64,000 nucleotides of DNA, taken from contig CAJOFQ010000006.1 in the NCBI GenBank assembly GCA_905233955.1, forward strand, positions 6,706-70,705. Reading direction: 5' to 3'. Source of the DNA: an uncultured Lachnospiraceae bacterium (GTDB lineage: Bacteria > Bacillota > Clostridia > Lachnospirales > Lachnospiraceae). Made by a program: the position numbers and the translations under genes. Under the pieces are notes generated by a model. It did no database searches and was not told the DNA's origin. It saw only the letters and a list, made by a program, of their open reading frames with translations. This document shows positions 1-64,000 of the stretch, piece by piece; within the stretch, counting starts at the first letter, position 1, and each line of letters starts with the position of its first letter.

Positions 1-1
1 A

Positions 2-220
2 TCACCTGCCTGTGGTATACCTATGTACTATGTACAATCAGCTCCGCTTATCTGTTTTGTACTAACGGCTTTCAGGCTGATTCAGAGATGGATAATTAAT
101 CTTCGCATTGTATTAGGCAAGGACGAGCAGTTCCCTCCTGAGGGTAATCTGGCTGAATCCATTGTTGAGACAGTGGACGATGGAATAAAGGACAATGCCA
201 GGGAAGGGAGGGGTAAATAA
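2..220 (+). CDS. dctQ: TRAP transporter small permease, C-terminal fragment (5' end outside window)
   Basis: The frame is open from the window edge and ends TAA 218-220, overlapping the dctM ATG (TAATG). It has a hydrophobic last helix followed by a charged tail. Its position immediately upstream of dctM fits the Q-M arrangement. Confidence 0.45.
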   Translation, partial: SPACGIPMYYVQSAPLICFVLTAFRLIQRWIINLRIVLGKDEQFPPEGNLAESIVETVDDGIKDNAREGRGK

Positions 221-1509
221 TGCCTGTATTTGTTATTTTTATAATCTTCATGATCTGCCTTCTGATAGCAATCCCCATTTCTATTTCATTGGGAATCGTG
301 GCAGTTCTTCCGGGAGCCTTCGATCCCTCATTTACCGCAAGCGGAAGCTATGTGATCCGCTCCATGCTGGGAGGCATAGACAGCTTTCCCCTTCTGGCAG
401 TGCCGATGTTCGTTATGGCGGGTATCATTATGGCACATGGCCAGATATCTAAAAAGCTTTTTGATATATTCACTTATTTTCTGGGCAGCTTTACGGCGGG
501 AGTTCCCTGTGCAGTAATAGTAACCTGCCTGTTTTACGGCGCGATATCCGGCTCTGCTCCGGCGACTGTAGCGGCTGTAGGAAGTATGACCATACCTTTT
601 TTAATGGAGCTTGGTTATCAGAAAAAATTTGCCACGGCAATAGTAGCTGTTGCCGGAGGACTGGGCGTTATAATCCCCCCAAGCATTCCTTTTATCATGT
701 TTGCTATGGCATCCGGCGAATCTGTTAGTGATCTTTTCCTGGCAGGAATAGTTCCGGGACTGTTAATAGGCTTTCTGTTAATGGTATACGCCTATGTGTA
801 TTGCAGGAAAAACGGTGAAGATCGTGCCAGGATCAATAAAAAGGTAAAGGAGCTGCATGATCGCGGTTTATGGAATGTTTTTAAGGACGGATTTTTTGCG
901 GTTCTCTCTCCCGTTATAATCTTAGGCTGTATTTATTCAGGCGTTGCTTCGCCTACAGAGGCAGCAGTAATATCTGTATTCTATGCTCTTATAATAAGCT
1001 TGTTTGTATACAAAACCATGACAGTGCCCGATGTAGTCAAGGTTCTTTCGGAAGCGCTCCACACCTATGCGCCGATACTTTTTATTCTGGCTGCTTCGAC
1101 AGCATTCTCACGGGTGCTTACTTTGATGCAGGTGCCGCAGACGGTCAGCGCCTGGATACTTTCGCATTTCAATAATTATATTATTCTGATGCTGGTAATC
1201 AATGTGTTCCTGCTTCTGGTGGGAATGATAATGGATACTACTCCGGCAATACTGATTCTGTCCCCGATATTGCTTCCTATAGTTACGGGAGTGGGAATGA
1301 ATCCTATACATTTTGGTGTTATGATGGTAGTCAATCTGGCAATAGGTTTTGTTACGCCGCCTATTGGGGTTAACCTGTTTGTAGCAAGCTCGCTTACAGA
1401 TGTACCTGTTATGGAAATCGCAAAAGAGGCAGCACCATTGATTGTAATGTTCCTATGTGCGTTGTTGTTGATTGCGTTTGTACCGCAGATTGCATTGTGT
1501 CTGTTATGA
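220..1509 (+). CDS. dctM: TRAP transporter large permease subunit (DctM family)
   Basis: 429-aa polytopic membrane protein with a typical DctM-like sequence (e.g. PLLAVPMFVMAG, TPPIGVNLF). It is followed by a DctP-type SBP gene. Confidence 0.9.
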   Translation: MPVFVIFIIFMICLLIAIPISISLGIVAVLPGAFDPSFTASGSYVIRSMLGGIDSFPLLAVPMFVMAGIIMAHGQISKKLFDIFTYFLGSFTAGVPCAVIVTCLFYGAISGSAPATVAAVGSMTIPFLMELGYQKKFATAIVAVAGGLGVIIPPSIPFIMFAMASGESVSDLFLAGIVPGLLIGFLLMVYAYVYCRKNGEDRARINKKVKELHDRGLWNVFKDGFFAVLSPVIILGCIYSGVASPTEAAVISVFYALIISLFVYKTMTVPDVVKVLSEALHTYAPILFILAASTAFSRVLTLMQVPQTVSAWILSHFNNYIILMLVINVFLLLVGMIMDTTPAILILSPILLPIVTGVGMNPIHFGVMMVVNLAIGFVTPPIGVNLFVASSLTDVPVMEIAKEAAPLIVMFLCALLLIAFVPQIALCLL

Positions 1510-1526
1510 TAAGGGGGATGAATGAT

Positions 1527-2540
1527 ATGCGACTTAAAAAAGCAGGTATCTTAGCTCTTGCTGTTGGTGTGCTGATGACAAGCAGCCTGTTGGCAGGATG
1601 TCAGGGTTCATCCGATACTGGAGAGCAGCGATACGCATGGCCATTAGGAACATCAAGTCCAGAGGATACAGTCACACAATTATATGCTGTCAAATTTGCT
1701 GATGAGGTATCCAGGCTAAGTGATGGCAAAATGAAGATTCAGGTCTATCCCAACAGTGTGCTGGGAGGAGACAGAGAGCTTTTGGAATCCTGCCAGGATG
1801 GAGATATTCCATTTGTTGTACAAAATACTGCTCCGCAGGTTACATTTATGCCGGATATAGCAGTATTTGACATGCCATGTGTATTTGAAACCATTGAGGA
1901 TGTCAGAAAAGCCATTGATGATGAGATGTTTTTGAACAAAATCCAGCAGGTATACAAAGAGGGAGGCTATGAGCTTTTAGGATATGCGGATCAGGGATTT
2001 CGAGTAATGTCTACCTCCAAGCCTGTATACGAGATTGAAGATTTTAAAGGGCAGAAGATCCGTACAATGGAAAACAGCTATCACATGCAGTTCTGGAAGG
2101 AACTTAAAGCCAACCCTACTCCCATGACCTTTTCCGAGGTCTATATAGGATTGGAGCAGGGAACTATTGACGCCCAGGAGAATCCTTATGAGGTAATTGT
2201 TTCCAACAAGCTTTATGAGCAGCAGGATTATATTGTGGAGACAAATCATCTTCCGCATCTGATATCCCTTATTGTAAGCGACTCTTTTATGAAGGAGCTG
2301 CCCGAAGATCAGCAGGAGATTATCCGCCAGGCGGCTGATACAGCCAAGGTTTATGCAAGGCAGCAGTCTGATGAGCGCATAGCTTCTCGTGTTGAGATAA
2401 TAGAAGAGAGTGGGACCGCCATTCTTCCGATGGACAAAGAACTTCGTACAGAGGTTGTAAAAAGATGTGAACCGGTATATACTAACATCCGTGCAACTAT
2501 AGACGCGGATCTGGCGGATGCCTATCTGACTAAGCATTAA
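1527..2540 (+). CDS. dctP: TRAP transporter substrate-binding lipoprotein (DctP family)
   Basis: Start chosen at ATG 1527, preceded by AAGGGGG (1511-1517). Signal peptide with lipobox LLAGC. DctP-like body. The ORF-track start 1455 overlaps dctM and is unlikely. Confidence 0.9.
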   Translation: MRLKKAGILALAVGVLMTSSLLAGCQGSSDTGEQRYAWPLGTSSPEDTVTQLYAVKFADEVSRLSDGKMKIQVYPNSVLGGDRELLESCQDGDIPFVVQNTAPQVTFMPDIAVFDMPCVFETIEDVRKAIDDEMFLNKIQQVYKEGGYELLGYADQGFRVMSTSKPVYEIEDFKGQKIRTMENSYHMQFWKELKANPTPMTFSEVYIGLEQGTIDAQENPYEVIVSNKLYEQQDYIVETNHLPHLISLIVSDSFMKELPEDQQEIIRQAADTAKVYARQQSDERIASRVEIIEESGTAILPMDKELRTEVVKRCEPVYTNIRATIDADLADAYLTKH

Positions 2541-2630
2541 GTCACAGTTCCTAAGCCATTATCTGCAAATAGTTTTCAACTGTTCCAGGAGTTTTGACAA
2601 TACCAGGCGAAACACAAAGGAGTTAATAGT

Positions 2631-3437
2631 ATGAATCAGCTCGAGAAGATACGCGAAAAGATTGAAGTATGCGACGACAAGATCATAGACGCGCTTGCAG
2701 AGAGGATGATCTATATCCAGGAGGTTATATCCTACAAAAAGGCTACCGGTATTCCCATTCTTCAGGAGGACCAGGAGAAAAAACAGACAAACAGGCTGGA
2801 GGAAAAGCTGGCAGATAATGAATTCGAGGAGGAAATCCTGGATATTTTCAAATACATTATCAAAAACAGCCGTCGTGTCCAGGCCAAGAGTCTGTTTGAC
2901 TACAATGTATTCCTGGTGGGATTCATGGGTGCAGGCAAGACCACAGTTGCAAGCGAGCTGCAGCGCAAGCTGGAGATGAACCGCGTTGAGATGGACCAGA
3001 TGATCGTGGAAAAGCAGGGTATGTCTGTTTCGGAGATATTTGATGAATATGGAGAAGTGTATTTCCGTAATCTTGAGAGTAACTGTCTGATCGAGCTCCA
3101 GAGAGAGAAGCAATGCATTGTTTCCTGTGGCGGCGGCGTGGTTATGCGTGACGACAATGCAGACCACATGAAGGCCAATGGCAGGGTAGTATTGCTTACC
3201 GCCCAGCCTGCGACCATATTAGAGCGGGTCAAGGATTCCGATGAGCGCCCTCTCCTCAATAACAATATGAATGTGGATTTTATTTCCAGTCTGCTGGACA
3301 AGCGGCGTGAGAAGTACCGTGCGGTTGCCGATATCATAGTAGAGACAGATGGCAAGAGTATCGACCAGATATGCGATGAAATAATCGCCGGTCTCATTGC
3401 TTTTGATAACGAAAGAGAAGAAGCACAGCAAAGCTGA
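2631..3437 (+). CDS. aroK: Bifunctional chorismate mutase (type II, N-terminal) / shikimate kinase
   Basis: The N-terminal ~85 aa are AroQ-like helices (LEKIREKIEVCDDKIIDALAERM). They are followed by the P-loop GFMGAGKTT and a shikimate-kinase body. RBS AAAGGAG lies upstream. Confidence 0.85.
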   Translation: MNQLEKIREKIEVCDDKIIDALAERMIYIQEVISYKKATGIPILQEDQEKKQTNRLEEKLADNEFEEEILDIFKYIIKNSRRVQAKSLFDYNVFLVGFMGAGKTTVASELQRKLEMNRVEMDQMIVEKQGMSVSEIFDEYGEVYFRNLESNCLIELQREKQCIVSCGGGVVMRDDNADHMKANGRVVLLTAQPATILERVKDSDERPLLNNNMNVDFISSLLDKRREKYRAVADIIVETDGKSIDQICDEIIAGLIAFDNEREEAQQS

Positions 3438-3450
3438 GAGGAGAGATTCT

Positions 3451-3630
3451 ATGGCAAATCAAGCAGAACAGTCGGAAAAGTGGATTGAGAGATTCACAGA
3501 TCTGCAGCGCATAAAAGATGCAAAGAACAGAGATTATGAGATAGAGTATCAATTGTCTATTGCCAAGGCGCAATTGGAAGCATTAGGTATACCTACGGAG
3601 AATCTGATTCATAAGGAACCAAGGGATTGA
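3451..3630 (+). CDS. Hypothetical small charged protein (59 aa)
   Basis: ATG 3451 is preceded by GAGAGGAGAG. Its stop TGA 3628-3630 overlaps the uvrB ATG 3630 (TGATG). I recognised no family. Confidence 0.5.
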
Positions 3631-5606
3631 TGAATTTCAAATTACACGCTCCTTACGCCGCCACCGGAGACCAGCCCCAGGCAATAGAGCAATTAGTAAA
3701 AGGCTTCAAGGAAGGGAATCAATTCCAGACTTTATTAGGTGTGACGGGTTCCGGCAAGACCTTTACGATGGCGAACATCATTGAGGCGCTTAATAAGCCG
3801 ACACTCATCATTTCCCACAACAAGACCCTCGCCGGCCAGCTTTACGGGGAGATGAAGGAGTATTTCCCTGAAAACGCCGTTGAGTATTTTGTGTCATATT
3901 ACGACTACTATCAGCCTGAGGCATATGTGCCTCAGACTGATACTTATATTGCCAAGGATTCATCCATTAACGATGAGATTGATAAGCTTCGGCTGTCCGC
4001 CACAGCTTCTATGGCGGAGAGGAAGGATGTTATAATTGTAGCATCCGTTTCCTGTATTTATGGCATTGGCAGTCCCGAGGATTATGAGAACCTTATGGTT
4101 TCACTAAGGGAAGGGCAGCAGATTGACCGTGATGAGGTCATCAAGTCCCTTGTCGCCATGCAGTACCTTCGCAATGATATGGATTTCCAGCGAGGTACAT
4201 TCAGGGTAAGGGGCGATACTCTTGAGATAATTCCTGCGTATGTTTCCGACTATGCATACCGTATCGAATTCTTTGGGGATGAAATAGACCGCATAGTCGA
4301 GACAGATATTATAACAGGCGAGGCGAAAAAAGAATGGGCGCATGTGGCGATTTTCCCGGCGTCGCATTATGTGGTGCCTCAGGACAAGATCAACAAAGCC
4401 TGCGACGCAATTGAGGCTGAGCTTGCCGAGAGGGTGGCATATTTCAAGTCTGAGGATAAGCTCTTGGAAGCCCAGCGTATCTCTGAGAGGACTAATTTTG
4501 ATGTGGAAATGCTCAGGGAAACAGGTTTTTGTTCCGGAATTGAGAATTATTCCAGACATCTTACAGGTCAAAAGCCAGGGGAGCCTCCCCAGACACTTGT
4601 AGATTATTTTGGTGATGATTTCCTGGTTATCATTGATGAGTCGCACATGAGCGTGCCGCAGATCAGGGGGATGTACGCAGGAGACAGGTCGCGTAAGACT
4701 ACCCTTGTAGAGTATGGCTTCAGGCTTCCCAGCGCTTTGGATAACAGGCCGCTTCAGTTTGGAGAATTCGAGGGCAAGCTGGATCAGGTCATGTTTGTGT
4801 CCGCCACTCCCGGCAGCTATGAAGCAGAACATGAGATGCTTAGGGCAGAGCAGGTGATCCGTCCGACAGGTCTCCTTGATCCCAAGGTGGATGTTCGTCC
4901 TGTGGAGGGCCAGATAGATGACCTTATTTCAGAGATAAAAAAGACTGAAGGCAAGGTATTGATCACCACTCTTACCAAGCGTATGGCGGAGGATCTTACC
5001 AGTTATATGCAGGAGCTTGGCATCAGGGTCAAATATTTGCATTCGGATATAGATACTCTAGAGAGGTCGGAGATTATAAGAGATCTCAGGCTGGATGTAT
5101 TCGATGTTCTGGTGGGAATTAACTTGTTAAGAGAAGGACTTGATATACCGGAGATTACCCTTGTGGCCATACTGGATGCTGACAAAGAGGGTTTTCTCAG
5201 GTCAGAGACATCTCTTATTCAGACCATAGGCCGCGCTGCCAGGAACAGCAAGGGACATGTTGTAATGTATGCAGACACTATAACTGATTCCATGAGGGTA
5301 GCGATAGATGAGACCAACAGAAGGCGCTCTATTCAGCAGGAATATAATGCAGCCCATGGAATAACCCCTAAGACCATTGAAAAGTCAGTTCGTGATGTGA
5401 TAGCCTTATCCAAGGCAGTAGCAAAAGACGAATTAAAAACCGGCAAGCGCCCTGAAGAAATGGACAACAAGGAGCTTACAAAAGAGATTGAAGATGTCAA
5501 GCGCAAGATGGAACGGGCTGCGGCTGACCTTAATTTTGAAGCAGCAGCACAGTACAGAGATCGAATGATAGAACTAAAAGGACACTTGGCTGAGGTTAAA
5601 AAATAA
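3630..5606 (+). CDS. uvrB: Excinuclease ABC subunit B
   Basis: GVTGSGKTF Walker A, DESH box (IIDESHMS), helicase motifs, and the C-terminal UVR motif ([13 protein letters not shown]). ATG 3630 is preferred over the TTG at 3627. Confidence 0.97.
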
Positions 5607-5936
5607 ATGTTCCTTGAATTATTCAATAAAAACAAAAAATCTTTTTCCAACAAGAGTAAAGAGTTCGAAAAGCAGTTGGCACTAACGAACAGGCTGATTG
5701 ATAATTTAGACTTTAACATTTCTGAATTCAGACGCAAGCTAATGAATCTTCAGATGCGGGGCAAGTCAGCCCAGAGCGTTTCCGAATTGGAATGGATGTT
5801 AAGAGACATGCACCGGCAGGCTGAGGAAGCCCAGAAAGCAGTCAACAGTCTTGAAAAGAAGCACATAGACTGTGTTTCTCTGGTGGACAAGCTGGTTGAT
5901 GAATTCGAAGAAGCGCTAAAGGACGCACCCGATTGA
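5607..5936 (+). CDS. Hypothetical coiled-coil protein (109 aa)
   Basis: The ATG directly follows the uvrB stop. The sequence is charged and heptad-like. No clear SD and no family recognised. Confidence 0.45.
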   Translation: MFLELFNKNKKSFSNKSKEFEKQLALTNRLIDNLDFNISEFRRKLMNLQMRGKSAQSVSELEWMLRDMHRQAEEAQKAVNSLEKKHIDCVSLVDKLVDEFEEALKDAPD

Positions 5937-7277
5937 TTATTTTTTTGTGTTCTTGTCTTTGTCAGGCCATACGAAGGTGACATCCTTGGGTACAGTTGAT
6001 GCCCTGATCATGCGCACCTTGGTTCGGAAATCCTTTCTATCGGATGTATTGATGGTGAATTTGGCAAAGTGATTAATCCCTCCAAAGGCTTTTGGCCCGA
6101 TACCTGTAAGAGTTCTGGCATTTATGGTTATGGAGGTAAGGTAGTGATTGCCCCTAAATGATTCGCCAGAGATATAGGTTACTCCGCTGCCTATGGTAAG
6201 ATCTGTCATATAGTCGCAGCCTCTGAATGCGTGTTTGCCGATGGTCTGTACGCTGTCAGGGATCTCCAGTGAGGTTATTCCGGTGAATGCAAAGGCCTTT
6301 GCGCCTATCCTGGTCATACGGTTTCCAAGAGTTGCCTTAGTCAGATGAACATCCCCATAGAAGGCACAGTTGCCCAGACGGTACAGGCTGTCAGGAAGCG
6401 CAACGGATGTAAGGGATACATTGCCGCGGAATGCGTTCCTGGCTATGGTCTGAATGCGGTCGCCGAATTTGACTGAGGTAATATGTATATCATTTTTAAA
6501 AGCTCCGGGACCTATGGTATCCATCATATTTCCGAAGGTTAATGAAGATAGGGCATCATCCCCTGCAAAGGCGCGTTTGCCTATGAATTGCAGATTTGTG
6601 CCAAAGGTTACAGAGGACAGACGCTTAAGATGCAAAAAAGCTTCGGCACCTATACTGGTCACACGATTGCCAATGGTTACGGATTCCAGAGCATGAACCT
6701 GATAAAAGGCATGGTCAGCTATGGTCTCCACATTGTTGCCTATGGTAAGGGTTTTGACGGTACGATTACCGGAAAGGACAGCTGTCTCTATAGCAGTGAC
6801 AAAGTAGGTTCTGCCGTTGTCACATGTTACGGTATCAGGGATTGATACAGAAGTTTGATTGGATTTGATCTGGGTTAGTTCAATGTTTGGAGACCCGAAA
6901 GAGGTTTTGTAATACAGGATGGTCTTCTCTTTGTCCATCGTTTCATCAGGTTCTCCATAATCATAAGGATCTGTAGTTTCTTCCTCGTCATCGTCATCAT
7001 CATCGTCATCATCATCGTCACTTTTAGAACTGCTGCTGGATTTGCTGCTGCTTTGACTGCGGCTCCTTTTGTTTGGAATCACAGAGCTTACCTGAACTGC
7101 ATCATCTGAAAAAACCTGTATGATCTCTTTGGAAGACATCTTGTATCCGATAGGTCCGGAGGCGCTCCCACTGCTTTTTGCATCAGTATCAAAGGATGGC
7201 GAGCCAAGAAACAATCCTACCAACAAAGCTATAATAGAAATGCATGCCAGAAAGCGTTTTATATTTTTTTTAAGCAT
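5937..7277 (-). CDS. Secreted BspA-type leucine-rich-repeat surface protein with Ser/Asp-rich acidic linker
   Basis: Start chosen at the ATG whose complement is 7275-7277 (MLKKNIKRF...), which has GGAG 8 nt upstream; the ORF-track start 7292 lacks an SD. Signal peptide, S/K-rich then D11-E3 tract, then about 11 tandem ~23-aa LRR units (xIGxxAFxxCxxLxSVT pattern). Confidence 0.85.
   Translation of the reverse strand: MLKKNIKRFLACISIIALLVGLFLGSPSFDTDAKSSGSASGPIGYKMSSKEIIQVFSDDAVQVSSVIPNKRSRSQSSSKSSSSSKSDDDDDDDDDDDEEETTDPYDYGEPDETMDKEKTILYYKTSFGSPNIELTQIKSNQTSVSIPDTVTCDNGRTYFVTAIETAVLSGNRTVKTLTIGNNVETIADHAFYQVHALESVTIGNRVTSIGAEAFLHLKRLSSVTFGTNLQFIGKRAFAGDDALSSLTFGNMMDTIGPGAFKNDIHITSVKFGDRIQTIARNAFRGNVSLTSVALPDSLYRLGNCAFYGDVHLTKATLGNRMTRIGAKAFAFTGITSLEIPDSVQTIGKHAFRGCDYMTDLTIGSGVTYISGESFRGNHYLTSITINARTLTGIGPKAFGGINHFAKFTINTSDRKDFRTKVRMIRASTVPKDVTFVWPDKDKNTKK
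6051..6842 (-). repeat. Tandem ~69-nt (23-aa) LRR coding repeats inside the surface-protein gene
   Basis: Repeated protein pattern: IGNNVETIADHAF.., IGNRVTSIGAEAF.., FGTNLQFIGKRAF.., FGNMMDTIGPGAF.., FGDRIQTIARNAF.. and further units. Confidence 0.7.
6987..7019 (-). repeat. In-frame (GAT/GAC)x11 triplet tract encoding poly-Asp
   Basis: The + strand reads gtc atc gtc atc atc atc gtc atc atc atc gtc, which is 11 Asp codons on the minus strand. It is flanked by EEE and Ser/Lys-rich codons. Confidence 0.9.
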
Positions 7278-7424
7278 AGCTTCAATCTCCATAGAGAATA
7301 ACTAGTCCAGTTCAGACACCATATCTTGTACATAATAATAGAAAAAACACAAAATATCAACTGTTCTTCCGTTTTAGGATACAGATTTTGGGAAATAATA
7401 TCCTATATCTGTAATCGGCTGATT

Positions 7425-7453
7425 TTGCCCTGGGATCAATAGTGTGGTATAAT
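7425..7453 (+). promoter_or_regulatory. Sigma-A-type promoter for uvrA: TTGCCC-17 nt-TGgTATAAT (extended -10)
   Basis: TTGCCC at 7425-7430, TG at 7445-7446, TATAAT at 7448-7453. Only 8 nt separate the -10 from the uvrA ATG at 7462, and no SD is present. Confidence 0.5.
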
Positions 7454-7461
7454 TTTTAACC

Positions 7462-10338
7462 ATGAAAACGAAAAAAAATGATCAATCCGTAAAATACATA
7501 AGGATCCGTGGAGCCAACGAGCATAACCTGAAATCAATTAACCTGGAGATACCCAGAGACCAGTTTGTAGTGCTTACAGGTCTCTCAGGCTCCGGCAAGA
7601 GCTCTTTGGCGTTTGATACAATATTTGCTGAAGGACAGAGAAGGTATATGGAGTCTCTTTCATCCTATGCCAGGCAGTTTCTGGGGCAGATGGAGAAGCC
7701 TGATGTGGAGAAGATAGAAGGGCTTCCTCCGGCGATATCCATCGATCAGAAGTCGACCAACCGTAATCCCAGATCTACAGTGGGCACTGTAACGGAGGTG
7801 TATGACTATTTCAGGCTGCTTTACGCCAGGATTGGAATACCTCATTGCCCCAATTGCGGCCGTGAGATATTCAAGCAAAGCGTCGATCAGATGGTGGATC
7901 AGGTGCTGACACTTCCCGCCAGAACCAGATTCCAGGTACTCGCACCTGTGGTGCGGGGACGAAAGGGCGCCCAGGAGAAGCTTTTTGAGAGAGCCAAAAA
8001 AAGCGGCTATGTAAGGGTAGTGGTAGATGGTGACCTCTACGAGCTGGACGAAGAGATCAAGCTTAATAAGAACCAGAAGCATAACATTGAGATAGTAATT
8101 GACAGGCTGGTAGTAAAAGAAGGTATAGAGACCAGGCTTGCAGGCTCGCTGGAGGATGCCCTAAAGCTTGCCAATGGTCTTGTTGTAATAGAAATAGTCA
8201 AATCTTCTGACGATACGGATGACAATACTCCCGGCAGGATGCAGTTTTCCGAGAGTTTTTCATGTCCGGATTGTGGGATTTCCATCGAGGAGGTTGAGCC
8301 CAGGAGCTTTTCCTTTAACAATCCCTTTGGTGCCTGTCCCCAGTGTGCTGGGCTTGGGTTTACAATGGAATTTGATGAAAGGCTTATGATACCTGATCCG
8401 TCGTTGTCCTTTAATGAAGGCTGCGTGGCAGTTTTGGGCTGGCAATCCAGCACCGATGAAAAGAGCTATACACACGCTCTTTTGAAGGCACTATCCGAGA
8501 ATTATGGTTTTTCCCTTGATACCCCGTACAAGAAGCTGCCAAAGAAGATCCGCGATATGTTTATCCATGGTTTTGACCGTGTGGTCAAGGTTCCGTACCG
8601 GGGACGATGGGGCGAGGGTATCTACGATGTTCAGTTCGAAGGCCTGATAGCCAATTCCAGACGGCGCTACCGTGAGACAAAATCCGAGCTTCAACGGGCT
8701 GAATACGAGGAATTCATGGAGATCAATCCATGTGCGGCCTGCAATGGACAGAGGCTAAAGCCCGAATCCTTAAGTGTTACTGTATGTGATAAGAATATAT
8801 ATGAGATCACTACGCTGTCTATCAAGGATCTGGCGGTATTTTTGACAGATATGCAGCTTACGGATTACCAGAAAAAGGTAGGTCATCTGATTCTTCAGGA
8901 GATCAAGGCCAGGGTTGGCTTCCTTAATGATGTGGGATTGGACTATCTCTCACTGTCCCGTGCCACAGGAACTCTGTCCGGAGGTGAGGCCCAGCGCATC
9001 AGGCTGGCCACACAGATAGGCTCGGGACTTGTAGGAGTCACATACATACTGGACGAGCCTTCCATCGGGCTTCATCAGAAGGATAATGACAAGCTGCTTG
9101 CCTCATTGAAGGGACTTTGTGCCCTTGGCAATTCTGTTCTTGTGGTAGAGCATGACGAGGACACTATGAGGGCAGCGGATTTTATAGTGGATATCGGCCC
9201 CGGAGCCGGAGATCACGGAGGTGAAGTAGTAGCCTCAGGCAGTGTAGAGGATATTATGGCCTGTGAAGAATCCATAACAGGGGCGTATCTTTCCGGCAGG
9301 AAGCGTATAGAGGTTCCAAAAGAGCGCAGGACTCCTGCAGGATATATTACCATTCATGGAGCCAGGGAGCACAATCTTAAGGACATAGATGTTGATATTC
9401 CTCTTGGTATTATGACCTGTGTGACAGGGGTTTCGGGATCAGGCAAGAGCTCATTGATTAACGAGATACTCTACAAATCCCTTGCCAGAACACTCCACAG
9501 GGCTCACAGGCTGCCGGGAGAGCATGATTCTATAGAGGGTGTTGATCAGCTTGACAAGATTATTGCCATCGACCAGTCGCCCATAGGTAGAACCCCCAGA
9601 TCCAATCCTGCCACATATACAGGTGTCTTTGATCTGATAAGGGATTTGTATGCCGGCACCAACGAAGCCAAAGCCAGAGGCTATTCCAAAGGACGGTTTT
9701 CATTTAATGTTAAGGGCGGCAGATGCGAAGCCTGCTCCGGAGATGGAATTAAAAAGATAGAGATGCATTTTTTACCGGATGTATATGTACCCTGTGAGAT
9801 CTGCGGCGGCAGGCGCTATAATCGAGAGACTCTGGAGGTACTCTACAAGGGCAAGTCCATCTACGATGTACTGGAAATGACAGTGGAAGAAGCGTTGGAG
9901 TTTTTCGAGAATATCCCGACTATCCGCCGTAAGATAGAGACATTGAATGATGTAGGACTGTCATATGTCAAGCTGGGGCAGCCATCCACCACTCTTTCAG
10001 GAGGAGAAGCCCAGAGAATCAAGCTTGCCACAGAATTATCCAGACGCAGCACAGGCAAGACCATATATGTTTTGGACGAGCCTACTACGGGACTGCATTT
10101 TGAGGATGTTAACAAGCTGGTGGGCATACTTCGCAAGCTCTCGGACGGCGGCAATACCGTTGTGGTCATCGAGCATAATCTGGATGTTATCAAGACAGCG
10201 GACTATATTATAGACCTGGGGCCTGATGGCGGTGACGGGGGAGGAACGATAGTCGCGGCAGGCACACCGGAGGAGCTGGCCAAACATCCTTCCAGCTATA
10301 CAGGAGTTTATATCAGGAAATCTTTGGAAAATGTTTGA
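7462..10338 (+). CDS. uvrA: Excinuclease ABC subunit A
   Basis: 958 aa. Two ABC modules (GLSGSGKSS and GVSGSGKSS Walker A; LSGGEAQR twice) and zinc-finger Cys clusters (CPNCG, CPDCG..CPQC, CEACSG..CEICGG). Confidence 0.97.
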
Positions 10339-10379
10339 ATAATAACACAAAATCATCACAAAAATAGGTAAAAATGCTA

Positions 10380-10407
10380 TTGAAAATTCGTGTGAAGCGT
10401 TTATAAT
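10380..10407 (+). promoter_or_regulatory. Sigma-A-type promoter upstream of mreB: TTGAAA-16 nt-TATAAT
   Basis: TTGAAA at 10380-10385 and TATAAT at 10402-10407, about 78 nt upstream of the mreB ATG, which has an AAAGGAG SD. Confidence 0.5.
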
Positions 10408-10484
10408 GGTAATGCTGTACTCTGGTGCAGGAATTCCTATGTGGGAGTTCATATGTGTGTGATTTTTGAAAGGAGTAAGTCCTA

Positions 10485-11486
10485 ATGGCGGCGTCTGATA
10501 TCGGAATAGATCTTGGTACAGCCAGTATATTGGTATATGTTAAGGGCAAGGGAGTCGTTCTGAAGGAACCCTCTGTTGTCGCTTTTGATCGTGATACAAA
10601 CAAGATAAAAGCTATCGGGGAGGAAGCCAGGCTGATGCTGGGCCGTACTCCCGGCAATATAGTAGCAGTTCGTCCTCTTCGTCAGGGGGTTATTTCTGAC
10701 TATACAGTTACAGAGAAGATGATTAAGTACTTCATCCAGAAGGCCATAGGAAGGAGAAGCTATCGCAAGCCGCGTATTTCGGTATGTGTGCCCAGCGGAG
10801 TTACCGAGGTGGAGAAGCGTGCTGTGGAGGATGCAGCATATGCAGCAGGAGCCAGAGAGGTTTTTATCATCGAGGAGCCTATTGCGGCGGCTATCGGGGC
10901 AGGGATCGATATATCCAGGCCATGCGGTAACATGATAGTGGACATAGGCGGCGGGACAGCAGATGTGGCCGTTATTTCTCTGGGCGGATCAGTTGTATCC
11001 GCTTCCATCAAGATAGCAGGAGATAACTTCGATGAGGCTATTGTCCGTTATATGAGGAAGAAGCATAATCTTCTCATAGGTGAGCGGACGGCTGAGGATG
11101 TCAAGATTCGCATAGGAACCTGCTTCCCGCTTCCACAGCCTGAGACTATGGAGGTACGAGGCAGGAATCTGGTTACAGGGCTGCCTAAGACCATTGAGGT
11201 CTCATCTGAAGAGACTAACGAGGCGCTTCATGAACCTACTGCGCAGATTGTGGAAGCTGTCCACAGCGTATTGGAGAAGACGCCTCCTGAATTGGCGGCG
11301 GATGTTTCCGAGAGGGGAATTGTACTCACCGGAGGCGGTGCCCTGCTTCGGGGCTTAGAGGAACTCATGGAAGAAAGGACAGGCATTAACACCATGACTG
11401 CCGAAGATCCCATGACTTGTGTTGCTATAGGAACAGGTAAATATGTAGAATTTATGGCAGGAGATCATTCGGGTATGGAATCCTGA
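10485..11486 (+). CDS. mreB: Rod-shape-determining actin homologue MreB/Mbl
   Basis: DIGIDLGTASILVY phosphate-1 motif, DIGGGTADVAV, and GIVLTGGGALLRGL. 333 aa. Confidence 0.9.
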   Translation: MAASDIGIDLGTASILVYVKGKGVVLKEPSVVAFDRDTNKIKAIGEEARLMLGRTPGNIVAVRPLRQGVISDYTVTEKMIKYFIQKAIGRRSYRKPRISVCVPSGVTEVEKRAVEDAAYAAGAREVFIIEEPIAAAIGAGIDISRPCGNMIVDIGGGTADVAVISLGGSVVSASIKIAGDNFDEAIVRYMRKKHNLLIGERTAEDVKIRIGTCFPLPQPETMEVRGRNLVTGLPKTIEVSSEETNEALHEPTAQIVEAVHSVLEKTPPELAADVSERGIVLTGGGALLRGLEELMEERTGINTMTAEDPMTCVAIGTGKYVEFMAGDHSGMES

Positions 11487-11498
11487 CCTTAAGATACC

Positions 11499-11528
11499 AA
11501 GTCATCGTCATAACGATGGCTTGTTTTT
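11499..11528 (+). terminator. Rho-independent terminator after mreB
   Basis: Stem AAGTCATCG (11499-11507) pairs with CGATGGCTT (11514-11522), with one G-U pair. The loop is TCATAA, followed by GTTTTT. Confidence 0.6.
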
Positions 11529-11596
11529 GAAAAACCGTGGCATCCGACAGTCATAGTCAGATAAAATCTGTCGTTTTAGAAGAGGAGATGTGACAG

Positions 11597-13729
11597 ATGC
11601 AGGAGAATAAGAAGTACACAGCTCTCATAGTAGATGATTCAGCGATGAATCGTGAGATCCTCAAGGAGATTTTGGAGGACGAATTAGATATAGTTGAGAT
11701 AGATAACGGTAGTGATGCATGTGAGTATATGATCAATCACTCATCTGAGTTGAATATAGTAATCCTGGATCTGGTAATGCCGGGGATGAACGGTTTTGAG
11801 GTGCTCAAGTTCATGAAGTACAAGCACCTGCAGGATACTCTTCCTGTTATCATGATCTCGGCTGACAGCGATGGAACTAACATTGAGAAGGCATTTGACC
11901 TTGGCGTAATTGACTTTCTGTCCAGACCTTTTTCGGAGAGAATAGTTACCAGAAGGGTTATGTCTACGATACGCCTTTTCAAGCGACAGAAGGAGCTGGT
12001 AGACGAGCTGGATCGTCAGTACAAGGCTGATGACATTCGCATTGATGATCTGACAGGTCTTGACTACAAGCAGACCTTCCTCAACAAGGTCTACACTCAT
12101 CTGAGAGGCAACCCCAATGATAACCTCTTGATGATTGCTGTTGACATAGATCATTTCAAATTGTTCAACAACTACTATGGCTGGGAAGAGGGAGACAAAT
12201 ATCTCAAGCTTATTGCCAGGTACATGAAGGAATTCACTCAGCGTTATGGTGGGTTGGCAGGCTATCTGGGCGGTGATGATTTTGCTCTTTTAGCTCCCAA
12301 GAAGCGCCCTGAGCTTTTGGCCTTTGCTAATATGGTCTGGAACAGCGACGAATTGTCGGGATTTGAAGTAGGCTTTGCGCCCAAGGTTGGAATATATGAG
12401 ATTAAGGATACCACGGAAGCTGTTGGGAGCATTTACGATCATGCCAAGATAGCTCTGGAAAGTATAAAAGACGATTATACAAAACGCATTTCCTGGTATG
12501 ATCACTCAATGTTCCAGAATGTAAGGGATGAATTTGAACTTCTTGTTGATATCAAGAGGGGAGCCGCAGCCAACGAATTCATATTCTTTGTTCAGCCCAA
12601 GGTCAATATGTTTACAGGCAAGATTGTAGGCGGAGAGGCTCTGGTACGCTGGGAGCACAAGGACAAAGGACTGGTGTCTCCCGGGGTATTCATACCGATA
12701 TTGGAGAAAAACGGCTTTATTTCCCAGATAGACAAGATGGTATGGGAGGCAGCGGTACAGTGGCTTAAGAAGAGACAGGATGAAGGATACAGGGCGATAC
12801 CTTTGTCCATCAATGTTTCCAGGGCTGATATATTTACTATGGATGTCTCTGGTTTCTTAAAAGGACTTTTAGAAAAATACGATGTGCCTGTAGAGCTCCT
12901 GGAGGTGGAGATTACTGAGAGTTCCTTTGTGGAAGAAGAGGATAAAATACATCACGAATTAAGAAAACTGCGAGACGCTGGTTTCACGCTGTTGATGGAT
13001 GATTTTGGATCAGGATATTCTTCTCTTAACACATTAAAGGAGCTGGACATTGATATCTTAAAGATTGACATGAAGTTCCTTCGTATGGATGTCACCAATA
13101 TTGACAAGGGTGTAAGCATTTTAGAGAGCGTTGTCAATATGGCCAGATCTCTTCACTTGCCTACTATCGTAGAGGGCGTGGAAACTGAGTCTCAGGTGGA
13201 ATACCTTACAAAGATGGGATGCACATATGCCCAGGGGTTCCATTTCTACAGACCTATGCCTGTAATAGAATATGAGAGACTTCTCTCTGAGGAGGAGAAT
13301 GTTGACTATAACGGAATCTTTGTTTCCAATCTCGAACCGGTTCATGTAAGGGAATTTTTGGACGAGAACCTGTTCTCGGATGTGCTGGTTAACAACATTC
13401 TTGGGCCGGTAGCCTTTTTTGAGGTTGAGGCAGACGGAACCGTCAGGCTTATCCGTATGAATGAGCAGTACAGCAAGCTCATAGGCCGCAATTTCGAGCC
13501 TGATGGACAGGAATCAGTTGAGATTATGATAGACAGAGTCAGGCCCAGGGAACATGATACCTTCCACGACCTGTTCCAGGCAGCCTATCACGCTCCCCTT
13601 ACTGGAGTTAAGGATGTACTGGACTTTACCAGGGATGATGGTCAGGAAATCGCTCTCCAGATCAGACTGTTCTTCCTTCGCAAGCGTCCGGATGTAAGAG
13701 TGTACTACGCAAGCGTTGTAAAGATTTGA
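11597..13729 (+). CDS. Response-regulator receiver / degenerate GGDEF / EAL phosphodiesterase protein with ~150-aa C-terminal extension
   Basis: REC domain (DDS.., LDLVMPGMNG). GGDEF-domain signature reads GGDDF (12269-12283). EAL signature motifs are present: EALVRW (12634-), DDFGSGYSS, KIDMKF, EGVETE, QGFHFYRP. Confidence 0.9.
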   Translation: MQENKKYTALIVDDSAMNREILKEILEDELDIVEIDNGSDACEYMINHSSELNIVILDLVMPGMNGFEVLKFMKYKHLQDTLPVIMISADSDGTNIEKAFDLGVIDFLSRPFSERIVTRRVMSTIRLFKRQKELVDELDRQYKADDIRIDDLTGLDYKQTFLNKVYTHLRGNPNDNLLMIAVDIDHFKLFNNYYGWEEGDKYLKLIARYMKEFTQRYGGLAGYLGGDDFALLAPKKRPELLAFANMVWNSDELSGFEVGFAPKVGIYEIKDTTEAVGSIYDHAKIALESIKDDYTKRISWYDHSMFQNVRDEFELLVDIKRGAAANEFIFFVQPKVNMFTGKIVGGEALVRWEHKDKGLVSPGVFIPILEKNGFISQIDKMVWEAAVQWLKKRQDEGYRAIPLSINVSRADIFTMDVSGFLKGLLEKYDVPVELLEVEITESSFVEEEDKIHHELRKLRDAGFTLLMDDFGSGYSSLNTLKELDIDILKIDMKFLRMDVTNIDKGVSILESVVNMARSLHLPTIVEGVETESQVEYLTKMGCTYAQGFHFYRPMPVIEYERLLSEEENVDYNGIFVSNLEPVHVREFLDENLFSDVLVNNILGPVAFFEVEADGTVRLIRMNEQYSKLIGRNFEPDGQESVEIMIDRVRPREHDTFHDLFQAAYHAPLTGVKDVLDFTRDDGQEIALQIRLFFLRKRPDVRVYYASVVKI

Positions 13730-13770
13730 CAGATATTGAGTTCCTGGCTTTTGTGGTATAGATTTTTGTA

Positions 13771-13800
13771 TTGACATTACTTATTGCGTCATGCTACACT
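13771..13800 (+). promoter_or_regulatory. Candidate sigma-A promoter for the ABC operon: TTGACA-18 nt-(TGc)TACACT
   Basis: TTGACA at 13771-13776, TGc at 13792-13794, TACACT at 13795-13800. Confidence 0.4.
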
Positions 13801-13844
13801 ATGCCGGTGTAAAAAAGCGAACATACATGTAGGAGGGAGTACAA

Positions 13845-14900
13845 ATGAACAAGAGAAAACTTATGGCACTGATGCTTGCAGGCGTCATGACTTTTGCAAT
13901 GAGTGCCTGTGGTGGAGCTTCTGGTACCAACGATGCTGACAACAGTGCATCTGAGGATACTGCAGCAGAGCAGACTGATGACAGCGCAGCAGATGAGGCT
14001 TCCGGTGATTCTTATACAGTAGGTGTGGTACAGTTAGTACAGCATCCTGCACTTGATGCTGCTACAGAGGGTTTTGAGGCTGCCATCAAGGAAGAGCTGG
14101 GAGATTCTGTTACAGTAGATGTCGAGAATGCAGCAGGCGATTCCGCACAGTGCGCTACCATAGCTAACGGTTTTGTAAGCTCCGGCTACGACCTGATCAT
14201 GGCTAACGCTACTCCGGCACTTCAGGCCGCACAGGCAGCAACTGCTGATATTCCCATCGTAGGTACCTCTATTACGGATTACGCTACAGCTCTTTCCATT
14301 GATGATTGGACAGGAACTACAGGCATGAACATTACAGGCTACTCTGATCTTGCTCCATTGGATGAGCAGGCAGACATGCTGGAGGAGTGGTTCCCTGTAG
14401 ACAGCTATCCTAATGTAGGTATTGTATATTGCTCTGCAGAACCTAATTCAAAATATCAGAGCACGGTTATTACAGAGGCTCTTGAGGGCAAGGGCTATGC
14501 AGTCAAGGAATACACATTTGCTGATACCAACGATGTAGCTTCTGTTGTGGATACAGCCTGCAAGGACAATGAAGTACTCTACATCCCTACAGATAATACG
14601 GCTGCAAGCTGTACCGAGAATATCCGCAATGTAGCAGTTCCTGCCAATACACCTATCATCTGTGGTGAGGAAGGCATCTGCCAGGGCTGCGGAGTTGCTA
14701 CACTTTCCATTTCATACTACGACATGGGATACCAGGCAGGTAAGCAGGCTGCTGACATATTAGCTAACGGCACTGACCCGGCTACAACCGAGATCGGATA
14801 CGCTACAGACCTTACTAAGGAATACAATGCCGAGATCTGCGAAGAGATGGGTCTTACACCTCTTGACGGATATGAAGCTATTGCAGTTAGTGAGGAGTAA
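13845..14900 (+). CDS. ABC transporter substrate-binding lipoprotein (ABC_sub_bind / PF04392-like)
   Basis: Signal peptide with lipobox MSAC, an acidic linker, then VGVVQLVQHPALDAATEGF.. and DLIMANATPALQAAQ.., typical of this SBP family. Permease and ATPase genes follow. Confidence 0.85.
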   Translation: MNKRKLMALMLAGVMTFAMSACGGASGTNDADNSASEDTAAEQTDDSAADEASGDSYTVGVVQLVQHPALDAATEGFEAAIKEELGDSVTVDVENAAGDSAQCATIANGFVSSGYDLIMANATPALQAAQAATADIPIVGTSITDYATALSIDDWTGTTGMNITGYSDLAPLDEQADMLEEWFPVDSYPNVGIVYCSAEPNSKYQSTVITEALEGKGYAVKEYTFADTNDVASVVDTACKDNEVLYIPTDNTAASCTENIRNVAVPANTPIICGEEGICQGCGVATLSISYYDMGYQAGKQAADILANGTDPATTEIGYATDLTKEYNAEICEEMGLTPLDGYEAIAVSEE

Positions 14901-14938
14901 AAAGGGTTTTTGCCATATGTAATTATGTTTCTTTAAGT

Positions 14939-14986
14939 GTAACTGTTCAAGACCGCCCTGGTTTTGGACAGTTACCTTTTGTTGTT
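14939..14986 (+). terminator. Intra-operon hairpin + U-rich tract (partial terminator/attenuator) between SBP and permease genes
   Basis: Stem GTAACTGTTCAA (14939-14950) pairs with TTGGACAGTTAC (14964-14975), with one G-U pair. CTTTTGTTGTT follows. Confidence 0.5.
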
Positions 14987-15024
14987 AGTTAGAATCAAAG
15001 TTGTCACAGACAAAGGATTTGGAC

Positions 15025-15963
15025 ATGGATATAACGGCACTTATTTCGGCTCTGCCGGGCAATGTCGCCCAGGGACTTATCTGGGGGATCATGGCGCTGG
15101 GAGTCTTTCTTACTTTTAAAATACTTGACTTTGCTGATCTGACTGTGGACGGCTCTTTGGCAACGGGAGGCGCAGTTACGGTTATGCTGATCCTGTCGGG
15201 CTGGTCTGCCCCGGCGGCGCTTGTTGCTGCATTTGCTGCCGGAATATTAGCAGGACTTGCTACAGGGCTGCTACATACGCTGCTTGGCATTCCTGATATT
15301 CTATCCGGAATTTTGCTTCAGTTGGCATTGTACTCCATCAATCTTAATATTATGGGTGGAGCGGCCAATATGGCTCTTCCTGTCAGTCAATACCAGCTGC
15401 TTGTTTCGCTCAGGTACATTGTTCCGACCATTATGGTTGTTGCAGGGATAGTTATTGTGCTGATTTCCGTCATGTATTGGTATTTCGGAACTGAGCAGGG
15501 AAGCGCGATCCGTGCCACCGGAACTAATCCGGCCATGAGCCGGGCCCAGGGTATCAATATTGACCTTATGAAGGTTATAGCACTGGCTCTTTCCAATGGT
15601 ATGGTGGCTTTTTCAGGCGGACTTTTGTCCCAGTATCAGGGCTTTTCAGATATCAATATGGGTCGTGGAGCGATAGTCATTGGCCTTGCCGCGGTTATCA
15701 TAGGCGAGGTTATCGGCAACGCCCTCTTTGGCAAGAGGATGAATTTCATTATCAGGCTTTTGTTTGTGGTGTTTGGAGCAATTTTGTATTACATCGCCAT
15801 AGGTGTTGTATTGTGGCTTAGGATGCCGACCAACAACCTTAAGATGTTTACCGCTATAATAGTAGCATTGTTTTTGGCTGTTCCCCATCTGAAGGACAAA
15901 GCTAACAATTCCTTTGCAAAAGCGGGAAGGAGGGGAGAGAGCATCCATGATTCAGCTAACTGA
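15025..15963 (+). CDS. ABC transporter permease (partner of the PF04392-type SBP)
   Basis: Polytopic membrane protein. ATG 15025 is preferred over the TTG at 15001. It overlaps the downstream ATPase gene. Confidence 0.85.
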   Translation: MDITALISALPGNVAQGLIWGIMALGVFLTFKILDFADLTVDGSLATGGAVTVMLILSGWSAPAALVAAFAAGILAGLATGLLHTLLGIPDILSGILLQLALYSINLNIMGGAANMALPVSQYQLLVSLRYIVPTIMVVAGIVIVLISVMYWYFGTEQGSAIRATGTNPAMSRAQGINIDLMKVIALALSNGMVAFSGGLLSQYQGFSDINMGRGAIVIGLAAVIIGEVIGNALFGKRMNFIIRLLFVVFGAILYYIAIGVVLWLRMPTNNLKMFTAIIVALFLAVPHLKDKANNSFAKAGRRGESIHDSAN

Positions 15964-16744
15964 TATCAGAAAAACCTTTAACCCCGGTACTATTAATGAG
16001 AAGCTCGCACTGGACGGAGTGTCTCTAACTATGAAGGAGGGGGACTTTGTCACCGTTATAGGCGGCAATGGGGCAGGTAAATCTACCATGCTGAACGCCA
16101 TAGCAGGCACCTGGCCCGTAGATGATGGAAGTATAGTTATAGATGGTATCAATGTCACCGGTTTATCCGAGTACAAGAGGGCAAAATACCTTGGCAGAGT
16201 ATTCCAGGATCCCATGACAGGAACTGCTGCAAGCATGGGGATTGACGAGAACCTTGCACTGGCAGCCAGGCGCGGAAGGATGCGCGGACTGGGCTGGGGC
16301 ATTCATAAAAAGGAACGGGAGGAATACCGCAAGCTCTTGGCAGAGCTTAATCTGGGACTTGAGGATAGAATGACCAGTAAGGTAGGTTTGTTATCTGGCG
16401 GCCAGAGGCAGGCGCTTACACTTCTCATGGCGACCCTGCAGAAGCCCAAGGTATTGCTTTTAGATGAACATACAGCGGCTCTTGACCCTAAGACCGCAAA
16501 GACAGTGTTAGAGACGACCCAGCAGATCGTGTCCGAGCATCAGCTTACCACCATGATGGTAACTCATAATATGCGTGATGCCATTCACTATGGTAATCGT
16601 ATTATTATGATGAATGAGGGCAGGATAATACTGGACATTTCAGGAGTAGAGAAGAAGAACCTCACTATAGAGGATCTCCTCCACAAATTCGAGGAAGTAT
16701 CCGGTGAGGAGTTCACTAACGATCAGGCTATTTTATCGAAGTAA
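15947..16744 (+). CDS. ABC transporter ATP-binding protein
   Basis: ATG 15947 is preceded by GGAAGGAGGGGAG. GGNGAGKST Walker A, LSGGQRQ signature, and LLLDEHTAALD Walker B. Confidence 0.9.
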   Translation: MIQLTDIRKTFNPGTINEKLALDGVSLTMKEGDFVTVIGGNGAGKSTMLNAIAGTWPVDDGSIVIDGINVTGLSEYKRAKYLGRVFQDPMTGTAASMGIDENLALAARRGRMRGLGWGIHKKEREEYRKLLAELNLGLEDRMTSKVGLLSGGQRQALTLLMATLQKPKVLLLDEHTAALDPKTAKTVLETTQQIVSEHQLTTMMVTHNMRDAIHYGNRIIMMNEGRIILDISGVEKKNLTIEDLLHKFEEVSGEEFTNDQAILSK

Positions 16745-16771
16745 CACTGTGGAATGATATGAGGATTTTTT

Positions 16772-18307
16772 ATGACTTTATCACAAATATTGATTATAGT
16801 TAGTATTGTAGCCTATATGGCTGTTGTCATAGGAATAGGAGTATATTTCTCCAGGAAGAACAAAAGCTCAGATGACTTTTATCTTGGGGGCAGGAGTTTA
16901 GGCCCCATAGTTACAGCTATGTCGGCAGAGGCATCGGACATGTCCAGCTGGCTTTTGATGGGGCTGCCGGGACTTGCGCTGATCTGCGGTGTGGCGGATC
17001 CTGCCTGGACTGCAATCGGTCTTGCAATAGGCACCTATGTTAACTGGCTTATAGTCGCAAAACGCTTAAGAAAGTATTCCCATATGGCAGGGAATGCCAT
17101 CACCATACCTGAATTTTTCAAGAATCGTTACAATGATTCCACAAATGTGCTTTTGGCACTGTCTGCCATAGTAATACTGGTCTTCTTTATTCCATATACC
17201 GCCAGTGGATTTTCAGCTTGCGGCAAGCTGTTCTCTTCTCTTTTCGGGATAGATTATCTCCCTGCTATGATCTTGTCAGCATTGATAATTTCACTGTACA
17301 CAATGCTGGGAGGTTTTTTGGCTGCGAGTACCACTGACCTGATTCAGAGCATTGTAATGTCGATAGCTCTGGTGATAGTTGTGGTATACGGTGTGGATAC
17401 CGCAGGGGGATTAGACAATATCATAAATAATGCAAAAAGCGTCGAGGGATATCTTTCACTTACTCAGATGGGCAATACAGCCACCGGAGAGGTTTCTGAC
17501 TATGGCCCGATTACGATTATCTCCACCATGGCGTGGGGACTGGGGTATTTTGGAATGCCTCACATCCTGCTTCGGTTCATGGCGATTCGTCATGAGGACG
17601 AGGTTACTCTGGCGCGAAGGATAGCGAGTGTCTGGGTGGTTATATCCATGTCAGTTGCAATTTTCATAGGAATTATAGGCTATACCCTTTCTGTTCAGGG
17701 TGTTGTACCCAGATATGAGACTACTGCGGAATCAGAGAGAATCCTTATAGCCATAGCCGGTATATTAAGCCAGCGGGGAGTTGTGTTGGCACTTGTGGCA
17801 GGTATAATACTGGCCGGTATTCTGGCTTGTACCATGTCTACAGCCGATTCACAGCTTTTGGCGGCTTCTTCATCGGTTTCCCAGAATCTTATGATTGATG
17901 TAATAGGAATGAAGCTAAATGATGCACAAAGGGTTATAGCAGCCAGGGTAACAGTTATTGTGATTGCTCTTGTAGCGATTGTTATCGCATGGAACCCTAA
18001 TTCATCGGTATTTACAATTGTATCCTTTGCGTGGGCTGGCTTTGGCGCTTCCTTCGGACCCATTATGCTGTTTTCACTGTTCTGGCGCAGAACCACCAGA
18101 TTGGGAGCTATAGCAGGCATGTTTACCGGAGGTGTCAGCGTATTTGTTTGGAAGTATATGGTCCGCCCTCTGGGAGGAGCATGGAATATATATGAATTAC
18201 TGCCGGCGTTTTTGCTGTCATGTGTTGTAATAGTGGCAGTTAGCCTTGCGACAGAAGAACCCGAGCAGGAGATTTTAGATACCTTTGACGCAGTTGGCAA
18301 AGTATAA
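16772..18307 (+). CDS. putP: Sodium:solute symporter family protein, proline-symporter-like
   Basis: 511-aa SSS-family membrane protein with a PutP-like N-terminus (..FYLGGRSLGP..) and about 13 hydrophobic segments. Confidence 0.8.
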   Translation: MTLSQILIIVSIVAYMAVVIGIGVYFSRKNKSSDDFYLGGRSLGPIVTAMSAEASDMSSWLLMGLPGLALICGVADPAWTAIGLAIGTYVNWLIVAKRLRKYSHMAGNAITIPEFFKNRYNDSTNVLLALSAIVILVFFIPYTASGFSACGKLFSSLFGIDYLPAMILSALIISLYTMLGGFLAASTTDLIQSIVMSIALVIVVVYGVDTAGGLDNIINNAKSVEGYLSLTQMGNTATGEVSDYGPITIISTMAWGLGYFGMPHILLRFMAIRHEDEVTLARRIASVWVVISMSVAIFIGIIGYTLSVQGVVPRYETTAESERILIAIAGILSQRGVVLALVAGIILAGILACTMSTADSQLLAASSSVSQNLMIDVIGMKLNDAQRVIAARVTVIVIALVAIVIAWNPNSSVFTIVSFAWAGFGASFGPIMLFSLFWRRTTRLGAIAGMFTGGVSVFVWKYMVRPLGGAWNIYELLPAFLLSCVVIVAVSLATEEPEQEILDTFDAVGKV

Positions 18308-18361
18308 CAGGATACAGGAATTTACCACAGCAATAGTTACACAGTATTATTAAGGAGCGCG

Positions 18362-20431
18362 ATGAGCAGACTTGTACGCCTGATGGCAGGCTTGAATCCA
18401 CCATCGAATGATGGTCCTGATAAGAATAACGGTTCTAAAGGGAATCCCCCCGGTGGAAGCGGGCCTAAAAGCCCGATGTCCATGTTTGTGCTTTTTTCCA
18501 TAATAGCTCTCTTGGCTACACATTACATGTACAACTCCTTCAGCGGCAGCACCGATCCGAAGGAGATGTCATATTCTACATTCATTAACCTTGTCAAGGA
18601 GGGACAGGTTGAGAGTGTAGAGATTGAGACCAAGAAAATCAATATTACACTCAAGCCGGATACAACCTATCAGGGTGGGGAAGCTGCTGTCGGTAAAGTC
18701 TCTTCAGATGCTGCACAGGGTATTACAACCTCCAAGCAATTGGAATACTACACCAATTTCATACCCGATGATTCTTTGCTTGAGACATTGGAAGAACACG
18801 ATGTGGAGATCAATGTCGCCAAGGAAGATAATACAGCGGCTATTATCTACAACCTCATAAGCTTTATTCTGCCGGTTGTGCTGTTGATTGGATTTTATGC
18901 TTATCTTATGCGCCGTTCAGGCGGCAATCCTTTCTCTGTAGGACGAAGCACAGCCAAGGTCTATGTGGAAAAATCCACGGGAGTTACCTTTGCTGATGTG
19001 GCAGGTCAGGATGAGGCCAAGGAATCCTTGCAGGAGGTGGTTGATTTTCTGCATAATCCGCAAAAATACACAGCCATCGGAGCAAAGCTTCCCAAGGGAG
19101 CGCTCCTTGTGGGACCTCCGGGAACAGGTAAGACATTGCTGGCCAAGGCTGTCGCAGGAGAAGCAGGCGTTCCCTTCTTCTCTCTGGCAGGCTCTGATTT
19201 TGTGGAGATGTTTGTAGGTGTGGGAGCGTCTCGTGTCCGTGATCTCTTCAAGGACGCCCAGAAAGCTGCCCCATGCATTATATTTATTGACGAGATTGAC
19301 GCTATTGGTAAGAGCCGTGACTCCCGTTATGGCGGCGGCAATGATGAGAGGGAGCAGACCTTGAATCAGCTTCTGGCTGAGATGGATGGATTCGATACCT
19401 CCAAGGGACTGCTGATCCTGGCAGCTACTAACCGCCCTGAAGTATTAGACAAGGCATTGCTTCGCCCGGGACGCTTTGACAGGCGTATAATAGTTGACAG
19501 ACCTGACCTTAAGGGGCGTCTTGAGACATTAAAGGTTCACTCCAAGGATGTTGCCCTTGATGAGACAGTGGATCTGGATGCAATGGCTCTGGCTTCAGCA
19601 GGTCTGGTGGGATCTGATCTTGCCAATATCATTAACGAAGCAGCTATTATAGCTGTTAAAAACGACAGAAAATATGTCAATCAAAGTGATCTTTTCGAGG
19701 CCTTTGAGCTTGTGGCTGTTGGAGGCAAGGAGAAAAAAGACCGGGTTATGAGTGAAAAGGAACGCAGAATAGTTTCCTACCACGAGGTTGGACATGCTCT
19801 TGTTTCGGCTCTTCAGAAGAATACCGAGCCTGTTCAGAAGATCACCATAGTACCCAGAACAATGGGAGCTTTGGGATACACGCTCCAGACTCCTGAGGAA
19901 GAAAAATATTTAGAGACAAAGGATGAGCTGCTTGCCAAGATCACTACCTTTATGGCAGGCAGGGCAGCAGAGGAGCTGGTATTTGAATCCTCTACAAGCG
20001 GTGCTGCTAATGACATCGAGAAAGCCACATCCATTGCCCGTAATATGGTTACCAGATTCGGTATGAGCGAGCATTTTGGAATGATGGGGCTTGCAACAGT
20101 TGAAAGCCAGTATCTGGAAGGTCGTGCTGCCCTTACCTGCGGCGAGACTACTGCAAGCGAAATAGACGGCGAGGTACTTGGCATTATAAATGACTGCTAT
20201 AACAAGGCGTTTAGTCTGCTGGATGAGAACCGCAGTGTATTGAACGAAATATCTGATTACCTGTACAAACAGGAGACTATCACCGGCAAGGAATTTATGG
20301 AGATGTTCAGGAACCTTACGGGTATCGAGGAAGAGGAAAAAGACGAGTCTCCTTCTGATGAGGATATGTTCGAGGATGAGGAATCCGAAGAGAACACAGT
20401 AGGCAGACATGTAGATCTGGTGGCGGAATAA
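18362..20431 (+). CDS. ftsH: ATP-dependent zinc metalloprotease FtsH
   Basis: [18 protein letters not shown] Walker [17 protein letters not shown] zinc motif. Also a low-complexity N-terminal tail and an acidic C-terminal tail. Confidence 0.95.
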
Positions 20432-20455
20432 AATCACAGATGGGAGGAGTGCTTA

Positions 20456-22690
20456 GTGTTTACAAGAAGTGTCTTTTGTCGTGTACTAATAATACTTTGT
20501 ATAATTATGATACTTTTTACCACGGCACTCACCACATTATCCTACCGCAGGATGCAGGCGGATACATATGTACACGACGGGGTACTTAATACAGTAAGCA
20601 CCGTAAGGAAGCTTAATTATTCATTGAGTTTTGGGAAGCCTCTGGACAAATATTACGGTCTTAAGGAACTTCTTGAAGAGGTAGAAGAGCTTTCCTGGGA
20701 TATCACAGGTGTTTGTATCACAGATCTTGAAGGAAATGTCATAGAAAGCACCGGTGAAGAGATCAGTGGTATCACATTACAAAATCCCGATAACGAGTAC
20801 CTGGTAAGAAGGGACGGAGTTTATGCCTTCGTCCCTTTTGATGCGGGTAATATCATAATCAAACAGAACATAAGTGTGATCAATGACCGGACAAGGGATT
20901 ATCTTAAATTTTTATGGGGCATTGATGCATTGATCCTGCTGGCGGTAATTGTGTCAGCACTGATTACATCCCTTGTCGCGTCCTCTAATGGCATATCATT
21001 AAAGCGTTTCAAAATAACAAGTATTCTGATACTGGTAACGGCGCAATCCCTCCTGGGTGTTTTGTCCATGCGCCATCTTGATAATTCCTATCAACAATCT
21101 ATAGCAAGGATTGCCGAGACTACCTCTCTTACCGTGGAGAGGGATATCAATGCAGTTATAGAAAAGGGTGTTCCTTATGGACAGCTTAAGGGTCTTGATG
21201 GCTATCTATCTAATCTGGTAGACGATATACCGGAGCTTTCCAATCTGTCGCTGGGAATGCAGACCCAGGCTACTCAAAATGACATGACAGGCTTTGATCT
21301 TGATATTGACGGTATGGACAGTGGTGCTGTCAGCCTTCTATGTTACTATGACAAAGAGCTTATACATTCACAGAGGATCAACAATATTATTGATATTCTT
21401 ATCCTTGTTTTGATAACTGTCTTTATAAGTCTGGAGGCGTCTACATTTCTGACCAGGCATATGGAAATGAAAAGTGAACGAAAAAAAGGTCAGCTTTATC
21501 TGCCCGGCTTTCGGCTTTTTGTCTTTATACAGGGAATTACATTTACATTGGATGTAGGCTTTTTCTCCGTCTTGAGTGCAAAGCTTTTTAGAGCGATGGA
21601 GCTGCCCCAGTCCATGTCTTTTTTAAGCGGTATGCCAAACACCATGTACTCGGTGGCTGTGCTCATAGGCCTACTGGGGTGCAGCTCTTTGATACGCCGT
21701 TTTGGTATGAAGCGAATGCTGATCTTCGGTATAGTAATGGGCATCGTTGGTTATGTGCTGTGTGCCCTTGCCGTCAACCTGTCGCTTTTGATAATGGCAC
21801 GCTTCGTCTATGGCTTCTGTGACGGTATCATAATCAATTCCATACGGCTTTATGCCTCGTCTCAATCTGACCCCAAGATGCATACCAGGATTCTGGTGGA
21901 ATACATGGCTGCCGCCAATCTTGGAGTAAGCTGCGGCGTAGTGATCGGAGGTCTGATAGCTGATGTGGCATCCTATACCTTTGTTTTTGTTACAGGTGCG
22001 CTGCTTGGTATAGTATGTCTCTTTCTCATATTGTTTGCAGGCTTCCCTGACAGGCAGGAGGATGGCGATAAGATGTCATTCCTTACGGCTCTTAAGGAAA
22101 TGAAAAAACCAAGGGTCGCGCTTTTTATGATTGCAGCAGTCATTCCTGTTTACATTGCCACATTGTTTGTTGCGTTTACCTTTCCGCTGTTTGGTGACGA
22201 AGCGGGCTTTTCCAATTCCATGGTCTCCGGTTGCCTGATGCTTAATTTTATTATAGTTGCTTATCTGACGGATCCCATCTCTGATTGGGTAATAAAGAGA
22301 GTCAGACCGGATATAGCTATGGGAATATATATGCTGCTTCAGACCGCCAGCATAGGTGTTTTTGTGTTATCAGGGAGCGTTTGGGCTGCTATACTGGCAC
22401 TTGTTCTGACAAGTCTGTGGGATTGCTTTGGCATGGTGGTAATGGACCTGGCACTTGATCATGTGGAGGGTACATCCACGGAAAAATGTACGCTCCTGCA
22501 AATGCTATTCGGAAAATTTGGTCTGGTCGTAGGACCGGTTGCCATCACTTCATGGCTGGGCAAGGGAGCAGCGGGCGCAACCGGCGTCATCGTTATAATA
22601 ATGCTGGTTGGAGCTCTAATATACGGAAGTTCCCTGGTATTCGGTTACCATTCACAGCTTCGTAAGCCGGATGAAGGAATTAAGGAGTAG
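20456..22690 (+). CDS. Fusion protein: N-terminal membrane-anchored extracytoplasmic sensor-like region (~330 aa) + C-terminal MFS transporter (~12 TM)
   Basis: GTG start 7 nt after GGGAGGAG, only 24 nt after the ftsH stop. TM1, then a ~125-aa loop with Cache/PDC-like character (..ITDLEGNVIESTGE..), then 2 TM, a second ~110-aa loop, then an MFS-like body. Confidence 0.75.
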   Translation: MFTRSVFCRVLIILCIIMILFTTALTTLSYRRMQADTYVHDGVLNTVSTVRKLNYSLSFGKPLDKYYGLKELLEEVEELSWDITGVCITDLEGNVIESTGEEISGITLQNPDNEYLVRRDGVYAFVPFDAGNIIIKQNISVINDRTRDYLKFLWGIDALILLAVIVSALITSLVASSNGISLKRFKITSILILVTAQSLLGVLSMRHLDNSYQQSIARIAETTSLTVERDINAVIEKGVPYGQLKGLDGYLSNLVDDIPELSNLSLGMQTQATQNDMTGFDLDIDGMDSGAVSLLCYYDKELIHSQRINNIIDILILVLITVFISLEASTFLTRHMEMKSERKKGQLYLPGFRLFVFIQGITFTLDVGFFSVLSAKLFRAMELPQSMSFLSGMPNTMYSVAVLIGLLGCSSLIRRFGMKRMLIFGIVMGIVGYVLCALAVNLSLLIMARFVYGFCDGIIINSIRLYASSQSDPKMHTRILVEYMAAANLGVSCGVVIGGLIADVASYTFVFVTGALLGIVCLFLILFAGFPDRQEDGDKMSFLTALKEMKKPRVALFMIAAVIPVYIATLFVAFTFPLFGDEAGFSNSMVSGCLMLNFIIVAYLTDPISDWVIKRVRPDIAMGIYMLLQTASIGVFVLSGSVWAAILALVLTSLWDCFGMVVMDLALDHVEGTSTEKCTLLQMLFGKFGLVVGPVAITSWLGKGAAGATGVIVIIMLVGALIYGSSLVFGYHSQLRKPDEGIKE

Positions 22691-22701
22691 ATGCAAAGAT
22701 T

Positions 22702-23874
22702 ATGAGAAAAAGATATACAATAATCGCAGCAGCCAGTGCGCTGTGTCTTATTATAACCATATCAGCCTGCGGTATCACATCTTTGGGTTTTGGCGGTACT
22801 AATGTTGTTAATGCCGCTCCATTGGTCAGGATCGGTTATGTCCAGACAAGAGAATACGGTCCCTTCACCCAGGTTCTTTTAGCTACAGCCAGAGAGTTAG
22901 TGGCTCAAGGCTGTCTTTCCAGGTCATTTTTGGATAAATATAAGGATGCTAATTTTGAAGAGCATTTCAGCGACGGAGATACAAAAAAGCTGTGGGATGA
23001 TATATGTGATGCGACGGTGGAAGGCGCTTCATACCAGTTTTCACCGGAGGCATTTTTTGATATGAATACCATGTCGGAGGATGAATACCCTTCAATGGTT
23101 AATCGCAGTGATGTGGATATTACTTTTACAATGGGGACAGACCCAAGTGTGTATTTTTTTGAAAATGAAAAGAAAAACAAATTCATGAGTCTTTATGCTG
23201 CGGATCCCATACAGTCCGGAATTGTAAAGAGTACGACTGAGCGTTATACGGATAATTCTTATGCACTTATGGATCTGACGCCCTATCTTCGACAGCTTGA
23301 TGCGGGCTATAAGTTTTTGAAATTTAAAAAACTTGGCGTAGTTTATGAAGATTCCCGGGCTGCCTATGATTATTCGGACATAAGGGAGATCGAGCAGAAA
23401 GCGAAGGAGCATGGATTTGAGGTGGTCTATGAGCATGTCAATGAGCCTGTGTCTGAAGATGATTTCGAACGCTATTACAGTGAATTAAAACAGGCCTATC
23501 GCAGTCTTGTGGACAAGGGGATTGACTGCCTTTATGTTACCATATCCTCTATCAATTATGAGGAAAAAATGCAGGAGCTTTTAGATGATGCGATCATTCC
23601 GGCAGGGGTTTATTCCCTGGCTCAGGATGATGTGGCTCCTGTGGCATATGGAGTTTTGTTCGGGATGAGCATAAGCGATGCCGAGGAAGTGGCTGCCTAT
23701 GTATTCAAACAGATCAGGCTGTATGCCGAAGATGGGGTACCCTTTGACGAGCTTGATATGGTATATGAGTGTACGCCTAAGATTGCACTGAATTATACTA
23801 CGGCACAAAGGGTAGGTTTCGACCTTACTTTTGAAGATCTTCAACTGGTGGACAGGATCTATAAGAATGAGTGA
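22702..23874 (+). CDS. Orphan SBP-like lipoprotein (distant ABC_sub_bind/PF04392-like fold)
   Basis: Signal peptide with lipobox ISAC. VRIGYVQTREYG.. and LKFKKLGVVYEDSRAAY.. resemble the two lobes of the SBP encoded at 13845. No adjacent ABC permease or ATPase. Confidence 0.55.
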   Translation: MRKRYTIIAAASALCLIITISACGITSLGFGGTNVVNAAPLVRIGYVQTREYGPFTQVLLATARELVAQGCLSRSFLDKYKDANFEEHFSDGDTKKLWDDICDATVEGASYQFSPEAFFDMNTMSEDEYPSMVNRSDVDITFTMGTDPSVYFFENEKKNKFMSLYAADPIQSGIVKSTTERYTDNSYALMDLTPYLRQLDAGYKFLKFKKLGVVYEDSRAAYDYSDIREIEQKAKEHGFEVVYEHVNEPVSEDDFERYYSELKQAYRSLVDKGIDCLYVTISSINYEEKMQELLDDAIIPAGVYSLAQDDVAPVAYGVLFGMSISDAEEVAAYVFKQIRLYAEDGVPFDELDMVYECTPKIALNYTTAQRVGFDLTFEDLQLVDRIYKNE

Positions 23875-26800
23875 GAGTAATAGAATGAAAATTAAAAAGA
23901 CTTTATATCCGGACCGTATTAGATCTGCCATAAAAAGCTTTGGCAAAAACCTGGCTTTATCCTTTGGGGACAGAAGATACAGCTATAACGATCTGGATAG
24001 TATTACGGGGCGATTGGCTGCGTATCTGATATCACAGGATATCGGCTGCGGGGATATCGTCTCTGTTCTTATATCCCGAAATGAATATATTACCATTGCG
24101 CCTCTTGGCATAATCCGCAGTGGTGCAGCATATCAGCCTCTTGATATCTCACATCCCACCGATCGTATCCGCAGTATGATTGAAAATGCCGGATCACAGA
24201 TTGTTATAGTGGAAAAAGAGTATGAGCATCTGTTGGATGATGTGAACTTTGGAACTGACAGAAAAAAGCTCTATATCGAAGATATACCGCTCCTGCCAGA
24301 GCCTGAAGAAGGTCCCTGGCCGTATGCCGATCCGGAGGATGACTTTGCAATATTGTACACCTCAGGTTCCACGGGAGAACCCAAAGGGATAGAGATAACA
24401 CATAGAAATATAATTAGCCTTCTGGACTGGTATATCGACTATTATGGTGTGGATGAAAACAGCCGGATAGGTCAGCATACCAGCTATGTTTTTGACCCTG
24501 CCATTGCGGAATCCATGCTGCCTCTGGCTGCAGGAGCTGCAATTTTTATTATTCCGGAGGAGATCCGGACGGATCTGTTTTTGCTGGATCGCTTTTATAA
24601 TGAAAACAAAATAACCCACGCATCACTGACGACCCAGCTGGGGCGTCAGTTTGCCATGCATATGGAGGGAAGAACCCTTAAGCATCTTGTGGTAGGCGGA
24701 GAGGCATTAATGTCTGTTGCGCCTCCAAAGAATTACACCCTCCACAACGGTTATGGTCCTGCAGAAGGAACCTTACTGATTACCATATTTGCTGTTTTGA
24801 AGGAATATCCCAACAAGGTTCCTCTGGGCAGCCCTCTTCCAGAGGTTAAGATCTATCTTTTAGATGAGAAGGGCAGACAGGTTTCTGACGGCCAGCCGGG
24901 AGAGCTGTGCTTTGCAGGAGCTCATGTTACAAAGGGCTATCTGAACCGCCCGGATCTTACCGCAAAGGTTTATACCGTCAACCCATTTTCTGACGATCCC
25001 GAATACAGCAGGCTGTATCATACGGGGGATCTGGTAAAAAAGGACGCAGATGGATACTACGAATATCTGGGAAGGATCGACCGGCAGGTTAAGATCCGTG
25101 GATTTCGTATCGAGCCAGCCGAGATAGAGGCTATTCTCAAAGGCTGTGAAGGCATAGATGACGCAGTTGTGGTTCCCCTGGATATGGGAAATGAAAAAAT
25201 GCTGGCGGCCTATTATCTTTCAAATGCTTCAGTGGATGAGAAACTGCTGTCGGATCTGATATTGTCCCAAAAGCCATCCTACATGCTGCCTTCGTTTTTC
25301 ATACATATGGATTCTTTTCCGCTTACCATTAACGGGAAAATAGATTATAACGCTCTGCCAGGACCCATGCGCGAAGCAACCAGCCAATACGAGGAGCCAA
25401 AAAGTGATACTGAAAGGGTTTTGGCCGGGCTGTACCGCGATATATTGGGCATAGAACATGTTGGACGGCAGGATAATTTTCTGCACCTTGGCGGTACATC
25501 CATGTCGTCGGCGATACTTTTATATAATATTTTCGATGCCTTTTCCTGCCGGATCGGTATAAGGGATATAATGGAGCATCCCGTACTTTATGATCTGGCA
25601 GACAGGATCGATGAGAAGCTTTTGTCAAAGGAGACTGATAATATCAGCTTCGAACAAAAATTACTGCCCTTGCAGGCTGAGTACGATGTAAGCTATTCGC
25701 AAAATCGTATGTTTACCGCCCAGGAGCTTTTGGGTTATGACGATCCTACATATCTTTTGCGACTAAAAATATCTATAGATGGCGCATTTGACAAATCAAG
25801 GATACAGAATACGATAAAGGCTTTAATTCTGCGTCATGAAAGCTTAAGGACAGAATTTTTCATTTCACAAGACAGCTTAAAGCAAATTATAGTAAAGCCC
25901 ACAGAAGCATGGCTTAATGACGCGGTTATTAGAACCGAAGACAGGGACCTTTTCCCTGGATTTTCTATGGAGGAAGCACCACTTTTTGCATGGAGCGCAT
26001 CTGAAAATGAGATTGAATTTCAGTGGCACCATATCATAAGCGATGGAGTCAGCAGTTCGCTTTTTGCACAGGAATTTATTGAGGCTTATAACGGTAATAC
26101 CCTCCCGCCCCTTAGGGTTCATCAAAAAGAATACGCCGAATACGAAAAACAATACATGGCTTCCCCGCTATATAAAAAGAGCCTGGATAGCTGGAGAAAT
26201 TATTCTTCCGATCATGTTGATGCAGAAGAAATCAAGCTGCCCCAGGATAATACATTTTTACCGGGGATGGAGCGTATAGCAGGCCATTTTAAGAGTGTTC
26301 TTCCAAAATCGCTTTCCGAAGAGATCAATATTTTTTGCCATGAAAAAAACATAACGGTATATATGTTTTTGCTTTCTGTTTTTTCCATACTGCTTCACAG
26401 GTATACCCGGATGGAGAAGTTGATACTTGGAACGGTTATGGATGGCAGAAATGAACCCGGTACTGATAAGCTGCAGGGTATGTTTGTAAATACGCTGCCC
26501 TTATTTATTACAGTAAGTGATGATTATTCCATATCAGATTTTTACAGTAAGATTTCTGAGATTGTACTTTTTTCCATGGAGAATCAGTCCGTACCATTGG
26601 AGGAAATTGCAGACGCTTTTTCCAGAATGGGAGGATACCAAAGGACTTCCCGTGGGAGCTTATTATTTGATTATTTATTCGTACTTCAGAATTTTAAGAA
26701 CCAGGTTGAGGATATTGACGGATGTGAAGTAAGCCTGGAATATGGTGACGGCGGCAGAGCGATGTACGATCTGACCCTTGAAATGGAGGAAATGGAGGAT

Positions 26801-29800
26801 GGATTCCACTGTGATTTTGAATATTGCAGGGGGTTGTTTTCTGAGGAAAGTATCCGAGTATTTGCTCATCATTTTGATGTGCTGCTTTTAAATTGCCTAA
26901 GTTCAAGTGACAAACAGACTATAGGCTCTCTATCTGTCATTGATGAAAATGAACAAAAAAAGCTGCTCTATGATTTTCAGGGAGTGCCCTTGGATGAAAG
27001 AGCTTTGGTATATACAGTAGTTGATCTTTTGAGGGATCGTGCAAGAGAAAATCCAGACAGCACTGCTGTGGTTTTTTGTGATGAAGCTCTGTCCTACAGG
27101 GGATTGTGGGACAAATCAGGTTTACTTGCCAATAAGTTAAATCAATTATTTGACCAAAATACAGAAAATCATGCAGTCATTTTCGCAAATCGGGGAATAT
27201 CCATGATTACCACAATATGGGCTGTACTTCGGGCAGGGGGAGCGTATGTCCCGGTGTCGCCGGAGTATCCTGATGAGCGGATAAGCTACATACTTGATGA
27301 CTGTGATGCTGTATGTGTTATAGAGTGTGACGCTAAGGTACCTGATGCCGTAAGAGAACTTTTGTCACAGAGGAATATTCCTGTAATCTCAGGGAACGAC
27401 TTAGGTGATACAGTTGAGTTTCATGATGGCTTGCAACATGAGGTGCAAATACATGAAAATAAGCTTCCGGGCTATCAAATACATGGCTCAAACGCTTCAG
27501 GGATAATGCTTCAAAAGGACTCCGAGGCTTATATGATATATACCTCCGGAACTACCGGAGAGCCTAAGGGAGTTGTAGTAAGTCATGGCAACCTTTCAGC
27601 CCTGCTTTTTGCCTACAATGATATATACAAACTGACACCACAGGATGCTGTGCTGCAATTTGCGGATTTTGTTTTTGATCAATCCGTATGGGAGATCTTC
27701 CACATTCTGACAGTTGGCGGAACACTTTGCATGATTACTTCCGATATGGCCCGTGATCCGCAAAAGCTGTCTTATTATTGTAATAAAAATCATGTCACGG
27801 TATCCATGCAGACACCGGGTTTTTTGCGGCTTTTAGACCCTGATGAATTCAAGGGTATAAGGCTTGTAGATGTGGGTGGAGAGGCTCCTGATTATAAGCT
27901 TCTTAAGGCGTGGTCAAAGGGCAGAACCGTTTTAAACACCTATGGCCCCACTGAGACTACGGTAAATGCCGCAAGCTATATCTTCAGTGAAAATGGCAGG
28001 CAATTAACGGCTGAAAAAGACAATGTTCCCATAGGAAAACCGATTGACGGAACACGCATTTATATTTTAGACGGGGATCGGCTGTGCGGCATTGGTATGC
28101 CGGGAGAGCTGTGTATTGCCGGTGCCCAGGTGACCCTGGGATATTACAATAGACCACAGCTTACCGGGGAGAAATTTGTTAAAGATCCGTTTTTTGACGG
28201 AGCAATGTACAGGAGCGGTGATCTGGCAAGGTACCTTCCTGATGGAAATATCGAATTTTCAGGCCGCATAGACGATCAGATCAAACTTCGGGGATACAGG
28301 ATAGAGCTGGGGGAAATTGAATCCGCCATTAGAAGGGTTCCCGGAATAAAGGATGCCGTTTGTACCCTGCAGGATACCGGTGATAATAAGACCCTGTGCG
28401 GGTATTATATTTTAAATGATACAGATACTGCTGTTACGGAGGATGAGCTTCGACAGCTTTTATCGGAGCAGCTGCCCTCATACATGGTTCCGGTTCATTT
28501 GATGCCCCTTTTGGAATTTCCACTTACAGTATCCGGCAAGATTAATAAAAGGGCTCTGCCAAAATTCGATATGGTCTGGCAGGATGGTGACGAGGGTGCC
28601 AAAACCGATATAGAAAGAGACCTTGCGGATGCCTTTGCTGCTGTACTGCAGCTTGAGCGGGTAAGTGTTACTGCGGATTTTATAGCACTTGGAGGCGATT
28701 CCATTAAAGCGATTCGTATAGTCTCGCTGCTCAGGGAAAAGGGCTACCATCTTAGTGCAGGTCATCTCCTGAAAAACAGTACAATAAGGTCAATTGCACC
28801 TCTTTTAAAAAAGACGGAGGGCATTTCCTATAAAGAGTTTGACCATGTATCGCCCACTCCGGTAATGAAGCTGTTTTTTGCTGCCGATATGCCAAATTCC
28901 CATTGGTATAATCAGTCAGTTATGCTTTTGATGAAAAATTATCCGGGCGAGAATGCCCTTAATAATGCCTTATCCGATCTGATCAGTGCTCATGGATGCT
29001 TAAGGATGATACGGAAGGATGGGGGTATTGTAATAAGGGATATTTCCAAAATGCCAAGTGTCAAGCTTGCTGTCTTCGAAAATTGCACTAAGAGCAAAAG
29101 AGAGGATATCTGCACCCGTTTACAATCCTCTATGGATCCGGACAACGGCATTGTAATGCAGGCAGCCATATTTAAAAATGACAATGAACACAGACTGTTT
29201 CTGGCCTTTCACCACCTTGTTATAGACGAGGTGTCATGGGGGATAATTCTGGAGGATCTTGACAGGCTTTTAAACCACGAAGCTTTGTATGACAGGACAA
29301 TATCATTTGGTGAATGGTCAAAAAAGCTTTGGTCCTATTCTAAGTCAGATGATTTTCTTTCTGAGAAGGCTTACTGGATGAGACAGTACAAAGAGCTAAA
29401 AAAACATGACAAGGACATACAAAGCTGGCTTTCATCTTATGAAGACTTAAATACTCAAAAAACCGGTTTTTCATCCTTATCTCTGTCGGTTTCAGATGAT
29501 ATGGCGCAAAAGCTTTCTTCAATTGCAGCATTAAAATATCAGTCCGGTATGGACGCTTTTTTGCTTGCAGTTTTGATACATACGATTAAATTACACGACA
29601 ATATTTCTTCAATTTCTATTCAGATGGAAAGTCATGGAAGGGGCAATATTGGCGATGTGCATTGCGATCGTACAGTGGGCTGGTTTACTGCTTTGTATCC
29701 GGTTTTGTTTGATGTGGCGGATACATTTGACGAGCAGATCGTTGTTGTAAAAAAAGCTCTTTTGGATGTACCAAACTACGGAATCGGATACGGATTGTTA

Positions 29801-32800
29801 TACGATGATCTGTTTCGGCAGGGTGGTATTGTATTTAACTATCTGGGTAATGAAAGAAAAAATACCTATGATAATTTTGGATTTGCAGGGGAGAGCAGCG
29901 GACTTGATATGGATGCCGCCAATGGTGATCCATATACCATTTCCATAGACATCCGTCAGGATGAGCAGGGACTTTTCATAGATGCCTGGTATGACAATGC
30001 TTTTGACGGCGTAGAGATCAAAGGACTTTTGAACTTCTATAAGTCAAAGCTTGAGGAAATATCAGAGCTTGTTCCTGACAAAAATAAGATCTATGCTCCC
30101 AATGATCTTTGTGCGGACTCCGGGATGTCACTTTCGGACTGGTACAAATTGACACAGAGGTTTTTGCCGGAAAGTGTTATGGCAATCGCCCGTCTTACAC
30201 CGCTGCAGCAGGGGATGCTCTACAGATATATCGCCGAGCCGGAGGGCAGGGCGTATTTCCTGCAGGATAAGCTTACGATATCAGGCGTATTGCAAAAAGA
30301 AAAGCTTAAAGCTGCACTTAAATTATTGTCTTTAAGATACGACGCGTTAAGAACAGTTTTTTTATACGACAATCTGGATGAACCCTGGCAGATAATATTA
30401 AAGGAACGCACTCCGGAATTTGTGGATATGTCAGATTTAGCTTTTTCTGATGTGCTTGCAATTGACGGGAAAAGAGGTTTTTCCCTGACAAAAGATCCGC
30501 TTATGCGCTTAACAGTCTGCAAACAGAAAAATGGTTCAGCAGAGATTTTGATCTCCATGCACCATATGATAACGGATGGCTGGAGTTTTCCGATTTTAAC
30601 CCGCAAGCTGATGGAATATTACAGGGATCTGTGCAGCGGTGCGGATGAGAGTATCATTGCCGGGCAGGTAAAAAAAGAGGCAGCAGATAACTGTTCCTTT
30701 ACAGATTATCTGAGATATTGCGCAGGATTAAACAGACCCAAAATCACGAAAAAATGGGTAGAATATCTGCAGGGAGCAGATGAAGGCGCGGCTCCTTATG
30801 TTTTTGATCCAGATAATAGTGATACTTTTATTTTCGCAGGGCGAAGCTTTCGTATCAGCAGGGAAATGGAAGATCGTATCAGGGCGTACACAGTCCAAAA
30901 TCATATTACCACAAGCAGCTTTTTCGGAGCGCTTTGGGGAATATTGCTGGGTTTTGAAAGCGGTGTGGAAAATGTAGTTTTTGCAGAGACTCTTTCAGGG
31001 CGCAATGCGGATATTGCCGGAATTGAGTCGGCGGTTGGAATATTCATACATACTATTCCTGTTTGCATCAGGCTAAGGGACAGTAAAACTGTGCTTGATC
31101 TCATGAAAAAAAGGCAGGAGGACTACATATCCATGCAGCCCTATGAGAATGCTGCCTTAAGTGAGATCGGCGCTGCAACAGGCTTTGGTTCTGCGCTGAT
31201 AAGGTCGTTATATGTATACGAGAATTATCCGGTGGAGGATGAAGCTGATTGGTATCATATAAATGGAATTCATGAGGAAGTGGATTACGCGATTACCTTC
31301 TGTGTGGAGGAAACAGATGGTATATCTTTGAATCTGCTGTTTGATGAGAATAAATATCACAGAGATTATATCGGACTTTTGATGGACAGGCTGATATATC
31401 TGGCACATCAGGTTCTGACGGATGAAGCCGTTACTGTTTTTTCCCTTGATCGTATTACACCAGAGGAGCAGAAACTAACGCTTTTAAATCTGGCAGGGGA
31501 GAATATGGATTTTCCGAAAAAATCCTTCCCCGAAATGTTTTTTGACCAGGCAAAAGACGACCCATCCAGGAGCGCTCTTTTGATGGATGGAAAAACCATA
31601 AGCTACGGCAAGCTCTTGAATGCTTCATGCGGACTGGCAAAAGAGATTGGACCAGGGGAAGAGAGATTTATTGCTGTAATGGCTGACAGAGGTTTTGAAC
31701 TTATAGCAAGCCTCATTGGAACGATGCTGGCAGGAGCAGCTTATGTGCCGTTGGATCCTGATTATCCTGTAGAGAGAATCAGGTATATACTTAATGACTG
31801 TGTTCCTACTTGTGTGCTTTATTATGTTAAGGAAGAACAGCCTGATGTCAGAAATTTGTTTGAGGAATATGATATTCCTGTTATTTCCACACCCATTGAT
31901 ACATTTGAATCCAAAGATCATACCTTTAAGCCAGGACAAAAGCTTATGTGTCGTCTGGCATATATGATCTATACATCAGGGACTACCGGCGAACCTAAGG
32001 GCGTTGAGATTGAACACTGCTCCCTGTCGGATATGATCTATGCCCATGAGGTTCGTTTTGGCAGCTTGTATAATGATACGGTTCTTTTTATGTCAAATTT
32101 TGTTTTTGACGCGTCTGTGCAGCAGATATTTACGCCTCTTGCCCAAGGCGGCAGAGTATGTATCATAACAAAAGAAAGGATGAACTCGTCAAAGGAGATC
32201 GCCCAATATTGCAGGGACAACAATGTTACCTTTATTGGTGCGACTAATGCGCTGCTTAGAATACTTTCCCCGGCGGATTTTGATGGTATCAGGGTTCTAA
32301 GCATCGGAGGTGATGAGGCGGATCCTGGGCTGTTTGAAAAATGGTCTCATTATTCTAAGCTTATTATCAATGACTACGGGCCCACAGAAGCTACCATACA
32401 TGCCATTTCCCATGCTTATACATCCGGGGAGAAAAGGCCTGTGCCTCTGGGAAAACCCTATCCAAATAAGCGGATATATATTATGCAGGGTGACAAGCTG
32501 TGCGGTATAGGGCAGCAGGGGGAGATCTGTATAGGTGGAAAGGGTTTGGCCAGAGGATATCACGGCAGACCGGAGCTTACAGACAGGCATTTTGGACCGG
32601 ATCCCTATTCTGATGGCAGGATATATCGTACAGGGGATCTGGGATTGTATCGCCCGGATGGGCAGGTGTTATTCAAGGGCAGAAATGATTCTCAGGTCAA
32701 GATCCGGGGATTTAGAATAGAATTACAGGAGATTGACAGCTGCCTTATGTCCTATGACGGAATAAAAGATGCTGTGACGATATGCAGGCAGGAAAAGAGC

Positions 32801-34105
32801 AGAGAAAACTACCTGATATCCTATGTGACTTCGAACAATAGGATTGAAATTAAAAAAGTCACTTCATATTTGAGAAGTCATTTGCCGGCATACATGGTTC
32901 CTGCATTTGTTATCCCCGTTGACTTTATTCCACTGAATTTCAGTGGTAAGGTTGATGTGGGAAGGCTTCCCGATCCTAAGCCCGATAAAAGAATTGAGTA
33001 CGAAAAGCCTCAAAATGATCTTGAAGAAAGAATTGCCGGATTATTTGAAAGGATCCTTGGCAGGACAAATGTAGGCAGAAATGATTCCTTTATCGACCTG
33101 GGAGGAACATCCCTTGACATGATGAGGCTTTTGTCAGGACTTAACGATCCGGGGATTCGTCTGGCTGATATAGCAAGTAACCCTACACCTGAAAGTTTAA
33201 GCGGCATTCTTCGAAACAGATATCAAAAGCAGGAAGGATGTCTTTTGCTCTGGGATGGCGATCCATATGTACCGCAGATATTCTGTGTCCCACCATCGGG
33301 AGGCATGTCATTATGTTATCTTGAGCTTTTCAGACAGATAGGATACAGGGGGCGGATCTATGGTCTTACTGACGAGAAATATAAGAGGTTCGGCAGTATG
33401 ACCATTGAAGAATTGGAAGGATATGATATACTTCGAGATGATCTGTGGGAAGCGAATCTTTTAAGCTATATGGAATCCATCCAAAGTGTCTTTAAAGCCG
33501 GTGATATCCTGATAGGCTATTCACAGGGAGGAGCGGCTGCCCATGAGCTGGCACTTAGGTTAGAAGGAATTGGCAAACCCTGTGGAAGGCTTATTATGCT
33601 GGAGGCAGTACCCTTTGGAACAGATGAATCCCGGGTGTTTGAGGCTGAAAGCGAAAATGACAGACTAAAAGCGGTAGAGAATATCTTTTTTGGCAGCGAG
33701 GTTTATAGAGATGACGAGGATGTAACAGAAATATCCTTGAAGGAAAGACTCTTGGAAATGCTGGAAGGGCATGGAAGCGCTTTGGATGAGGCCATGCTGC
33801 ACGCTTTGTTTGAAACATATCTGGTATACTCAATCAACACACTCCATCCGCTGACAATCAGCGGAAGAACCAGGGCACGGATCGACTCTGTTCTTTTGCC
33901 TGGTGATGGAGAAAAAGAGGCAGCCCAAATTATATTAAGTGACAAGGATCCTTGGATTGACTATACTTTAAAAAAGGGAGAATCCTGCAGACTGGGACAT
34001 GATGGCAATGAGCATCTGGTATTTCTGTCAAAATACAAAACACAGATAGCCGCACAGCTGAAAAAATGGCTGGAAACAGATAAGTGGAGCGAAAAAAATG
34101 CATAA
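23867..34105 (+). CDS. Trimodular non-ribosomal peptide synthetase, A-T-C(LCL)-A-T-E-C(DCL)-A-T-TE
   Basis: A3 cores are at ~24353 (LYTSGSTGEPKG), ~27533 and ~31963 (MIYTSGTTGEPKG). A8 motifs GRxDxQVKIRGFRIE and A10 Lys occur three times. Carrier Ser codons are at 25499 (LGGTS), 28700 (LGGDSIKAI) and 33110 (LGGTS). C1 has HHIISDG at ~26027. E-domain motifs are PVMKLF, HHLVIDEVSW (~29210), ESHGRG, RTVGWFTALYP, PNYGIGYG and FNYLG. C2 has LTPLQQGMLY and HHMITDG (~30560). TE has GYSQG (33514-). Start is ATG 23867, overlapping the upstream stop, or alternatively ATG 23885. Confidence 0.95.
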   Translation: MSESNRMKIKKTLYPDRIRSAIKSFGKNLALSFGDRRYSYNDLDSITGRLAAYLISQDIGCGDIVSVLISRNEYITIAPLGIIRSGAAYQPLDISHPTDRIRSMIENAGSQIVIVEKEYEHLLDDVNFGTDRKKLYIEDIPLLPEPEEGPWPYADPEDDFAILYTSGSTGEPKGIEITHRNIISLLDWYIDYYGVDENSRIGQHTSYVFDPAIAESMLPLAAGAAIFIIPEEIRTDLFLLDRFYNENKITHASLTTQLGRQFAMHMEGRTLKHLVVGGEALMSVAPPKNYTLHNGYGPAEGTLLITIFAVLKEYPNKVPLGSPLPEVKIYLLDEKGRQVSDGQPGELCFAGAHVTKGYLNRPDLTAKVYTVNPFSDDPEYSRLYHTGDLVKKDADGYYEYLGRIDRQVKIRGFRIEPAEIEAILKGCEGIDDAVVVPLDMGNEKMLAAYYLSNASVDEKLLSDLILSQKPSYMLPSFFIHMDSFPLTINGKIDYNALPGPMREATSQYEEPKSDTERVLAGLYRDILGIEHVGRQDNFLHLGGTSMSSAILLYNIFDAFSCRIGIRDIMEHPVLYDLADRIDEKLLSKETDNISFEQKLLPLQAEYDVSYSQNRMFTAQELLGYDDPTYLLRLKISIDGAFDKSRIQNTIKALILRHESLRTEFFISQDSLKQIIVKPTEAWLNDAVIRTEDRDLFPGFSMEEAPLFAWSASENEIEFQWHHIISDGVSSSLFAQEFIEAYNGNTLPPLRVHQKEYAEYEKQYMASPLYKKSLDSWRNYSSDHVDAEEIKLPQDNTFLPGMERIAGHFKSVLPKSLSEEINIFCHEKNITVYMFLLSVFSILLHRYTRMEKLILGTVMDGRNEPGTDKLQGMFVNTLPLFITVSDDYSISDFYSKISEIVLFSMENQSVPLEEIADAFSRMGGYQRTSRGSLLFDYLFVLQNFKNQVEDIDGCEVSLEYGDGGRAMYDLTLEMEEMEDGFHCDFEYCRGLFSEESIRVFAHHFDVLLLNCLSSSDKQTIGSLSVIDENEQKKLLYDFQGVPLDERALVYTVVDLLRDRARENPDSTAVVFCDEALSYRGLWDKSGLLANKLNQLFDQNTENHAVIFANRGISMITTIWAVLRAGGAYVPVSPEYPDERISYILDDCDAVCVIECDAKVPDAVRELLSQRNIPVISGNDLGDTVEFHDGLQHEVQIHENKLPGYQIHGSNASGIMLQKDSEAYMIYTSGTTGEPKGVVVSHGNLSALLFAYNDIYKLTPQDAVLQFADFVFDQSVWEIFHILTVGGTLCMITSDMARDPQKLSYYCNKNHVTVSMQTPGFLRLLDPDEFKGIRLVDVGGEAPDYKLLKAWSKGRTVLNTYGPTETTVNAASYIFSENGRQLTAEKDNVPIGKPIDGTRIYILDGDRLCGIGMPGELCIAGAQVTLGYYNRPQLTGEKFVKDPFFDGAMYRSGDLARYLPDGNIEFSGRIDDQIKLRGYRIELGEIESAIRRVPGIKDAVCTLQDTGDNKTLCGYYILNDTDTAVTEDELRQLLSEQLPSYMVPVHLMPLLEFPLTVSGKINKRALPKFDMVWQDGDEGAKTDIERDLADAFAAVLQLERVSVTADFIALGGDSIKAIRIVSLLREKGYHLSAGHLLKNSTIRSIAPLLKKTEGISYKEFDHVSPTPVMKLFFAADMPNSHWYNQSVMLLMKNYPGENALNNALSDLISAHGCLRMIRKDGGIVIRDISKMPSVKLAVFENCTKSKREDICTRLQSSMDPDNGIVMQAAIFKNDNEHRLFLAFHHLVIDEVSWGIILEDLDRLLNHEALYDRTISFGEWSKKLWSYSKSDDFLSEKAYWMRQYKELKKHDKDIQSWLSSYEDLNTQKTGFSSLSLSVSDDMAQKLSSIAALKYQSGMDAFLLAVLIHTIKLHDNISSISIQMESHGRGNIGDVHCDRTVGWFTALYPVLFDVADTFDEQIVVVKKALLDVPNYGIGYGLLYDDLFRQGGIVFNYLGNERKNTYDNFGFAGESSGLDMDAANGDPYTISIDIRQDEQGLFIDAWYDNAFDGVEIKGLLNFYKSKLEEISELVPDKNKIYAPNDLCADSGMSLSDWYKLTQRFLPESVMAIARLTPLQQGMLYRYIAEPEGRAYFLQDKLTISGVLQKEKLKAALKLLSLRYDALRTVFLYDNLDEPWQIILKERTPEFVDMSDLAFSDVLAIDGKRGFSLTKDPLMRLTVCKQKNGSAEILISMHHMITDGWSFPILTRKLMEYYRDLCSGADESIIAGQVKKEAADNCSFTDYLRYCAGLNRPKITKKWVEYLQGADEGAAPYVFDPDNSDTFIFAGRSFRISREMEDRIRAYTVQNHITTSSFFGALWGILLGFESGVENVVFAETLSGRNADIAGIESAVGIFIHTIPVCIRLRDSKTVLDLMKKRQEDYISMQPYENAALSEIGAATGFGSALIRSLYVYENYPVEDEADWYHINGIHEEVDYAITFCVEETDGISLNLLFDENKYHRDYIGLLMDRLIYLAHQVLTDEAVTVFSLDRITPEEQKLTLLNLAGENMDFPKKSFPEMFFDQAKDDPSRSALLMDGKTISYGKLLNASCGLAKEIGPGEERFIAVMADRGFELIASLIGTMLAGAAYVPLDPDYPVERIRYILNDCVPTCVLYYVKEEQPDVRNLFEEYDIPVISTPIDTFESKDHTFKPGQKLMCRLAYMIYTSGTTGEPKGVEIEHCSLSDMIYAHEVRFGSLYNDTVLFMSNFVFDASVQQIFTPLAQGGRVCIITKERMNSSKEIAQYCRDNNVTFIGATNALLRILSPADFDGIRVLSIGGDEADPGLFEKWSHYSKLIINDYGPTEATIHAISHAYTSGEKRPVPLGKPYPNKRIYIMQGDKLCGIGQQGEICIGGKGLARGYHGRPELTDRHFGPDPYSDGRIYRTGDLGLYRPDGQVLFKGRNDSQVKIRGFRIELQEIDSCLMSYDGIKDAVTICRQEKSRENYLISYVTSNNRIEIKKVTSYLRSHLPAYMVPAFVIPVDFIPLNFSGKVDVGRLPDPKPDKRIEYEKPQNDLEERIAGLFERILGRTNVGRNDSFIDLGGTSLDMMRLLSGLNDPGIRLADIASNPTPESLSGILRNRYQKQEGCLLLWDGDPYVPQIFCVPPSGGMSLCYLELFRQIGYRGRIYGLTDEKYKRFGSMTIEELEGYDILRDDLWEANLLSYMESIQSVFKAGDILIGYSQGGAAAHELALRLEGIGKPCGRLIMLEAVPFGTDESRVFEAESENDRLKAVENIFFGSEVYRDDEDVTEISLKERLLEMLEGHGSALDEAMLHALFETYLVYSINTLHPLTISGRTRARIDSVLLPGDGEKEAAQIILSDKDPWIDYTLKKGESCRLGHDGNEHLVFLSKYKTQIAAQLKKWLETDKWSEKNA

Positions 34106-35894
34106 CAATCACAAAAAAGTAAGTCTAATAACAAAATTCATTGTAATGTTTACTGTCTTTGGAGTAATATCCACGCTGGTAAGCGGGATATTTACCTTTA
34201 TGACACAGACCAGGATCTACCACAATGAATGCGAGAGTAATCTTAAAAATATCACAGATCAGTTGAATTCAATGATACAGGATGACGGCGAGGATTTCAT
34301 TGATGTTTTGGATTACTTCAAGGAGCACAGAGACGAGATGCATATTAAGCCGGAATCAGCCGGTGATTATCAGCCGGAGCTTTTGGCATTTCGTAAATTA
34401 TTCGCCCAAAAATATCCGAATAAGACTTACGGAGTGGATATTACTTTTTCCGAAATGGATGATGATCTGCAGAAGGTTTATGCAGAATATAAGGTGGATT
34501 ACTGGATGACAATGTTTTCTCAGGCGTCAGAATCCTTTAACCTTGCGTACACCTATTTCATCTATCCTGATCCTGAGCCGGACATCACTTATTTTATCGA
34601 TCCCCTTCCGGAAACAAAGGAGGTCAATGGTGAAGAGTACTATTCACTTGGATTTCACGGTTTTGAAGATCCCGAAAAATATAAAATGGTGTGGGAGGCA
34701 TGGCACACCGGCAAGAATCCCTCGGGCTTCGATGTCTTTGATAATGAGTTCGGATATACTTACGCTTATTATTCTCCGGTCTGGATTGACAGTGAAGAGA
34801 TAGGTCTTGTCTGTGCTGAAATATCCGTGGAAAGGGTTCACAGCACCATAATACACGATGTGCTGCTCTTAAGTACAGGGATGATCGTTGCTATCGTGAT
34901 CGGCATTTTTATTATGGTCATGTTGCTGCGCAAGATCTTTTTGTACAGGATTTTAAATCTCGAAAAAAATATTGCGCTTTACTCGAATTCCAAGGATGTA
35001 TCCCTGGCCGGAGCTATACAGCAGCAGGAACAGGGGGATGATGAGATCAGAAGCCTGTCCGACCAGTTTGCGTCCATGATTACTGAGTTAAAGAATTATA
35101 TGGACAATCTGCAGCAGGTTACTGCTGAAAAAGAGCGTATTGGAGCTGAGCTTTCCGTGGCTACCACTATCCAGGAGGGTATGTTGCCGCGTATTTTCCC
35201 ACCCTATCCTGACCGAAAGGAATTTGATCTTTACGCATCTATGGATCCTGCCAAGGAAGTGGGAGGAGATTTTTACGATTTCTTTATGGTGGATGAGGAT
35301 CATATTGCGCTGGTAATGGCTGATGTATCCGGCAAGGGTGTCCCTGCGGCGCTTTTCATGGTAATTGCCAAGACTCTTATTAAAAATGCCGCCCAGATGG
35401 GAAAAGACCCTTCTGAAACTTTGGAATACGCCAATGACCAGCTCGCCGACAATGAAGGACAGATGTTTGTTACTGTATGGATGGCAATAATCGAGATATC
35501 CACAGGCAAGGGAATAGCAGCCAACGCCGGACATGAGCATCCTGCCCTCAGGCATGAAAATGGCAAATACGAGCTTGTGGTTTACAGACATTCTCCGGCA
35601 GTGGCTACGATGGAGGGTATTCCCTTCCGTCAGCACGAGTTTGAGCTTCAGCCGGGAGATTCGCTGTTTGTATATACTGATGGTGTGCCGGAGGCGACTG
35701 ACGCCCATGACGAACTTTTTGGAACGGATCGTATGATAGAGGCCTTGAATCAGGATCCTGACGCCTCCCAGGATGTGGTGCTTGCCAATGTACGAAAGGC
35801 AGTGGACGCCTTTGTTAAGGATGCTCCGCAGTTTGACGATCTTACCATGCTGGGTTTCAAGTATTACGGGGTCGAAGGGAAACATGATTCATGA
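34098..35894 (+). CDS. Transmembrane receptor-type PP2C (SpoIIE/RsbU-like) Ser/Thr phosphatase with extracytoplasmic Cache-like domain and HAMP-like linker
   Basis: TM1 (aa ~12-35), a ~220-aa loop (..GYTYAYYSPVWIDSEEIGLVCAEISV..), TM2, an amphipathic linker, then PP2C motifs GGDFYDFF (~35262), ADVSGKGVPAALFM and DGVPEA. The ATG overlaps the NRPS stop by 8 nt. Confidence 0.85.
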   Translation: MHNNHKKVSLITKFIVMFTVFGVISTLVSGIFTFMTQTRIYHNECESNLKNITDQLNSMIQDDGEDFIDVLDYFKEHRDEMHIKPESAGDYQPELLAFRKLFAQKYPNKTYGVDITFSEMDDDLQKVYAEYKVDYWMTMFSQASESFNLAYTYFIYPDPEPDITYFIDPLPETKEVNGEEYYSLGFHGFEDPEKYKMVWEAWHTGKNPSGFDVFDNEFGYTYAYYSPVWIDSEEIGLVCAEISVERVHSTIIHDVLLLSTGMIVAIVIGIFIMVMLLRKIFLYRILNLEKNIALYSNSKDVSLAGAIQQQEQGDDEIRSLSDQFASMITELKNYMDNLQQVTAEKERIGAELSVATTIQEGMLPRIFPPYPDRKEFDLYASMDPAKEVGGDFYDFFMVDEDHIALVMADVSGKGVPAALFMVIAKTLIKNAAQMGKDPSETLEYANDQLADNEGQMFVTVWMAIIEISTGKGIAANAGHEHPALRHENGKYELVVYRHSPAVATMEGIPFRQHEFELQPGDSLFVYTDGVPEATDAHDELFGTDRMIEALNQDPDASQDVVLANVRKAVDAFVKDAPQFDDLTMLGFKYYGVEGKHDS

Positions 35895-37789
35895 CCAAGG
35901 TTATAGAAGAACAGCTTAGCCGGCTTCCTGATAAGCCCGGAGTATATCTTATGCACAATGCCAGGGATGAGATCATCTACGTTGGCAAGGCAAAAAGCCT
36001 AACCAAACGGGTGCATCAGTATTTTCAGCCTTCTCATGACGAGGGAGTAAAAAAACAGCAGATGGTCCGCCAGATCCACTATTTTGAATACATAGTGTGT
36101 GATTCTGAGCTGGAGGCTCTGGTCCTTGAGAATAATTTCATCAAGGAACATCGTCCCAAGTATAATACTATGCTCAGGGATGACAAGACCTATCCCTACA
36201 TCAAGGTAACAACCTACGAGGATTATCCAAGGGTTGTGCTGGCCAGAAGAACTGAAAAGGACGGCTCCAAATATTTCGGACCCTTTCCCAGCGGCGGGGC
36301 TGTACACGAGACGATTGAACTGGTTCAGAAATTATTCCATCTTAGAACCTGCAACAGGCAGTTTCCGCAGCAATTTGGCAAGGAACGCCCCTGTTTGAAT
36401 TTTCACATGCAGCAGTGTGACGGGGTGTGTCAGGGAACCATATCCAAGGAAGATTATGGCAAAAGAATTGATCAGGCGCTGGATTTTTTAAACGGTAATG
36501 ACAGCAGTATTCTGGCGGATCTTAACGAAAAAATGGAGCAGGCTTCTGCCAATATGGAATTTGAAAAGGCGGTTACATATCGTGATCTGATAAAAGCGGT
36601 CAAGGTGTGCATGAGCCGCCAAAAGGTTACGAGCTTTGACAATCTTGACAAGGACATTATTGCCCTGGCACAGGATGAAGAAGACGCCCTGATACAGATA
36701 TTTTTCATCAGAAGCGGCAAGATGATCGGCAGGGAGCATTTCTTTATGAATGTCTGCCTGGATGATGAAAAAGACAGCGTAATGGCCGCTTTTTTGCAGC
36801 AGTATTACAGCAAGACGCCGTTAATTCCAAAAGAGATATACATATCCCTTTCAGTGCCCGAGGAGGATATGCTAACCCAGTGGCTGTCGGAGCGCAGGGG
36901 AGCTAAGGTGTATCTTCATACTCCCAAGCGCGGAGCCAATAATCGTCTGGTAAAGATGGCTGAAAAAAATGCCCTTATGACCCTTTCCGCAGATAAAGAA
37001 CGGCTAAAGCGTGAGGAAGGCCGTACAATAGGCGCTATGAAGGAGATTGCTGCCATACTTAATCTTCCCGGGATTATGAGAATGGAGGCCTTTGATATTT
37101 CAAATACCAACGGCTATGAATCAGTGGGATCTATGGTAGTATTTGACAAAGGAAAACCTCTAAGAAGCGCTTACAGAAAATTCCGTATAAAATCGGTCAT
37201 AGGTCCCAATGACTATGCCTCCATGAAGGAGGTTCTTACAAGGCGTTTTACCCATGGACTTAAAGACAGGGATGAATCTGCCGGGGAAGGTTTTTCCCAT
37301 TTTCCCGACATTATCATGATGGACGGAGGAAAGGGACAGGTTCATATAGCCCTGGAGGTCCTGCATGAATTAGGACTTGACATACCGGTGGCCGGAATGG
37401 TCAAAGACGATCATCACCGTACCAGAGGACTTTATTATAACGATGTGGAGCTTCCCATTGACAAGCATTCCGAGGGCTTTAAGCTGATAACCCGTTTGCA
37501 GGACGAGGCTCACAGATTTGCCATTACATATCATAAATCCTTAAGAGGCAAGGCGCAGGTTCACAGTTTTTTAGATGACATTCCGGGCATTGGTCCGGCC
37601 AGGCGCAAAAGCCTTATGAGAAGCTTTGCATCCTCAGACGATCTGAAACAGGCGTCCATTGAGGAACTTGAAGCGGTTGATGCCATGAATCACAAGGCGG
37701 CTGTAAGCTTGTATGAATTTTTGCATCAGGAGCAGATATCTTCTGCCGCAGTTGGTCAGACCGGCGTGGAGGAGAAAAGTACGCTTTGA
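35891..37789 (+). CDS. uvrC: Excinuclease ABC subunit C
   Basis: GIY-YIG N-terminus (PGVYLMHN..IIYVGKAKSL), UVR motif, endonuclease V and (HhH)2 C-terminus. The ATG overlaps the upstream TGA (ATGA). Confidence 0.95.
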   Translation: MTKVIEEQLSRLPDKPGVYLMHNARDEIIYVGKAKSLTKRVHQYFQPSHDEGVKKQQMVRQIHYFEYIVCDSELEALVLENNFIKEHRPKYNTMLRDDKTYPYIKVTTYEDYPRVVLARRTEKDGSKYFGPFPSGGAVHETIELVQKLFHLRTCNRQFPQQFGKERPCLNFHMQQCDGVCQGTISKEDYGKRIDQALDFLNGNDSSILADLNEKMEQASANMEFEKAVTYRDLIKAVKVCMSRQKVTSFDNLDKDIIALAQDEEDALIQIFFIRSGKMIGREHFFMNVCLDDEKDSVMAAFLQQYYSKTPLIPKEIYISLSVPEEDMLTQWLSERRGAKVYLHTPKRGANNRLVKMAEKNALMTLSADKERLKREEGRTIGAMKEIAAILNLPGIMRMEAFDISNTNGYESVGSMVVFDKGKPLRSAYRKFRIKSVIGPNDYASMKEVLTRRFTHGLKDRDESAGEGFSHFPDIIMMDGGKGQVHIALEVLHELGLDIPVAGMVKDDHHRTRGLYYNDVELPIDKHSEGFKLITRLQDEAHRFAITYHKSLRGKAQVHSFLDDIPGIGPARRKSLMRSFASSDDLKQASIEELEAVDAMNHKAAVSLYEFLHQEQISSAAVGQTGVEEKSTL

Positions 37790-37813
37790 CCTTCATATAT
37801 ATGGTGACATAAA

Positions 37814-38467
37814 ATGTCAGATAAAAAGGAAATATACACTCCCGGAGAGGGAGAGTACACAGAAAAAAAATCGCGCTTTCTGGGAATTGTCTCTTCAGTG
37901 AAAAATGAAGAAGAGGCTGTCGCATTTATAGAGGCAAAGCGCAAGCAATACCACGATGCAAGACATAATTGCAGTGCATATATTTTAGAGGATGAAAATG
38001 GCAGGATATTAAGCCGTTACTCTGACGACGGAGAGCCACAGGGAACAGCAGGTATGCCGATCCTTGAGGTTTTGGAGGGAGCGCATCTTGTGAATACCAT
38101 TTGTGTTGTCACCAGGTATTTTGGCGGTGTGCTGCTGGGCACAGGCGGATTGGTTCGCTCCTATACCAATGCAGCTAAGGCGGCGATAGATAACGCTGCT
38201 TTATTGGAGAAGCACGAAGGACTTCCCCTTACAATTACTACGGATTACAACGGTTATGGCCGTATAGAATATATTCTCAGACAGGAGGACATCCCAATTG
38301 CGGATACCTCTTATGCAGTTGATGTAGACATATCATGTGTCATTCCTTTTGACAAAAAAGAATCCCTGGAAGCAAAATTATCAGAGGCTACAGGGGGAAG
38401 TGTCCTTTTGGATTACGGGGAAAAAAGAAGCTACGGCCTTTATGAAGGCAGGATTATCTGGCTTTGA
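37814..38467 (+). CDS. yigZ: YigZ / IMPACT-family protein
   Basis: KKSRFLGIV.., DARHNCSAYIL, DDGEPQGTAGMPIL motifs. 217 aa. Confidence 0.8.
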   Translation: MSDKKEIYTPGEGEYTEKKSRFLGIVSSVKNEEEAVAFIEAKRKQYHDARHNCSAYILEDENGRILSRYSDDGEPQGTAGMPILEVLEGAHLVNTICVVTRYFGGVLLGTGGLVRSYTNAAKAAIDNAALLEKHEGLPLTITTDYNGYGRIEYILRQEDIPIADTSYAVDVDISCVIPFDKKESLEAKLSEATGGSVLLDYGEKRSYGLYEGRIIWL

Positions 38468-38473
38468 AGTACT

Positions 38474-40420
38474 ATGGATAAAAAATTATTTATAACAGAG
38501 AAACCAAGTGTGGCTGGTGAATTTGCCAAGGTTATCGGTGATGAACTGAAGCGACATGACGGATATATGGAAGGATCCGGCACAATTGTGACCTGGTGCT
38601 TTGGTCATCTGGTTACCATGTGCTATCCCGAAGCATACGATGAAAAATACAAAAGGTGGAGACTTGATACGCTGCCTTTTTTGCCGGAGAATTATCTGTA
38701 CGAGGTTATAAATTCCGGCAGCAGCAAGAAACAGTTTCAAACCGTCAAAAAACTTTTGAACCGCAGTGATGTGGCAGTCATATATGTGTGCACCGACTCA
38801 GGAAGAGAGGGGGAGTATATATACCGCCTGGTGCGCCAGATGGCAGGAGTTTCCGGCAAGGACGAGCGCCGCGTCTGGATCAATTCACAGACTGAGGAAG
38901 AAATACAGCGGGGTATCCGGGAGGCTAAGCCCTTGTCTGATTATGACAACCTTTCAGATGCTGCATATCTTCGAGCCAAGGAAGATTATCTGATGGGCAT
39001 TAATTTTTCCCGTTTGCTCACCCTAAAATACGGTAATGCAGTGGCAGCCTTTTTAAGAAAAAAACACTGTGTTATCTCCGTGGGAAGGGTAATGACCTGC
39101 GTACTGGGCATGGTGGCAAAGCGCGAGAGGGAGATAAGAAACTTTAAAAAGACTCCCTTTTTTAAAGTGATAGCTGTTATTGACGGAGAAGACGCACCGG
39201 AATGTGAATGGCGAGCGGTAGAGGGCAGCAGATATTTTAACAGTCCGCTTTTGTATAAGGAGAACGGTTTTTTAAAGGAGGAAGATGCAAAAGCCCTTCA
39301 AGCCCTCATGTCAGGCAAGGATGCCGTGGTGGAGGCTATTTCCAGAAGACAGGAGAAGAAAAACGCGCCGCTGCTTTTTAATCTTGCAGAGCTTCAGAAT
39401 GAATGCACAAAGCTTTTTAAGATAGCCCCTGACCAGACTCTTTCTATCATCCAGGAGCTGTATGAAAAAAAGCTGGTGACCTACCCCAGAACTGACGCCA
39501 GGGTCTTGTCATCAGCTATCGCAAGAGAGATAATAAAAAATATCCGGGGCCTGGGCAGTGTGGACATGTTCTCGCCTGTGGTGCAGGAAATCACAGACAA
39601 GGGACTTTATAAAAATATATCCAAGAGCAGGTATGTTAATGACAAGCAGATAACCGATCACTACGCTATCATCCCCACCGGCAGCACACAGGCGCTAAAG
39701 GGACTAAAGCCTCTTCATAGAAATATTTATGAGGTTATTGCCAGGCGCTTTTTGGCGATTTTTTTGCCTGAAGCAAAATACCGCAAAGCTGCTCTTACTA
39801 TAATGATTGACGGCGAGAGATTTTTTGCTTCAGAAAAATACCTTATTGATCCGGGATATCTTAAGGTGATGGATTATTCCTTCACTGAAAAAAAACAGCA
39901 AAAGGGTGCCTCGGTTTTAGAAGGATACCGCAAGGGGATGAAGGTTCCTGTAAGGGAAATAACCATCAAGCAGGGGGAGACGACTCCGCCCAAACGATAT
40001 ACCACCGGTTCCATGATCCTGGCAATGGAGAATGCGGGCAAGCTCATTGAGGATGAAACCCTTCGTGAACAGATCCAGGGCAGTGGTATTGGCACATCCG
40101 CCACCAGGGCAGAGATTTTAGATAAGCTTATCAGAATCGGTTACCTCAATAAGAATAACAAAAATCAGGTTCTTACCCCATCCCTGTTAGGTGAAATGGT
40201 ATATTATGTAGTGGGGCGATCCATTGGCTCCATGCTGAACCCTGAGCTGACTGCCGGATGGGAGAGAGGATTGTCATATGTTTCTGACGGCAAGATTACC
40301 GAAGAGGAATATATGGAAAAGCTGTCAGACTATATTATAAAATGGACTAATCGTGTTATGGATATGCACAACAGCTACGAGCTGCGCCAGTATTTTCAAT
40401 ATGCCAGCCAGTTCTATTAG
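38474..40420 (+). CDS. topB: Type IA DNA topoisomerase (topoisomerase III-like)
   Basis: TOPRIM N-terminus (LFITEKPSVA), DxD region (CTDSGREGE), and active-site Tyr context (LVTYPRTDARVLS). 648 aa with no C-terminal Zn fingers. Confidence 0.88.
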   Translation: MDKKLFITEKPSVAGEFAKVIGDELKRHDGYMEGSGTIVTWCFGHLVTMCYPEAYDEKYKRWRLDTLPFLPENYLYEVINSGSSKKQFQTVKKLLNRSDVAVIYVCTDSGREGEYIYRLVRQMAGVSGKDERRVWINSQTEEEIQRGIREAKPLSDYDNLSDAAYLRAKEDYLMGINFSRLLTLKYGNAVAAFLRKKHCVISVGRVMTCVLGMVAKREREIRNFKKTPFFKVIAVIDGEDAPECEWRAVEGSRYFNSPLLYKENGFLKEEDAKALQALMSGKDAVVEAISRRQEKKNAPLLFNLAELQNECTKLFKIAPDQTLSIIQELYEKKLVTYPRTDARVLSSAIAREIIKNIRGLGSVDMFSPVVQEITDKGLYKNISKSRYVNDKQITDHYAIIPTGSTQALKGLKPLHRNIYEVIARRFLAIFLPEAKYRKAALTIMIDGERFFASEKYLIDPGYLKVMDYSFTEKKQQKGASVLEGYRKGMKVPVREITIKQGETTPPKRYTTGSMILAMENAGKLIEDETLREQIQGSGIGTSATRAEILDKLIRIGYLNKNNKNQVLTPSLLGEMVYYVVGRSIGSMLNPELTAGWERGLSYVSDGKITEEEYMEKLSDYIIKWTNRVMDMHNSYELRQYFQYASQFY

Positions 40421-40432
40421 AAGGAGGAAAAT

Positions 40433-41110
40433 ATGTCACAGGGACAATACACTATTAGAGAGATGTTTGATCTCAACAAAACCATTGCGGCAGAAATATT
40501 TTCAGATATTACCTGGCCGTGGGAGGCTCTTCCTCTCATAGGGTCATTTATAATCAAGCTGGGCGAGACGCTGGATCCGGAGATATACGAAAAAAGAGGC
40601 GATAATATTTGGATAGCAGGTTCAGCAACCATAGCCTCCAGTGCCAATCTGACAGGACCGCTTATAATTGATGAAGACGCTGAAATCCGTCAGTGTGCCT
40701 TTATTCGTGGAAATGCAATAGTAGGCAAGAATACTGTAGTAGGCAACTCTACCGAGCTTAAGAATGTTATCCTGTTCGATAATGTTCAGGTGCCTCACTA
40801 CAACTATGTAGGGGATTCTATTTTGGGTTACAAATCCCATATGGGAGCAGGATCCATAACCTCCAATGTCAAATCGGACAAAACCCTTGTGGTGGTCAAA
40901 TCTGACGAAAAGAATTACGAAACCAAACTCAAGAAATTTGGAGCAATATTAGGTGATAATGTAGAGGTTGGCTGCAACAGCGTTTTAAATCCCGGAAGCG
41001 TTATCGGGGCAGGCACCAATATTTATCCTCTTTCACTGGTGCGGGGAATGGTGCCCTCAAACAGCATATTTAAGAATCTCCAGGGTCATACGATCGTACC
41101 GAAGGAATAA
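40433..41110 (+). CDS. Left-handed beta-helix (hexapeptide-repeat) transferase-family protein
   Basis: Repeated [LIV]-G-x4 hexapeptide pattern (IVGKNTVVGNSTELKNVILFDNVQV..., LGDNVEVGCNSVLNPGSVIGAGTNI). It resembles a stand-alone GlmU C-terminal-like domain. Confidence 0.65.
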   Translation: MSQGQYTIREMFDLNKTIAAEIFSDITWPWEALPLIGSFIIKLGETLDPEIYEKRGDNIWIAGSATIASSANLTGPLIIDEDAEIRQCAFIRGNAIVGKNTVVGNSTELKNVILFDNVQVPHYNYVGDSILGYKSHMGAGSITSNVKSDKTLVVVKSDEKNYETKLKKFGAILGDNVEVGCNSVLNPGSVIGAGTNIYPLSLVRGMVPSNSIFKNLQGHTIVPKE

Positions 41111-41588
41111 GAGACCTTGTGATCAGTGCCACGATGGCTGCCCCGCATATTCCACCAAACAGATCCAGCCATACATCCTGAATCTGTGGACCTCTGGCGG
41201 AGAATATCTGAATGGTTTCGTCTACAAGTGCCACCAAAAGTGTAGTATTTGCCGCTAAGGTTACTGGACTTATGAGGAAGCCTGTTACACGATTCTGATT
41301 CGGATATTTTTCGTATACTTTTTGCTGTGAATTTCTGATAGTAAACAGTCCGCAAAGCTGCATACCAAGGATGGCATATTCTATGAAGTGAGCGCATTTT
41401 CTTACTATATGATCTGCCATGTCATAATTGACTGACAGTGCATTCCACAGCATATGAAGCGCCGCCACTATTCTTCCGCTTTCAGACGATGAGATACGCC
41501 TTGGCATCATAGAGTGTCCCCATATAAAGCATATAGTAAGCGTAATAGTTGCCATGAGAATGTATTGGCATTTTTTTTGGGATATCAA
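41070..41588 (-). CDS. VanZ-family membrane protein
   Basis: Four hydrophobic segments and the motif HIVRKCAHFIEYAILG. TTG start with AGGTGG 10 nt upstream. The 3' end overlaps the convergent gene by 41 nt. Confidence 0.7.
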   Translation of the reverse strand: MISQKKCQYILMATITLTICFIWGHSMMPRRISSSESGRIVAALHMLWNALSVNYDMADHIVRKCAHFIEYAILGMQLCGLFTIRNSQQKVYEKYPNQNRVTGFLISPVTLAANTTLLVALVDETIQIFSARGPQIQDVWLDLFGGICGAAIVALITRSLIPSVRSYDPGDS

Positions 41589-41684
41589 TTTATTAAAACC
41601 ACCTGTCTTTTATCTTTTTCCTTTTGCTCCATGCATCACACTATACACCGTAAAAAATATATTAACAAGAAGATTTAGCCTTTT

Positions 41685-41713
41685 TTGACATAGTAAGAGG
41701 ATAAATGTATAAT
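41685..41713 (+). promoter_or_regulatory. Consensus sigma-A promoter TTGACA-17 nt-TATAAT upstream of prmA
   Basis: TTGACA at 41685-41690 and TATAAT at 41708-41713, both perfect hexamers with a 17-nt spacer. The ATG at 41746 has a GGGGGAAAG SD. Confidence 0.7.
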
Positions 41714-41745
41714 GATGAACCGTAGTTGACGGGGGAAAGTATACT

Positions 41746-42714
41746 ATGAGATGGATGAAATACAGTGTGGAGACCATACCCGAGGCAGTGTGGGCTGTCA
41801 GTGACCTGCTATATGATCTGGGTATTACATCCATAGAGGTGGAGGATCACAGGCCGGTTTTGGAATCCATTGACAAGGAAGGCGGTTACTACGAGGAACT
41901 TCAGCCTGATCTGGGCGAGGACGACGGTACTGCGAGGGTTATTTTTTATCTGGAAGAGGGACTGGATTCCAACGATATTCTTATCGACAAGCTGATCCAT
42001 GGCCTGGATTCACTTACGAATCGCATGGAGATTGGAAGCGGTATGCTCGCTGTCTCTATATCAGACGAGGCGGACTGGCGTGACAACTGGAAGGAGTTTT
42101 TTCATCCGTTTACCATCGGCAAGCTTTTAGTGAAGCCAACCTGGGAATCTGTTCCGAATGATTGGGATCCGCAATATGTAATAGACATTGATCCCGGAAT
42201 ATCCTTCGGTACAGGCCAGCACGAGACGACCCGTATGTGTATAGAAGAACTGCAGCAGCATATCAATGAGGGTGATGCAGTTTTGGATCTGGGCTTTGGC
42301 AGCGGGATTCTGTCGATTGCCGCCGCTAAGCTTGGAGCAGGCTCCATTACGGGAACGGACATTGATGAGGACTGCCGGGATACTGCTGTTACCAACTTTG
42401 AAAAGAACGGATACCCGGGAGACAGAGCCAGACTTCTCATAGGGGATTTAAGAAATGATGATGCCCTGGCCAAAGAAGTCGGGCAGGGCTGCTATGACAT
42501 AGTTTTGGCTAATATTCTGGCGGATATTATTATTGGTATGACAGATCGTATCCATGCAGCCTTAAGCCCCGGAGGAATGCTTATAGCCTCCGGCATCATA
42601 GATTTCAAGGAGAATGAAGTTTTAGACAAGCTGACTGATCGGGGATTTACCATCATTGAGACTAACCACTTAGGAGAATGGTCACAGATTTCAGCAAAGA
42701 AGGATATATATTAG
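41746..42714 (+). CDS. prmA: Ribosomal protein L11 methyltransferase
   Basis: PrmA N-domain plus SAM fold: IDPGISFGTGQHETT and VLDLGFGSGILSIAAAKLGA. Confidence 0.9.
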   Translation: MRWMKYSVETIPEAVWAVSDLLYDLGITSIEVEDHRPVLESIDKEGGYYEELQPDLGEDDGTARVIFYLEEGLDSNDILIDKLIHGLDSLTNRMEIGSGMLAVSISDEADWRDNWKEFFHPFTIGKLLVKPTWESVPNDWDPQYVIDIDPGISFGTGQHETTRMCIEELQQHINEGDAVLDLGFGSGILSIAAAKLGAGSITGTDIDEDCRDTAVTNFEKNGYPGDRARLLIGDLRNDDALAKEVGQGCYDIVLANILADIIIGMTDRIHAALSPGGMLIASGIIDFKENEVLDKLTDRGFTIIETNHLGEWSQISAKKDIY

Positions 42715-43869
42715 ATGAGTTCTTATTTGGATAATGCGGCTACTACCAGGTGCTTTCCCGAGGCAGCCAAGCTTGCGGCGAAGGTTATGACAGAGGAATA
42801 TGGCAATCCATCCTCTCTTCATGGCAAGGGCATCGAGGCAGAGCAGCACTTAAGGCACACCCGCAGGTCAGTTGCAAAAAGCCTCAAGGCAAGGGAGAAT
42901 GAGATCTATTTTACCTCCGGGGGCACAGAAGGTAATAACACTGCGATCTTTGGCACGGTAAGGGCCAGGAAACGCAGGGGCAGGCATATAATAACCACAA
43001 TGGTAGAGCACCCCTCCGTGTACAATGCCTTTTCCGCTCTGGAGGAGGAAGGCTGTGAGGTGACATATCTCCCCACAGATGGCAAGGGACTCATTTCTTT
43101 GGAGCAGCTTGAGAGTGCATTAAGAGAGGATACAATCCTGGTATCCATAATGCATGTCAATAACGAGGTTGGTACTATCCAGCCCATAGAAGAAGCGGCG
43201 CATATAATCCACCAGCATTCGCCGGAGGCTTTGTTTCATGTGGATGCTGTTCAGTCATACGGCAAGCTTCCCATCTACCCCGGCAGGATCGGAGTAGATC
43301 TGATGTCCGTAAGCGGTCACAAGCTTCACGCCCCCAAGGGGAGCGGTTTTTTGTATATACGGGAAAAGACCAGAATACTGCCCCTTATGTACGGCGGCGG
43401 TCAGGAAAGATCAATGCGTTCCGGAACGGAGAATGTTCCAGCGATTGCAGGGCTGGGCGTGGCTGTAGACAAGGTGTTTTCGGATAATTTTTTGCACAGT
43501 CAGAACATGTACAGGTTAAAACAGCAGTTGGCTGATGGCGTATCTGATATAGAGGGTGTTTCCATTCACAGTAATTTGGATGAGACATTTGCCCCGCATA
43601 TATTGAGTATATCCATCGAGGGCGTCAAATCAGAGGTTATGCTGCATGCACTGGAGGAAAGGGGTGTATATGTTTCCTCCGGAAGCGCCTGTTCATCCAA
43701 TCACCCCTCTGCCAGCAGAACCCTGCTTGCCATGGGTGTTAACAGGGAACAGATGGATACAGCCATCAGATTTTCCCTGTCAATGAATACTGATGAATCA
43801 GATATTACCGCCGCTTGTAATGCCCTAAAGGATCTGGTTCCCGTTTTGAGAAATTTTCAAAGAAGGTAG
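42715..43869 (+). CDS. Cysteine desulfurase (NifS/IscS class V aminotransferase)
   Basis: PLP-Lys motif SVSGHKLHAPKG and active-site Cys SSGSACSS. It lies immediately upstream of thiI, the classical partner arrangement. Confidence 0.9.
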   Translation: MSSYLDNAATTRCFPEAAKLAAKVMTEEYGNPSSLHGKGIEAEQHLRHTRRSVAKSLKARENEIYFTSGGTEGNNTAIFGTVRARKRRGRHIITTMVEHPSVYNAFSALEEEGCEVTYLPTDGKGLISLEQLESALREDTILVSIMHVNNEVGTIQPIEEAAHIIHQHSPEALFHVDAVQSYGKLPIYPGRIGVDLMSVSGHKLHAPKGSGFLYIREKTRILPLMYGGGQERSMRSGTENVPAIAGLGVAVDKVFSDNFLHSQNMYRLKQQLADGVSDIEGVSIHSNLDETFAPHILSISIEGVKSEVMLHALEERGVYVSSGSACSSNHPSASRTLLAMGVNREQMDTAIRFSLSMNTDESDITAACNALKDLVPVLRNFQRR

Positions 43870-43875
43870 GAAAAA

Positions 43876-45054
43876 GTGAAAAGAGCTTTTCTGATAAAAT
43901 ATGGAGAGATCGCCCTCAAGGGCAAGAACCGCCGCATATTCGAGGATGTTCTGGTAAAGCGCATCAGACAGGCACTGGATAGCGTGGATGGTACATATAA
44001 GATAGAGCGGCCAAGAGGCAGGATTTTTATCGAGCCGGAAACCGGAATGGATGAGCTTGAGACAATAGAAGCCTTAAAATGCGTTTTTGGAATAGTAGCG
44101 ATTTGTCCCGTGATCATGGTGGAGGATGAGGGCTTTGAGGCTCTGGCTGAGCATGTGGTGGATTTTTTTGGGGAATCCTTCAATGACAGAAGCCTTACAT
44201 TTAAGGTGGATTCCAGACGCTCCAGAAAGAATTATCCCCTTAATTCCATGGAGCTTAACGCCGATCTTGGGGAAAGGCTTCTGATGGCCTATCCCCAGCT
44301 TAAGGTGGATGTTCACAATCCCAAGGTACTTGTAAGGGTTGAGGTCAGAGACAATATCAGCATCTATGTAAGGGAGATTCCGGGACCCGGAGGTATGCCC
44401 ATCGGTACAAATGGCAGTGCACAGCTTTTGCTTTCCGGAGGAATCGATTCACCGGTTGCCGGATATATGATCGCAAAGCGCGGAGTTACTGTTCATGCCA
44501 CATATTTTCATGCTCCCCCCTATACAAGTGAGCGGGCCAGACAAAAGGTCGAGGATCTGGCCAGGATTCTGTCCCGGTATTTGGGATCTGTGACGCTTCA
44601 TGTGGTGAATTTTACAGATATTCAGATGACTATCTACGAGAAATGTCCCCACGACGAGCTGACCATTATCATGCGAAGGTACATGATGAAGATAGCGGAG
44701 CATTTTGCAAAATGCGATGGTGATCTGGGTCTGGTTACAGGAGAGAGTATTGGTCAGGTTGCCAGCCAGACCATGCAATCGCTGGCCTGTACCGATGCCG
44801 CCACCTCGATGCCGGTATACAGACCCCTTATAGGCTTTGACAAGCAGGAGATTGTGGATGTCTCAGAGAGAATTGGCACATATGACACATCTATTCTGCC
44901 ATATGAGGATTGCTGTACCATCTTTGTGGCAAAGCACCCTGTTACCAGACCCCGTATTGAGCGTATTTTAAAATCCGAAGAGAATCTATATGGGGTTATA
45001 GAAGATCTGGTGACAAAAGCGATTGAGGAAACAGATACAGTAGAGATAAGCTGA
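43876..45054 (+). CDS. thiI: tRNA 4-thiouridine synthase ThiI (no rhodanese domain)
   Basis: GTG start. THUMP region, then PP-loop LLLSGGIDSPVAG. 392 aa. Confidence 0.9.
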   Translation: MKRAFLIKYGEIALKGKNRRIFEDVLVKRIRQALDSVDGTYKIERPRGRIFIEPETGMDELETIEALKCVFGIVAICPVIMVEDEGFEALAEHVVDFFGESFNDRSLTFKVDSRRSRKNYPLNSMELNADLGERLLMAYPQLKVDVHNPKVLVRVEVRDNISIYVREIPGPGGMPIGTNGSAQLLLSGGIDSPVAGYMIAKRGVTVHATYFHAPPYTSERARQKVEDLARILSRYLGSVTLHVVNFTDIQMTIYEKCPHDELTIIMRRYMMKIAEHFAKCDGDLGLVTGESIGQVASQTMQSLACTDAATSMPVYRPLIGFDKQEIVDVSERIGTYDTSILPYEDCCTIFVAKHPVTRPRIERILKSEENLYGVIEDLVTKAIEETDTVEIS

Positions 45055-45066
45055 TAGATTTTTCCG

Positions 45067-45101
45067 ATAAAAAAGAACTCCGGGGCCATTAAACCCCGGA
45101 G
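45067..45101 (-). terminator. GC-rich hairpin between convergent thiI and the HPr-like gene; the U-tract is on the minus-strand transcript
   Basis: CTCCGGGG (45078-45085) pairs with CCCCGGAG (45094-45101). On the minus strand the hairpin is followed by TTCTTTTTTAT (complement of 45067-45077). Confidence 0.55.
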
Positions 45102-45130
45102 AAAAAATTGGTTAAGTTATATACAGCCTG

Positions 45131-45358
45131 TTATACGATATATGACTTGAGAGCATCCATGATCTTGGAGTCGTCGTCAGCATGAATAGTAAGATCGATC
45201 GGCTGAGAAAGATCCAATGAGAAAATACCCATAATGGACTTGGCATCAATTACATATCTGCCGGAGATCAGATCAAAATCACTGTCAAACTGACTTACTG
45301 TATTGACAAAAGCCTTAACCTTGTCGATGGAGTTCAAAGAAATCTTTACGGTCTTCAT
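45131..45358 (-). CDS. HPr-fold protein lacking the His15 site but retaining the Ser46 motif (Crh-like)
   Basis: 75 aa. GGAGG lies 8 nt upstream. It aligns by eye with HPr, with KSIMG conserved, while the position equivalent to His15 falls in NSIDKV (no His). Confidence 0.6.
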   Translation of the reverse strand: MKTVKISLNSIDKVKAFVNTVSQFDSDFDLISGRYVIDAKSIMGIFSLDLSQPIDLTIHADDDSKIMDALKSYIV

Positions 45359-45438
45359 AAAAGCTACCTCCTATTCGTAATCCATTAACGCCTTTATCGT
45401 AATTGATTATCTATAAAAAGTCAACTGAAAACAAAAAA

Positions 45439-46728
45439 ATGAAGCAGGATCAGACAGAAAAAAAACGAGCGGCTTTTCACCATGTAGGATGTAAGGTCAA
45501 TTCATACGAAATAGAAAAAATGAAGCAGCTTTTGGAGCATGAGGGTTATGAGATTGTGCCCTTTGATTCTGTGGCTGATGTTTATGTGATAAATACATGT
45601 TCTGTTACAGCAATTGCGGACAAGAAATCCAGGCAGATGTTAAGACGGGCCAGACGGCGAAATCCCGGGGCTATAGTGGTTGCGGCAGGATGCTATGTAC
45701 AGCGCCAGGATATTAATCCTGAGGATCTGGAGTGTGATATCATCCTTGGCAATGATATGAAGCACACTATTGTTGAACAGCTTAAACAGTTCCAAGGCTT
45801 GCAGAAACAGGTTATAGCCAGGCTTGATATTAACCGTGCAAATGAAGAATATGAGGATTGGACGCTAAGTGATACGGGGGATGCCTCCAGTCATACCAGG
45901 GCTTTTATCAAGATTCAGGACGGGTGTGATCAGTTTTGTACTTATTGCACTATTCCCTACCTGAGGGGCAGAACCAGGAGCAGAAGCAAAAAAAGTATAA
46001 TAGAAGAGATACGAAGGGTCACAGAAGACGGCTACAAGGAGGCTGTGTTTACAGGTATACATATTAGCTCCTACAATGACGAGGGGGCTTTGCTTGCCGA
46101 TTTATGCCATCTTATTGACGCCGAAACCGATTTAAAAAGGCTAAGGCTTGGATCCCTGGAGCCCCGCATAGTTACTGAGGATTTTGTAAAGCGGATATCA
46201 AAGCTTTCGTGCATATGTCCTCATTTTCACCTGTCACTTCAGAGCGGAAGTGATTCTGTTATAAAGCGGATGAACCGCGGTTATACCACGGAGGAATTTA
46301 AGCGGGGCGTGGGACTTCTTAGAGAATACTTTGACAATCCTGCCATTACATGCGATGTAATTGCCGGATTTCCGGGAGAAAGCGAAGAGGAATTTGAGGA
46401 AACAAAGGAATTTGTAAGGGGAATTGGCTTCTATGAGATGCATGTATTTCCCTATTCCAAAAGAGCCGGTACCAAAGCGGCAGCAATGACAGGACAGTTA
46501 AGCAACAGACTAAAGTCCCAAAGAGCAGGAGAGCTTATAGAGCTTGCGCATGTTATGACGCAGGAATACCTGGATGCCTGGAAGGGTAAGAATGGTGAGG
46601 TTCTATGGGAAAAATGCGATATTGTTGACGATAAAAGGTGCTGGAGCGGATACACAAGAGAATATATCAGGCTGACCACTTTTTCTGAAGAAAATTTGGA
46701 GAATACTATTACGACAGTTGAGATTTAA
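45439..46728 (+). CDS. mtaB: Radical-SAM methylthiotransferase, MtaB-like (MiaB family)
   Basis: UPF0004 N-domain Cys residues (GCKVN, NTCSVT), radical-SAM CDQFCTYC, and a C-terminal TRAM-like region. ATG 45439 is preferred over the TTG at 45403. Confidence 0.85.
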   Translation: MKQDQTEKKRAAFHHVGCKVNSYEIEKMKQLLEHEGYEIVPFDSVADVYVINTCSVTAIADKKSRQMLRRARRRNPGAIVVAAGCYVQRQDINPEDLECDIILGNDMKHTIVEQLKQFQGLQKQVIARLDINRANEEYEDWTLSDTGDASSHTRAFIKIQDGCDQFCTYCTIPYLRGRTRSRSKKSIIEEIRRVTEDGYKEAVFTGIHISSYNDEGALLADLCHLIDAETDLKRLRLGSLEPRIVTEDFVKRISKLSCICPHFHLSLQSGSDSVIKRMNRGYTTEEFKRGVGLLREYFDNPAITCDVIAGFPGESEEEFEETKEFVRGIGFYEMHVFPYSKRAGTKAAAMTGQLSNRLKSQRAGELIELAHVMTQEYLDAWKGKNGEVLWEKCDIVDDKRCWSGYTREYIRLTTFSEENLENTITTVEI

Positions 46729-46757
46729 GGAAATACTGATTAATTCAGTATTTCCTT
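46727..46757 (+). terminator. Perfect 13-bp hairpin overlapping the mtaB stop (no U-tract)
   Basis: AAGGAAATACTGA (46727-46739) pairs with TCAGTATTTCCTT (46745-46757). The loop is TTAAT. It is followed by AAAGAG, so terminator function is uncertain. Confidence 0.4.
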
Positions 46758-46849
46758 AAAGAGATGCACAGAAAATCGCATAGGAATGCGCTTCGCGCTG
46801 CGATTTTCGCGCAGGAAACGCTTCCTTAACAGTAGTGAGGTGACAGATT

Positions 46850-47986
46850 ATGATAATAAAGCAGGCAAAGGTTTTTGGAGCGGATCACCATTTTCATATG
46901 CAGGATATCAGGATTGAGGATGGAAGAATCGCCGGCACATCTGAGAGCATCGCGGCAGGAGGCGGCGAGGAGGTAATTCCGGCAAATGGCATGTATGCCC
47001 TGCCGGCACTTGTGGATATTCACCAGCACGGGGCTGTCGGGTATGACTATTGTGATGCTTCGGAGGAGGCTCTTTCGGTCATAGCGGAATACGAAGCCCA
47101 AAACGGGGTGCTGGCAGTATGCGCTACTACAATGACCATTTCGGAAAATGATCTTTTAAGCGTGGCCAAGGTCGTATCCAACCATAAAAACAGCGCGGGA
47201 GCAGATATAGTCGGGATCAACCTGGAGGGACCCTTTGTAAGCCCTGACAGGCTGGGGGCGCAGAACCCTCTGCATCAGATGAATCCTGATGTTAATATGA
47301 TACGAAGAATACAGAAGAAATCAGGCGGAAAAGTAAAACTTTTAGATCTGGCTCCGGAACTGGACGGGGCTATAGAGGCAATATCCGAGCTTAGAAAAGA
47401 GATGACCATATCAGTGGCACATACCTCCTGTGATTATGAAACGGCCATTAGAGCCTACAAAGCCGGAGCGTCACATCTTACACATACATTTAACGCCATG
47501 AATCCAATGTTACACAGGAGCCCGGGACCAATTCCGGCAGCAGTTGAATCAGGCGCAAATGCCGAGCTTATCTGCGATGGAATTCACATTCATCCGGCAA
47601 TGGTAAGGCTGGTGTTTTCATTGTTCAAGGGCCGTATGATATTGATATCCGATTCTATGAGGGCCTGCGGTCTAAGTGACGGAACCTATGATCTGGGGGG
47701 ACAGGAGGTTCGTATTAACGGCAGACGGGCAGAGCTGGCCAGGGATTCAGGGGTACTGGCAGGCAGTGTAACAAACCTCTACGAATGCATGAAGACGGCT
47801 GTTAATGATATGGGTATTCCCATAGAGGAAGCGGTTTTGGCGGCAACCGAGAATCCTGCCAGGGCCATCGGCATAGACGACGAATACGGTTCTATAGCGC
47901 CGGGCAGGTATGCCAACATAGTGTTGTGCGATGAGAATCTGGATCTGATAAAAGTCTATCGCAGAGGGGAAGATATAACAAAATAA
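46850..47986 (+). CDS. nagA: N-acetylglucosamine-6-phosphate deacetylase
   Basis: Amidohydrolase motifs (DIHQHG, NLEGPF, HTFNAM, DGIHIHP). 378 aa. Confidence 0.88.
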   Translation: MIIKQAKVFGADHHFHMQDIRIEDGRIAGTSESIAAGGGEEVIPANGMYALPALVDIHQHGAVGYDYCDASEEALSVIAEYEAQNGVLAVCATTMTISENDLLSVAKVVSNHKNSAGADIVGINLEGPFVSPDRLGAQNPLHQMNPDVNMIRRIQKKSGGKVKLLDLAPELDGAIEAISELRKEMTISVAHTSCDYETAIRAYKAGASHLTHTFNAMNPMLHRSPGPIPAAVESGANAELICDGIHIHPAMVRLVFSLFKGRMILISDSMRACGLSDGTYDLGGQEVRINGRRAELARDSGVLAGSVTNLYECMKTAVNDMGIPIEEAVLAATENPARAIGIDDEYGSIAPGRYANIVLCDENLDLIKVYRRGEDITK

Positions 47987-48123
47987 AACTTCAATTTTTG
48001 TTCAAAATGTAGTATGATGATATAAGGGACAGAAAGTCCAAATTTTGCGCTTGCGCAATAATTTGAGACTTTATGAACCGTATCATAATAATAAGGGTTT
48101 GTTCATAGCTAAAGGGGGATACT

Positions 48124-49221
48124 ATGATCTCAAATCAAATATTACAAAAGACTGTGGATGGTCTTGCTGAAATTACAAAGGCGGATTTTGCAGTTTTGGA
48201 TTCAGACGGGGTATCGCTTGCGTCTACATTTGCAGATGTGGATACCTATGCCGGGGAAGCGGGGGATTTTGCCCGGTCGTCAGCCGACTCACAGACAATT
48301 GCTGACTGTCATTTTTTCAAGGTATACGATGATAAGCAGCTTGAGTTTGTGGTTCTGGTCAGGGGTGATGATGAAGCCCAATCGTCTACCATAGGTCGTA
48401 TGGCAGCCTTTCAGATTGAAGAGTTGGTAGTTGCTTACAAGGAACGGTTTGACAAGGATAATTTCATCAAGAACCTGCTGCTTGACAACCTGCTTCTGGT
48501 GGATATTTATAACCGTGCCAAGAAGCTGCATGTTGACATAGAAGCTAACAGAGTTGTTATGCTGGTGGAGTGTGCATCCTTTACGGATGGCGACGAGATG
48601 GACCGCGTCAGGAATGTATTTGGCGGCAGGAGCAGGGACTTTGTTACAGCTGTAGATGAGAACAATATAATCGTAGTCAGATATTTAGATTCACCGGATA
48701 ATGCTTATGAGGAATTAGAGCGCACAGCCCGTGTAATAGTCGACTCATTTTCAGACAGGCCTGACAGTGACAGGGTAAGGGTATCCTACGGGACTGTAGT
48801 AAGCGAACTGAAGGATGTTTCCAGATCCTACAAGGAGGCCGCTATGGCTCTGGATGTAGGCAAGATCTTTTTCAAGGAGCATCAGATCATAGCGTATTCG
48901 GTTTTGGGCATAGGCAGACTGATCTACCAGCTTCCTATTCCCCTTTGCAAGATGTTTATTCAGGAGATATTCGAGAAAAAATCTCCCGATGAGTTTGATG
49001 AGGAGACGCTTACCACTATCAACAAATTTTTCGAGAACAGCCTTAATGTTTCCGAGACCTCGAGACAGCTTTATATTCACCGCAATACTCTTGTATACAG
49101 GCTGGACAAACTTCAGAAGAGTACAGGTCTGGATCTTAGAGTGTTCGAGGACGCGATTACCTTCAAGATTGCGCTCATGGTAGTGGAATACATGAAATAC
49201 ATGGAGGATCTTAAGTACTAA
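48124..49221 (+). CDS. PucR/CdaR-family transcriptional regulator
   Basis: C-terminal HTH (ETSRQLYIHRNTLVYRLDKLQKSTGLDL) typical of the PucR C-terminal domain. The N-terminal part is a sensor-like region. Confidence 0.7.
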   Translation: MISNQILQKTVDGLAEITKADFAVLDSDGVSLASTFADVDTYAGEAGDFARSSADSQTIADCHFFKVYDDKQLEFVVLVRGDDEAQSSTIGRMAAFQIEELVVAYKERFDKDNFIKNLLLDNLLLVDIYNRAKKLHVDIEANRVVMLVECASFTDGDEMDRVRNVFGGRSRDFVTAVDENNIIVVRYLDSPDNAYEELERTARVIVDSFSDRPDSDRVRVSYGTVVSELKDVSRSYKEAAMALDVGKIFFKEHQIIAYSVLGIGRLIYQLPIPLCKMFIQEIFEKKSPDEFDEETLTTINKFFENSLNVSETSRQLYIHRNTLVYRLDKLQKSTGLDLRVFEDAITFKIALMVVEYMKYMEDLKY

Positions 49222-49222
49222 A

Positions 49223-49918
49223 ATGATAGAGCTAAGGCATGTGACTAAGAAATACGAAGAGGGTATTCATGCGGTTAATGATATCTCTTTGCACATTCTT
49301 CCGGGGGAATTTGTTTTTATAGTAGGAGATTCCGGATCCGGCAAATCTACACTTATCAAGCTCCTTCTCAAGGAGCTTGAGCCTACCAGCGGCAGAGTGT
49401 TTGTCAATGGCAAGGACATAGGGCTTATTTCCCACAGACAGATTCCCAAATTCAGGCGTAATGTAGGCGTGGTTTTCCAGAACTTCAGACTCCTGGAGGA
49501 CCGCAATGTATATGAGAATGTGGCGTTTGCACTGCGGGTAGTGGAAGCCCCCCGCAGCCGCATCAAGAAAAGAGTTCCCCTTATGCTTTCGCTGGTGGGA
49601 CTTGCGGCCAAGTACCGTTCGCTGCCCAAGCAGTTGTCTGGAGGCGAGCAGCAGCGTGTTGCCATAGCAAGAGCCCTTATCAATGAGCCCAAGATACTTC
49701 TGGCGGACGAGCCGACAGGTAACCTGGACGCTGCCAACGCCTGGGAGATCATGAAGCTTTTGGAGGAGATTAATCAAAAGGGCACCACAGTAGTAGTTGT
49801 TACTCACAACATGGATATAGTACGCGCCATGAACAAGCGTGTTATCACCATCCAGAAGGGGACAGTTGTGGAGGACAAAAAAGGAAGAGGTGAGTTCAAT
49901 CAGTACATTTCTGTATAA
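49223..49918 (+). CDS. ftsE: Cell-division ABC ATPase FtsE
   Basis: GDSGSGKST Walker A, LSGGEQQR signature, LLADEPTGNLD Walker B. ftsX follows. Confidence 0.9.
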   Translation: MIELRHVTKKYEEGIHAVNDISLHILPGEFVFIVGDSGSGKSTLIKLLLKELEPTSGRVFVNGKDIGLISHRQIPKFRRNVGVVFQNFRLLEDRNVYENVAFALRVVEAPRSRIKKRVPLMLSLVGLAAKYRSLPKQLSGGEQQRVAIARALINEPKILLADEPTGNLDAANAWEIMKLLEEINQKGTTVVVVTHNMDIVRAMNKRVITIQKGTVVEDKKGRGEFNQYISV

Positions 49919-50801
49919 TCTGCGTCAGGGCTTTGCGAATATTTGGCGCAATAAGATGTTTTCATTAGCTTCCATGGCCACCATGGCGGCGTGTATTTTT
50001 TTATTGGGTGTTTTTTATTCCATAGGCAGTAATTTCAATCAAATGGTACATGATGCCGAGGAAGGTGTGGCTGTAACTGTTTTCTTCGAAGAGGGGATTT
50101 CCGACAAGAAGATCGAGGCCATTGGCAGGGCTATCGGCAAGCGTGACGAAGTAGCGCGCTATGAATTTATATCGGCTGAGGAAGCATGGGAGGACTACAA
50201 GGACATCTATTTTGAAGGCAATGAAAAGGCTGCCGAGAATTTCAAAAATGACAATCCCCTTGCGGATTCAGCTAACTACCAGATTTATCTGGCGGATGTT
50301 TCGGAGCAAAGCGATCTGGTATCCTATTTAGAGAAGCTTGACGGAGTCAGGGAGGTTCACAAGTCCGAGGTTGCAGCCAGGACTCTTACAGACTTCAATT
50401 CACTTCTTACCTACATATCAGTTGGAGTGATCATAATTCTTATAGCTGTAGCAATATTTTTGATCAGCAATACTGTTACCGTAGGAATATCAGTTCGCCG
50501 TAAGGAAATAGCTATTATGAAGTTTATAGGCGCTACGGATCGTTTTGTAAGGGCGCCCTTTGTAGTTGAGGGCGTGGTCATAGGGCTTGTTGGCTCCATA
50601 ATTCCATTGGTTCTGTTGTATTTTGTTTATAATGCGATCCTGCAATATGTATATGACCGGTTTACCAGCTTGAACAGCATGGTTTCATTTATCCCCGCGG
50701 ATCAGATATTCCATGTTCTGGTTCCTGTATCTCTTATTTTAGGTGTTGGAATTGGATACATTGGAAGCCGTGTCACATTAAAACGGCACCTTAAGGTGTA
50801 A
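49890..50801 (+). CDS. ftsX: Cell-division permease-like protein FtsX
   Basis: N-terminus ..LYNLRQGFANIWRNKMFSLAS.., an extracellular loop, then 3 C-terminal TM. The start is uncertain: GTG 49890 after AAGGAAGAG, or the upstream GTG at 49839. Confidence 0.85.
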   Translation: MSSISTFLYNLRQGFANIWRNKMFSLASMATMAACIFLLGVFYSIGSNFNQMVHDAEEGVAVTVFFEEGISDKKIEAIGRAIGKRDEVARYEFISAEEAWEDYKDIYFEGNEKAAENFKNDNPLADSANYQIYLADVSEQSDLVSYLEKLDGVREVHKSEVAARTLTDFNSLLTYISVGVIIILIAVAIFLISNTVTVGISVRRKEIAIMKFIGATDRFVRAPFVVEGVVIGLVGSIIPLVLLYFVYNAILQYVYDRFTSLNSMVSFIPADQIFHVLVPVSLILGVGIGYIGSRVTLKRHLKV

Positions 50802-50845
50802 AACAATCGGATTTGCTTTTGTCGGCAGTCAGAAAGGATACAGTG

Positions 50846-52111
50846 ATGGATTTCAACGAAGAAATATTACCCTCTAACGGCAGCGGAATGCCGCCGGTAT
50901 ATGAACCACCCGAAAAAAACGGATTTGGTAAGGGAGTGCTTACAGGTGCGTTGGCCGCGGTTTTAATAATGACAATCGCGGCATTTTGTATTATTAGATT
51001 TGTTTTTGGTGGATCAGGGGATCTTTTGGATGGTACGGCTCGCGCCAAGCTTGGTTATATCCGCTCGCTTATTGATTCCAGCTTTTATGAGGATGTGGAC
51101 GAGGAGGATCTGAAGGAAGGACTCTACAAAGGCCTTGTCAGCGGTACGGATGATCCCTACTCAGAATATTATACCGCCAAGGAATACGACGATTTCAAGA
51201 TCAACACATCAGGTAATTACGCCGGATTGGGAGCACAACTGTCCCAGGACAAAGATACCATGGTTGTTACTATTTCAAGGGTATATGATGATTCCCCTGC
51301 AGCCAACGCCGGATTAAAGGCCGGAGATGTTATCATATCCGCAGACGGATTCATGGCCACTGACGAAGCTCTGGATGATTTTGTCCAGAGGATTCGCGGA
51401 CAGGAGGGTACATCCTTTGAGCTGGTATATTCCAGGGATGGCAATGAAGAGACTGTTACCATTACCAGAGCTTCCATTACAATTCCATCCGTATCCTACA
51501 GAATGCTTAAGGACGGCATAGGTATGATACAGATTGACGAATTTGCCAGCAACACCAGGGAGGAATTTGACGAGGCGCTATCAGCTCTGGAGGCTGAAGG
51601 ACTGAAGGGCATTGTGTTTGATCTTCGTACCAATCCGGGTGGAATGGTCAACAGCGTTACGGATATTTTAGACGAGATTTTGCCTAAGGGCACCACAGTT
51701 TACATGGTGGATAAAAAGGGCGAGAAGACAACCTATACTTCTGATGAAGAACACAAATTAGACTATCCGATGACAGTATTGATTTCAGAGAACACTGCCA
51801 GCGCAGCTGAGATATTTGCGGGAGCTATCAGGGATTATGACTATGGTACACTTATCGGCAAAAAATCCTACGGTAAGGGTGTAGTGCAGATGACATATCC
51901 CATGCCTGACGGCAGTGCTGTCAAGCTTACCATTGCCTCCTACTATACACCCAGCGGAGAATCCATCCATAAAAAGGGAATTGAGCCTGATATAGAATTG
52001 GATTATAAATATTCCGGTGATCTGGATGCACAGGAGTATGACTATTTAGCTGATAATCAGATCAAAAGGTCGATCAAGATTTTGGAGAAGGAAATAAATA
52101 GTGAAAAATGA
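50846..52111 (+). CDS. S41-family C-terminal processing peptidase with PDZ domain
   Basis: N-terminal TM anchor, PDZ domain (GLKAGDVIISADG), catalytic region (ENTASAAEIFAGA .. GKKSYGKGVVQ). ATG 50846 is preferred over the TTG at 50813. Confidence 0.85.
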   Translation: MDFNEEILPSNGSGMPPVYEPPEKNGFGKGVLTGALAAVLIMTIAAFCIIRFVFGGSGDLLDGTARAKLGYIRSLIDSSFYEDVDEEDLKEGLYKGLVSGTDDPYSEYYTAKEYDDFKINTSGNYAGLGAQLSQDKDTMVVTISRVYDDSPAANAGLKAGDVIISADGFMATDEALDDFVQRIRGQEGTSFELVYSRDGNEETVTITRASITIPSVSYRMLKDGIGMIQIDEFASNTREEFDEALSALEAEGLKGIVFDLRTNPGGMVNSVTDILDEILPKGTTVYMVDKKGEKTTYTSDEEHKLDYPMTVLISENTASAAEIFAGAIRDYDYGTLIGKKSYGKGVVQMTYPMPDGSAVKLTIASYYTPSGESIHKKGIEPDIELDYKYSGDLDAQEYDYLADNQIKRSIKILEKEINSEK

Positions 52112-52781
52112 TTATGTAGATATGGGCTTTGCCAGAATAGATACAGGCAGAAAAGAACGGACAGGTTTTGCTGAGGTTATATTCTGTCAGGGAAAGGCAG
52201 ATGAATACCTGGTCAAAATATTCCAAAGGATCCTGGCAGAAGAGGGAGAGGTATTTGGTACCAGAGCAAGTGAGGCTCAGTATGATCTGCTAAAAGGTTA
52301 CATTCCGGATATTTCCTACGATCCTGTATCGCGCATAATCAAATTTGAAAAACAAGACCATGATTATATTGGCAATATCGCAGTCTGCTGTGCCGGAACT
52401 GCGGACATATTTGTAGCGGAGGAAGCCGCTCAGACTGCGGAATTTTTTGGAGGCAGGGTTCACAGATTTTTCGATGTTGGCGTAAGCGGAATTCACAGAC
52501 TATTGGACAAGCAGCAGGAGATAGCTTCTGCAAACTGCGTAATAGCTGTCGCCGGAATGGAGGGAGCTCTGGCAAGCGTGATTGGAGGTCTGGTTAAAAA
52601 TCCTGTAATAGCTGTTCCCACATCAGTAGGCTACGGTGCCAGCATGGGAGGCTTGTCGGCGCTTCTTACAATGATCAATTCCTGTGCTAATGGAATTGCT
52701 GTAGTTAATATAGATAATGGCTATGGAGCGGGCTATATGGCTACGCAGATCAACCGTCTGGCTCAGGGGAATATGGAATAA
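52101..52781 (+). CDS. larB: LarB-like nickel-pincer cofactor biosynthesis protein (AIR-carboxylase/PurE-like fold)
   Basis: N-terminus ..GFARIDTGRKERTGFAEVIFCQGK.., then CCAGTADIFVAEEA and VAGMEGALASVIGG. The GTG start overlaps the upstream stop by 11 nt. Confidence 0.78.
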   Translation: MKNDYVDMGFARIDTGRKERTGFAEVIFCQGKADEYLVKIFQRILAEEGEVFGTRASEAQYDLLKGYIPDISYDPVSRIIKFEKQDHDYIGNIAVCCAGTADIFVAEEAAQTAEFFGGRVHRFFDVGVSGIHRLLDKQQEIASANCVIAVAGMEGALASVIGGLVKNPVIAVPTSVGYGASMGGLSALLTMINSCANGIAVVNIDNGYGAGYMATQINRLAQGNME

Positions 52782-52852
52782 AAGATATTCGTGGTGTCAG
52801 ACTTTTTTGCACTGGTATTACATATTAGCATCATGTGTTTGGGGGAGATGAC

Positions 52853-54175
52853 ATGGCAAAATACTATTATCTGGAATGTGAAGCCGGAGTGGCGGGGGAC
52901 ATGCTGGTAGCTTCGATGCTCGATATTGGAGCAGACGAGCAGGAGCTTCTTAAGGTTCTAAACAGTCTTCCTCTAAGCGGCTATGAGATCAAGATTTCCC
53001 GTGTAAAAAAATCAGGTATAGATGCCTGTGATTTTGATGTTATTGTTGATGATCCGTCAGGCGGTCTGGATCATGATATGGAATATCTCCACGGCAGCAC
53101 CGCTCATCATCACCATGATCATGATGAGCACGGATCTGAACACGATCACCACCATCATGGCCATGAAGAAAATGGTCATCATCATCACCATCATATACAC
53201 CGGCATCTTTCGGATATTCATGAGATTATTGATGCCGGGCAGATGACAGATAACGCCCGTACTCTTGCTAAAAAGATTTTTGATATAGTTGCACAGGCAG
53301 AGAGCAAGGCACACGGGATTCCTGTGGAGGAAGTGCATTTTCACGAAGTTGGTGCCATAGACTCCATAGTTGACATCGTTTCGATTGCGGTTTGCGCTGA
53401 CAATCTGGGATTAGAGGGATTTTTCGTTCCTTATTTGTGTGAGGGAATGGGAACAGTCAGATGCATGCATGGAGTAATACCTGTTCCGGTTCCAGCCGTA
53501 ACGAATATAGTTCAGGACAATGATATTCCCCTGAAAAGGATTAATATTCAGGGTGAATTTGTCACACCCACAGGAGCCGCCGCGGTTGCGGCCCTTCGTA
53601 TTACAGATCCCCTTCCATCCTCATATCGCATAACAAAGACCGGCATAGGAGCCGGCAAGAGAAGCTATGAACGGGCCAGCATGGTTCGCCTCATGGAAAT
53701 AGAATTGGGTCAGGAATCTTCAGATGCCCTGGATAGCGATTTTGTCTGGCGTCTGGAGACTGATATAGATGATATGACCGGAGAGCGTTTTGGCTATGTT
53801 ATGGACAGACTTTACGGGGCCGGTGCCAGGGAGGTTCATTTTTCGCAGGTGCAGATGAAGAAGAACCGCCCCGGAACAGAGCTTGTTGTTATATGTGACG
53901 ACAGCCATCGAAGAGCTCTGGAGGAGATAATCTTTTTTGAGACAACCAGCATAGGTATACGACGGGTCAAAATGGCCAGAACCATACTGCCAAGAACCCG
54001 GGCAATAACAAAAAGTGAATACGGATCCTTTGAAGCAAAATGTGTTACCATGCCTGATGGAAGCAGCCGGATATATCCGGAGTATGAAGAAGTATGCAGA
54101 CTTGTAAATGAACAGAAAATATCTTTTTTTGAAGCCTGGGAATTAATGGAAGCAATGATCAGGGGGAATCAATAA
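52853..54175 (+). CDS. larC: LarC-like nickel insertion protein with His-rich segment
   Basis: N-terminus YLECEAGVAGDM and HEVGAIDSIVDIV. His-rich tract HHHHDHDEHGSEHDHHHHGHEENGHHHHHHIHRH at ~53104-53205. Confidence 0.85.
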   Translation: MAKYYYLECEAGVAGDMLVASMLDIGADEQELLKVLNSLPLSGYEIKISRVKKSGIDACDFDVIVDDPSGGLDHDMEYLHGSTAHHHHDHDEHGSEHDHHHHGHEENGHHHHHHIHRHLSDIHEIIDAGQMTDNARTLAKKIFDIVAQAESKAHGIPVEEVHFHEVGAIDSIVDIVSIAVCADNLGLEGFFVPYLCEGMGTVRCMHGVIPVPVPAVTNIVQDNDIPLKRINIQGEFVTPTGAAAVAALRITDPLPSSYRITKTGIGAGKRSYERASMVRLMEIELGQESSDALDSDFVWRLETDIDDMTGERFGYVMDRLYGAGAREVHFSQVQMKKNRPGTELVVICDDSHRRALEEIIFFETTSIGIRRVKMARTILPRTRAITKSEYGSFEAKCVTMPDGSSRIYPEYEEVCRLVNEQKISFFEAWELMEAMIRGNQ

Positions 54176-57100
54176 ATGATCCAGAAGCAATATCGTGCCG
54201 GGACGCTTGAAGAATACAGGAGAAATCTATCCGAGATATCAGAATCAAGAGAATACAATACTGCCAAAACCGTAATGGCTCGTATTTACATTGAGTGCCA
54301 TGATGTTGAGGTTATTAAGAAAGCGGCGTCAATGGCAAGAGCCAGACTGCCAAAGGCAGTTATTTTTGGAATGACTAATGTTAATGGTGAGAGGTATGAT
54401 TTTTCCAATCTGTCACCGGATGACATTATCAAGCTTAGCAGTATAGTTATAGATCTTGTATGTATGGATACTTCATCAGTAGATGTTGAGGTTTATGACT
54501 GCGAAAAGACTCCGGAGCTTATAGCTGGAGGTCAGGTAGGTCTGAGGCTTAGCAATGAAATTAATGTCAAGGGTGTCGAACTGCTGGTTGCAGGTATTTT
54601 TACTTCTGTCGAGGATTTCATAGTAATGGCGTCAGCGGAGAATACAGACATACCTGTCTTTGGAAGTAAGGCATTCAATGCTCACTGCGATATTGATAAT
54701 GCTGACTATTCATATGTTTTTTTTAACGAGCAGGTGATAAGCAAGGGTATCCTTGTTGTTTACTGGAAGGGGCCTGATCTTAATATACGAACAGGCTACA
54801 ACTTTGGTTGGTCGCCAATCGGCAAAAAAATGACTGTCACAAAAATGCTGGATGAGCAAAGGGTTACGGAGATTGACGGTTACCCGGCTGCTCATGTATA
54901 TCGTAAATACCTTGGCTTGAAGCCGGAATTGATTACAGCGGAAAATGTCTGCGAATTTCCGTTTGGGGTTCAGAGGGGGAACCGGATTTTGGCCAGGATA
55001 GGATTAACTGCCAACGATGCAGATAATCCCAACGACATGTTTTTCTCTGCACCGGTCCATGAAGGTGAAGAATTTCAGTTTACATATGGTAACAGAGATA
55101 TTATTTTTGCGGAGACCTTTGCAGATGCAATGGAGGTCATGAGATTCGAACCGCAGGCGATTTATCTGATTGCATGTATGAATCGAAGCACCCTTTTGAA
55201 AAAAGATGTGAATGCAGAACACGATTTTTACCGCAATACCCTGCCTGAGCTTATGATTGTTCACGGTCAGTCGGAAATATTATTTGACAGTGAGGGAGGA
55301 GGAGAATTGAATTCCGCCCTTGTGTCCGTTGCCATGAGAGAGGGAGAGCCTCAGGGGAAGGAACCTTGGTTTAATGGCTTCGAAGGAGCAGTATGTCCAT
55401 ATAAGTCAGAGAGTATTCCCCTGGTTCAGAGGATGACAAAGTTTTTAGAGGCCACCACAAGAGATCTGGCGGACGCAGTAGAAAAGGCCAATCAGGCGAA
55501 TAAAGCCAAGACCCAGTTTTTATCCAGCATTTCCCATGAGATAAGAACTCCGATCAATGCGGTATTGGGAATGGACGAAATGATACTTCGTGAATCCCGT
55601 GAACCGCAGATTCGAAATTATGCTGCCAGTATCCAGAACTCAGGACGGACTCTTTTATCCCTGATCAATGACTTATTGGATTCCTCCCGTATCGACTCCG
55701 GCAAGCTTGAAATTATGCCGGTGGAATATGAGCTGTCATCACTGCTTAATGATCTTGTCAATATGACATCAGTAAGAGCCGATGAAAAGGATCTGGAATT
55801 AAAGGTCAATGTTGCCAACGATATTCCTCATGTGCTGCTTGGTGATGATACCAGGATCAAGCAATGCGCCCTTAATATACTTACGAATGCAGTCAAATAT
55901 ACCGAACAGGGTTCCGTAACCATAGATGTGGACTTTAAAAAGACAGACGACAGGCACATAGATCTTAGCTTTTCCGTTACGGATACGGGAATCGGAATCA
56001 AGGAAGAGGACATAGATAAGCTGTTTGTTGCCTATGAGCGCATAGAAGAGCAGCGGAACCGCAATATCGAAGGCACAGGGCTTGGTATGAATATTGTAAC
56101 TGCCCTGCTTTCGATGATGGATTCCAAATTGGATGTTAAGAGTGTATATGGCGAGGGGTCGGTTTTCTCATTTGTGGTATCACAAGAGGTAATAAATTGG
56201 GAGCCTATGGGTGACTTTACAGAGATGTACCGCCGCTCTATTGAGAGTATCCAGAATTACCATGAGAGCTTCCACGCTCCGGATGCCAGACTTTTGGTAG
56301 TGGATGATACCAGGATGAATCTTACGGTATTTTCCGGACTTCTCAAGGCTACACAGATTCAGATTGATACAGCGGAGAGTGGTAAGGAAGCTCTGAAGAA
56401 GGTCAAGAACAATTCCTACGACATTATTTTCCTGGATCAGAAAATGCCTGGAATGGATGGTATAGAAACCCTTCGCAGAATGAAGCATATGTATGAAAAC
56501 CGCAACCATGGCGTGCCAGTTATTATGCTTACTGCTAATGCTGTTGCCGGCGCCAGAGAGATGTTTCTGAGTGAAGGCTTTGACGACTATCTGTCCAAGC
56601 CCATAAACGGAAAAAAGCTTGAGAGGATGATACGGGAGAGGCTGCCTGAAGAAAAAGTTATTATTCCTGATCCGGATGAGGATAAATCATCCGATGATTC
56701 TTTGATAGCTGACAGTCCTTTTTTGCAGGGACTTGCAAAAATAGATACTCTCTCAGTATCCGACGGGCTGACTAACTGTATGAATGAGGAAATCTACAAA
56801 GCCACTATCAATGATTTTGTAACCAGTGCCGGATCTAATCTTAATGACATTCAGGGATTTATGGACAGTAATGACATAGAAAATTATACAATCCGTGTCC
56901 ATGCCCTAAAAAGTTCTGCCCGCATTATCGGGGCCAATGATCTGTCCGAACAGGCAAAATATTTGGAAAGCTGCGGAGATGAATCCAACATCGAAGAGAT
57001 TAGAAAAAACACTCCCAAATTATTGCAGGATTATCAGGATATTACGGAAAAAATCTCAGAGGTCTTAAATGGAAAAGAACCTAAGGCCAGTGAGACGGAA

Positions 57101-57331
57101 CAGGCTGCAAAAAGCGAGGAGAAAAATTCTATAGATGATTCCCAGATCAAATCAGCCCTGGACGGAGTAAAAGATTTTATTACAGTTTACGATTATGATG
57201 GTGCGGCTGATATACTAAAAATGCTTAGTGATTTTGACTTACCGGCCCATATCAGAAAATTAGTATCAACTCTTTCTGAACATATTACAAAATTAGAACG
57301 GGATGAGCTGTTGGAAAAATTATCAAATTGA
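54176..57331 (+). CDS. Cytoplasmic hybrid sensor histidine kinase: ~430-aa N-terminal sensor (possibly FIST-like) - HisKA - HATPase - REC - Hpt
   Basis: No TM segments. H-box SHEIRTPINAVLGM, N-box NILTNAVKYT, G-boxes DTGIGI and GTGLGM. REC (VVDDTRMN, FLDQKMPGMDG, YLSKP). Hpt (VHALKSSARIIGA). The ATG directly abuts the larC stop. Confidence 0.9.
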   Translation: MIQKQYRAGTLEEYRRNLSEISESREYNTAKTVMARIYIECHDVEVIKKAASMARARLPKAVIFGMTNVNGERYDFSNLSPDDIIKLSSIVIDLVCMDTSSVDVEVYDCEKTPELIAGGQVGLRLSNEINVKGVELLVAGIFTSVEDFIVMASAENTDIPVFGSKAFNAHCDIDNADYSYVFFNEQVISKGILVVYWKGPDLNIRTGYNFGWSPIGKKMTVTKMLDEQRVTEIDGYPAAHVYRKYLGLKPELITAENVCEFPFGVQRGNRILARIGLTANDADNPNDMFFSAPVHEGEEFQFTYGNRDIIFAETFADAMEVMRFEPQAIYLIACMNRSTLLKKDVNAEHDFYRNTLPELMIVHGQSEILFDSEGGGELNSALVSVAMREGEPQGKEPWFNGFEGAVCPYKSESIPLVQRMTKFLEATTRDLADAVEKANQANKAKTQFLSSISHEIRTPINAVLGMDEMILRESREPQIRNYAASIQNSGRTLLSLINDLLDSSRIDSGKLEIMPVEYELSSLLNDLVNMTSVRADEKDLELKVNVANDIPHVLLGDDTRIKQCALNILTNAVKYTEQGSVTIDVDFKKTDDRHIDLSFSVTDTGIGIKEEDIDKLFVAYERIEEQRNRNIEGTGLGMNIVTALLSMMDSKLDVKSVYGEGSVFSFVVSQEVINWEPMGDFTEMYRRSIESIQNYHESFHAPDARLLVVDDTRMNLTVFSGLLKATQIQIDTAESGKEALKKVKNNSYDIIFLDQKMPGMDGIETLRRMKHMYENRNHGVPVIMLTANAVAGAREMFLSEGFDDYLSKPINGKKLERMIRERLPEEKVIIPDPDEDKSSDDSLIADSPFLQGLAKIDTLSVSDGLTNCMNEEIYKATINDFVTSAGSNLNDIQGFMDSNDIENYTIRVHALKSSARIIGANDLSEQAKYLESCGDESNIEEIRKNTPKLLQDYQDITEKISEVLNGKEPKASETEQAAKSEEKNSIDDSQIKSALDGVKDFITVYDYDGAADILKMLSDFDLPAHIRKLVSTLSEHITKLERDELLEKLSN

Positions 57332-57390
57332 ATGAGAAAATTTTGTTAATAAATATTTAAAAATTTTAACAAAAATATTTATTATTATTA

Positions 57391-57419
57391 TTGCAATTAA
57401 ATCACGATTCGTGTATTAT
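57391..57419 (+). promoter_or_regulatory. Candidate sigma-A promoter TTGCAA-17 nt-TATTAT in an AT-rich spacer
   Basis: TTGCAA at 57391-57396 and TATTAT at 57414-57419. It lies upstream of a strong SD (GGAGGAG, 57471-) and the ATG at 57485. Confidence 0.45.
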
Positions 57420-57484
57420 CTACTTGTTATAATAATAACAATTCATTCAAATACATTTTGTGTTTTTCGAGGAGGAGATTTTTT

Positions 57485-57778
57485 ATGGCAGCAAAGAAGG
57501 AGACTGCGGCAAAGGCAACGGAAGCTAAGAAGGAAGCTCCGAAGAAGCGTGCTGCTGCTAAGAAGCCTGCAGCAGAGAAGAGTGTATCTCACATTTTTGA
57601 AATTGACGGTGAGCAGATCAATACTGATGATATCTCACAGAAGATTCAGGAAGCCTACAAGGCTGACGGCCATCAGATAGGACGCATGAAGTCAGTTGAA
57701 GTTTATTATAATTTTGGCGAGCGTAGGGCTTACTATGTTATCAATGGCAAGTCTGAGGACAAGTTTGTTGAGTTCTAA
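57485..57778 (+). CDS. Small protein with Lys/Ala-rich N-terminal tail and compact C-terminal domain (97 aa)
   Basis: ATG 57485 follows GGAGGAGATTTTTT. N-terminus is MAAKKETAAKATEAKKEAPKKRAAAKKPAAEK, and the C-terminus ..RAYYVINGKSEDKFVEF. A clean terminator follows. Confidence 0.65.
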   Translation: MAAKKETAAKATEAKKEAPKKRAAAKKPAAEKSVSHIFEIDGEQINTDDISQKIQEAYKADGHQIGRMKSVEVYYNFGERRAYYVINGKSEDKFVEF

Positions 57779-57811
57779 TATGTCGTCTCGATTTCGTTTT
57801 CGGTATTTTTG

Positions 57812-57840
57812 GCGTGACAGGATTTTCTGTCACGCTTTTT
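57812..57840 (+). terminator. Rho-independent terminator
   Basis: GCGTGACAG (57812-57820) pairs with CTGTCACGC (57827-57835). The loop is GATTTT, followed by TTTTT. Confidence 0.75.
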
Positions 57841-57860
57841 GCTGTACCCGGACTTTTATT

Positions 57861-58709
57861 ATGTGCTGTATGATTTTATTGACAGCATTTATGTTTTCTT
57901 TCTCATTATGCAGCGAAGTGTCAGCGGAGACCTCGAATCTTACTGTTTATGCCGGTGAGATTTGGTCATTGGATTACCACGGTGAGGTTCGATGGATAGA
58001 ATCGACGGATAACAGTATCGTAACGGCGGATTATTCCAAGAACAGGGTAACAGTAAGTTTCAAAGCTCTAAGACCGGGGGATGCAACAGTTACTGTTCAC
58101 AGAAAATACCTTTCAGATCCGGTATCCTATAATATTCATGTTATGGATAATTCCGGACTGTTTTCCACTATGTATGTAGGGCTGGATAAGAGCAGTAAAA
58201 AATATGTCTGGGAGATTTCAAACGAATCCAATATCAATTTTAAAAATGTAAAATTCACTGTAAAATATCCCGGGAAGAAATCAAAAAAGAACCAGTTGGT
58301 TCAGGGTGTTGAGGCTGGAGGTACTGCTATAGCCATCAGCCATTTTGCAACAAATTCTCATGCGGCAGACGCCCAGTTTGTGGTTTCAGAGCTTGAAAGA
58401 GAAGTATATTTCCAGGAAGGTTCTAAGCTTTCCAACCAGGTATCTGTAGAAGTGAAAAGAAAAAAGGTCAAATATGTCGGAACGGATTTTGAGTTTTATA
58501 TTAATAATTCTTCCAATGTCAGACCTGATGTGACAGTATATGCATATATTTACGATACTAAGTCCGGCAAGGTATTAAAGACTCTGGAGTGCACCTATTA
58601 TCATGAGGCTCAGGGAATGAAAAGGGTTCCCAGAACTATCAGGATCAATGGTATTTATGGCAAGCGGCTTCAGGTATATTGCTGGTGCAGCTCTATGGTG
58701 AATAATTGA
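57861..58709 (+). CDS. Secreted hypothetical protein with N-terminal Ig-like (Big_2-like) segment
   Basis: The start is placed after the terminator, at ATG 57861. Signal peptide MCCMILLTAFMFSFSLCSEVSAE. The segment ..VRWIESTDNSIVTADYSKNRVTVSFKALRPGDATVTVH resembles bacterial Ig-like group 2. No clear SD. Confidence 0.55.
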   Translation: MCCMILLTAFMFSFSLCSEVSAETSNLTVYAGEIWSLDYHGEVRWIESTDNSIVTADYSKNRVTVSFKALRPGDATVTVHRKYLSDPVSYNIHVMDNSGLFSTMYVGLDKSSKKYVWEISNESNINFKNVKFTVKYPGKKSKKNQLVQGVEAGGTAIAISHFATNSHAADAQFVVSELEREVYFQEGSKLSNQVSVEVKRKKVKYVGTDFEFYINNSSNVRPDVTVYAYIYDTKSGKVLKTLECTYYHEAQGMKRVPRTIRINGIYGKRLQVYCWCSSMVNN

Positions 58710-58812
58710 GATGGCTTAATTTGGCAAATCGAAGATGTCACCAGGTCCTTGTATCAGTTTATAAATTTTTAATAATTAGTTTATTGTATTTTGGATATTG
58801 CTTTGCTACACT

Positions 58813-58846
58813 AATGCCTGTCAACGCGACAGGCATTTCCCTTTTT
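58813..58846 (+). terminator. Rho-independent terminator
   Basis: AATGCCTGTC (58813-58822) pairs with GACAGGCATT (58828-58837). The loop is AACGC, followed by TCCCTTTTT. Confidence 0.75.
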
Positions 58847-59040
58847 CAGGGATAATTCTTTGGGTATTTCACCCGATTTTTCCACAACATTCACATATTA
58901 TCATTAGCGCTTCGTCTGTGATTCATGTTTGCTGCACTTTAGCACATTACATGCTTCCTAAGGAACAGGCTTCATGTCGTAATCTGCTGATCCTTGTATC
59001 ATATCATGCATAGGCGGGGCGTTTAGAAAGGAGCATGATT

Positions 59041-59241
59041 ATGCAGGAAATTATCAAAGAATATGGATCAGTCATCATATCAGTGGTTGCGATTTTTGCC
59101 CTGGCGGCCATGATCAAAACCCTCTTAGCCGATGACGGAACAGTAATGGAAGTATTTGGAGAGGTAATGGCCAAATTCTTTACCATGGCTGGCGATTTTG
59201 CAGGTATAGCGTCTGACTCTGCATCTAATGTTACCCCGTAA
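59041..59241 (+). CDS. Flp-like pilin candidate without recognisable leader peptide (66 aa)
   Basis: ATG 59041 lies 7 nt after GAAAGGAG. The N-terminus MQEIIKEYGSVIISVVAIFALAAMI has an EYG + hydrophobic helix as in Flp pilins. It is the first gene of the ATPase/platform operon. Confidence 0.5.
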   Translation: MQEIIKEYGSVIISVVAIFALAAMIKTLLADDGTVMEVFGEVMAKFFTMAGDFAGIASDSASNVTP

Positions 59242-59251
59242 GGAATAGACT

Positions 59252-60367
59252 ATGGATGGGACTGAGACTTTTTTAAGTGAGGATGAAACTTTTTTTGGAC
59301 CTCTGTACAGGTTCGTCAGTGACGATAATATTACAGACATAGATTTTAATGGCAGCCGTATATGGCTTACAAATACAGACAATACCCGCTATATGAGTGA
59401 TGTGGTACTGTCGGCGGAATTTGTAGAACAGTTTTCCAATCGGGTATCTAATGTTGTAAGCAAAGCATTTCACCAACAGCAGCCCATTTTAGAAGCCGAG
59501 ACAGATCGTCTCAGGATAACAATAGTTCATGAATCCGTTGCAGTATCGGGAAGGAGTATATGTATCAGAAAATCTCTGCCATATGTCAGGATGACTGAGG
59601 AGAGTATGCTTCGTGAGGGCTATTGCAGCAAGGAGATTCTTAAGCTGTTAAAAAACTGTGTACTGGCAAAAAAGAACCTGACTTTTTGTGGGGAGCCTGG
59701 CGTTGGCAAAACAGAGTGCGCAAAGTTTTTCTCACAATATATACCTGCCAACGAGAGAGTAATTACTATAGAGGATAATCCTGAATGGCATTACAGGGAG
59801 GTTAATCCAGGCAAGGATTGTATTGAATTAAAGGTTAATGACCGCATGGACTACACACAGGCGATCAAGACAAGCCTGAGGCTTAATCCCAAATGGATGA
59901 TGCTTTCTGAGTCGAGATCTGTTGAGGTGGTGAAATTAATTGAAGGTTTTTCAACCGGCGTTAGAGGAATGACTACTCTGCACACCGATGATGTAAGAAA
60001 GGTTCCTGACCGTATGGTCAATATGGGCGGCCAGATTCGCAGTGAAAGCCGTATGGAAAATGATATATACAGCTTCATAGATATAGCTGTCCTGATACGA
60101 AGGAAGGAACATAGAGATGCTGCCGGCCCAGGCAGGGTATACCGCTATATAGATCAGATATGCTATTTTGAGCGTAAGGATCAAACCAACTACTGTCACA
60201 TGATAGTAGACGATGGTGAATTTGTATGCGATCAGCTTCCGGAGAATCTGGAAAAAAGCTTTGAAGCTTTGCAGATGCAGAATGACTTTAGAGTAATAAA
60301 CGATCGATCTTCCTCTCCGGGATTAAGGGATCATGGAACCTATCGGGGATTTGCGGATAGTTTTTGA
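59252..60367 (+). CDS. T2SSE/CpaF/VirB11-family secretion ATPase
   Basis: Walker A GEPGVGKT (59691-59714), Asp-box/Walker B region RLNPKWMMLSESRS, His-box TTLHTDD. 371 aa. Confidence 0.85.
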   Translation: MDGTETFLSEDETFFGPLYRFVSDDNITDIDFNGSRIWLTNTDNTRYMSDVVLSAEFVEQFSNRVSNVVSKAFHQQQPILEAETDRLRITIVHESVAVSGRSICIRKSLPYVRMTEESMLREGYCSKEILKLLKNCVLAKKNLTFCGEPGVGKTECAKFFSQYIPANERVITIEDNPEWHYREVNPGKDCIELKVNDRMDYTQAIKTSLRLNPKWMMLSESRSVEVVKLIEGFSTGVRGMTTLHTDDVRKVPDRMVNMGGQIRSESRMENDIYSFIDIAVLIRRKEHRDAAGPGRVYRYIDQICYFERKDQTNYCHMIVDDGEFVCDQLPENLEKSFEALQMQNDFRVINDRSSSPGLRDHGTYRGFADSF

Positions 60368-60374
60368 AAGGCGG

Positions 60375-61724
60375 GTGAATAATGTGAAGTCTTTGTCCGA
60401 AGAACTGACAAGGTATGGATATGTGTTTTCCATGAAGAGAAGCATCATGTTGTATACCTTTGCCTTTGTGCTGATGCTGGCCCTGGGGAGGTTTTACTCC
60501 CTGGGGTTCATCGCCCAGGCAATTGTTTTTACGGCAGTTTTTTTAATGCTGCCGTTTTTTATAAAAAATATATTTGCAAACCGGTATAACCAAAAACGGT
60601 TTTCAGATCTTAATATATACATGGAACAGTTTTTGTATTCCTTCCAGCGCAGCGGCAAGGTGCTTGCCACCATCGAGGATCTTATCAGCATTTTTGAGGA
60701 TGGAACGATGAAGGCCACTCTGAAAAAGGCCAGGCATCATATTCTCCATACATTTAATGAAGCAAATGTGGAGGGAAATGCCCTTGCTATAATTGAAAAG
60801 GAATATCCATATGATGGGTTAAGAAGGATTCACCGTTTTGCTGTAGCATCCGAAGAAGTGGGCGGTGATTACAGGGAGTCCATAAGACTGCTGCTTGAAG
60901 CCAGAAGAATGTTCGCGGATAGAGCATATGCCCTTCAGCAGAAGCAAAAGGCAAAACGCCGGGAGGTATTTTTGTCTATAATAACTTCTTTAATCCTTTG
61001 TTCGATGATCTTTATGCTATCCTCCAATATAGGAGTGGACATTTCAGATATTCCCCTGGCTCAGGCTGTTACAGCTTCAGTATTGATAATGGATCTTATT
61101 ATATTTTATCTGGCTGATAAAAAGCTGACAGTCGGTTTTGTTGAGTCTGATCATCAAAGGGATGATGAAATGGTAAAGACCTACCATCGTATGAAGAATT
61201 ACAAGGATGGTATTTTCTTTCAGAGACTGGGAAAACAGATCGCAAAGAGGCGTCTGACCCGTGAGATTGAAAAGCAGTATCCGGGATGGCTGATGGAGAT
61301 TTCATTATTGCTGCAAACAGAAAATGTGCCTGTGGCTATCCAAAAATCATACAAGCTGGCACCAAAGGTATTACAGCCTGCCCTAGGAGATTTAATTCTT
61401 GGCATCCGCGAAAATCCGGCTTCCATGGAACCCTACAGATCCTTTTTGTCAGAATTTGCAATTCCTGAGGTTGCATCCTCCATGAAGATGCTTTATTCAA
61501 TATCATCCGGAGCAGGCGGTGATGCCAGAATGCAGCTTGCAGATATGATCAGAAGGAATCAGCAGATGTTTGATAAAGCCAAAAAGATGGAGAATGAAGA
61601 TTCCCTTTCCGGAATGCAGGCAATGTTTTTGGCACCTCAGCTTACAGGCGGCTTTAAAATGGCTGTGGATATGGCTTTGCTATTAATAGTATATATGGGA
61701 CAGCAGACAATAACGGCCGGGTGA
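60375..61724 (+). CDS. Polytopic membrane protein, probable TadB/TadC-type (T2SSF-like) platform, two-lobed
   Basis: Two modules, each a cytoplasmic helical region flanked by TM pairs. It sits directly after the ATPase. The start is uncertain: GTG 60375 or 60384 after AAAGGCGG, or the ORF-track ATG 60333 overlapping the ATPase gene. Confidence 0.55.
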   Translation: MNNVKSLSEELTRYGYVFSMKRSIMLYTFAFVLMLALGRFYSLGFIAQAIVFTAVFLMLPFFIKNIFANRYNQKRFSDLNIYMEQFLYSFQRSGKVLATIEDLISIFEDGTMKATLKKARHHILHTFNEANVEGNALAIIEKEYPYDGLRRIHRFAVASEEVGGDYRESIRLLLEARRMFADRAYALQQKQKAKRREVFLSIITSLILCSMIFMLSSNIGVDISDIPLAQAVTASVLIMDLIIFYLADKKLTVGFVESDHQRDDEMVKTYHRMKNYKDGIFFQRLGKQIAKRRLTREIEKQYPGWLMEISLLLQTENVPVAIQKSYKLAPKVLQPALGDLILGIRENPASMEPYRSFLSEFAIPEVASSMKMLYSISSGAGGDARMQLADMIRRNQQMFDKAKKMENEDSLSGMQAMFLAPQLTGGFKMAVDMALLLIVYMGQQTITAG

Positions 61725-61727
61725 ATA

Positions 61728-62057
61728 ATGGATAGTGTAATAAAAAGCTTTATGGGACTATATTTTATGGCTTTTTTATGTGTTATGGGGATAACCTTTT
61801 TACAGTCACAGCTTCAGTCATGCCTGGCAGAGGAATTTCTGCTGGAATCAGTGGTTAAAATCCAGGAGGCACATTATGATGAGGAGGTTATCAGGGAATG
61901 TGTCAATCTGGCTTCTGACAATGACTATTCTCTTAATGTAGATATAGAGGAAACTGACAGTGGATACTACAAAGGACAGGTTGAACTGGTCTATAAATTC
62001 AGCGTTCCGCTTATAAAGATTAAGCTGGAAAGAAGATTAATGGAGTACATAATATGA
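61728..62057 (+). CDS. Small protein with single N-terminal TM helix (pseudopilin/TadE-like position), 109 aa
   Basis: N-terminus MDSVIKSFMGLYFMAFLCVMGITFL. It starts 3 nt after the platform gene stop. No family recognised. Confidence 0.45.
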   Translation: MDSVIKSFMGLYFMAFLCVMGITFLQSQLQSCLAEEFLLESVVKIQEAHYDEEVIRECVNLASDNDYSLNVDIEETDSGYYKGQVELVYKFSVPLIKIKLERRLMEYII

Positions 62058-62152
62058 GATTAGCAGTAGAAGATTTTGGAATAGCAGTAATACAAATTAT
62101 ATTTGCAATATCAATGATTGGAATGTTTTGGACAGTTATTGAGATATTGTGA
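62054..62152 (+). CDS. Unlisted 32-codon ORF: minimal Flp-like peptide MRLAVEDFGIAVIQIIFAISMIGMFWTVIEIL
   Basis: The ATG overlaps the upstream TGA (ATATGA). The motif AVEDFGIAVIQIIFAI resembles the Flp core A-[IV]-E-[YF]-G-[LI]-hydrophobic. It is below the 60-aa ORF-track cutoff. Confidence 0.35.
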   Translation: MRLAVEDFGIAVIQIIFAISMIGMFWTVIEIL

Positions 62153-62171
62153 ATTCTGATAATGTAAAAAT

Positions 62172-62645
62172 ATGAAGGAAATCATAGAAGAATATGGAAG
62201 GACGCTTTTAAGTATAATTGCAGCGGCAGCAATAATGTTGATATTTACGGGAGGAGGACAGGAGGGTATTGCCGCAAGGCTTCTTACAGGTTCACAAAGC
62301 GGATATGGTATTGAGAGGGTATCGGCATCTTCAAATGGGATTTCAGCCGGAGATGATAAGCTTGATATTGTCGTTTCTAAGAAGCTTGTAGCCGGGGAAC
62401 AATATTCTCTTTTACAGATTATAAGTGCCGACAATGATGCAAGGTTTACAGGGGGAAATATTATTTTCGCGGATAAGGTATATGATCCTGATGAATTGGA
62501 AGAAGGTTTTTCCAATGATGTGGAATATGAAGGAGATGAGATTTTGTTTTTAAAACAGGGATTATATCATCTGTGTGTTTCAGTGGCATGTGAGAACGGA
62601 ACAGACTTTATGACAGACATTTATGTGGCGGTGGGGGAAGAGTAA
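62172..62645 (+). CDS. Pilin-like protein sharing the N-terminal MxEIIxEYG + hydrophobic helix motif, with ~120-aa C-terminal domain
   Basis: MKEIIEEYGRTLLSIIAAAAIMLIF aligns with the 59041 product MQEIIKEYGSVIISVVAIFALAAMI. 157 aa. Confidence 0.5.
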   Translation: MKEIIEEYGRTLLSIIAAAAIMLIFTGGGQEGIAARLLTGSQSGYGIERVSASSNGISAGDDKLDIVVSKKLVAGEQYSLLQIISADNDARFTGGNIIFADKVYDPDELEEGFSNDVEYEGDEILFLKQGLYHLCVSVACENGTDFMTDIYVAVGEE

Positions 62646-63286
62646 TGAGATATATTACATTTGGTTTATGTTGTATTTTACTGATTACAACCATATGGCT
62701 GGCTCTTTTTGGTTTGGAAAAAAGAACGGCATATGACAGAACACTAAAAATCGCGCTTCATAATGCCATGGAAGAGGCTATGAATAATATGTTAAAGGGC
62801 AGCTCTGGCAAGGCATATGACGATGATGATCTGAAAAATGACGCCATAAATATATTAGAGGAACAGCTTAAAAATGATGACAGGAATTTTTCTCTAAAGG
62901 TGGATTCTGTGACGGCGGATGCCAAAAAGGGCTTACTGTCAATGCATGTGACAGAATACTATACAAGAGCTAATGGTAAGGTTGGAAAGCTTGAGGATGA
63001 AGCTACAATTATTCTGGAAAGAAGTGCAAGGACCGGTTGTTCGGTAATTACATTCAAACTGCCTGATGATATTGCAAAAGGGCTTGAATATCCCAAAATC
63101 CTGGGACAATACACAATTTGCAACGGGCATGCATACAAGGTTCCTGCGGCGATTAAGCTTCTTGATGAGAAGGGGATTAGGATTGTATCATGGATTAACA
63201 CCAAATCCAATCAGAGCTATACACCAAAACAGCTTACAGAAAATATTGTTGACGGTGACGCAGAGTTTTTAGCTGTCATACGGTGA
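62645..63286 (+). CDS. Membrane-anchored hypothetical protein of the pilus-like operon (213 aa)
   Basis: The start overlaps the previous stop (TAATG). N-terminal TM MRYITFGLCCILLITTIWLALFGL, then a soluble domain. Confidence 0.45.
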   Translation: MRYITFGLCCILLITTIWLALFGLEKRTAYDRTLKIALHNAMEEAMNNMLKGSSGKAYDDDDLKNDAINILEEQLKNDDRNFSLKVDSVTADAKKGLLSMHVTEYYTRANGKVGKLEDEATIILERSARTGCSVITFKLPDDIAKGLEYPKILGQYTICNGHAYKVPAAIKLLDEKGIRIVSWINTKSNQSYTPKQLTENIVDGDAEFLAVIR

Positions 63287-63297
63287 TGGTAAGGAAT

Positions 63298-63326
63298 TTG
63301 ACAAGCAAAATATTAACGATTACAAT
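63298..63326 (+). promoter_or_regulatory. Sigma-A-type promoter TTGACA-17 nt-TACAAT upstream of the histidine kinase gene
   Basis: TTGACA at 63298-63303 and TACAAT at 63321-63326. GGAGG at 63361-63365 precedes the ATG at 63376. Confidence 0.55.
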
Positions 63327-63375
63327 GGTGTGGCATTGTGTACAGATCAAGGCTAAGTATGGAGGCATTATAGCT

Positions 63376-64000
63376 ATGAAGCTGCGATACCAGCTTATTA
63401 TCGCTTTTATAATTATAGTTACGCTGCCTCTTTTATTATACGGCCCCATGATATTTGACAGTATTCCGGGGATCAGTGATCGTCAGGGAGCCTATATTCC
63501 CGATAATGTTATTACGGATAATGTCCGTCAGAGGGTAATGGACGATTTCATATCCGGAGTTCTGGTTATGACGCTGACTTCTGCCATGCTTATTATCTGG
63601 ATATATCACGGGGTTATGCGCAAGGTTTCTACGCTGGTAGACGGCGCCTTAGCTATCAAGGAAGGTGATCTGGATCACCCCATGGAGCTAAAAGGGCGGG
63701 ACGAGCTTTCAGAACTGGCTTCGACTATGGAGGAGATGAGGCTTCGCCTCAAATCCGACGCCCAGGATCGTATTGCGTCAGATCGTAATCAAAGGCACCT
63801 GGTTTCCAATATTGCTCACGACTTAAAAACCCCTCTTACTGCCATAAGAGGATATTCCGAGGGTTTGATGGACGGTGTTGCGGACACAGATGAAAAACGC
63901 ATGTCCTATATTGCCACTATCCATAACAAGGCTGTTGAGATGGACGCTTTGCTCAATGAGCTTACAGCCTATTCCAATCTTGATGCCAACAGGATTCCAT
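63376..64000 (+). CDS. Sensor histidine kinase, N-terminal part (TM-loop-TM-HAMP-HisKA); 3' end outside window
   Basis: Not in the ORF track because there is no stop in the window. MKLRYQLIIAFIIIVTLPLLLY.., HAMP-like LVDGALAIKEGDLDHPMELKGRDELSELASTMEEM, and H-box SNIAHDLKTPLTAIRGYSE. Confidence 0.85.
   Translation, partial: MKLRYQLIIAFIIIVTLPLLLYGPMIFDSIPGISDRQGAYIPDNVITDNVRQRVMDDFISGVLVMTLTSAMLIIWIYHGVMRKVSTLVDGALAIKEGDLDHPMELKGRDELSELASTMEEMRLRLKSDAQDRIASDRNQRHLVSNIAHDLKTPLTAIRGYSEGLMDGVADTDEKRMSYIATIHNKAVEMDALLNELTAYSNLDANRIP

Follow-up and report, generated by a model that had tools for sequence, protein, structure and literature searches.

What role might a trimodular NRPS play when it is encoded head to tail with an MFS protein, a lipoprotein and a membrane phosphatase? 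Such a four-gene block lies in a 64,000-nucleotide stretch of DNA (the window) from an uncultured Lachnospiraceae bacterium, with all of the features described below on the plus strand.

Layout and conservation of the module

The block is preceded by ftsH (18362–20431; Pfam FtsH_ext, AAA, Peptidase_M41) and followed by uvrC (35891–37789; assigned by Pfam), both of which are outside the module. Its genes encode a long, 16-TM MFS protein of 744 aa (20456–22690, an ORF with a GTG start), a 390-aa lipoprotein (22702–23874) that is a divergent SBP of the PF04392 (ABC_sub_bind) type, a 3412-aa trimodular NRPS (23867–34105, assigned by Pfam searches of the intact protein and of its parts; the ORF listing gives alternative starts, 23831/23867–34105), and a 598-aa membrane sensor phosphatase (34098–35894; Pfam SpoIIE). 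When the sequence was read across the junctions, the ftsH stop was seen to precede the MFS GTG by 24 nt, which contain a ribosome-binding site, GGGAGGAG, and an 11-nt gap was found ahead of the lipoprotein ATG. Two overlaps of 8 nt follow, one of the lipoprotein stop with the NRPS ATG at 23867 and one of the NRPS stop with the phosphatase ATG, and the phosphatase stop and uvrC start share an ATGA. An earlier, sequence-only reading of this DNA had given the same coordinates, gaps and overlaps, which agree with the ORF list and the sequence. Its remark that the block lacks terminators is true, but trivially so because the genes leave no intergenic room, and the lower GC content that it noted is real but small and not significant (0.438 for the module genes versus 0.455 ± 0.028 for the other genes of the window). 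The block itself contains no tailoring gene, MbtH, PPTase or transcription factor, as had been claimed. No PPTase, STAS or RsbW-like gene was present among the annotated window ORFs (the Pfam scan covered the larger ORFs outside 59–63 kb), and no sigma partner for the phosphatase was found within the 64-kb window.

A scan of genome species representatives with the C1 condensation domain of the NRPS as the query yielded 16 related loci from Lachnospiraceae/Eubacterium/Clostridia, with collinear NRPS orthologs of 39–62% identity. The arrangement MFS-SBP-NRPS was present in 14/14 informative related loci, each with a long-MFS ortholog. The genes of the block are thus co-conserved, as the proposal of the earlier reading required. 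The phosphatase is a frequent but not universal fourth member: a PP2C gene directly follows the NRPS in 9 of 13 related loci, plus the window, and does not adjoin it in the other four (Butyrivibrio sp. INlla16 and three others). The genes flanking the module differed in every genome compared. The position between ftsH and uvrC, which the earlier reading had pointed out, is incidental and limited to the lineage of the window, since neither gene stands beside the module in any related locus. Judged from these sequence comparisons, the module is a self-contained, portable, operon-like unit of rumen and herbivore-gut Lachnospiraceae.

The NRPS and its predicted product

Pfam and motif searches revealed the domain order A1-T1-C1-A2-T2-E-C-A3-T3-TE (three A, three T and three C-type domains with one TE), confirming that the enzyme is trimodular. 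The A1 adenylation domain (23933–25336; code DPASVGGLLK) and the T1 carrier (25436–25609; LGGTS, Ser 545) are followed by the C1 condensation domain (25673–26968; HHIISDG), the A2 adenylation domain (27032–28540; code DQWMDGTVNK), the T2 carrier (28619–28798; LGGDS, Ser 1612) and the epimerization domain (28871–30067). Downstream of the E domain are the second condensation domain (30188–31474; HHMITDG), the A3 adenylation domain (31538–32950; code DAQGSGDIHK), the T3 carrier (33026–33205; LGGTS, Ser 3082) and the thioesterase (33275–34102; Pfam Thioesterase E-value 4e-7; GxSxG motif GYSQG at aa 3217). The middle C-type domain, a condensation-family match with a weak match to TIGR01720, carries the epimerase motifs HHLVIDEVSW, ESHGR, RTVGWFTALYP and FNYLG; the E domain is intact, and these motifs support the D-residue proposed earlier, at position 2. 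The A2 code was DQW[MS]DGTVNK in 13/13 NRPSs compared (the window and 12 related loci), unlike the A1 and A3 codes, which vary between species; none of the A-domain codes had an assignable substrate match. The sequence data support a predicted L-D-L tripeptide product, with a constant code for the middle residue and variable residues 1 and 3, the stereo pattern being assigned because of the E domain.

Small NRPS clusters of Firmicutes include the dipeptide-aldehyde NRPSs of gut Clostridia. The present enzyme resembles these and AusA (aureusimine) in that one short NRPS stands with hardly any tailoring genes or none, and AusA is its best NCBIfam model match, although at 1479 bits against a cut-off of 2500 bits. 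It differs from them in having three modules, an E domain and release by a TE instead of a reductase, and in the constant company of the SBP/long-MFS pair.

The lipoprotein and its long MFS partner

MFS_1 (Pfam) covers only aa 391–694 of the 744-aa MFS protein, and the AF2 model (pLDDT 89.4, pTM 0.88) displays two extracytoplasmic domains. The N-terminal module (aa 1–345; 20456–21490), delimited by hydropathy, positive-inside pattern and AF2 secondary structure, adds four TM helices to the protein and is predicted to form two extracytoplasmic α/β domains (aa 47–137 and 247–298). It is an internal tandem duplication of a unit composed of a TM helix, a small extracytoplasmic α/β domain and a second TM helix (hhalign of half 1 versus half 2: probability 98%, E-value 1e-13). 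No Pfam family matched this module, and the "Cache-like" loop formerly assigned to it has no profile support, the loops being those of the duplicated hairpin module. The family of this module comprised 217 cluster representatives, with MFS_1 on 43 of 56 sampled. A signature motif in the first outside domain (20609–20659; KLNYSLSFGKPLDKYYG) has the consensus KIEYAvKYGKPLxNFYG, with G60 and K61 invariant in an alignment of 59 family members, and provides a search pattern for further long-MFS loci. For the 12-TM core (21491–22690), the best Foldseek matches were NorA, MdfA, SPNS2, VMAT2, SotB and LmrP (TM-scores ≤0.83 on target), and NCBIfam gave weak matches to efflux MFS families. The modeled core resembles DHA1 exporters, with NorA, MdfA, SotB and LmrP as the closest exporters.

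The lipoprotein possesses a signal peptide with an ISAC lipobox. Pfam found no match on the protein itself; we assign it as an SBP because its homologs carry PF04392 and its family profile matches PDB 6HNI (E-value 1e-5), as well as 3LKV and 3LFT. The PF04392 proteins of known structure are ABC-importer receptors for free L-aromatic amino acids; the module SBP is too divergent for its ligand class to be inferred from sequence. This SBP is not an orphan, as had been supposed, for its gene always adjoins that of a conserved partner, the long MFS. The two genes lie side by side or overlap in over 40 loci. Even where an NRPS is absent, the pair is widespread: it occurs in L004, L007, L033, L034 and L064 and, as adjacent genes, in 23 of 28 metagenome loci, often with an overlap or a few nt between the genes; in L033 and L034, one SBP stands between two long-MFS paralogs. 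The pair usually has a membrane PP2C or a HAMP cyclase as a neighbor there, together with other small-molecule enzymes (alanine racemase, a weakly GNAT-like protein, a 488-aa unknown protein). The putative "maker" genes beside the pair, namely an NRPS with an E domain, alanine racemase with the weakly GNAT-like protein, or the 488-aa protein with or without alanine racemase, are interchangeable, as judged by comparing loci. The literature searched contained no report of this pairing.

The main rival explanation, which we consider unlikely, is that the pair forms an SBP-dependent MFS importer. The lipoprotein would capture an external amino-acid-like compound for uptake by the long MFS; the compound would be the substrate of the adjacent NRPS module with the constant code and E domain here, or of the alanine racemase or GNAT-like protein elsewhere, and the phosphatase would only regulate. 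SBPs classically serve uptake rather than sensing, and the solved PF04392 members are amino-acid import receptors, yet the MFS core is structurally nearest to DHA1-type exporters and antiporters. The adjacency of the two genes in so many loci fits import, as do the two paralogs around one SBP, which recall the paired permeases of importers, and the shared chemistry of racemase and E domain, both of which act on an amino acid that is possibly the imported one. Uptake alone does not account for the repeated association of the pair with membrane PP2C and cyclase transducers. Precursor uptake has been proposed for SBPs in BGCs (PMC7849407), but an MFS that uses an SBP is not known (PMC12344293). 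In TRAP, TTT and TAXI-GltS systems, as here, the SBP gene adjoins a secondary-transporter gene, often with translational coupling, and the pairing is conserved over many taxa (PMC12344293). The partner in the present case is an MFS with a duplicated hairpin module instead of an elevator-type carrier, its core is exporter-like, the SBP is of a type otherwise known with ABC importers, and no protein was found in which an SBP is fused to an MFS, the longer relatives being duplications of the N-terminal module; SBP-dependent transport is here a candidate function. Were import the true role, the pair would add a fourth class to the binding-protein-dependent secondary transporters.

The sensor phosphatase and candidate signaling

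SpoIIE/PP2C (Pfam) covers aa 399–588 of the phosphatase, for which the AF2 model has a pLDDT of 83.8. The extracytoplasmic sensor domain (aa 33–254; 34194–34859), bounded by AF2 secondary structure and by TM helices at aa 14–32 and 255–277, is an α/β domain of ∼220 aa with helices followed by an antiparallel sheet. It had no Pfam match; the earlier "Cache-like" label holds for its modeled topology only, which appears PDC/Cache-like, and no profile establishes it as Cache. TM2 and a HAMP-like helical linker follow (aa 255–362; 34860–35183; AF2 helices), with partial NCBIfam matches to WalK, DgcN and SiaA in their TM/HAMP regions and with PF00672 present in some homologs. Together with the two outside domains of the MFS, this domain and linker bear out the description of the module as sensor-rich. 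The PP2C catalytic domain (35223–35864) was placed in the RsbU/SpoIIE/SiaA class by Foldseek (best matches SiaA 6K4E, RssB 3F79, Rv1364c RsbU 3KE6 and SpoIIE 5UCG), and D391, D409, D528, D580 and D581 are invariant. The outside domains diverge faster than the catalytic parts, which is usual for sensors and no proof of the role.

Links to transducers recur at other loci. The SBP/long-MFS pair occurs with a sensor-HAMP-PP2C of the window type (L007, L064), a 5TMR-LYT-PP2C (L039, L042, L045, L049, L051) or a HAMP-cyclase (L033, L046); an extra dCache-HAMP-PP2C is encoded in L021 and L022, and in L038 a stand-alone copy of the MFS N-terminal module shares 4 nt with a PP2C gene. Partner-switching neighbors are STAS and HATPase_c_2 in L014, HATPase_c_2 in L009/L015 and a STAS protein in L007. 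A second, rather improbable alternative is an ordinary secondary-metabolite cluster. The NRPS product would be an antimicrobial or metal-binding peptide, with the MFS as its exporter or as a self-resistance pump; the lipoprotein would function in re-uptake or immunity, and the phosphatase would be a neighboring regulator that no ligand connects with the product. No BGC layout is commoner than an NRPS with an MFS exporter, and 11% of the transporter-containing BGCs include an SBP, but the pair and its PP2C link persist in many NRPS-less loci and are therefore not accessories of the present BGC. ABC exporters, a C39-peptidase ABC transporter, a hotdog-fold protein or an Sfp-type PPTase lie near some relatives, and the phosphatase is absent in 4/13 loci, as such a cluster might allow; however, the module has no tailoring or resistance genes, and siderophore-type transport genes (Peripla_BP_2, FecCD) are absent. 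A third alternative, cell-envelope surveillance, is very improbable. The pair would serve to sense or recycle wall material that contains D-amino acids, the PP2C would report envelope state, and the L-D-L tripeptide would mimic or modify such material. Alanine racemase recurs beside the pair, L004 and L064 have Mur ligase and FemAB genes in its vicinity, and the stereo pattern set by the E domain is suggestive, but the wall-related neighbors are inconsistent among loci and the A-domain codes are unlike those for Ala, Glu or Lys.

The best reading, which we hold tentatively and at somewhat less than even confidence, is a make-export-sense unit, i.e., an autocrine or quorum-type loop whose peptide varies between species, for which we infer the transport direction, the ligand and the signaling alike. 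The NRPS would make the peptide and the MFS core would export it; outside the cell, the lipoprotein would bind this peptide or a D-amino-acid compound related to it and report occupancy via the MFS outside domains and/or the phosphatase sensor domain. The RsbU/SiaA-class PP2C might then dephosphorylate a STAS-type partner-switching protein, leading to altered gene expression or c-di-GMP output. This reading is favored by the co-conservation of the module amid changing flanks, the constant A2 code beside variable A1 and A3 codes, the exporter-like MFS core, the NRPS-independent SBP/long-MFS pair with its interchangeable maker genes, and the recurrent transducer and partner-switching neighbors. 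It is weakened by the four loci in which no phosphatase follows the NRPS, by the failure to find STAS, RsbW or sigma partners in the window, and by the usual service of SBPs in uptake. In agreement with the sequence-only reading, no described system in the literature searched matches this combination, and the closest parallels are partial. Besides the structural proximity of its PP2C to those of RsbU/RsbV/RsbW and SiaABCD, the module shares with SiaA the layout of TM sensor, HAMP and PP2C, and STAS, HATPase_c_2 and GGDEF genes lie near it in some relatives; in contrast to those systems, the partner genes were not found in the window, the sensor domain is unrelated, the NCBIfam SiaA model scored 55 versus a cut-off of 700 bits, and the phosphatase is linked to an NRPS and the SBP/MFS pair. 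LuxP-LuxQ, ChvE-VirA and TorT-TorS exemplify SBP-mediated signal perception. A ligand-loaded SBP could similarly dock on the outside domain of the transducer here (for SBP-mediated perception, see PMC10443332), although those systems use histidine kinases or chemoreceptors and the present receptors are candidates. As a further parallel for the make-export-sense unit, a transporter-like protein is genetically tied to a membrane-bound signaling enzyme in the module, as it is in UhpC-UhpB, DctA-DcuS and BceAB-BceS. In these systems, a transporter-like membrane protein acts as co-sensor of a membrane transducer, and UhpC, itself of the MFS family, is a sensor. The module departs from them in that its output is a PP2C or cyclase and not a histidine kinase, the SBP is an extra constant partner, and the MFS has outside domains of its own.

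Gene layout and portability of the module

The sequence-only reading had placed six consecutive open reading frames from ftsH to uvrC, and ORF calling bore out their positions: ftsH (18362-20431), a long MFS gene (20456-22690), a lipoprotein/SBP gene (22702-23874), the NRPS gene (23867-34105), a phosphatase gene (34098-35894), and uvrC (35891-37789), with the four module genes on the + strand, which carries nearly all genes of the 64-kb window. Pfam confirmed the identities of FtsH and UvrC. The junctions it had described also read true in the sequence: the ftsH stop lies 24 nt from the GTG of the long MFS, which is preceded by GGGAGGAG; an 11-nt gap separates the long MFS from the lipoprotein ATG; the NRPS ATG at 23867 overlaps the end of the lipoprotein gene by 8 nt, as the phosphatase ATG does the NRPS stop; and phosphatase and uvrC share an ATGA overlap. 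No terminator-like site was present between the module genes, as claimed, but there is no room there for any. The impression of an AT-rich block was not significant, because the GC content of the module was 0.438 compared to 0.455 ± 0.028 for the other genes of the window; with a difference within one standard deviation, the data did not support the module as a compositional island. The 3' end of the window (57000-64000) has a GC content of 0.38 to 0.41, below both the module and the remaining window. The uvrB (3627-5606), uvrA (7462-10338), and uvrC (35891-37789) genes lie on the same strand, and mreB, a GGDEF-EAL regulator gene, transporter genes, ftsH, and the module are found between them.

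We scanned species-representative genomes using aligned sequences of the first condensation domain, from which 10-kb flanks reach all four genes. The scan yielded 16 loci from Lachnospiraceae, Eubacterium, and Clostridia, found in MAGs from rumen, goat, roe deer, and rabbit and in Butyrivibrio sp. INlla16 and MC2021; rumen-type metagenome scaffolds also matched the window. By tblastn, MFS, SBP, and NRPS genes occurred in the same order in all loci with enough sequence (14/14), and the phosphatase directly followed the NRPS in nine of 13 loci with sequence extending to that point, being absent from this position in INlla16 and three others. Co-conservation of the suggested four-gene set therefore held for the first three genes but only in part for the phosphatase. 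The three most divergent NRPS-type loci lack the phosphatase. Butyrivibrio sp. ob235 carries MFS-SBP-NRPS at an unrelated locus, and two MAGs have NRPS-phosphatase followed by quite different genes. Neither ftsH nor uvrC was found by tblastn at any related locus; the neighbors varied by locus and included a tRNA methyltransferase, a Na/H antiporter, MatE, a sugar ABC system, a subtilase, and ABC exporters, among others. The MFS-SBP-NRPS(-PP2C) module thus exists as a genuine portable unit, and its placement between ftsH and uvrC in this genome, which had been given weight earlier, is incidental. We also considered the phosphatase as part of the uvrC neighborhood and rejected this assignment: the phosphatase goes with the NRPS because nine other genomes keep the NRPS-phosphatase pair, none of them (0/9) with uvrC there. 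The module represents an NRPS cluster widely shared among Butyrivibrio-like bacteria, and since its carriers include cultured strains (Butyrivibrio sp. MC2021, INlla16, and ob235), its product and role are open to direct study.

The NRPS and its predicted product

Pfam searches with the whole protein and with pieces of it gave the domain order A-T-C-A-T-C*-C-A-T-TE. Three AMP-binding plus AMP-binding_C matches retained the adenylation core motifs, Asp235, and Lys517, and all three specificity codes begin with D and end with K. Three PP-binding matches were found, and the GG[TD]S motif puts the carrier serines at residues 545, 1612, and 3082. The condensation motifs HHIISDG and HHMITDG (HHxxxDG) and the thioesterase motif GYSQG (GxSxG) are intact, and the C* domain carries the epimerase motifs HHLVIDEVSW, ESHGR, RTVGWFTALYP, and FNYLG, with a weak TIGR01720 match. 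No cognate PPTase was found in the 64-kb window, and one may be encoded elsewhere in the same genome; among the compared loci, an Sfp-type PPTase gene is adjacent to the module in L014, after the phosphatase, and lies near it in L009 and L024.

The A-domain codes were taken by alignment to a GrsA sequence, which reproduced DAWTIAAICK. The A2 code DQW[MS]DGTVNK was present in 13/13 NRPSs (the window and 12 related loci) at an overall identity of only about 45%, and the A1 and A3 codes formed at least six combinations in the same set. To our knowledge, the codes match none with an assigned substrate. As predicted from these codes and the epimerase motifs, the product would have a fixed D-residue with species-variable residues on either side, a pattern that would fit a recognition element having variable "dialects". 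The NRPS may yet match a characterized cluster. In two of the three most divergent NRPS-type loci, a FabZ-like hotdog protein is encoded after the NRPS (L023:18678-19115 and L025:18716-19168) and a pair of ABC exporter genes lies ahead of the MFS; both loci also have an A3 code similar to that of A2.

The lipoprotein and its long MFS partner

The lipoprotein has a lipobox and no Pfam match at E ≤ 0.001 in its window version; its homologs at 38 to 59% identity carry PF04392. The family profile matched 6HNI (E 1e-5), 3LKV (0.008), and 3LFT (0.09), its matches being receptors for amino acids: CD0873 (Tyr), VC_1101 (Phe), and SP1069 (Trp). About 90 homolog clusters were found, nearly all from Lachnospiraceae, Butyrivibrio, or Eubacterium, and some of these have a PF04392 annotation. 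PF04392 proteins are classically ABC-linked, whereas the lipoprotein of the module, a putative member, is MFS-linked: no ABC permease or ATPase genes occur in the module or adjoin it in the 14 related loci. The window also encodes a canonical PF04392 SBP (351 aa) with a BPD_transp_2 permease and an ABC ATPase (13845-16744), an operon that ends about 4 kb before the module starts, with its SBP 7 kb upstream. A classical ABC-linked protein of this type thus occurs in the genome together with the divergent MFS-linked one; the two are barely alignable (hhalign E of only 0.086).

In the 744-aa long MFS, the MFS_1 match was limited to residues 391 to 694 (E 7e-25). The AF2 model (pLDDT 89.4, pTM 0.88) has two small α/β domains bracketed by four extra N-terminal TM helices, and the positive-inside pattern predicts that both domains lie outside the cell. 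By hhalign, the two halves of the N-terminal part are homologs of each other (probability 98%, E 1e-13), so the N-terminal module is a tandem "TM, outside domain, TM" hairpin. The 12-TM core adopts the MFS fold, being closest in structure by Foldseek to NorA, MdfA, SPNS2, VMAT2, SotB, and LmrP (TM-score of 0.76-0.83 on the target for NorA and MdfA). This likeness to efflux families is structural, with weak profile similarity, and efflux or antiport is a prediction.

An exhaustive search of cluster representatives with residues 1 to 345 recovered 217 of them, mostly 700 to 850 aa, compared to one match in a word-indexed search, an index limitation. Of 56 sampled homologs, 43 had MFS_1 and none had a Pfam family on the N-terminal part. 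The family shares the motif KIEYAvKYGKPLxNFYG, which reads KLNYSLSFGKPLDKYYG in the window. The hairpin module also varies in copy and context. Two family proteins, P0219 (1176 aa) and P0336 (1240 aa), have the module twice (four hairpins) before the MFS core. In L065:77-1868, separate genes with a 20-nt overlap encode the hairpin module (325 aa) and an MFS core; the separation reflects either a true gene split or a frameshift, the contig being short. In L038:13146-15727, a 399-aa protein consists of the hairpin module alone, without the MFS core; its gene overlaps that of a 5TMR-LYT-SpoIIE phosphatase by 4 nt, and both are just downstream of an Alr-SBP-long-MFS-GNAT-like set.

The SBP, which had been called an orphan, is in fact paired with the long MFS, also in loci without an NRPS. 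A distant lipoprotein homolog (39% identity) adjoins a 756-aa MFS with no NRPS nearby. Butyrivibrio sp. AE3004 has the order STAS protein, phosphatase (50% identical to that of the window), 488-aa protein, alanine racemase, SBP, long MFS; GCA_040308005 has phosphatase, 488-aa protein, SBP, MFS; and GCA_037137075 has HAMP-cyclase, GNAT, alanine racemase, MFS, SBP, MFS. A metagenome scan with the long-MFS signature motif (tight family alignment) gave 28 loci, which were annotated with local HMMs. The SBP and carrier genes are adjacent in 14/14 NRPS-type loci, in 23/28 metagenome loci, and in L004, L007, L033, L034, and L064, frequently overlapping or separated by a few nucleotides. Just upstream, the metagenome loci have either an alanine racemase gene or one for a ∼461-aa phosphatase of the type 5TMR-LYT-SpoIIE. 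A weakly GNAT-like protein of ∼237 aa (E 1.6e-4) is encoded after the long MFS in 19 loci, e.g., L040:7565-8278; this family follows the long MFS nearly everywhere outside the NRPS-type loci. In loci without an NRPS, the conserved 488-aa protein is encoded after the phosphatase and before the SBP/MFS pair (L007:11810-13276 and L064:11785-13251) and is a candidate enzyme in place of the NRPS. Searches of Pfam, NCBIfam, and PDB sequences gave nothing informative for the 488-aa, ∼237-aa GNAT-like, and 210-aa proteins (the last found near the phosphatase or MFS in some loci). The pair is therefore conserved well beyond the NRPS module and is repeatedly linked both to transducers in the membrane (PP2C or cyclase) and to small-molecule enzymes making D-amino acids or amides. 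Just downstream of the SBP-MFS-GNAT-like set, one metagenome locus encodes a YcaO protein (L050:13045-14883), and L053:13220-15031 and also L057 encode a GlcNAc-2-epimerase-like protein of 603 aa.

Binding proteins serve ABC, TRAP, TTT, and, since 2025, GltS-type carriers, with MFS unmentioned (PMC12344293). The module pair shares SBP-carrier gene adjacency with binding-protein-dependent secondary transporters but not SBP-carrier fusions; in such transporters, transport further requires the SBP. SBP-MFS fusions were rejected as Rosetta-stone evidence: proteins longer than 900 aa either repeat the N-terminal module or come from over-extended ORFs, two apparent extensions being high-GC ORF artifacts.

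The phosphatase, signaling context, and alternative roles

The 598-aa phosphatase has a SpoIIE/PP2C domain at residues 399 to 588 (E 6e-43). Its AF2 model (pLDDT 83.8) comprises a TM/stalk helix, a 220-aa outside domain in which helices precede an antiparallel sheet, then TM2, a HAMP-like linker, and the PP2C domain, for which Foldseek identified SiaA, RssB, Rv1364c-RsbU, and SpoIIE as closest. The metal-binding aspartates (D391, D409, D528, D580, and D581) are invariant. The outside domain is PDC-like by AF2 topology alone (long helix, helices, antiparallel sheet), and the small α/β units of the long MFS matched no family; the Cache family gave no Pfam match in either protein. We rejected the idea that the sensor of the phosphatase and the outside domains of the MFS are homologous, as hhalign gave a probability of ≤ 22% covering a TM helix only. 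Among orthologs, the phosphatase sensor is 51% identical compared to 73% for the PP2C domain, and the MFS loops 39 to 50% compared to 65% for the core; such faster change of outside domains than of catalytic parts is expected for sensors in general.

The phosphatase shares the PP2C fold and aspartates of the RsbU/SpoIIE/SiaA class but differs in its neighbors, with no STAS or RsbW-like genes found by tblastn among the ORFs tested in the window. Partner-switching genes do occur at related loci: in L014, the MFS is immediately preceded by genes for a 210-aa protein, STAS, and HATPase_c_2; in L009 and L015, the phosphatase is followed by the 210-aa protein and HATPase_c_2 and, at a greater distance, by a GGDEF gene; a STAS protein is encoded beside module-type genes in L007; and HATPase_c_2 is fused to some phosphatase homologs. 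In L021:2446-4581 and L022:2781-4916, a dCache_1-HAMP-SpoIIE gene (711 aa) is directly upstream of the MFS, and the module is therefore bracketed there by two different PP2C sensors.

We propose a make-export-sense scheme, in which the NRPS peptide would be exported by the MFS core and bound outside the cell by the lipoprotein, and binding might be read out via the MFS outside domains, the phosphatase sensor, or both into a partner-switching pathway. The main alternative is that the pair acts as a binding-protein-dependent MFS importer supplying the adjacent enzyme; this agrees with SBP biology but is at odds with the exporter-like MFS core and with the signaling linkage. A cell-wall-related role is possible, though thinly supported. 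We consider a plain cluster for an antibiotic or metallophore less likely because the uptake genes Peripla_BP_2/FecCD, a criterion of siderophore-type BGCs (PMC7849407), occur neither in the module nor in its relatives, and because the accessory genes (SBP/MFS/PP2C) persist without any NRPS.

Extending the make-export-sense scheme, we advance tentatively, and as one composite claim that we regard as possible rather than probable, that the lipoprotein and 16-TM MFS form an undescribed extracytoplasmic receptor/transport unit at the core of self-signaling cassettes with interchangeable parts. The unit would be either the first MFS with an SBP partner or a "transceptor" of the MFS type, and the pair would be the constant core of a make-export-sense family with swapped makers (an NRPS with E domain, an alanine racemase plus GNAT-like enzyme, or the 488-aa protein) and swapped outputs (sensor-HAMP-PP2C, 5TMR-LYT-PP2C, or HAMP-cyclase); together, the cassettes would constitute a new type of bacterial self-signaling via small molecules that contain D-amino acids, and rumen Lachnospiraceae would use peptide "dialects" that differ by species. 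The sequence-only reading had not recognized the gene combination as a described system, and literature searches likewise found no description of the module, the SBP/MFS pair, or the N-terminal hairpin module. The module is not categorically new, since each component belongs to a known superfamily and three concepts already exist: SBP-dependent carriers, transporter co-sensors, and partner-switching phosphatases. A conserved SBP/MFS partnership, if true, would add the largest secondary-transporter superfamily to the users of SBPs or make an MFS part of a receptor. The hairpin module, with its 217 representatives and sharp motif, is linked steadily to membrane PP2C phosphatases and cyclases, and this linkage offers a testable entry to outside-signal reception by partner-switching phosphatases of anaerobic Firmicutes.

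Toward the 3' end of the window, the ORF at 57696-58709 (within the ORFs at 57696-63286) had no Pfam match, and look-up found no record for that at 50813-52111. The region 52101-57331 contains LarB-like (AIRC) and LarC-like (Ni_insertion) genes, followed by a gene for a 1051-aa hybrid kinase with the architecture FIST-HisKA-HATPase-receiver-Hpt.

Follow-up and report, generated by a model that had tools for sequence, protein, structure and literature searches.

A conserved MFS transporter-lipoprotein gene pair in Lachnospiraceae and its possible role as a binding-protein-dependent secondary transporter

To our knowledge, the only secondary transporters known to depend on a binding protein are TRAP, TTT and, since 2025, TAXI-GltS, and none of these works with a carrier of the MFS, the largest family of secondary transporters.

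In TRAP (DctPQM), TTT (TctCBA) and TAXI-GltS, a soluble or tethered binding protein serves a secondary carrier, a small 4-TM and a large 12-TM membrane element are either separate or fused, and the gene for the binding protein lies in the same operon (PMC5812351, PMC9352664, PMC12344293). A pair of genes at 20456-23874 of the window, by which we mean the whole 64,000-nt stretch of DNA analysed here from an uncultured Lachnospiraceae bacterium, has the same kinds of membrane elements and the same operon arrangement, and its lipoprotein is proposed below to serve the carrier in a like manner (the pair, the Shine-Dalgarno-like sequence before it and the two genes that follow it are on the + strand). 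The set of binding protein, 4 TM and 12 TM parallels P, Q and M of TRAP, and TctC, B and A of TTT. The components themselves are different. The carrier is an MFS protein of the rocker-switch type, in contrast to the elevator-type DctM, TctA or GltS; the binding protein has the PF04392 type I fold instead of being a DctP, TAXI or TctC protein; and DctQ and TctB are without the two folded ectodomains, of about 110-125 aa, that the 4-TM element bears here. Searches of Pfam, NCBIfam and PDB sequences revealed nothing homologous to any TRAP or TTT component; the parallel is an architectural one only. The searchable literature yielded no description of PF04392/ABC_sub_bind coupled to MFS, and the TAXI-GltS paper does not mention MFS.

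In mycobacteria, LprG-Rv1410 is likewise a conserved operon of two genes, one for an MFS transporter and one for a lipoprotein, and the two products cooperate at the membrane's outer face (PMC6519032, PMC10576003). However, LprG is a lipid-binding protein with a fold unlike that of the window lipoprotein, Rv1410 has no 4-TM/two-ectodomain extension, and the substrates, triacylglycerides and lipoglycans, move outward.

Architecture of the transporter

The transporter gene (20456..22690) starts with GTG and encodes a 744-aa protein with 16 TM helices, consisting of a 4-TM/two-ectodomain module (N-module) followed by a 12-TM MFS core. By direct reading of the sequence, a Shine-Dalgarno-like GGGAGG (20441..20446) lies about 8-9 nt before the start codon; the stop codon of ftsH is found upstream of it, at 20429-20431. 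A scan for promoters and terminators among these tightly packed genes gave no usable signal.

Hydropathy places the four extra TM helices at aa 10-28 (TM1, 20483..20539, within an AF2 helix at aa 4-44), aa 156-174 and 187-205 (TM2 and TM3, also seen by AF2, which together with the K/R-rich cytoplasmic turn between them occupy 20921..21070) and aa 314-332 (TM4, 21395..21451). They enclose one loop of 127 aa (ectodomain 1, aa 29-155, 20540..20920) and another of 108 aa (ectodomain 2, aa 206-313, 21071..21394). Because the K/R-rich segments are located at aa 1-9, 175-186 and 333-353, both loops are predicted to face outward.

In the AF2 model of the 744-aa protein (pLDDT 80.7, pTM 0.77), each N-module loop is folded as helices followed by a β-sheet, and the 12 MFS helices come after. 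Ectodomain 1 contains helices at aa 47-58 and 69-79 with five strands after them, within aa 83-137, the order in loop 1 being helix-helix-helix and then five strands. In ectodomain 2, the TM3 helix is extended outward, and after it come a helix (aa 247-257) and, within aa 261-298, three strands, so that loop 2 reads helix-helix and then three strands. Neither loop has helices between strands 2 and 3. The hallmark of the family in ectodomain 1 is Y55-x4-G60-K61-x6-G68 (nt 20618-20659), in which G60 and K61 are conserved in 97% and Y55 in 85% of 220 diverse family members. Ectodomain 2 has a parallel motif, D230-x7-G238; 95% of the members share G238 and 91% share Y212, and the two halves of the N-module align to each other with their motifs in register (hhalign E 0.005). 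Within the membrane, Q197 of TM3 is conserved in about 80% of family members, and E327, embedded in TM4, in about 75%; free-standing 4-TM proteins end in ..L(I/T)EYxxF.., the Glu of which is putatively the equivalent of E327.

The N-module is an internal duplication of a unit made up of a TM helix, a helical stalk, a small α/β ectodomain and a second TM helix, and therefore resembles a sensor-kinase ectodomain dimer within one chain. In LuxP-LuxQ and TorT-TorS, a type I binding protein docks onto a TM-flanked pair of α/β ectodomains. The N-module has the LuxQ/TorS-like layout of the ectodomain pair, but in a single chain, and while the output of these sensors is a kinase, here it is an MFS carrier and no cytoplasmic signalling domain is present. 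The initial annotation had called this region Cache-like, which the searches did not bear out: no Cache, PAS, PDC or other model in Pfam or NCBIfam matched at E up to 1, and the N-module profile retrieved noise alone from the PDB sequences at E up to 10, with no Cache, PAS or PDC among it. The predicted order of secondary structure is at most compatible with a small PAS/PDC-like α/β domain; the PDC fold begins with a long helix, has helices on either side of a central antiparallel sheet and contains a pocket for a ligand. Foldseek with the whole 744-aa model returned MFS structures alone and was uninformative on the N-module.

The MFS core (aa 349-735, 21500..22660) is well defined. Pfam PF07690 (MFS_1) matches aa 391-694 with 88.2 bits against a cut-off of 33.4 (6.7e-25), and the AF2 model shows the twelve-helix, two-lobe MFS fold. 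Foldseek matched NorA, SPNS2, sialin, VMAT2, DgoT and MdfA with TM-scores on target of 0.65-0.82 (0.75-0.82 for NorA, MdfA and SPNS2). TM5 carries G490-x3-G494-x3-G498-G499-L, with V following G494, which is similar to antiporter motif C of DHA1/DHA2, the consensus of which we take to include a Pro that is absent here. NCBIfam efflux models scored far below their cut-offs (TIGR00880, 50 versus 131; TIGR00711, 39 versus 230). By sequence, the closest solved MFS structures gave weak and mixed matches (sialin at 3e-4), and deducing the direction of transport from homology was abandoned for this reason. The core resembles drug:H+ antiporters as much as symporters.

The fusion of the N-module to an MFS core, which the initial annotation had described, proved to be real and conserved. 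The N-module profile retrieved 483 cluster representatives, nearly all of them N-module plus MFS, and at least 50 clusters of about 740-aa proteins exist with 47-72% identity. The family may be widespread in anaerobic Bacillota and environmental anaerobes, and its distribution is patchy, with the N-module present in 3 of 399 genomes of an even sample. Two longer proteins, P0150 (1176 aa) and P0240 (1240 aa), were considered as binding-protein fusions and rejected with an hhalign probability below 1%. P0240 has a second copy of the N-module GK motif and P0150 matches the N-module profile in four stretches, and we therefore read both as putative tandem N-modules.

Obligate gene pairing with a PF04392-like lipoprotein

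The lipoprotein gene (22702..23874) follows the transporter gene directly. Direct reading finds a four-codon mini-ORF, ATG CAA AGA TTA TGA (22691..22705), which spans from the transporter stop to the lipoprotein ATG and overlaps the lipoprotein start as ATGA. The product has 390 aa and begins with a signal peptide and lipobox (aa 1-23, nt 22702-22770, I-S-A-C23); a disordered linker (aa 25-37) leads into two lobes with the type I fold of PF04392 binding proteins.

A resemblance to the PF04392 protein encoded at 13845-14900 of the window had been claimed in the initial annotation. Pairwise BLAST between the two gave no match (E 1.5), so that profile and fold methods were needed, and with these the resemblance held: the lipoprotein family HMM matches the window's own PF04392 protein at 3.6e-6, with common positions such as T146, D191, Q198, G212-V-Y215 and N364. 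The family profile also matches the PF04392 structure 6hni at 1.5e-5. The AF2 model of the lipoprotein has a pLDDT of 90.4, and its five best Foldseek matches, namely 6hnj, 3lkv, 6hni and two chains of 3lft, with E-values from 1.3e-18 to 7e-15 and TM-scores on target of 0.71-0.77, are all PF04392 proteins. The window lipoprotein itself gave no PF04392 match and reached no threshold in Pfam. A more distant family partner (L044) matches PF04392 with 48 bits against a threshold of 25.9, and several clusters of the lipoprotein family bear PF04392 in their precomputed annotation. The N-lobe is diverged or carries inserts, and the conserved Y46, G70 and W98 have no counterpart. On fold and profile, the lipoprotein is thus predicted to belong, as a divergent member, to the PF04392 binding proteins (type I, cluster B). 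Structurally it is most like CD0873, TrpX/SP1069 and VC_1101, binding proteins of ABC importers to which the family profile matches as well; CD0873 shares the lipoprotein-with-linker design (PMC6816091), and these structural neighbours bind Tyr, Phe and Trp and feed importers (PMC6816091, PMC9382623).

Such PF04392 proteins function with an ABC permease and an ATPase from neighbouring genes; here the constant gene partner is the MFS protein. Related loci were retrieved by two patterns, the GK motif of ectodomain 1 and the TM5 motif, giving 110 loci, 85 of which had room to judge the neighbouring gene; as the retrieval was targeted, the counts do not express prevalence. A binding-protein gene is adjacent or fused to the N-module-MFS gene in 83 of the 85 (51 upstream, 27 downstream, 5 fused), and each of the remaining two is the second copy in a tandem. 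For the survey, the binding-protein HMM had been widened with neighbours that the survey itself supplied; the identity of the binding proteins is independently supported by Pfam matches (L003, L004, L044) and by the fold search. In neither the window nor any of the 110 loci are ABC permease, ATPase or importer genes adjacent to the lipoprotein gene, in agreement with the earlier reading of a PF04392-like protein without an ABC partner.

The five fused cases are triple fusions from metagenome loci, diverged proteins of 1110-1143 aa with 44-85% mutual identity, in which the N-module, the MFS core, one extra TM helix and the binding protein follow each other in one chain. The opposite arrangement is found in two loci (L046 and L047), where the binding protein, a 322-aa 4-TM protein and a 394-aa MFS core are encoded by overlapping genes. 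Moreover, transporter and lipoprotein diverge together (r = 0.915 for 74 pairs, a value reached by none of 999 permutations). In view of the adjacency, the triple fusions, the split form and the co-divergence, the two proteins clearly function together.

Gene neighbourhood and possible functions of the pair

Downstream of the pair, the window contains a trimodular NRPS gene (23867..34105; A-T start, thioesterase end), the ATG of which overlaps the lipoprotein stop codon (ATGAGTGA). The NRPS bears a candidate epimerisation domain. It is followed by the gene of a receptor-type PP2C (SpoIIE-family) phosphatase (34098..35894) with TM helices at 14-32 and 255-273 around an outward domain of about 220 aa; a test of relatedness between this ectodomain and the N-module was not significant. 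In three other genomes, too, the NRPS is immediately followed by a full-length orthologue of this PP2C, and an NRPS directly follows the pair in every surveyed clade-A locus extending past the lipoprotein gene. The NRPS link is limited to the rumen Lachnospiraceae clade and one independent case (L064). In the sister clade, the two genes alone are conserved amid housekeeping genes, with no NRPS, and a large environmental group likewise has the pair without NRPS. The pair is therefore older than the NRPS and independent of it, and the proposal of the initial annotation that it transports the NRPS product is not supported for the family at large. In other clades the pair stands alone or together with GNAT, alanine racemase, Ddl-like ligase, PP2C/RsbW or contractile-injection genes, and C39-ABC exporters are also among the adjoining genes. 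The pair is repeatedly associated with partner-switching PP2C and with D-amino-acid/small-peptide genes (NRPS, alanine racemase, Ddl-like ligase, GNAT).

The reading that we prefer, and to which we give an even chance, is that the pair is a binding-protein-dependent MFS transporter analogous to TRAP/TTT. The lipoprotein, tethered to the outer leaflet, would capture a small ligand of the amino-acid or short-peptide type and dock onto both ectodomains, and the ligand would then be passed to the MFS core for proton-coupled uptake. The analysis showed the architecture, the fold of the lipoprotein, the obligate pairing of the genes and the existence of fused and split forms; the docking, the class of ligand and, above all, the direction of transport are what we infer here. 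As far as is known, proteins with a binding-protein fold take part in uptake or in sensing and not in export, and stand-alone pairs such as those of the sister clade are as expected for a nutrient uptake system. In the rumen Lachnospiraceae clade, the pair has become part of one operon with a tripeptide NRPS and a receptor PP2C, and in the window's genome the ligand is probably either what the NRPS makes (recapture) or a precursor.

The neighbours of the pair also speak against uptake in two ways, since the NRPS, Ddl-like ligase, racemase, GNAT and C39-ABC exporter genes that adjoin it in many loci suit an exporter, and the recurrent PP2C, RsbW and STAS genes suit a signalling role. In the former case, the MFS core would expel a cytoplasmic product by proton antiport (the NRPS tripeptide in the window, the racemase/Ddl-like ligase/GNAT product elsewhere), and the lipoprotein and ectodomains would receive it, hold it or pass it on at the cell surface, in the manner of LprG with Rv1410. 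The Ddl-like ligase, alanine racemase and GNAT genes beside the pair in other clades resemble those of clusters for small peptide antibiotics in which an MFS exporter is combined with immunity through an acetyltransferase, such as those of bacilysin (BacD/BacE) and microcin C (MccC/MccE). NorA, MdfA, VMAT2 and SPNS2 are among the best fold matches of the core, the NCBIfam matches are to efflux families, and the TM5 glycines are motif-C-like; the constant NRPS of clade A points the same way. However, the efflux matches are all far under their curated cut-offs, the sister clade retains the pair with no biosynthetic gene nearby, and the lipoprotein has the two-lobe fold of a binding protein, not that of a lipid carrier. 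We know of no exporter with such a fold. LprG-Rv1410 does show that an MFS transporter and a lipoprotein can share an operon (PMC10576003, PMC6519032), and on balance we regard export as somewhat unlikely.

It is also unlikely, in our judgement, that the pair is a sensor (transceptor), in which the loaded binding protein would dock on the sensor-like 4-TM module and the MFS core, mainly a transmitter of the signal, would communicate within the membrane with the receptor-type PP2C of a partner-switching pathway, comparable to LuxP-LuxQ or to UhpC, an MFS-like sensor that works with UhpB. In 23 of the 110 loci the pair has SpoIIE-type PP2C genes next to it, in separate clades and with variable sensor N-termini (dCache_1, 5TMR-LYT and the window's own type), RsbW-like kinase genes occur in 10 loci, and in L046 the three transporter genes are flanked by STAS/PP2C and RsbW genes. 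In addition, one N-module representative bears C-terminal GAF domains, and the single-chain copy of a sensor-kinase ectodomain dimer would suit a sensor. Yet a PP2C is absent from the vicinity of the pair in most loci, among them those of the whole sister clade, and the PP2C proteins carry their own sensor domains; the transporter is without a cytoplasmic output domain, and its MFS core retains the conserved motifs expected in an active carrier. Far less credible is a coincidence or artefact, in which the lipoprotein would be a spare for an ABC importer elsewhere or the 744-aa protein two misjoined genes. A complete PF04392 ABC system (binding protein, permease and ATPase, 13845-16744) does lie 5.5 kb upstream of the pair, but a lipoprotein acting as an ordinary ABC binding protein with distant partners is excluded by its constant N-module-MFS neighbour, found beside or fused to it as described above with no ABC permease gene adjacent in any locus, and a mis-assembly or frameshift, a concern raised at the outset, is excluded by the occurrence of the same fusion in the at least 50 close clusters and 483 representatives.

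Implications for transport in gut and rumen Clostridia

Taking the preferred reading of binding-protein-dependent uptake further, we tentatively suggest, with rather less than even confidence, that these proteins form an MFS-based class of binding-protein-dependent secondary transporter, in which a tethered PF04392-type binding protein would have its platform for docking and gating in the sensor-like 4-TM module, pseudo-dimeric within a single chain, and that they may act as the uptake/sensing arm of an undescribed small-peptide signalling/defence circuit. If a conserved binding-protein/MFS machine of this kind is true, it would be a new class among the secondary transporters that depend on a binding protein and would raise a new mechanistic question, namely how a rocker-switch carrier accepts its ligand from a binding protein. 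The natural triple fusions would be single-chain samples suited to cryo-EM, and the stand-alone pairs minimal two-gene systems suited to transport assays. Hundreds of proteins annotated as "MFS transporter" or "hypothetical lipoprotein" in gut and rumen Clostridia could be corrected, and "orphan" PF04392 proteins would acquire a partner. For the NRPS clusters of rumen Lachnospiraceae, the pair marks a conserved transport/sensing partner, which could aid in identifying the tripeptide product and its role.

Architecture of the transporter and its lipoprotein partner

The transporter gene (20456–22690, + strand) encodes a protein of 744 residues, with a GTG start located about 8 nt past GGGAGG and 25 nt past the ftsH stop codon. 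MFS_1 is the sole Pfam match (residues 391–694, 88 bits), and the first 345 residues gave no match in Pfam, NCBIfam or the PDB sequence set. According to the hydropathy, four extra transmembrane (TM) helices are positioned at residues 10–28, 156–174, 187–205 and 314–332. Since the K/R-rich segments occupy residues 1–9, 175–186 and 333–353, the positive-inside rule places the two loops of this N-module, residues 29–155 (127 residues) and 206–313 (108 residues), on the outside, and the MFS core begins on the cytoplasmic side, as usual.

The AF2 model of the protein, with 42 homologues as input, is confident (pLDDT 80.7, pTM 0.77). In the model, each loop of the N-module is built from the outward continuation of a TM helix and one or two short helices; an antiparallel sheet comes next, with five strands (loop 1) or three (loop 2), and a final helix leads back to form the following TM helix. 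The 12 MFS helices come after the N-module. The two halves of the N-module align weakly (hhalign E 0.005), with the conserved motifs LNYxLSFGKPLxKxYGLxxLL of half 1 and INxVIxKGVPYxxLxGLxxYL of half 2 in register, and the N-module has therefore arisen by internal duplication of a single TM–ectodomain–TM unit. The initial annotation had described the first loop as Cache-like; no sequence model backs this label, and the topology predicted for the ectodomains at most fits a small PAS/PDC-like domain.

The lipoprotein gene (22702–23874, + strand) encodes 390 residues with the lipobox I-S-A-C23. BLAST gave no match between the lipoprotein and the bona fide PF04392 protein of the window (13845–14900); the lipoprotein family HMM matches that protein at 3.6e-6, with several conserved positions in common. 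The family profile also matches the PF04392 structures 6hni, 3lkv and 3lft, whose proteins are the five best Foldseek matches of the lipoprotein AF2 model (pLDDT 90.4; E 1.3e-18 to 7e-15). Profile, fold and hydropathy thus bear out the earlier description of the two genes as a fusion transporter and a PF04392-like lipoprotein.

A mini-ORF of four codons (ATG CAA AGA TTA TGA, 22691–22705) begins directly 3′ of the transporter TAG, and its stop codon shares bases with the lipoprotein ATG (ATGA). AAGGAG at 22682–22687 lies 3 nt 5′ of the mini-ORF ATG and 14 nt 5′ of the lipoprotein ATG. Judged from the sequence, the mini-ORF and AAGGAG could act as a termination–reinitiation relay.

Obligate pairing, triple fusions and a split form

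The survey comprised 110 loci from species-representative genomes, public assemblies, one further genome of the class and metagenomes. Pairing was counted over the 85 loci having a full-length transporter gene and either enough flanking sequence at both ends or a neighbour. The binding-protein gene is directly adjacent or fused in 83 of them (51 upstream, 27 downstream, 5 fused), and the other two are second tandem copies.

The five triple fusions, of 1110–1143 residues, share only 44–85% mutual identity and are composed of the N-module (~1–340), the MFS core (~350–745), an extra TM helix and the binding protein (~770–1140, E 1e-85 to 1e-95). The former signal peptide has become the 17th TM helix, which places the binding domain outside. 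Each of these genes (L090 5570–8947, L092 4589–7921, L093 803–4135, L095 5225–8653 and L107 8932–12363, all surveyed loci) is preceded by a gene for a Ddl-like ATP-grasp ligase and followed by a PP2C gene. The fusions form one clade, the sister of which is the Ddl/C39-ABC/Calx-beta locus type.

In loci L046 and L047, the binding protein (375 residues), a 4-TM N-module (322 residues) and the MFS core (394 residues) are encoded by three overlapping genes. In L046 (2–6820 of a Logan contig of 6983 bp), these three and a GNAT gene overlap by a few bases. Upstream of this set are genes for STAS and dCache_1-PP2C proteins, and downstream is one for an RsbW-like kinase. The distances among binding proteins and among transporters are correlated (r = 0.915 for 74 pairs), a value reached in 0 of 999 permutations. 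Taken together, adjacency, fusions, split form and co-divergence exclude both mis-assembly as the source of the 744-residue fusion and the assignment of the lipoprotein to a distant ABC system. A tripartite logic of binding protein, 4 TM and 12 TM thus occurs split, paired or fully fused.

Family distribution and gene neighbourhoods

Assemblies of Lachnospiraceae, Butyrivibrio and Eubacterium supply at least 50 clusters of ~740 residues, with 47–72% identity, and any name given to these is just "MFS transporter". Butyrivibrio sp. MC2021 and INlla16 are culturable carriers of the pair. An exhaustive search with the N-module profile alone yielded, at 50% clustering, 483 representatives, almost all of them N-module plus MFS proteins of 700–830 residues. 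The exceptions include two cluster representatives with apparent tandem N-modules ahead of the MFS core (P0150, 1176 residues; P0240, 1240 residues) and a single one, P0224 (1496 residues), with C-terminal cytoplasmic GAF domains after the N-module and MFS; a set of free-standing 4-TM proteins (311–329 residues) also matched. Among 220 diverse members, the hallmarks are G60-K61 (97%), G238 (95%), Y212 (91%), G68 (89%) and Y55 (85%), and Q197 in TM3 and E327 in TM4 are kept in ~75–80%. The N-module is uncommon and patchily distributed, being present in 3 of the 399 genomes sampled from the class, and the genome of the window, a 66%-complete MAG, has one copy. Extra shorter paralogues adjoin the main pair in L065, L067, L069, L077 and L078 (625–653 residues), L114–L117 (~362 residues) and L096 and L099 (399 residues), and some of them appear to be N-module-only or MFS-core-only.

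The clade of the window is well supported in the transporter tree and contains 19 rows, all Lachnospiraceae-type rumen or gut assemblies, in every one of which the order is transporter, binding protein, NRPS, usually with overlapping genes. The NRPS of the window opens with A-T, has module 2 followed by a Condensation-family domain, and closes with a thioesterase, compatible with a predicted string A-T-C-A-T-E-C-A-T-TE in which the extra domain is a candidate epimerisation domain. Of five genomes checked, three have a full-length PP2C orthologous to that of the window directly 3′ of the NRPS, and a fourth has an orthologue on a contig not tied to the locus; the fifth has none at E 1e-20 or better. 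The PP2C itself (34098–35894), downstream of the NRPS, carries between two TM helices a ~220-residue outward domain with no Pfam match. In related clusters the sensor N-terminus is dCache_1 or 5TMR-LYT, which means that this phosphatase has its sensor part swapped from lineage to lineage. In three loci a dCache_1-HAMP-PP2C gene lies upstream of the transporter gene.

In the sister clade (14 rows from Oscillospiraceae and other Clostridia, 28–31% identity), the binding-protein gene precedes the transporter gene, and beyond the pair no neighbour is conserved. L030 (8856–12256) is an example of a stand-alone pair. The environmental locus L064, with the order PP2C, binding protein, transporter, GNAT, RsbW, NRPS, is independently linked to an NRPS, the second such case. 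The NRPS link of the pair is secondary.

Over the 110 loci, the neighbours that recur are GNAT acetyltransferases (35), SpoIIE-type PP2C (23; often with a 5TMR-LYT sensor), NRPS (21), alanine racemase (19; alr model, 211 bits), C39-peptidase ABC exporters (about 18), an orphan Peripla_BP_6 binding protein (13), an HlyD-like protein (12), RsbW-like kinases (10), Ddl-like ATP-grasp ligases (10) and contractile-injection-system genes (CIS13, Baseplate_J, Tail_P2_I; 6–8). In the large environmental group, the commonest order is binding protein, transporter, GNAT. A recurrent arrangement, seen in several lineages, places the pair, accompanied by GNAT, alanine racemase and a MORN-repeat protein, next to contractile-injection-system genes. 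Baseplate_J, Tail_P2_I and CIS13-family genes lie upstream in L051, L061, L079, L098, L103 and L105; in L044 (1813–7306) the neighbouring genes are Pvc16_N and an AAA ATPase. A conserved block of Ddl-like ligase, orphan Peripla_BP_6, HlyD-like protein and two C39-peptidase ABC exporters is found directly 5′ of the pair in L080, L082, L101, L112 and L113, and also in L020 and L021; what comes after block and pair is the NRPS in two rabbit-gut Lachnospiraceae and otherwise a giant Calx-beta protein.

Possible roles of the pair

The architecture of the pair, the lipoprotein fold, the obligate pairing and the fused and split forms are demonstrated. As to mechanism, the lipoprotein would dock on the two ectodomains and then either deliver its ligand to the MFS core or gate it. 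We favour a binding-protein-dependent uptake system, to which we give an even chance, because binding-protein folds serve uptake or sensing and because the sister clade retains the bare pair amid housekeeping genes. Uptake is further favoured because solved PF04392-type relatives of the lipoprotein serve importers by binding aromatic amino acids (PMC6816091, PMC9382623), and because the arrangement of 4 + 12 TM, whether in separate or fused proteins, resembles that of TRAP and TTT (PMC5812351, PMC9352664).

Counting against uptake, the MFS core resembles antiporters (NorA, MdfA, VMAT2) and symporters (sialin, DgoT) equally closely, TM5 contains a motif-C-like sequence, and biosynthetic neighbours are frequent. 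For these reasons an exporter with a surface acceptor, for which LprG-Rv1410 is a precedent (PMC10576003), is retained as a less likely explanation. The repeated PP2C/RsbW/STAS neighbourhood likewise keeps a sensing role in consideration, at a rather low probability.

The only binding-protein-dependent secondary transporters named in the searchable literature are TRAP, TTT and TAXI-GltS (PMC5812351, PMC12344293), and nothing was found there on PF04392 or ABC_sub_bind together with MFS. This survey contributes the triple fusions, the split form within a partner-switching operon and the census of neighbourhoods.

Follow-up and report, generated by a model that had tools for sequence, protein, structure and literature searches.

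A three-module A-T-C-A-T-E-C-A-T-TE peptide synthetase from an uncultured Lachnospiraceae-like bacterium, with a predicted L-D-L tripeptide product

ACV synthetase, which produces the L-L-D tripeptide of penicillin biosynthesis, has the domain order A-T-C-A-T-C-A-T-E-TE. The NRPSs for dipeptide aldehydes and pyrazinones in gut Clostridia are built as C-A-T-C-A-T-R. To our knowledge, few NRPS products come from strictly anaerobic gut Firmicutes, and most of these are uncharacterised. Sevadicin has the structure D-Phe-D-Ala-Trp. For Paenibacillus larvae, this NRPS tripeptide is on record in PMC4234257. The protein described here is an NRPS of 3,412 aa from an uncultured Lachnospiraceae-like bacterium, and the best solved relatives of each of its domains belong to the synthetases of gramicidin S, tyrocidine and linear gramicidin and to BacC.

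Gene and domain organisation

The NRPS gene lies at 23867..34105 on the plus strand of the window (the whole 64-kb stretch of DNA that was analysed), as do all features given below. It is one ORF, with an ATG at 23867 and a stop codon at 34103-34105. A public protein, P0385, is identical to the translation, and the public gene calls have the same start and the same length. P0385 came to light in a cluster listing alone; exact look-ups of the protein with two other starts gave no match. Five further variants of equal length agree with this gene model.

Pfam identified three AMP-binding, three AMP-binding_C, three PP-binding, three Condensation-family domains and one Thioesterase domain in the protein, and thereby bore out the order A-T-C-A-T-E-C-A-T-TE that an earlier note on this DNA had read from core motifs. 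The E-values of the NRPS domains (1e-49 to 1e-74) rule out chance. Further, all motifs quoted in that note were found at the expected places in the translation: NGYGPAEGT at aa 294, GGDSIKAI at aa 1609, HHLVIDEVSW at aa 1782, ESHGRG at aa 1921, RTVGWFTALYP at aa 1935, FNYLG at aa 1990, LTPLQQGMLY at aa 2110 and GYSQG at aa 3217, together with PVMKLF and PNYGIGYG. A starter C domain is absent, as had been claimed, the first AMP-binding domain starting at aa 23. Lipoinitiation is ruled out because this leaves no space for a starter C domain.

All three A domains contain the core motifs A3-A10, a GGxS serine follows each A domain, and C1 and C2 both carry HHxxxDG, as in modular (type I) NRPSs. 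The carriers T1 (aa 519-581, 25421..25609), T2 (aa 1585-1644, 28619..28798) and T3 (aa 3054-3113, 33026..33205) scored 29.7, 38.7 and 27.5 bits with PP-binding (cut-off 20.8 bits), and their serines are Ser545 in GGTSM, Ser1612 in GGDSI and Ser3082 in GGTSL, respectively. The enzyme type is ordinary and the logic is that of a standard NRPS; within this type, the protein is a very isolated member. A contig scan by exact 8-mers of the query found unrelated A domains (21-34% identity) and one short segment of 55% identity in L047, and a metagenome scan found one further partial relative, L054. A literature search on rumen and Lachnospiraceae NRPSs returned general surveys only.

Adenylation domains and specificity codes

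A1 (aa 23-491, 23933..25339), A2 (aa 1056-1558, 27032..28540) and A3 (aa 2558-3028, 31538..32950) scored 198.8, 249 and 214 bits with Pfam AMP-binding, joined in A1 by AMP-binding_C. With TIGR01733 the scores were 352, 377.6 and 357.1, each above the cut-off of 317.4. When the domains were aligned to GrsA-PheA with MAFFT and hmmalign, the codes were DPASVGGLLK for A1 (D210, P211, A214, S253, V275, G277, G295, L303, L304, K491), DQWMDGTVNK for A2 (D1271, Q1272, W1275, M1314, D1335, G1337, T1358, V1366, N1367, K1558) and DAQGSGDIHK for A3 (D2748, A2749, Q2752, G2791, S2812, G2814, D2836, I2844, H2845, K3028). The two automated alignments reproduced the codes that had earlier been derived by hand, with the pocket residues unchanged, and placed Asp235 and the A10 Lys (Lys517 in the alignment to PheA), the pair of the amino-acid type, in all three A domains. 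The PheA reference segment was 100% identical to residues 234-526 of 1amu_A (1AMU). The pipeline was validated by its recovery of the textbook Leu, Thr, Ser and Val codes among ~980 other A domains (DAWFLGNVVK, DFWNIGMVHK, DVWHFSLVDK, DAFWLGGTFK and others). Activation of an aryl, fatty or keto acid by A1 is ruled out by the presence of Asp235 and Lys517.

The codes are unlike textbook ones, in agreement with the first reading of this DNA. Against a table of known codes, the best match was 5/10 for each A domain, and none of A1, A2 and A3 had at least 8/10 identity to the code of a known substrate. The three code strings did not occur in a literature search. Among 859 A domains, a background of giant multi-module NRPSs that came from the A2 search and were ranked by summed score, and hence not one of nearest neighbours, near matches were found to A2 only: DQWSDSTVNK (twice, 8/10) and DQFGEGTVNK (7/10). 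These A2-like codes belong to the metagenomic NRPSs P0304 (locus L053) and P0301. The Asp at position 322 of A3 is also present in the L052 relative, which is 51% identical. The A5 motif of A1, NGYGPAEGT, had been regarded as unusual; it is indeed uncommon, yet YGPAE recurs in 17 of ~1,070 motifs.

With low confidence, the pocket of A1 may be roomy and apolar (A239, S278, V299, G301, G322, L330, L331), that of A2 polar or acidic with a closed floor (W239, D299, T322, N331), and that of A3 polar or acidic and open (Q239, G278, S299, D322, H331). On this pocket chemistry, residue 1 would tentatively be hydrophobic, and residues 2 and 3 polar or cationic. Because the three codes lie outside those assignable from known codes and from the ~980-domain sample, a biochemical assignment of the substrates would give new training points for specificity predictors.

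Condensation, epimerisation and release

C1 (aa 603-1034, 25673..26968; Pfam 229 bits), which carries HHIISDG at aa 721, matched the solved LCL domains TycC6 (1e-46) and LgrA C2 (5e-42) far better than the DCL domains TycB1 (5e-17), BacC (1e-15) and PvdL (3e-10). Characterised LCL domains are thus nearer to C1 in sequence than DCL domains are, and C1 is assigned to the LCL type. The reverse was observed for C2 (aa 2108-2536, 30188..31474; Pfam 195 bits), which carries LTPLQQGML at aa 2110 and HHMITDG at aa 2232. C2 matched the solved DCL domains TycB1 (6.5e-46), BacC (the C domain after its E domain, 2.8e-45), SrfA-C (5e-42), McyB (2e-40) and PvdL (~5e-34), whereas its matches to the LCL domains TycC6 and LgrA C2 were 7e-10 and 5e-7. 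The DCL character that had been read from the N-terminus of C2 thus agrees with its relatives (DCL ~1e-34 to 1e-46 vs LCL 7e-10 or worse), and C2, which is placed after the E domain, is assigned to the DCL type by its nearness to characterised DCL rather than LCL domains. Further, T2 has the GGDSI form that had been associated with carriers feeding E domains: in our sample this form was found in 137 of the 143 carriers before E domains and in 31 of the 664 before C domains.

The E domain (aa 1669-2067, 28871..30067) scored 168.5 bits with Pfam Condensation, and its ten matches among solved structures were all E domains (BacC, GrsA, TycB, TycA, PvdL). The motif set of an E domain, which the earlier note had called complete, is so in the alignment to the GrsA and BacC E domains (HHLVID, ESHGRG, RTVGWFT, PNYGIGYG and FNYLG), and includes His1783 and Asp1787 of HHLVIDE and Glu1921 of ESHGRG. 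TIGR01720 scored 37.2 bits, under its cut-off of 74.2, and had no match in C1 or C2. As this family was below the cut-off and yet specific to the E domain, we read the score as divergence of the E domain and not as its absence. Among 5.8 billion database proteins, the best homolog of the E domain was ~30% identical.

The residue that follows HHLVID is Glu1788, where Gly is usual, and the earlier note had allowed that this change could mean a dead E domain. That concern was not sustained. The core motif, as E-domain reviews state it, is HHxxxD (PMC10510592), and the position after it is variable among 101 E-domain homologs (G in 76, A in 15, and also T, V, S, W, N, R and L), so that 25 of them have a residue other than Gly. 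Glu itself occurs there in none of the 101. This absence, the TIGR01720 score and a surplus of polymorphic residues in the E domain (8 of 29 observed vs 3.4 expected, P=0.016), which could reflect relaxed constraint, would fit a catalytically idle relic, in which case the product would be an all-L tripeptide or synthesis would stall at C2. We regard such a relic as quite improbable: His1783, Asp1787, Glu1921 and the race motifs are all intact, HHLVIDE is unchanged across all six strain variants, and a DCL-type C2 and a GGDSI carrier have been kept, which would serve no purpose if the E domain were dead. The Glu after HHxxxD gives no indication of inactivity, and the E domain is predicted to be an active epimerase.

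The TE domain (~aa 3137-3400, 33275..34066) matched PF00975 with 31.2 bits when scanned alone and 23.8 bits within the full-length protein (cut-off 26.4), and the solved TE 7crn with 5.8e-6. Its putative triad consists of Ser3219 (GYSQG), Glu3246 (IMLEAVP) and His3383 (NEHLVFL), which are invariant in its two homologs. In the alignment, Glu3246 falls on the Asp of both 7crn and FenTE, at the position of the triad acid. In this column, Asp was found in 37 of 43 aligned TE-domain matches from other proteins (~40 informative) and Glu in none. The type-I TE recognised earlier from GYSQG is therefore present in that the domain passes the Pfam cut-off and has its Ser in this motif, but the position of its triad acid holds Glu and not Asp. 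An AlphaFold model from a three-sequence alignment had a pLDDT of 51, and a fold search with it gave TEs of NRPSs and PKSs first with a TM of ~0.45; at these values, the fold matches indicate the thioesterase/alpha-beta-hydrolase fold class only.

Release is most likely by hydrolysis, giving a putative linear tripeptide with a free N-terminus. Alternatively, the TE might oligomerise and cyclise tripeptidyl units, for example to a cyclic hexapeptide, or use an amine in a side chain to form a small lactam. Formation of a cyclic hexapeptide through TE oligomerisation follows the logic of gramicidin S or enterobactin. The top fold matches of the low-confidence model, an oligomerising TE (Vlm2 TE) and a cyclising one (7crn), point in this direction, although at the level of fold class they say little about the reaction and hydrolysing and cyclising TEs are not separable by sequence. 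The lineage of this TE is also very small and divergent, with its unusual Ser-Glu-His triad, and the acidic pocket residues of A2 and A3 are compatible with amine-bearing side chains. We consider oligomerisation or cyclisation unlikely while giving it some weight, and keep hydrolysis as the preferred mode of release. As natural variants, the Ser-Glu-His TE and the HHxxxDE motif of the epimerase probe how strict these motifs are.

From these assignments we propose the following assembly line. A PPTase encoded elsewhere would prime Ser545, Ser1612 and Ser3082, and A1, A2 and A3 would each adenylate an alpha-amino acid and load their own carrier. The LCL-type C1 would couple L-residue 1 to L-residue 2 on T2, after which the E domain, using His1783 and Glu1921, would equilibrate the C-terminal residue of the T2-bound dipeptide. 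The DCL-type C2 would accept the D-epimer only and join it to L-residue 3 on T3. Finally, the L-D-L tripeptide would be transferred to Ser3219 of the TE and released. The predicted product is a small L-D-L tripeptide with a free N-terminus. On balance, this mechanism as a whole, with the 3,412-aa protein as a working, linear, three-module NRPS, is probably correct.

Gene neighbourhood, strain variants and comparison with known systems

The genes around the NRPS gene are tightly packed, with gaps of at most 24 nt or overlaps. Upstream, a gene at 20456..22690 encodes an MFS fusion of 744 aa, in which MFS_1 spans aa 391-694 with weak efflux-family matches and the N-terminal ~380 aa match no family. 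In L048 and L054, too, this gene precedes the NRPS relatives, and its product is a likely exporter. Between it and the NRPS gene, a predicted lipoprotein of 390 aa with a signal/lipobox-like N-terminus is encoded at 22702..23874, its stop overlapping the NRPS start by 8 nt. The lipoprotein matched no Pfam or NCBIfam family and gave faint solute-binding-protein hints only; no relationship was found to the PF04392 binding protein at 13845-14900, and a single-sequence AlphaFold model (pLDDT 37) was set aside. It is conserved in L048 and L054, with 81% aa identity in the latter. Downstream, at 34098..35894, a gene whose start overlaps the NRPS stop by 8 nt encodes a membrane protein of 598 aa with a C-terminal PP2C/SpoIIE phosphatase (SpoIIE at aa 399-588, 147.6 bits). 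In L051 and L052, the TE homologs are followed immediately by homologs of this phosphatase that are 44% identical to it. Thus, the NRPS sits in a conserved four-gene set of MFS fusion, lipoprotein, NRPS and membrane PP2C phosphatase, with 40-80% protein identity in distant relatives. PADLOC found nothing relevant in the neighbouring genes.

The conserved link of an NRPS to a sensor phosphatase hints at a role in signalling, which, if true, would be more interesting than another peptide. The four genes could form a peptide-signal circuit, complete in itself, in an uncultured lineage of gut Lachnospiraceae. The L-D-L tripeptide, made from amino acids whose codes are unreported, would be exported and bound by the lipoprotein and/or the sensor domain, and the PP2C phosphatase would read it out, so that it would serve as neither antibiotic nor siderophore; we think this unlikely and give it little weight. 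In such a circuit, the MFS transporter is taken as fused to an extracytoplasmic domain and the PP2C protein as a membrane sensor.

Of the ORFs scanned in the 64-kb window, all with a length of 150 aa or more, none belonged to a PPTase family, although a type I NRPS goes with a cognate PPTase, and the window contained no MbtH-like gene. The PPTase may be encoded elsewhere in the genome. The absence of a PPTase from the window, the absence of tailoring genes and the atypical residues within motifs of the E and TE domains could also indicate a decaying or silent remnant without a product in its host. This we hold to be highly improbable, since the 10.2-kb ORF is intact, at 3,412 aa, in six independent assemblies and the neighbouring genes are conserved and translationally coupled to the NRPS gene. 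The six strain variants differ at 29 residues in total, each of them departing from the window protein by 0-19 amino acids, and no code or catalytic residue is affected. Compared with L049, the NRPS gene has nine synonymous and eight nonsynonymous differences (rough dN/dS ~0.3). The gene is complete, intact in several strains and, at its length, short enough for synthesis and heterologous expression; the expected product is very small.

The closest characterised relatives share the stereochemical logic of this NRPS. LgrA matches A1-T1-C1-A2-T2 with E=3e-248, the E domains of BacC, GrsA, TycA and TycB match that of the window NRPS at 7e-42 to 2e-35, and the shared logic is that of a GGDSI carrier and an E domain followed by a DCL domain. 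The window NRPS differs from them in its low identity, in having three modules on one protein, in its codes and in its Glu-triad TE. The metagenomic P0304 and P0301, in contrast, are uncharacterised multi-protein NRPSs whose A2-like modules have no E domain after them, and they give no indication of the substrate.

The NRPSs for dipeptide aldehydes and pyrazinones in gut Clostridia are likewise small, come from anaerobic gut Firmicutes and have few or no tailoring genes, but they start with C and release reductively through R, whereas the window NRPS starts with A, contains an E domain and ends with TE. Sevadicin synthetase is also a three-module system of Firmicutes for a short linear tripeptide with D-residues; it has another number of E domains and recognisable codes. 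ACV synthetase, compared in architecture only, likewise has its three modules on one protein, lacks a starter C domain, contains one E domain and closes with a TE, and its product is, like that predicted here, a tripeptide with a free N-terminus and one D-residue. In ACV synthetase, however, the last module carries the E domain, and selection of the D-isomer falls to the TE. In the window NRPS it is module 2 that carries the E domain, and the D-residue would be read by a DCL-type C domain.

Domain organization and conservation of the synthetase

The NRPS was encoded by a single ORF on the forward strand (window 23867-34105), the translation of which comprised 3,412 aa; its start and length were those of the identical public protein P0385, encoded on a 75.9-kb contig. 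Domain borders were determined using Pfam scans of the whole protein and of fragments. The order was A1 (aa 23-491), T1 (aa 519-581), C1 (aa 603-1034), A2 (aa 1056-1558), T2 (aa 1585-1644), a second Condensation-family domain designated E (aa 1669-2067), C2 (aa 2108-2536), A3 (aa 2558-3028), T3 (aa 3054-3113) and a thioesterase (from aa 3137), and A1, A2 and A3 each passed the curated cut-off of TIGR01733. The ORF and the Pfam domain order confirmed the A-T-C-A-T-E-C-A-T-TE synthetase proposed in the earlier note, and a motif search of the translation located every motif quoted there in its reported place. Judged by its sequence, the 3,412-aa protein possesses the features that define a type I NRPS. 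Established at this level are the domain order, catalytic motifs, amino-acid-type A domains, LCL/E/DCL pattern and thioesterase Ser and His. T1 carried GGTSM (window 25490-25504) and T3 carried GGTSL (33101-33115) in place of the usual GGHSL; GGTSL was present in 6 of the 664 carriers preceding C-type domains in our sample.

Six strain variants from separate assemblies were all 3,412 aa long, with 0-19 amino-acid differences relative to the window protein. Between the window and L049, the locus used for strain-level comparison, the NRPS gene showed 9 synonymous and 8 nonsynonymous changes, compared with 10 and 1 in ftsH. These counts indicate that the NRPS gene is under purifying selection that is less strict than that on ftsH.

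Epimerization and release

When the middle Condensation-family domain was compared with solved structures, all matches were E domains (BacC, GrsA, TycB, TycA and PvdL; 7e-42 to 2e-29), and the quoted E motifs were all present, as expected from the assignment of an E domain to module 2. The C domain that follows it had been read as DCL-type, and the solved relatives of C2 indeed follow E domains or take D-donors (TycB1, 6.5e-46; BacC, 2.8e-45; then SrfA-C, McyB and PvdL), whereas the LCL domain TycC6 matched at merely 7e-10. The reverse was observed for C1 (TycC6, 1e-46; LgrA C2, 5e-42; TycB1, 5e-17). Further, the T2 carrier possessed GGDSI, a form present in 137 of 143 carriers ahead of an E domain but in 31 of 664 ahead of a C domain in our sample, in agreement with its description as an E-feeding carrier. 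As these three independent markers concur, residue 2 is predicted to be a D-residue.

The earlier note had raised the G-to-E change in HHLVIDE as a possible sign of a dead E domain. The E-domain motif is HHxxxD, of which the second His and the Asp were shown to matter in GrsA (PMC10510592), and the Gly is not invariant (Rausch et al.; PMC1894796). Among 101 E-domain homologs, the residue after HHxxxD was Gly in 76, Ala in 15, Thr in 3, Val in 2 and Ser, Trp, Asn, Arg or Leu in 1 each; Glu was found in none of the 101. His1783, Asp1787, Glu1921 (ESHGRG) and the race motifs were intact, and HHLVIDE was identical across the six strain variants. The suspicion was not upheld, given the variability of the position and the retention of these residues: HHLVIDE is unusual, yet it is not evidence of inactivity. 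Pointing the other way, the E domain was very divergent, with a closest homolog approximately 30% identical and a TIGR01720 score of 37 bits, below the 74-bit cut-off. It held 8 of the 29 residues polymorphic among the six variants (3.4 expected, P=0.016), and A1 held none (4.0 expected). This excess in the E domain (28871-30067) may reflect relaxed constraint or simply variable loops.

The C-terminal 288 aa scanned alone matched PF00975 with 31.2 bits (cut-off, 26.4 bits), compared with 23.8 bits in the full-protein scan, and matched the solved NRPS thioesterase 7crn at 5.8e-6. Only two homologs of this region were found in a database of 5.8 billion proteins (43% and 40% identity), both of them C-terminal ends of NRPS fragments. 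Ser3219 (GYSQG), Glu3246 (IMLEAVP) and His3383 (NEHLVFLSKYK) were invariant in the three sequences. In the alignment, Glu3246 (window 33602-33604) occupied the position that holds the triad Asp in 7crn and FenTE. In 43 aligned thioesterase-domain hits from other proteins (approximately 40 informative), this column held Asp in 37, Asp one residue earlier in 2 and Glu in none. The AlphaFold model of the domain was poor (pLDDT 51); its top fold matches were NRPS and PKS thioesterases (TM approximately 0.45), which support the predicted fold class only.

Specificity codes of the A domains

The GrsA-PheA reference segment was 100% identical to residues 234-526 of 1amu_A, and the PheA numbering is therefore exact. 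MAFFT gave the codes DPASVGGLLK (A1), DQWMDGTVNK (A2) and DAQGSGDIHK (A3), and an independent hmmalign run agreed; the codes previously aligned by hand were reproduced for all three A domains, leaving the pocket residues unchanged. The extraction pipeline is sound: of 120 A1 homologs, 78 yielded DAWFLGNVVK, the textbook code for Leu, and DFWNIGMVHK was recovered 61 times, together with DAFWLGGTFK, DVWHFSLVDK, DVGEIGSIDK and others, from 859 A domains of 149 large NRPSs.

Among these 859 A domains, the top match was 7/10 for A1 and 6/10 for A3, once each. A2 matched DQWSDSTVNK at 8/10, twice, in the metagenomic multi-protein NRPS P0304 (locus L053, 10001-23479), and DQFGEGTVNK at 7/10 in P0301, a second metagenomic NRPS. 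The A2-like modules of these two uncharacterised proteins lacked an E domain; such codes form a small recurrent type. No match above 5/10 was found for A1, A2 or A3 among approximately 60 known codes, and a literature search retrieved none of the three strings. The codes appear unassignable by comparison with these known codes and the sampled A domains. Relatives of A1 at approximately 71% identity (P0001 and that at locus L054) retained D-P-x-S-V-G-G; P0001, which is long enough to compare, differed from A1 at positions 239, 330 and 331. Asp322 of A3 was retained in a 51%-identical relative (locus L052). The A5 variant YGPAE of A1, found in 17 of approximately 1,070 motifs, was uncommon yet recurrent. 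Pocket chemistry weakly suggests that residue 1 is large and apolar and that residues 2 and 3 are polar or cationic.

Gene neighbourhood and relation to known synthetases

The NRPS gene lies within a same-strand run of housekeeping genes, in a four-gene set flanked by ftsH and uvrC (window 18362-20431 to 35891-37789) with intergenic gaps of at most 24 nt or 8-nt overlaps. The 5' side of the set comprises uvrB, uvrA, mreB, a c-di-GMP regulator, ABC transporter genes, an SSF symporter and ftsH, and the 3' side uvrC, a UPF0029-family (PF01205) gene, a topoisomerase and further genes. The set begins with an MFS transporter fusion (20456-22690), the N-terminal part of which (approximately 380 aa) matched no family, and a predicted lipoprotein (22702-23874; 390 aa) of no family, with faint solute-binding-protein hints only; the confidence of its single-sequence AlphaFold model was too low for use (pLDDT 37). 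Downstream lies the gene of a 598-aa membrane protein (34098-35894), the start of which shares 8 nt with the end of the NRPS gene. In this protein, two TM segments enclose an extracytoplasmic region of approximately 215 aa, and a coiled region and a PP2C/SpoIIE phosphatase follow. The 64-kb window yielded no PPTase, MbtH or tailoring gene. A BspA-type leucine-rich-repeat protein between uvrB and uvrA (5937-7292, minus strand) is encoded by the sole sizeable minus-strand gene. At 52101-57331, an AIR-carboxylase-like gene adjoins a nickel-insertion (PF01969) gene, followed by the gene of a hybrid histidine kinase (1,051 aa) that carries FIST, receiver and Hpt domains; these genes have no apparent relation to the NRPS.

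The MFS fusion and lipoprotein genes were also present 5' of the NRPS in L048, a Lachnospiraceae MAG locus, and in L054, with approximately 70% protein identity. In L051 and L052, where the NRPS relatives were 40-50% identical, the gene directly after the thioesterase encoded a homolog (44% identity) of the membrane PP2C protein. The four genes therefore travel together. Because the DNA of L048 farther upstream, 5' of the MFS gene (compared region 1-925), was unrelated to the window, the set has a defined left border and occurs in different contexts. In L052, the frame shifts between the A-T part and the thioesterase (approximately 833-968), so that two gene calls overlap there; the cause is either a genuine frameshift or an error of assembly. 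The conserved PP2C gene suggests a functional link of the peptide with a signalling phosphatase; that a peptide-signalling circuit lies behind this conserved association with a sensor phosphatase is improbable.

In the mechanism that we propose, a PPTase encoded elsewhere would prime the carriers, A1-A3 would load three amino acids and C1 would perform condensation. The dipeptide on T2 would be epimerised, and D-selective condensation would follow at C2. The peptide would pass to Ser3219 and, in the simplest case, be released by hydrolysis as a linear tripeptide of L-D-L configuration, its N-terminus free; the adjacent MFS protein would probably export it.

The gene is well suited to expression and to the widening of specificity tables. 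ACVS and sevadicin synthetase are tripeptide synthetases, and the window NRPS is of similar size. The existence of sevadicin is cited in a passage of PMC4234257. The window NRPS, working like the classical Bacillus/Brevibacillus synthetases GrsA/GrsB, TycA/TycB, LgrA and BacC, is a very isolated NRPS and not a new kind of enzyme.
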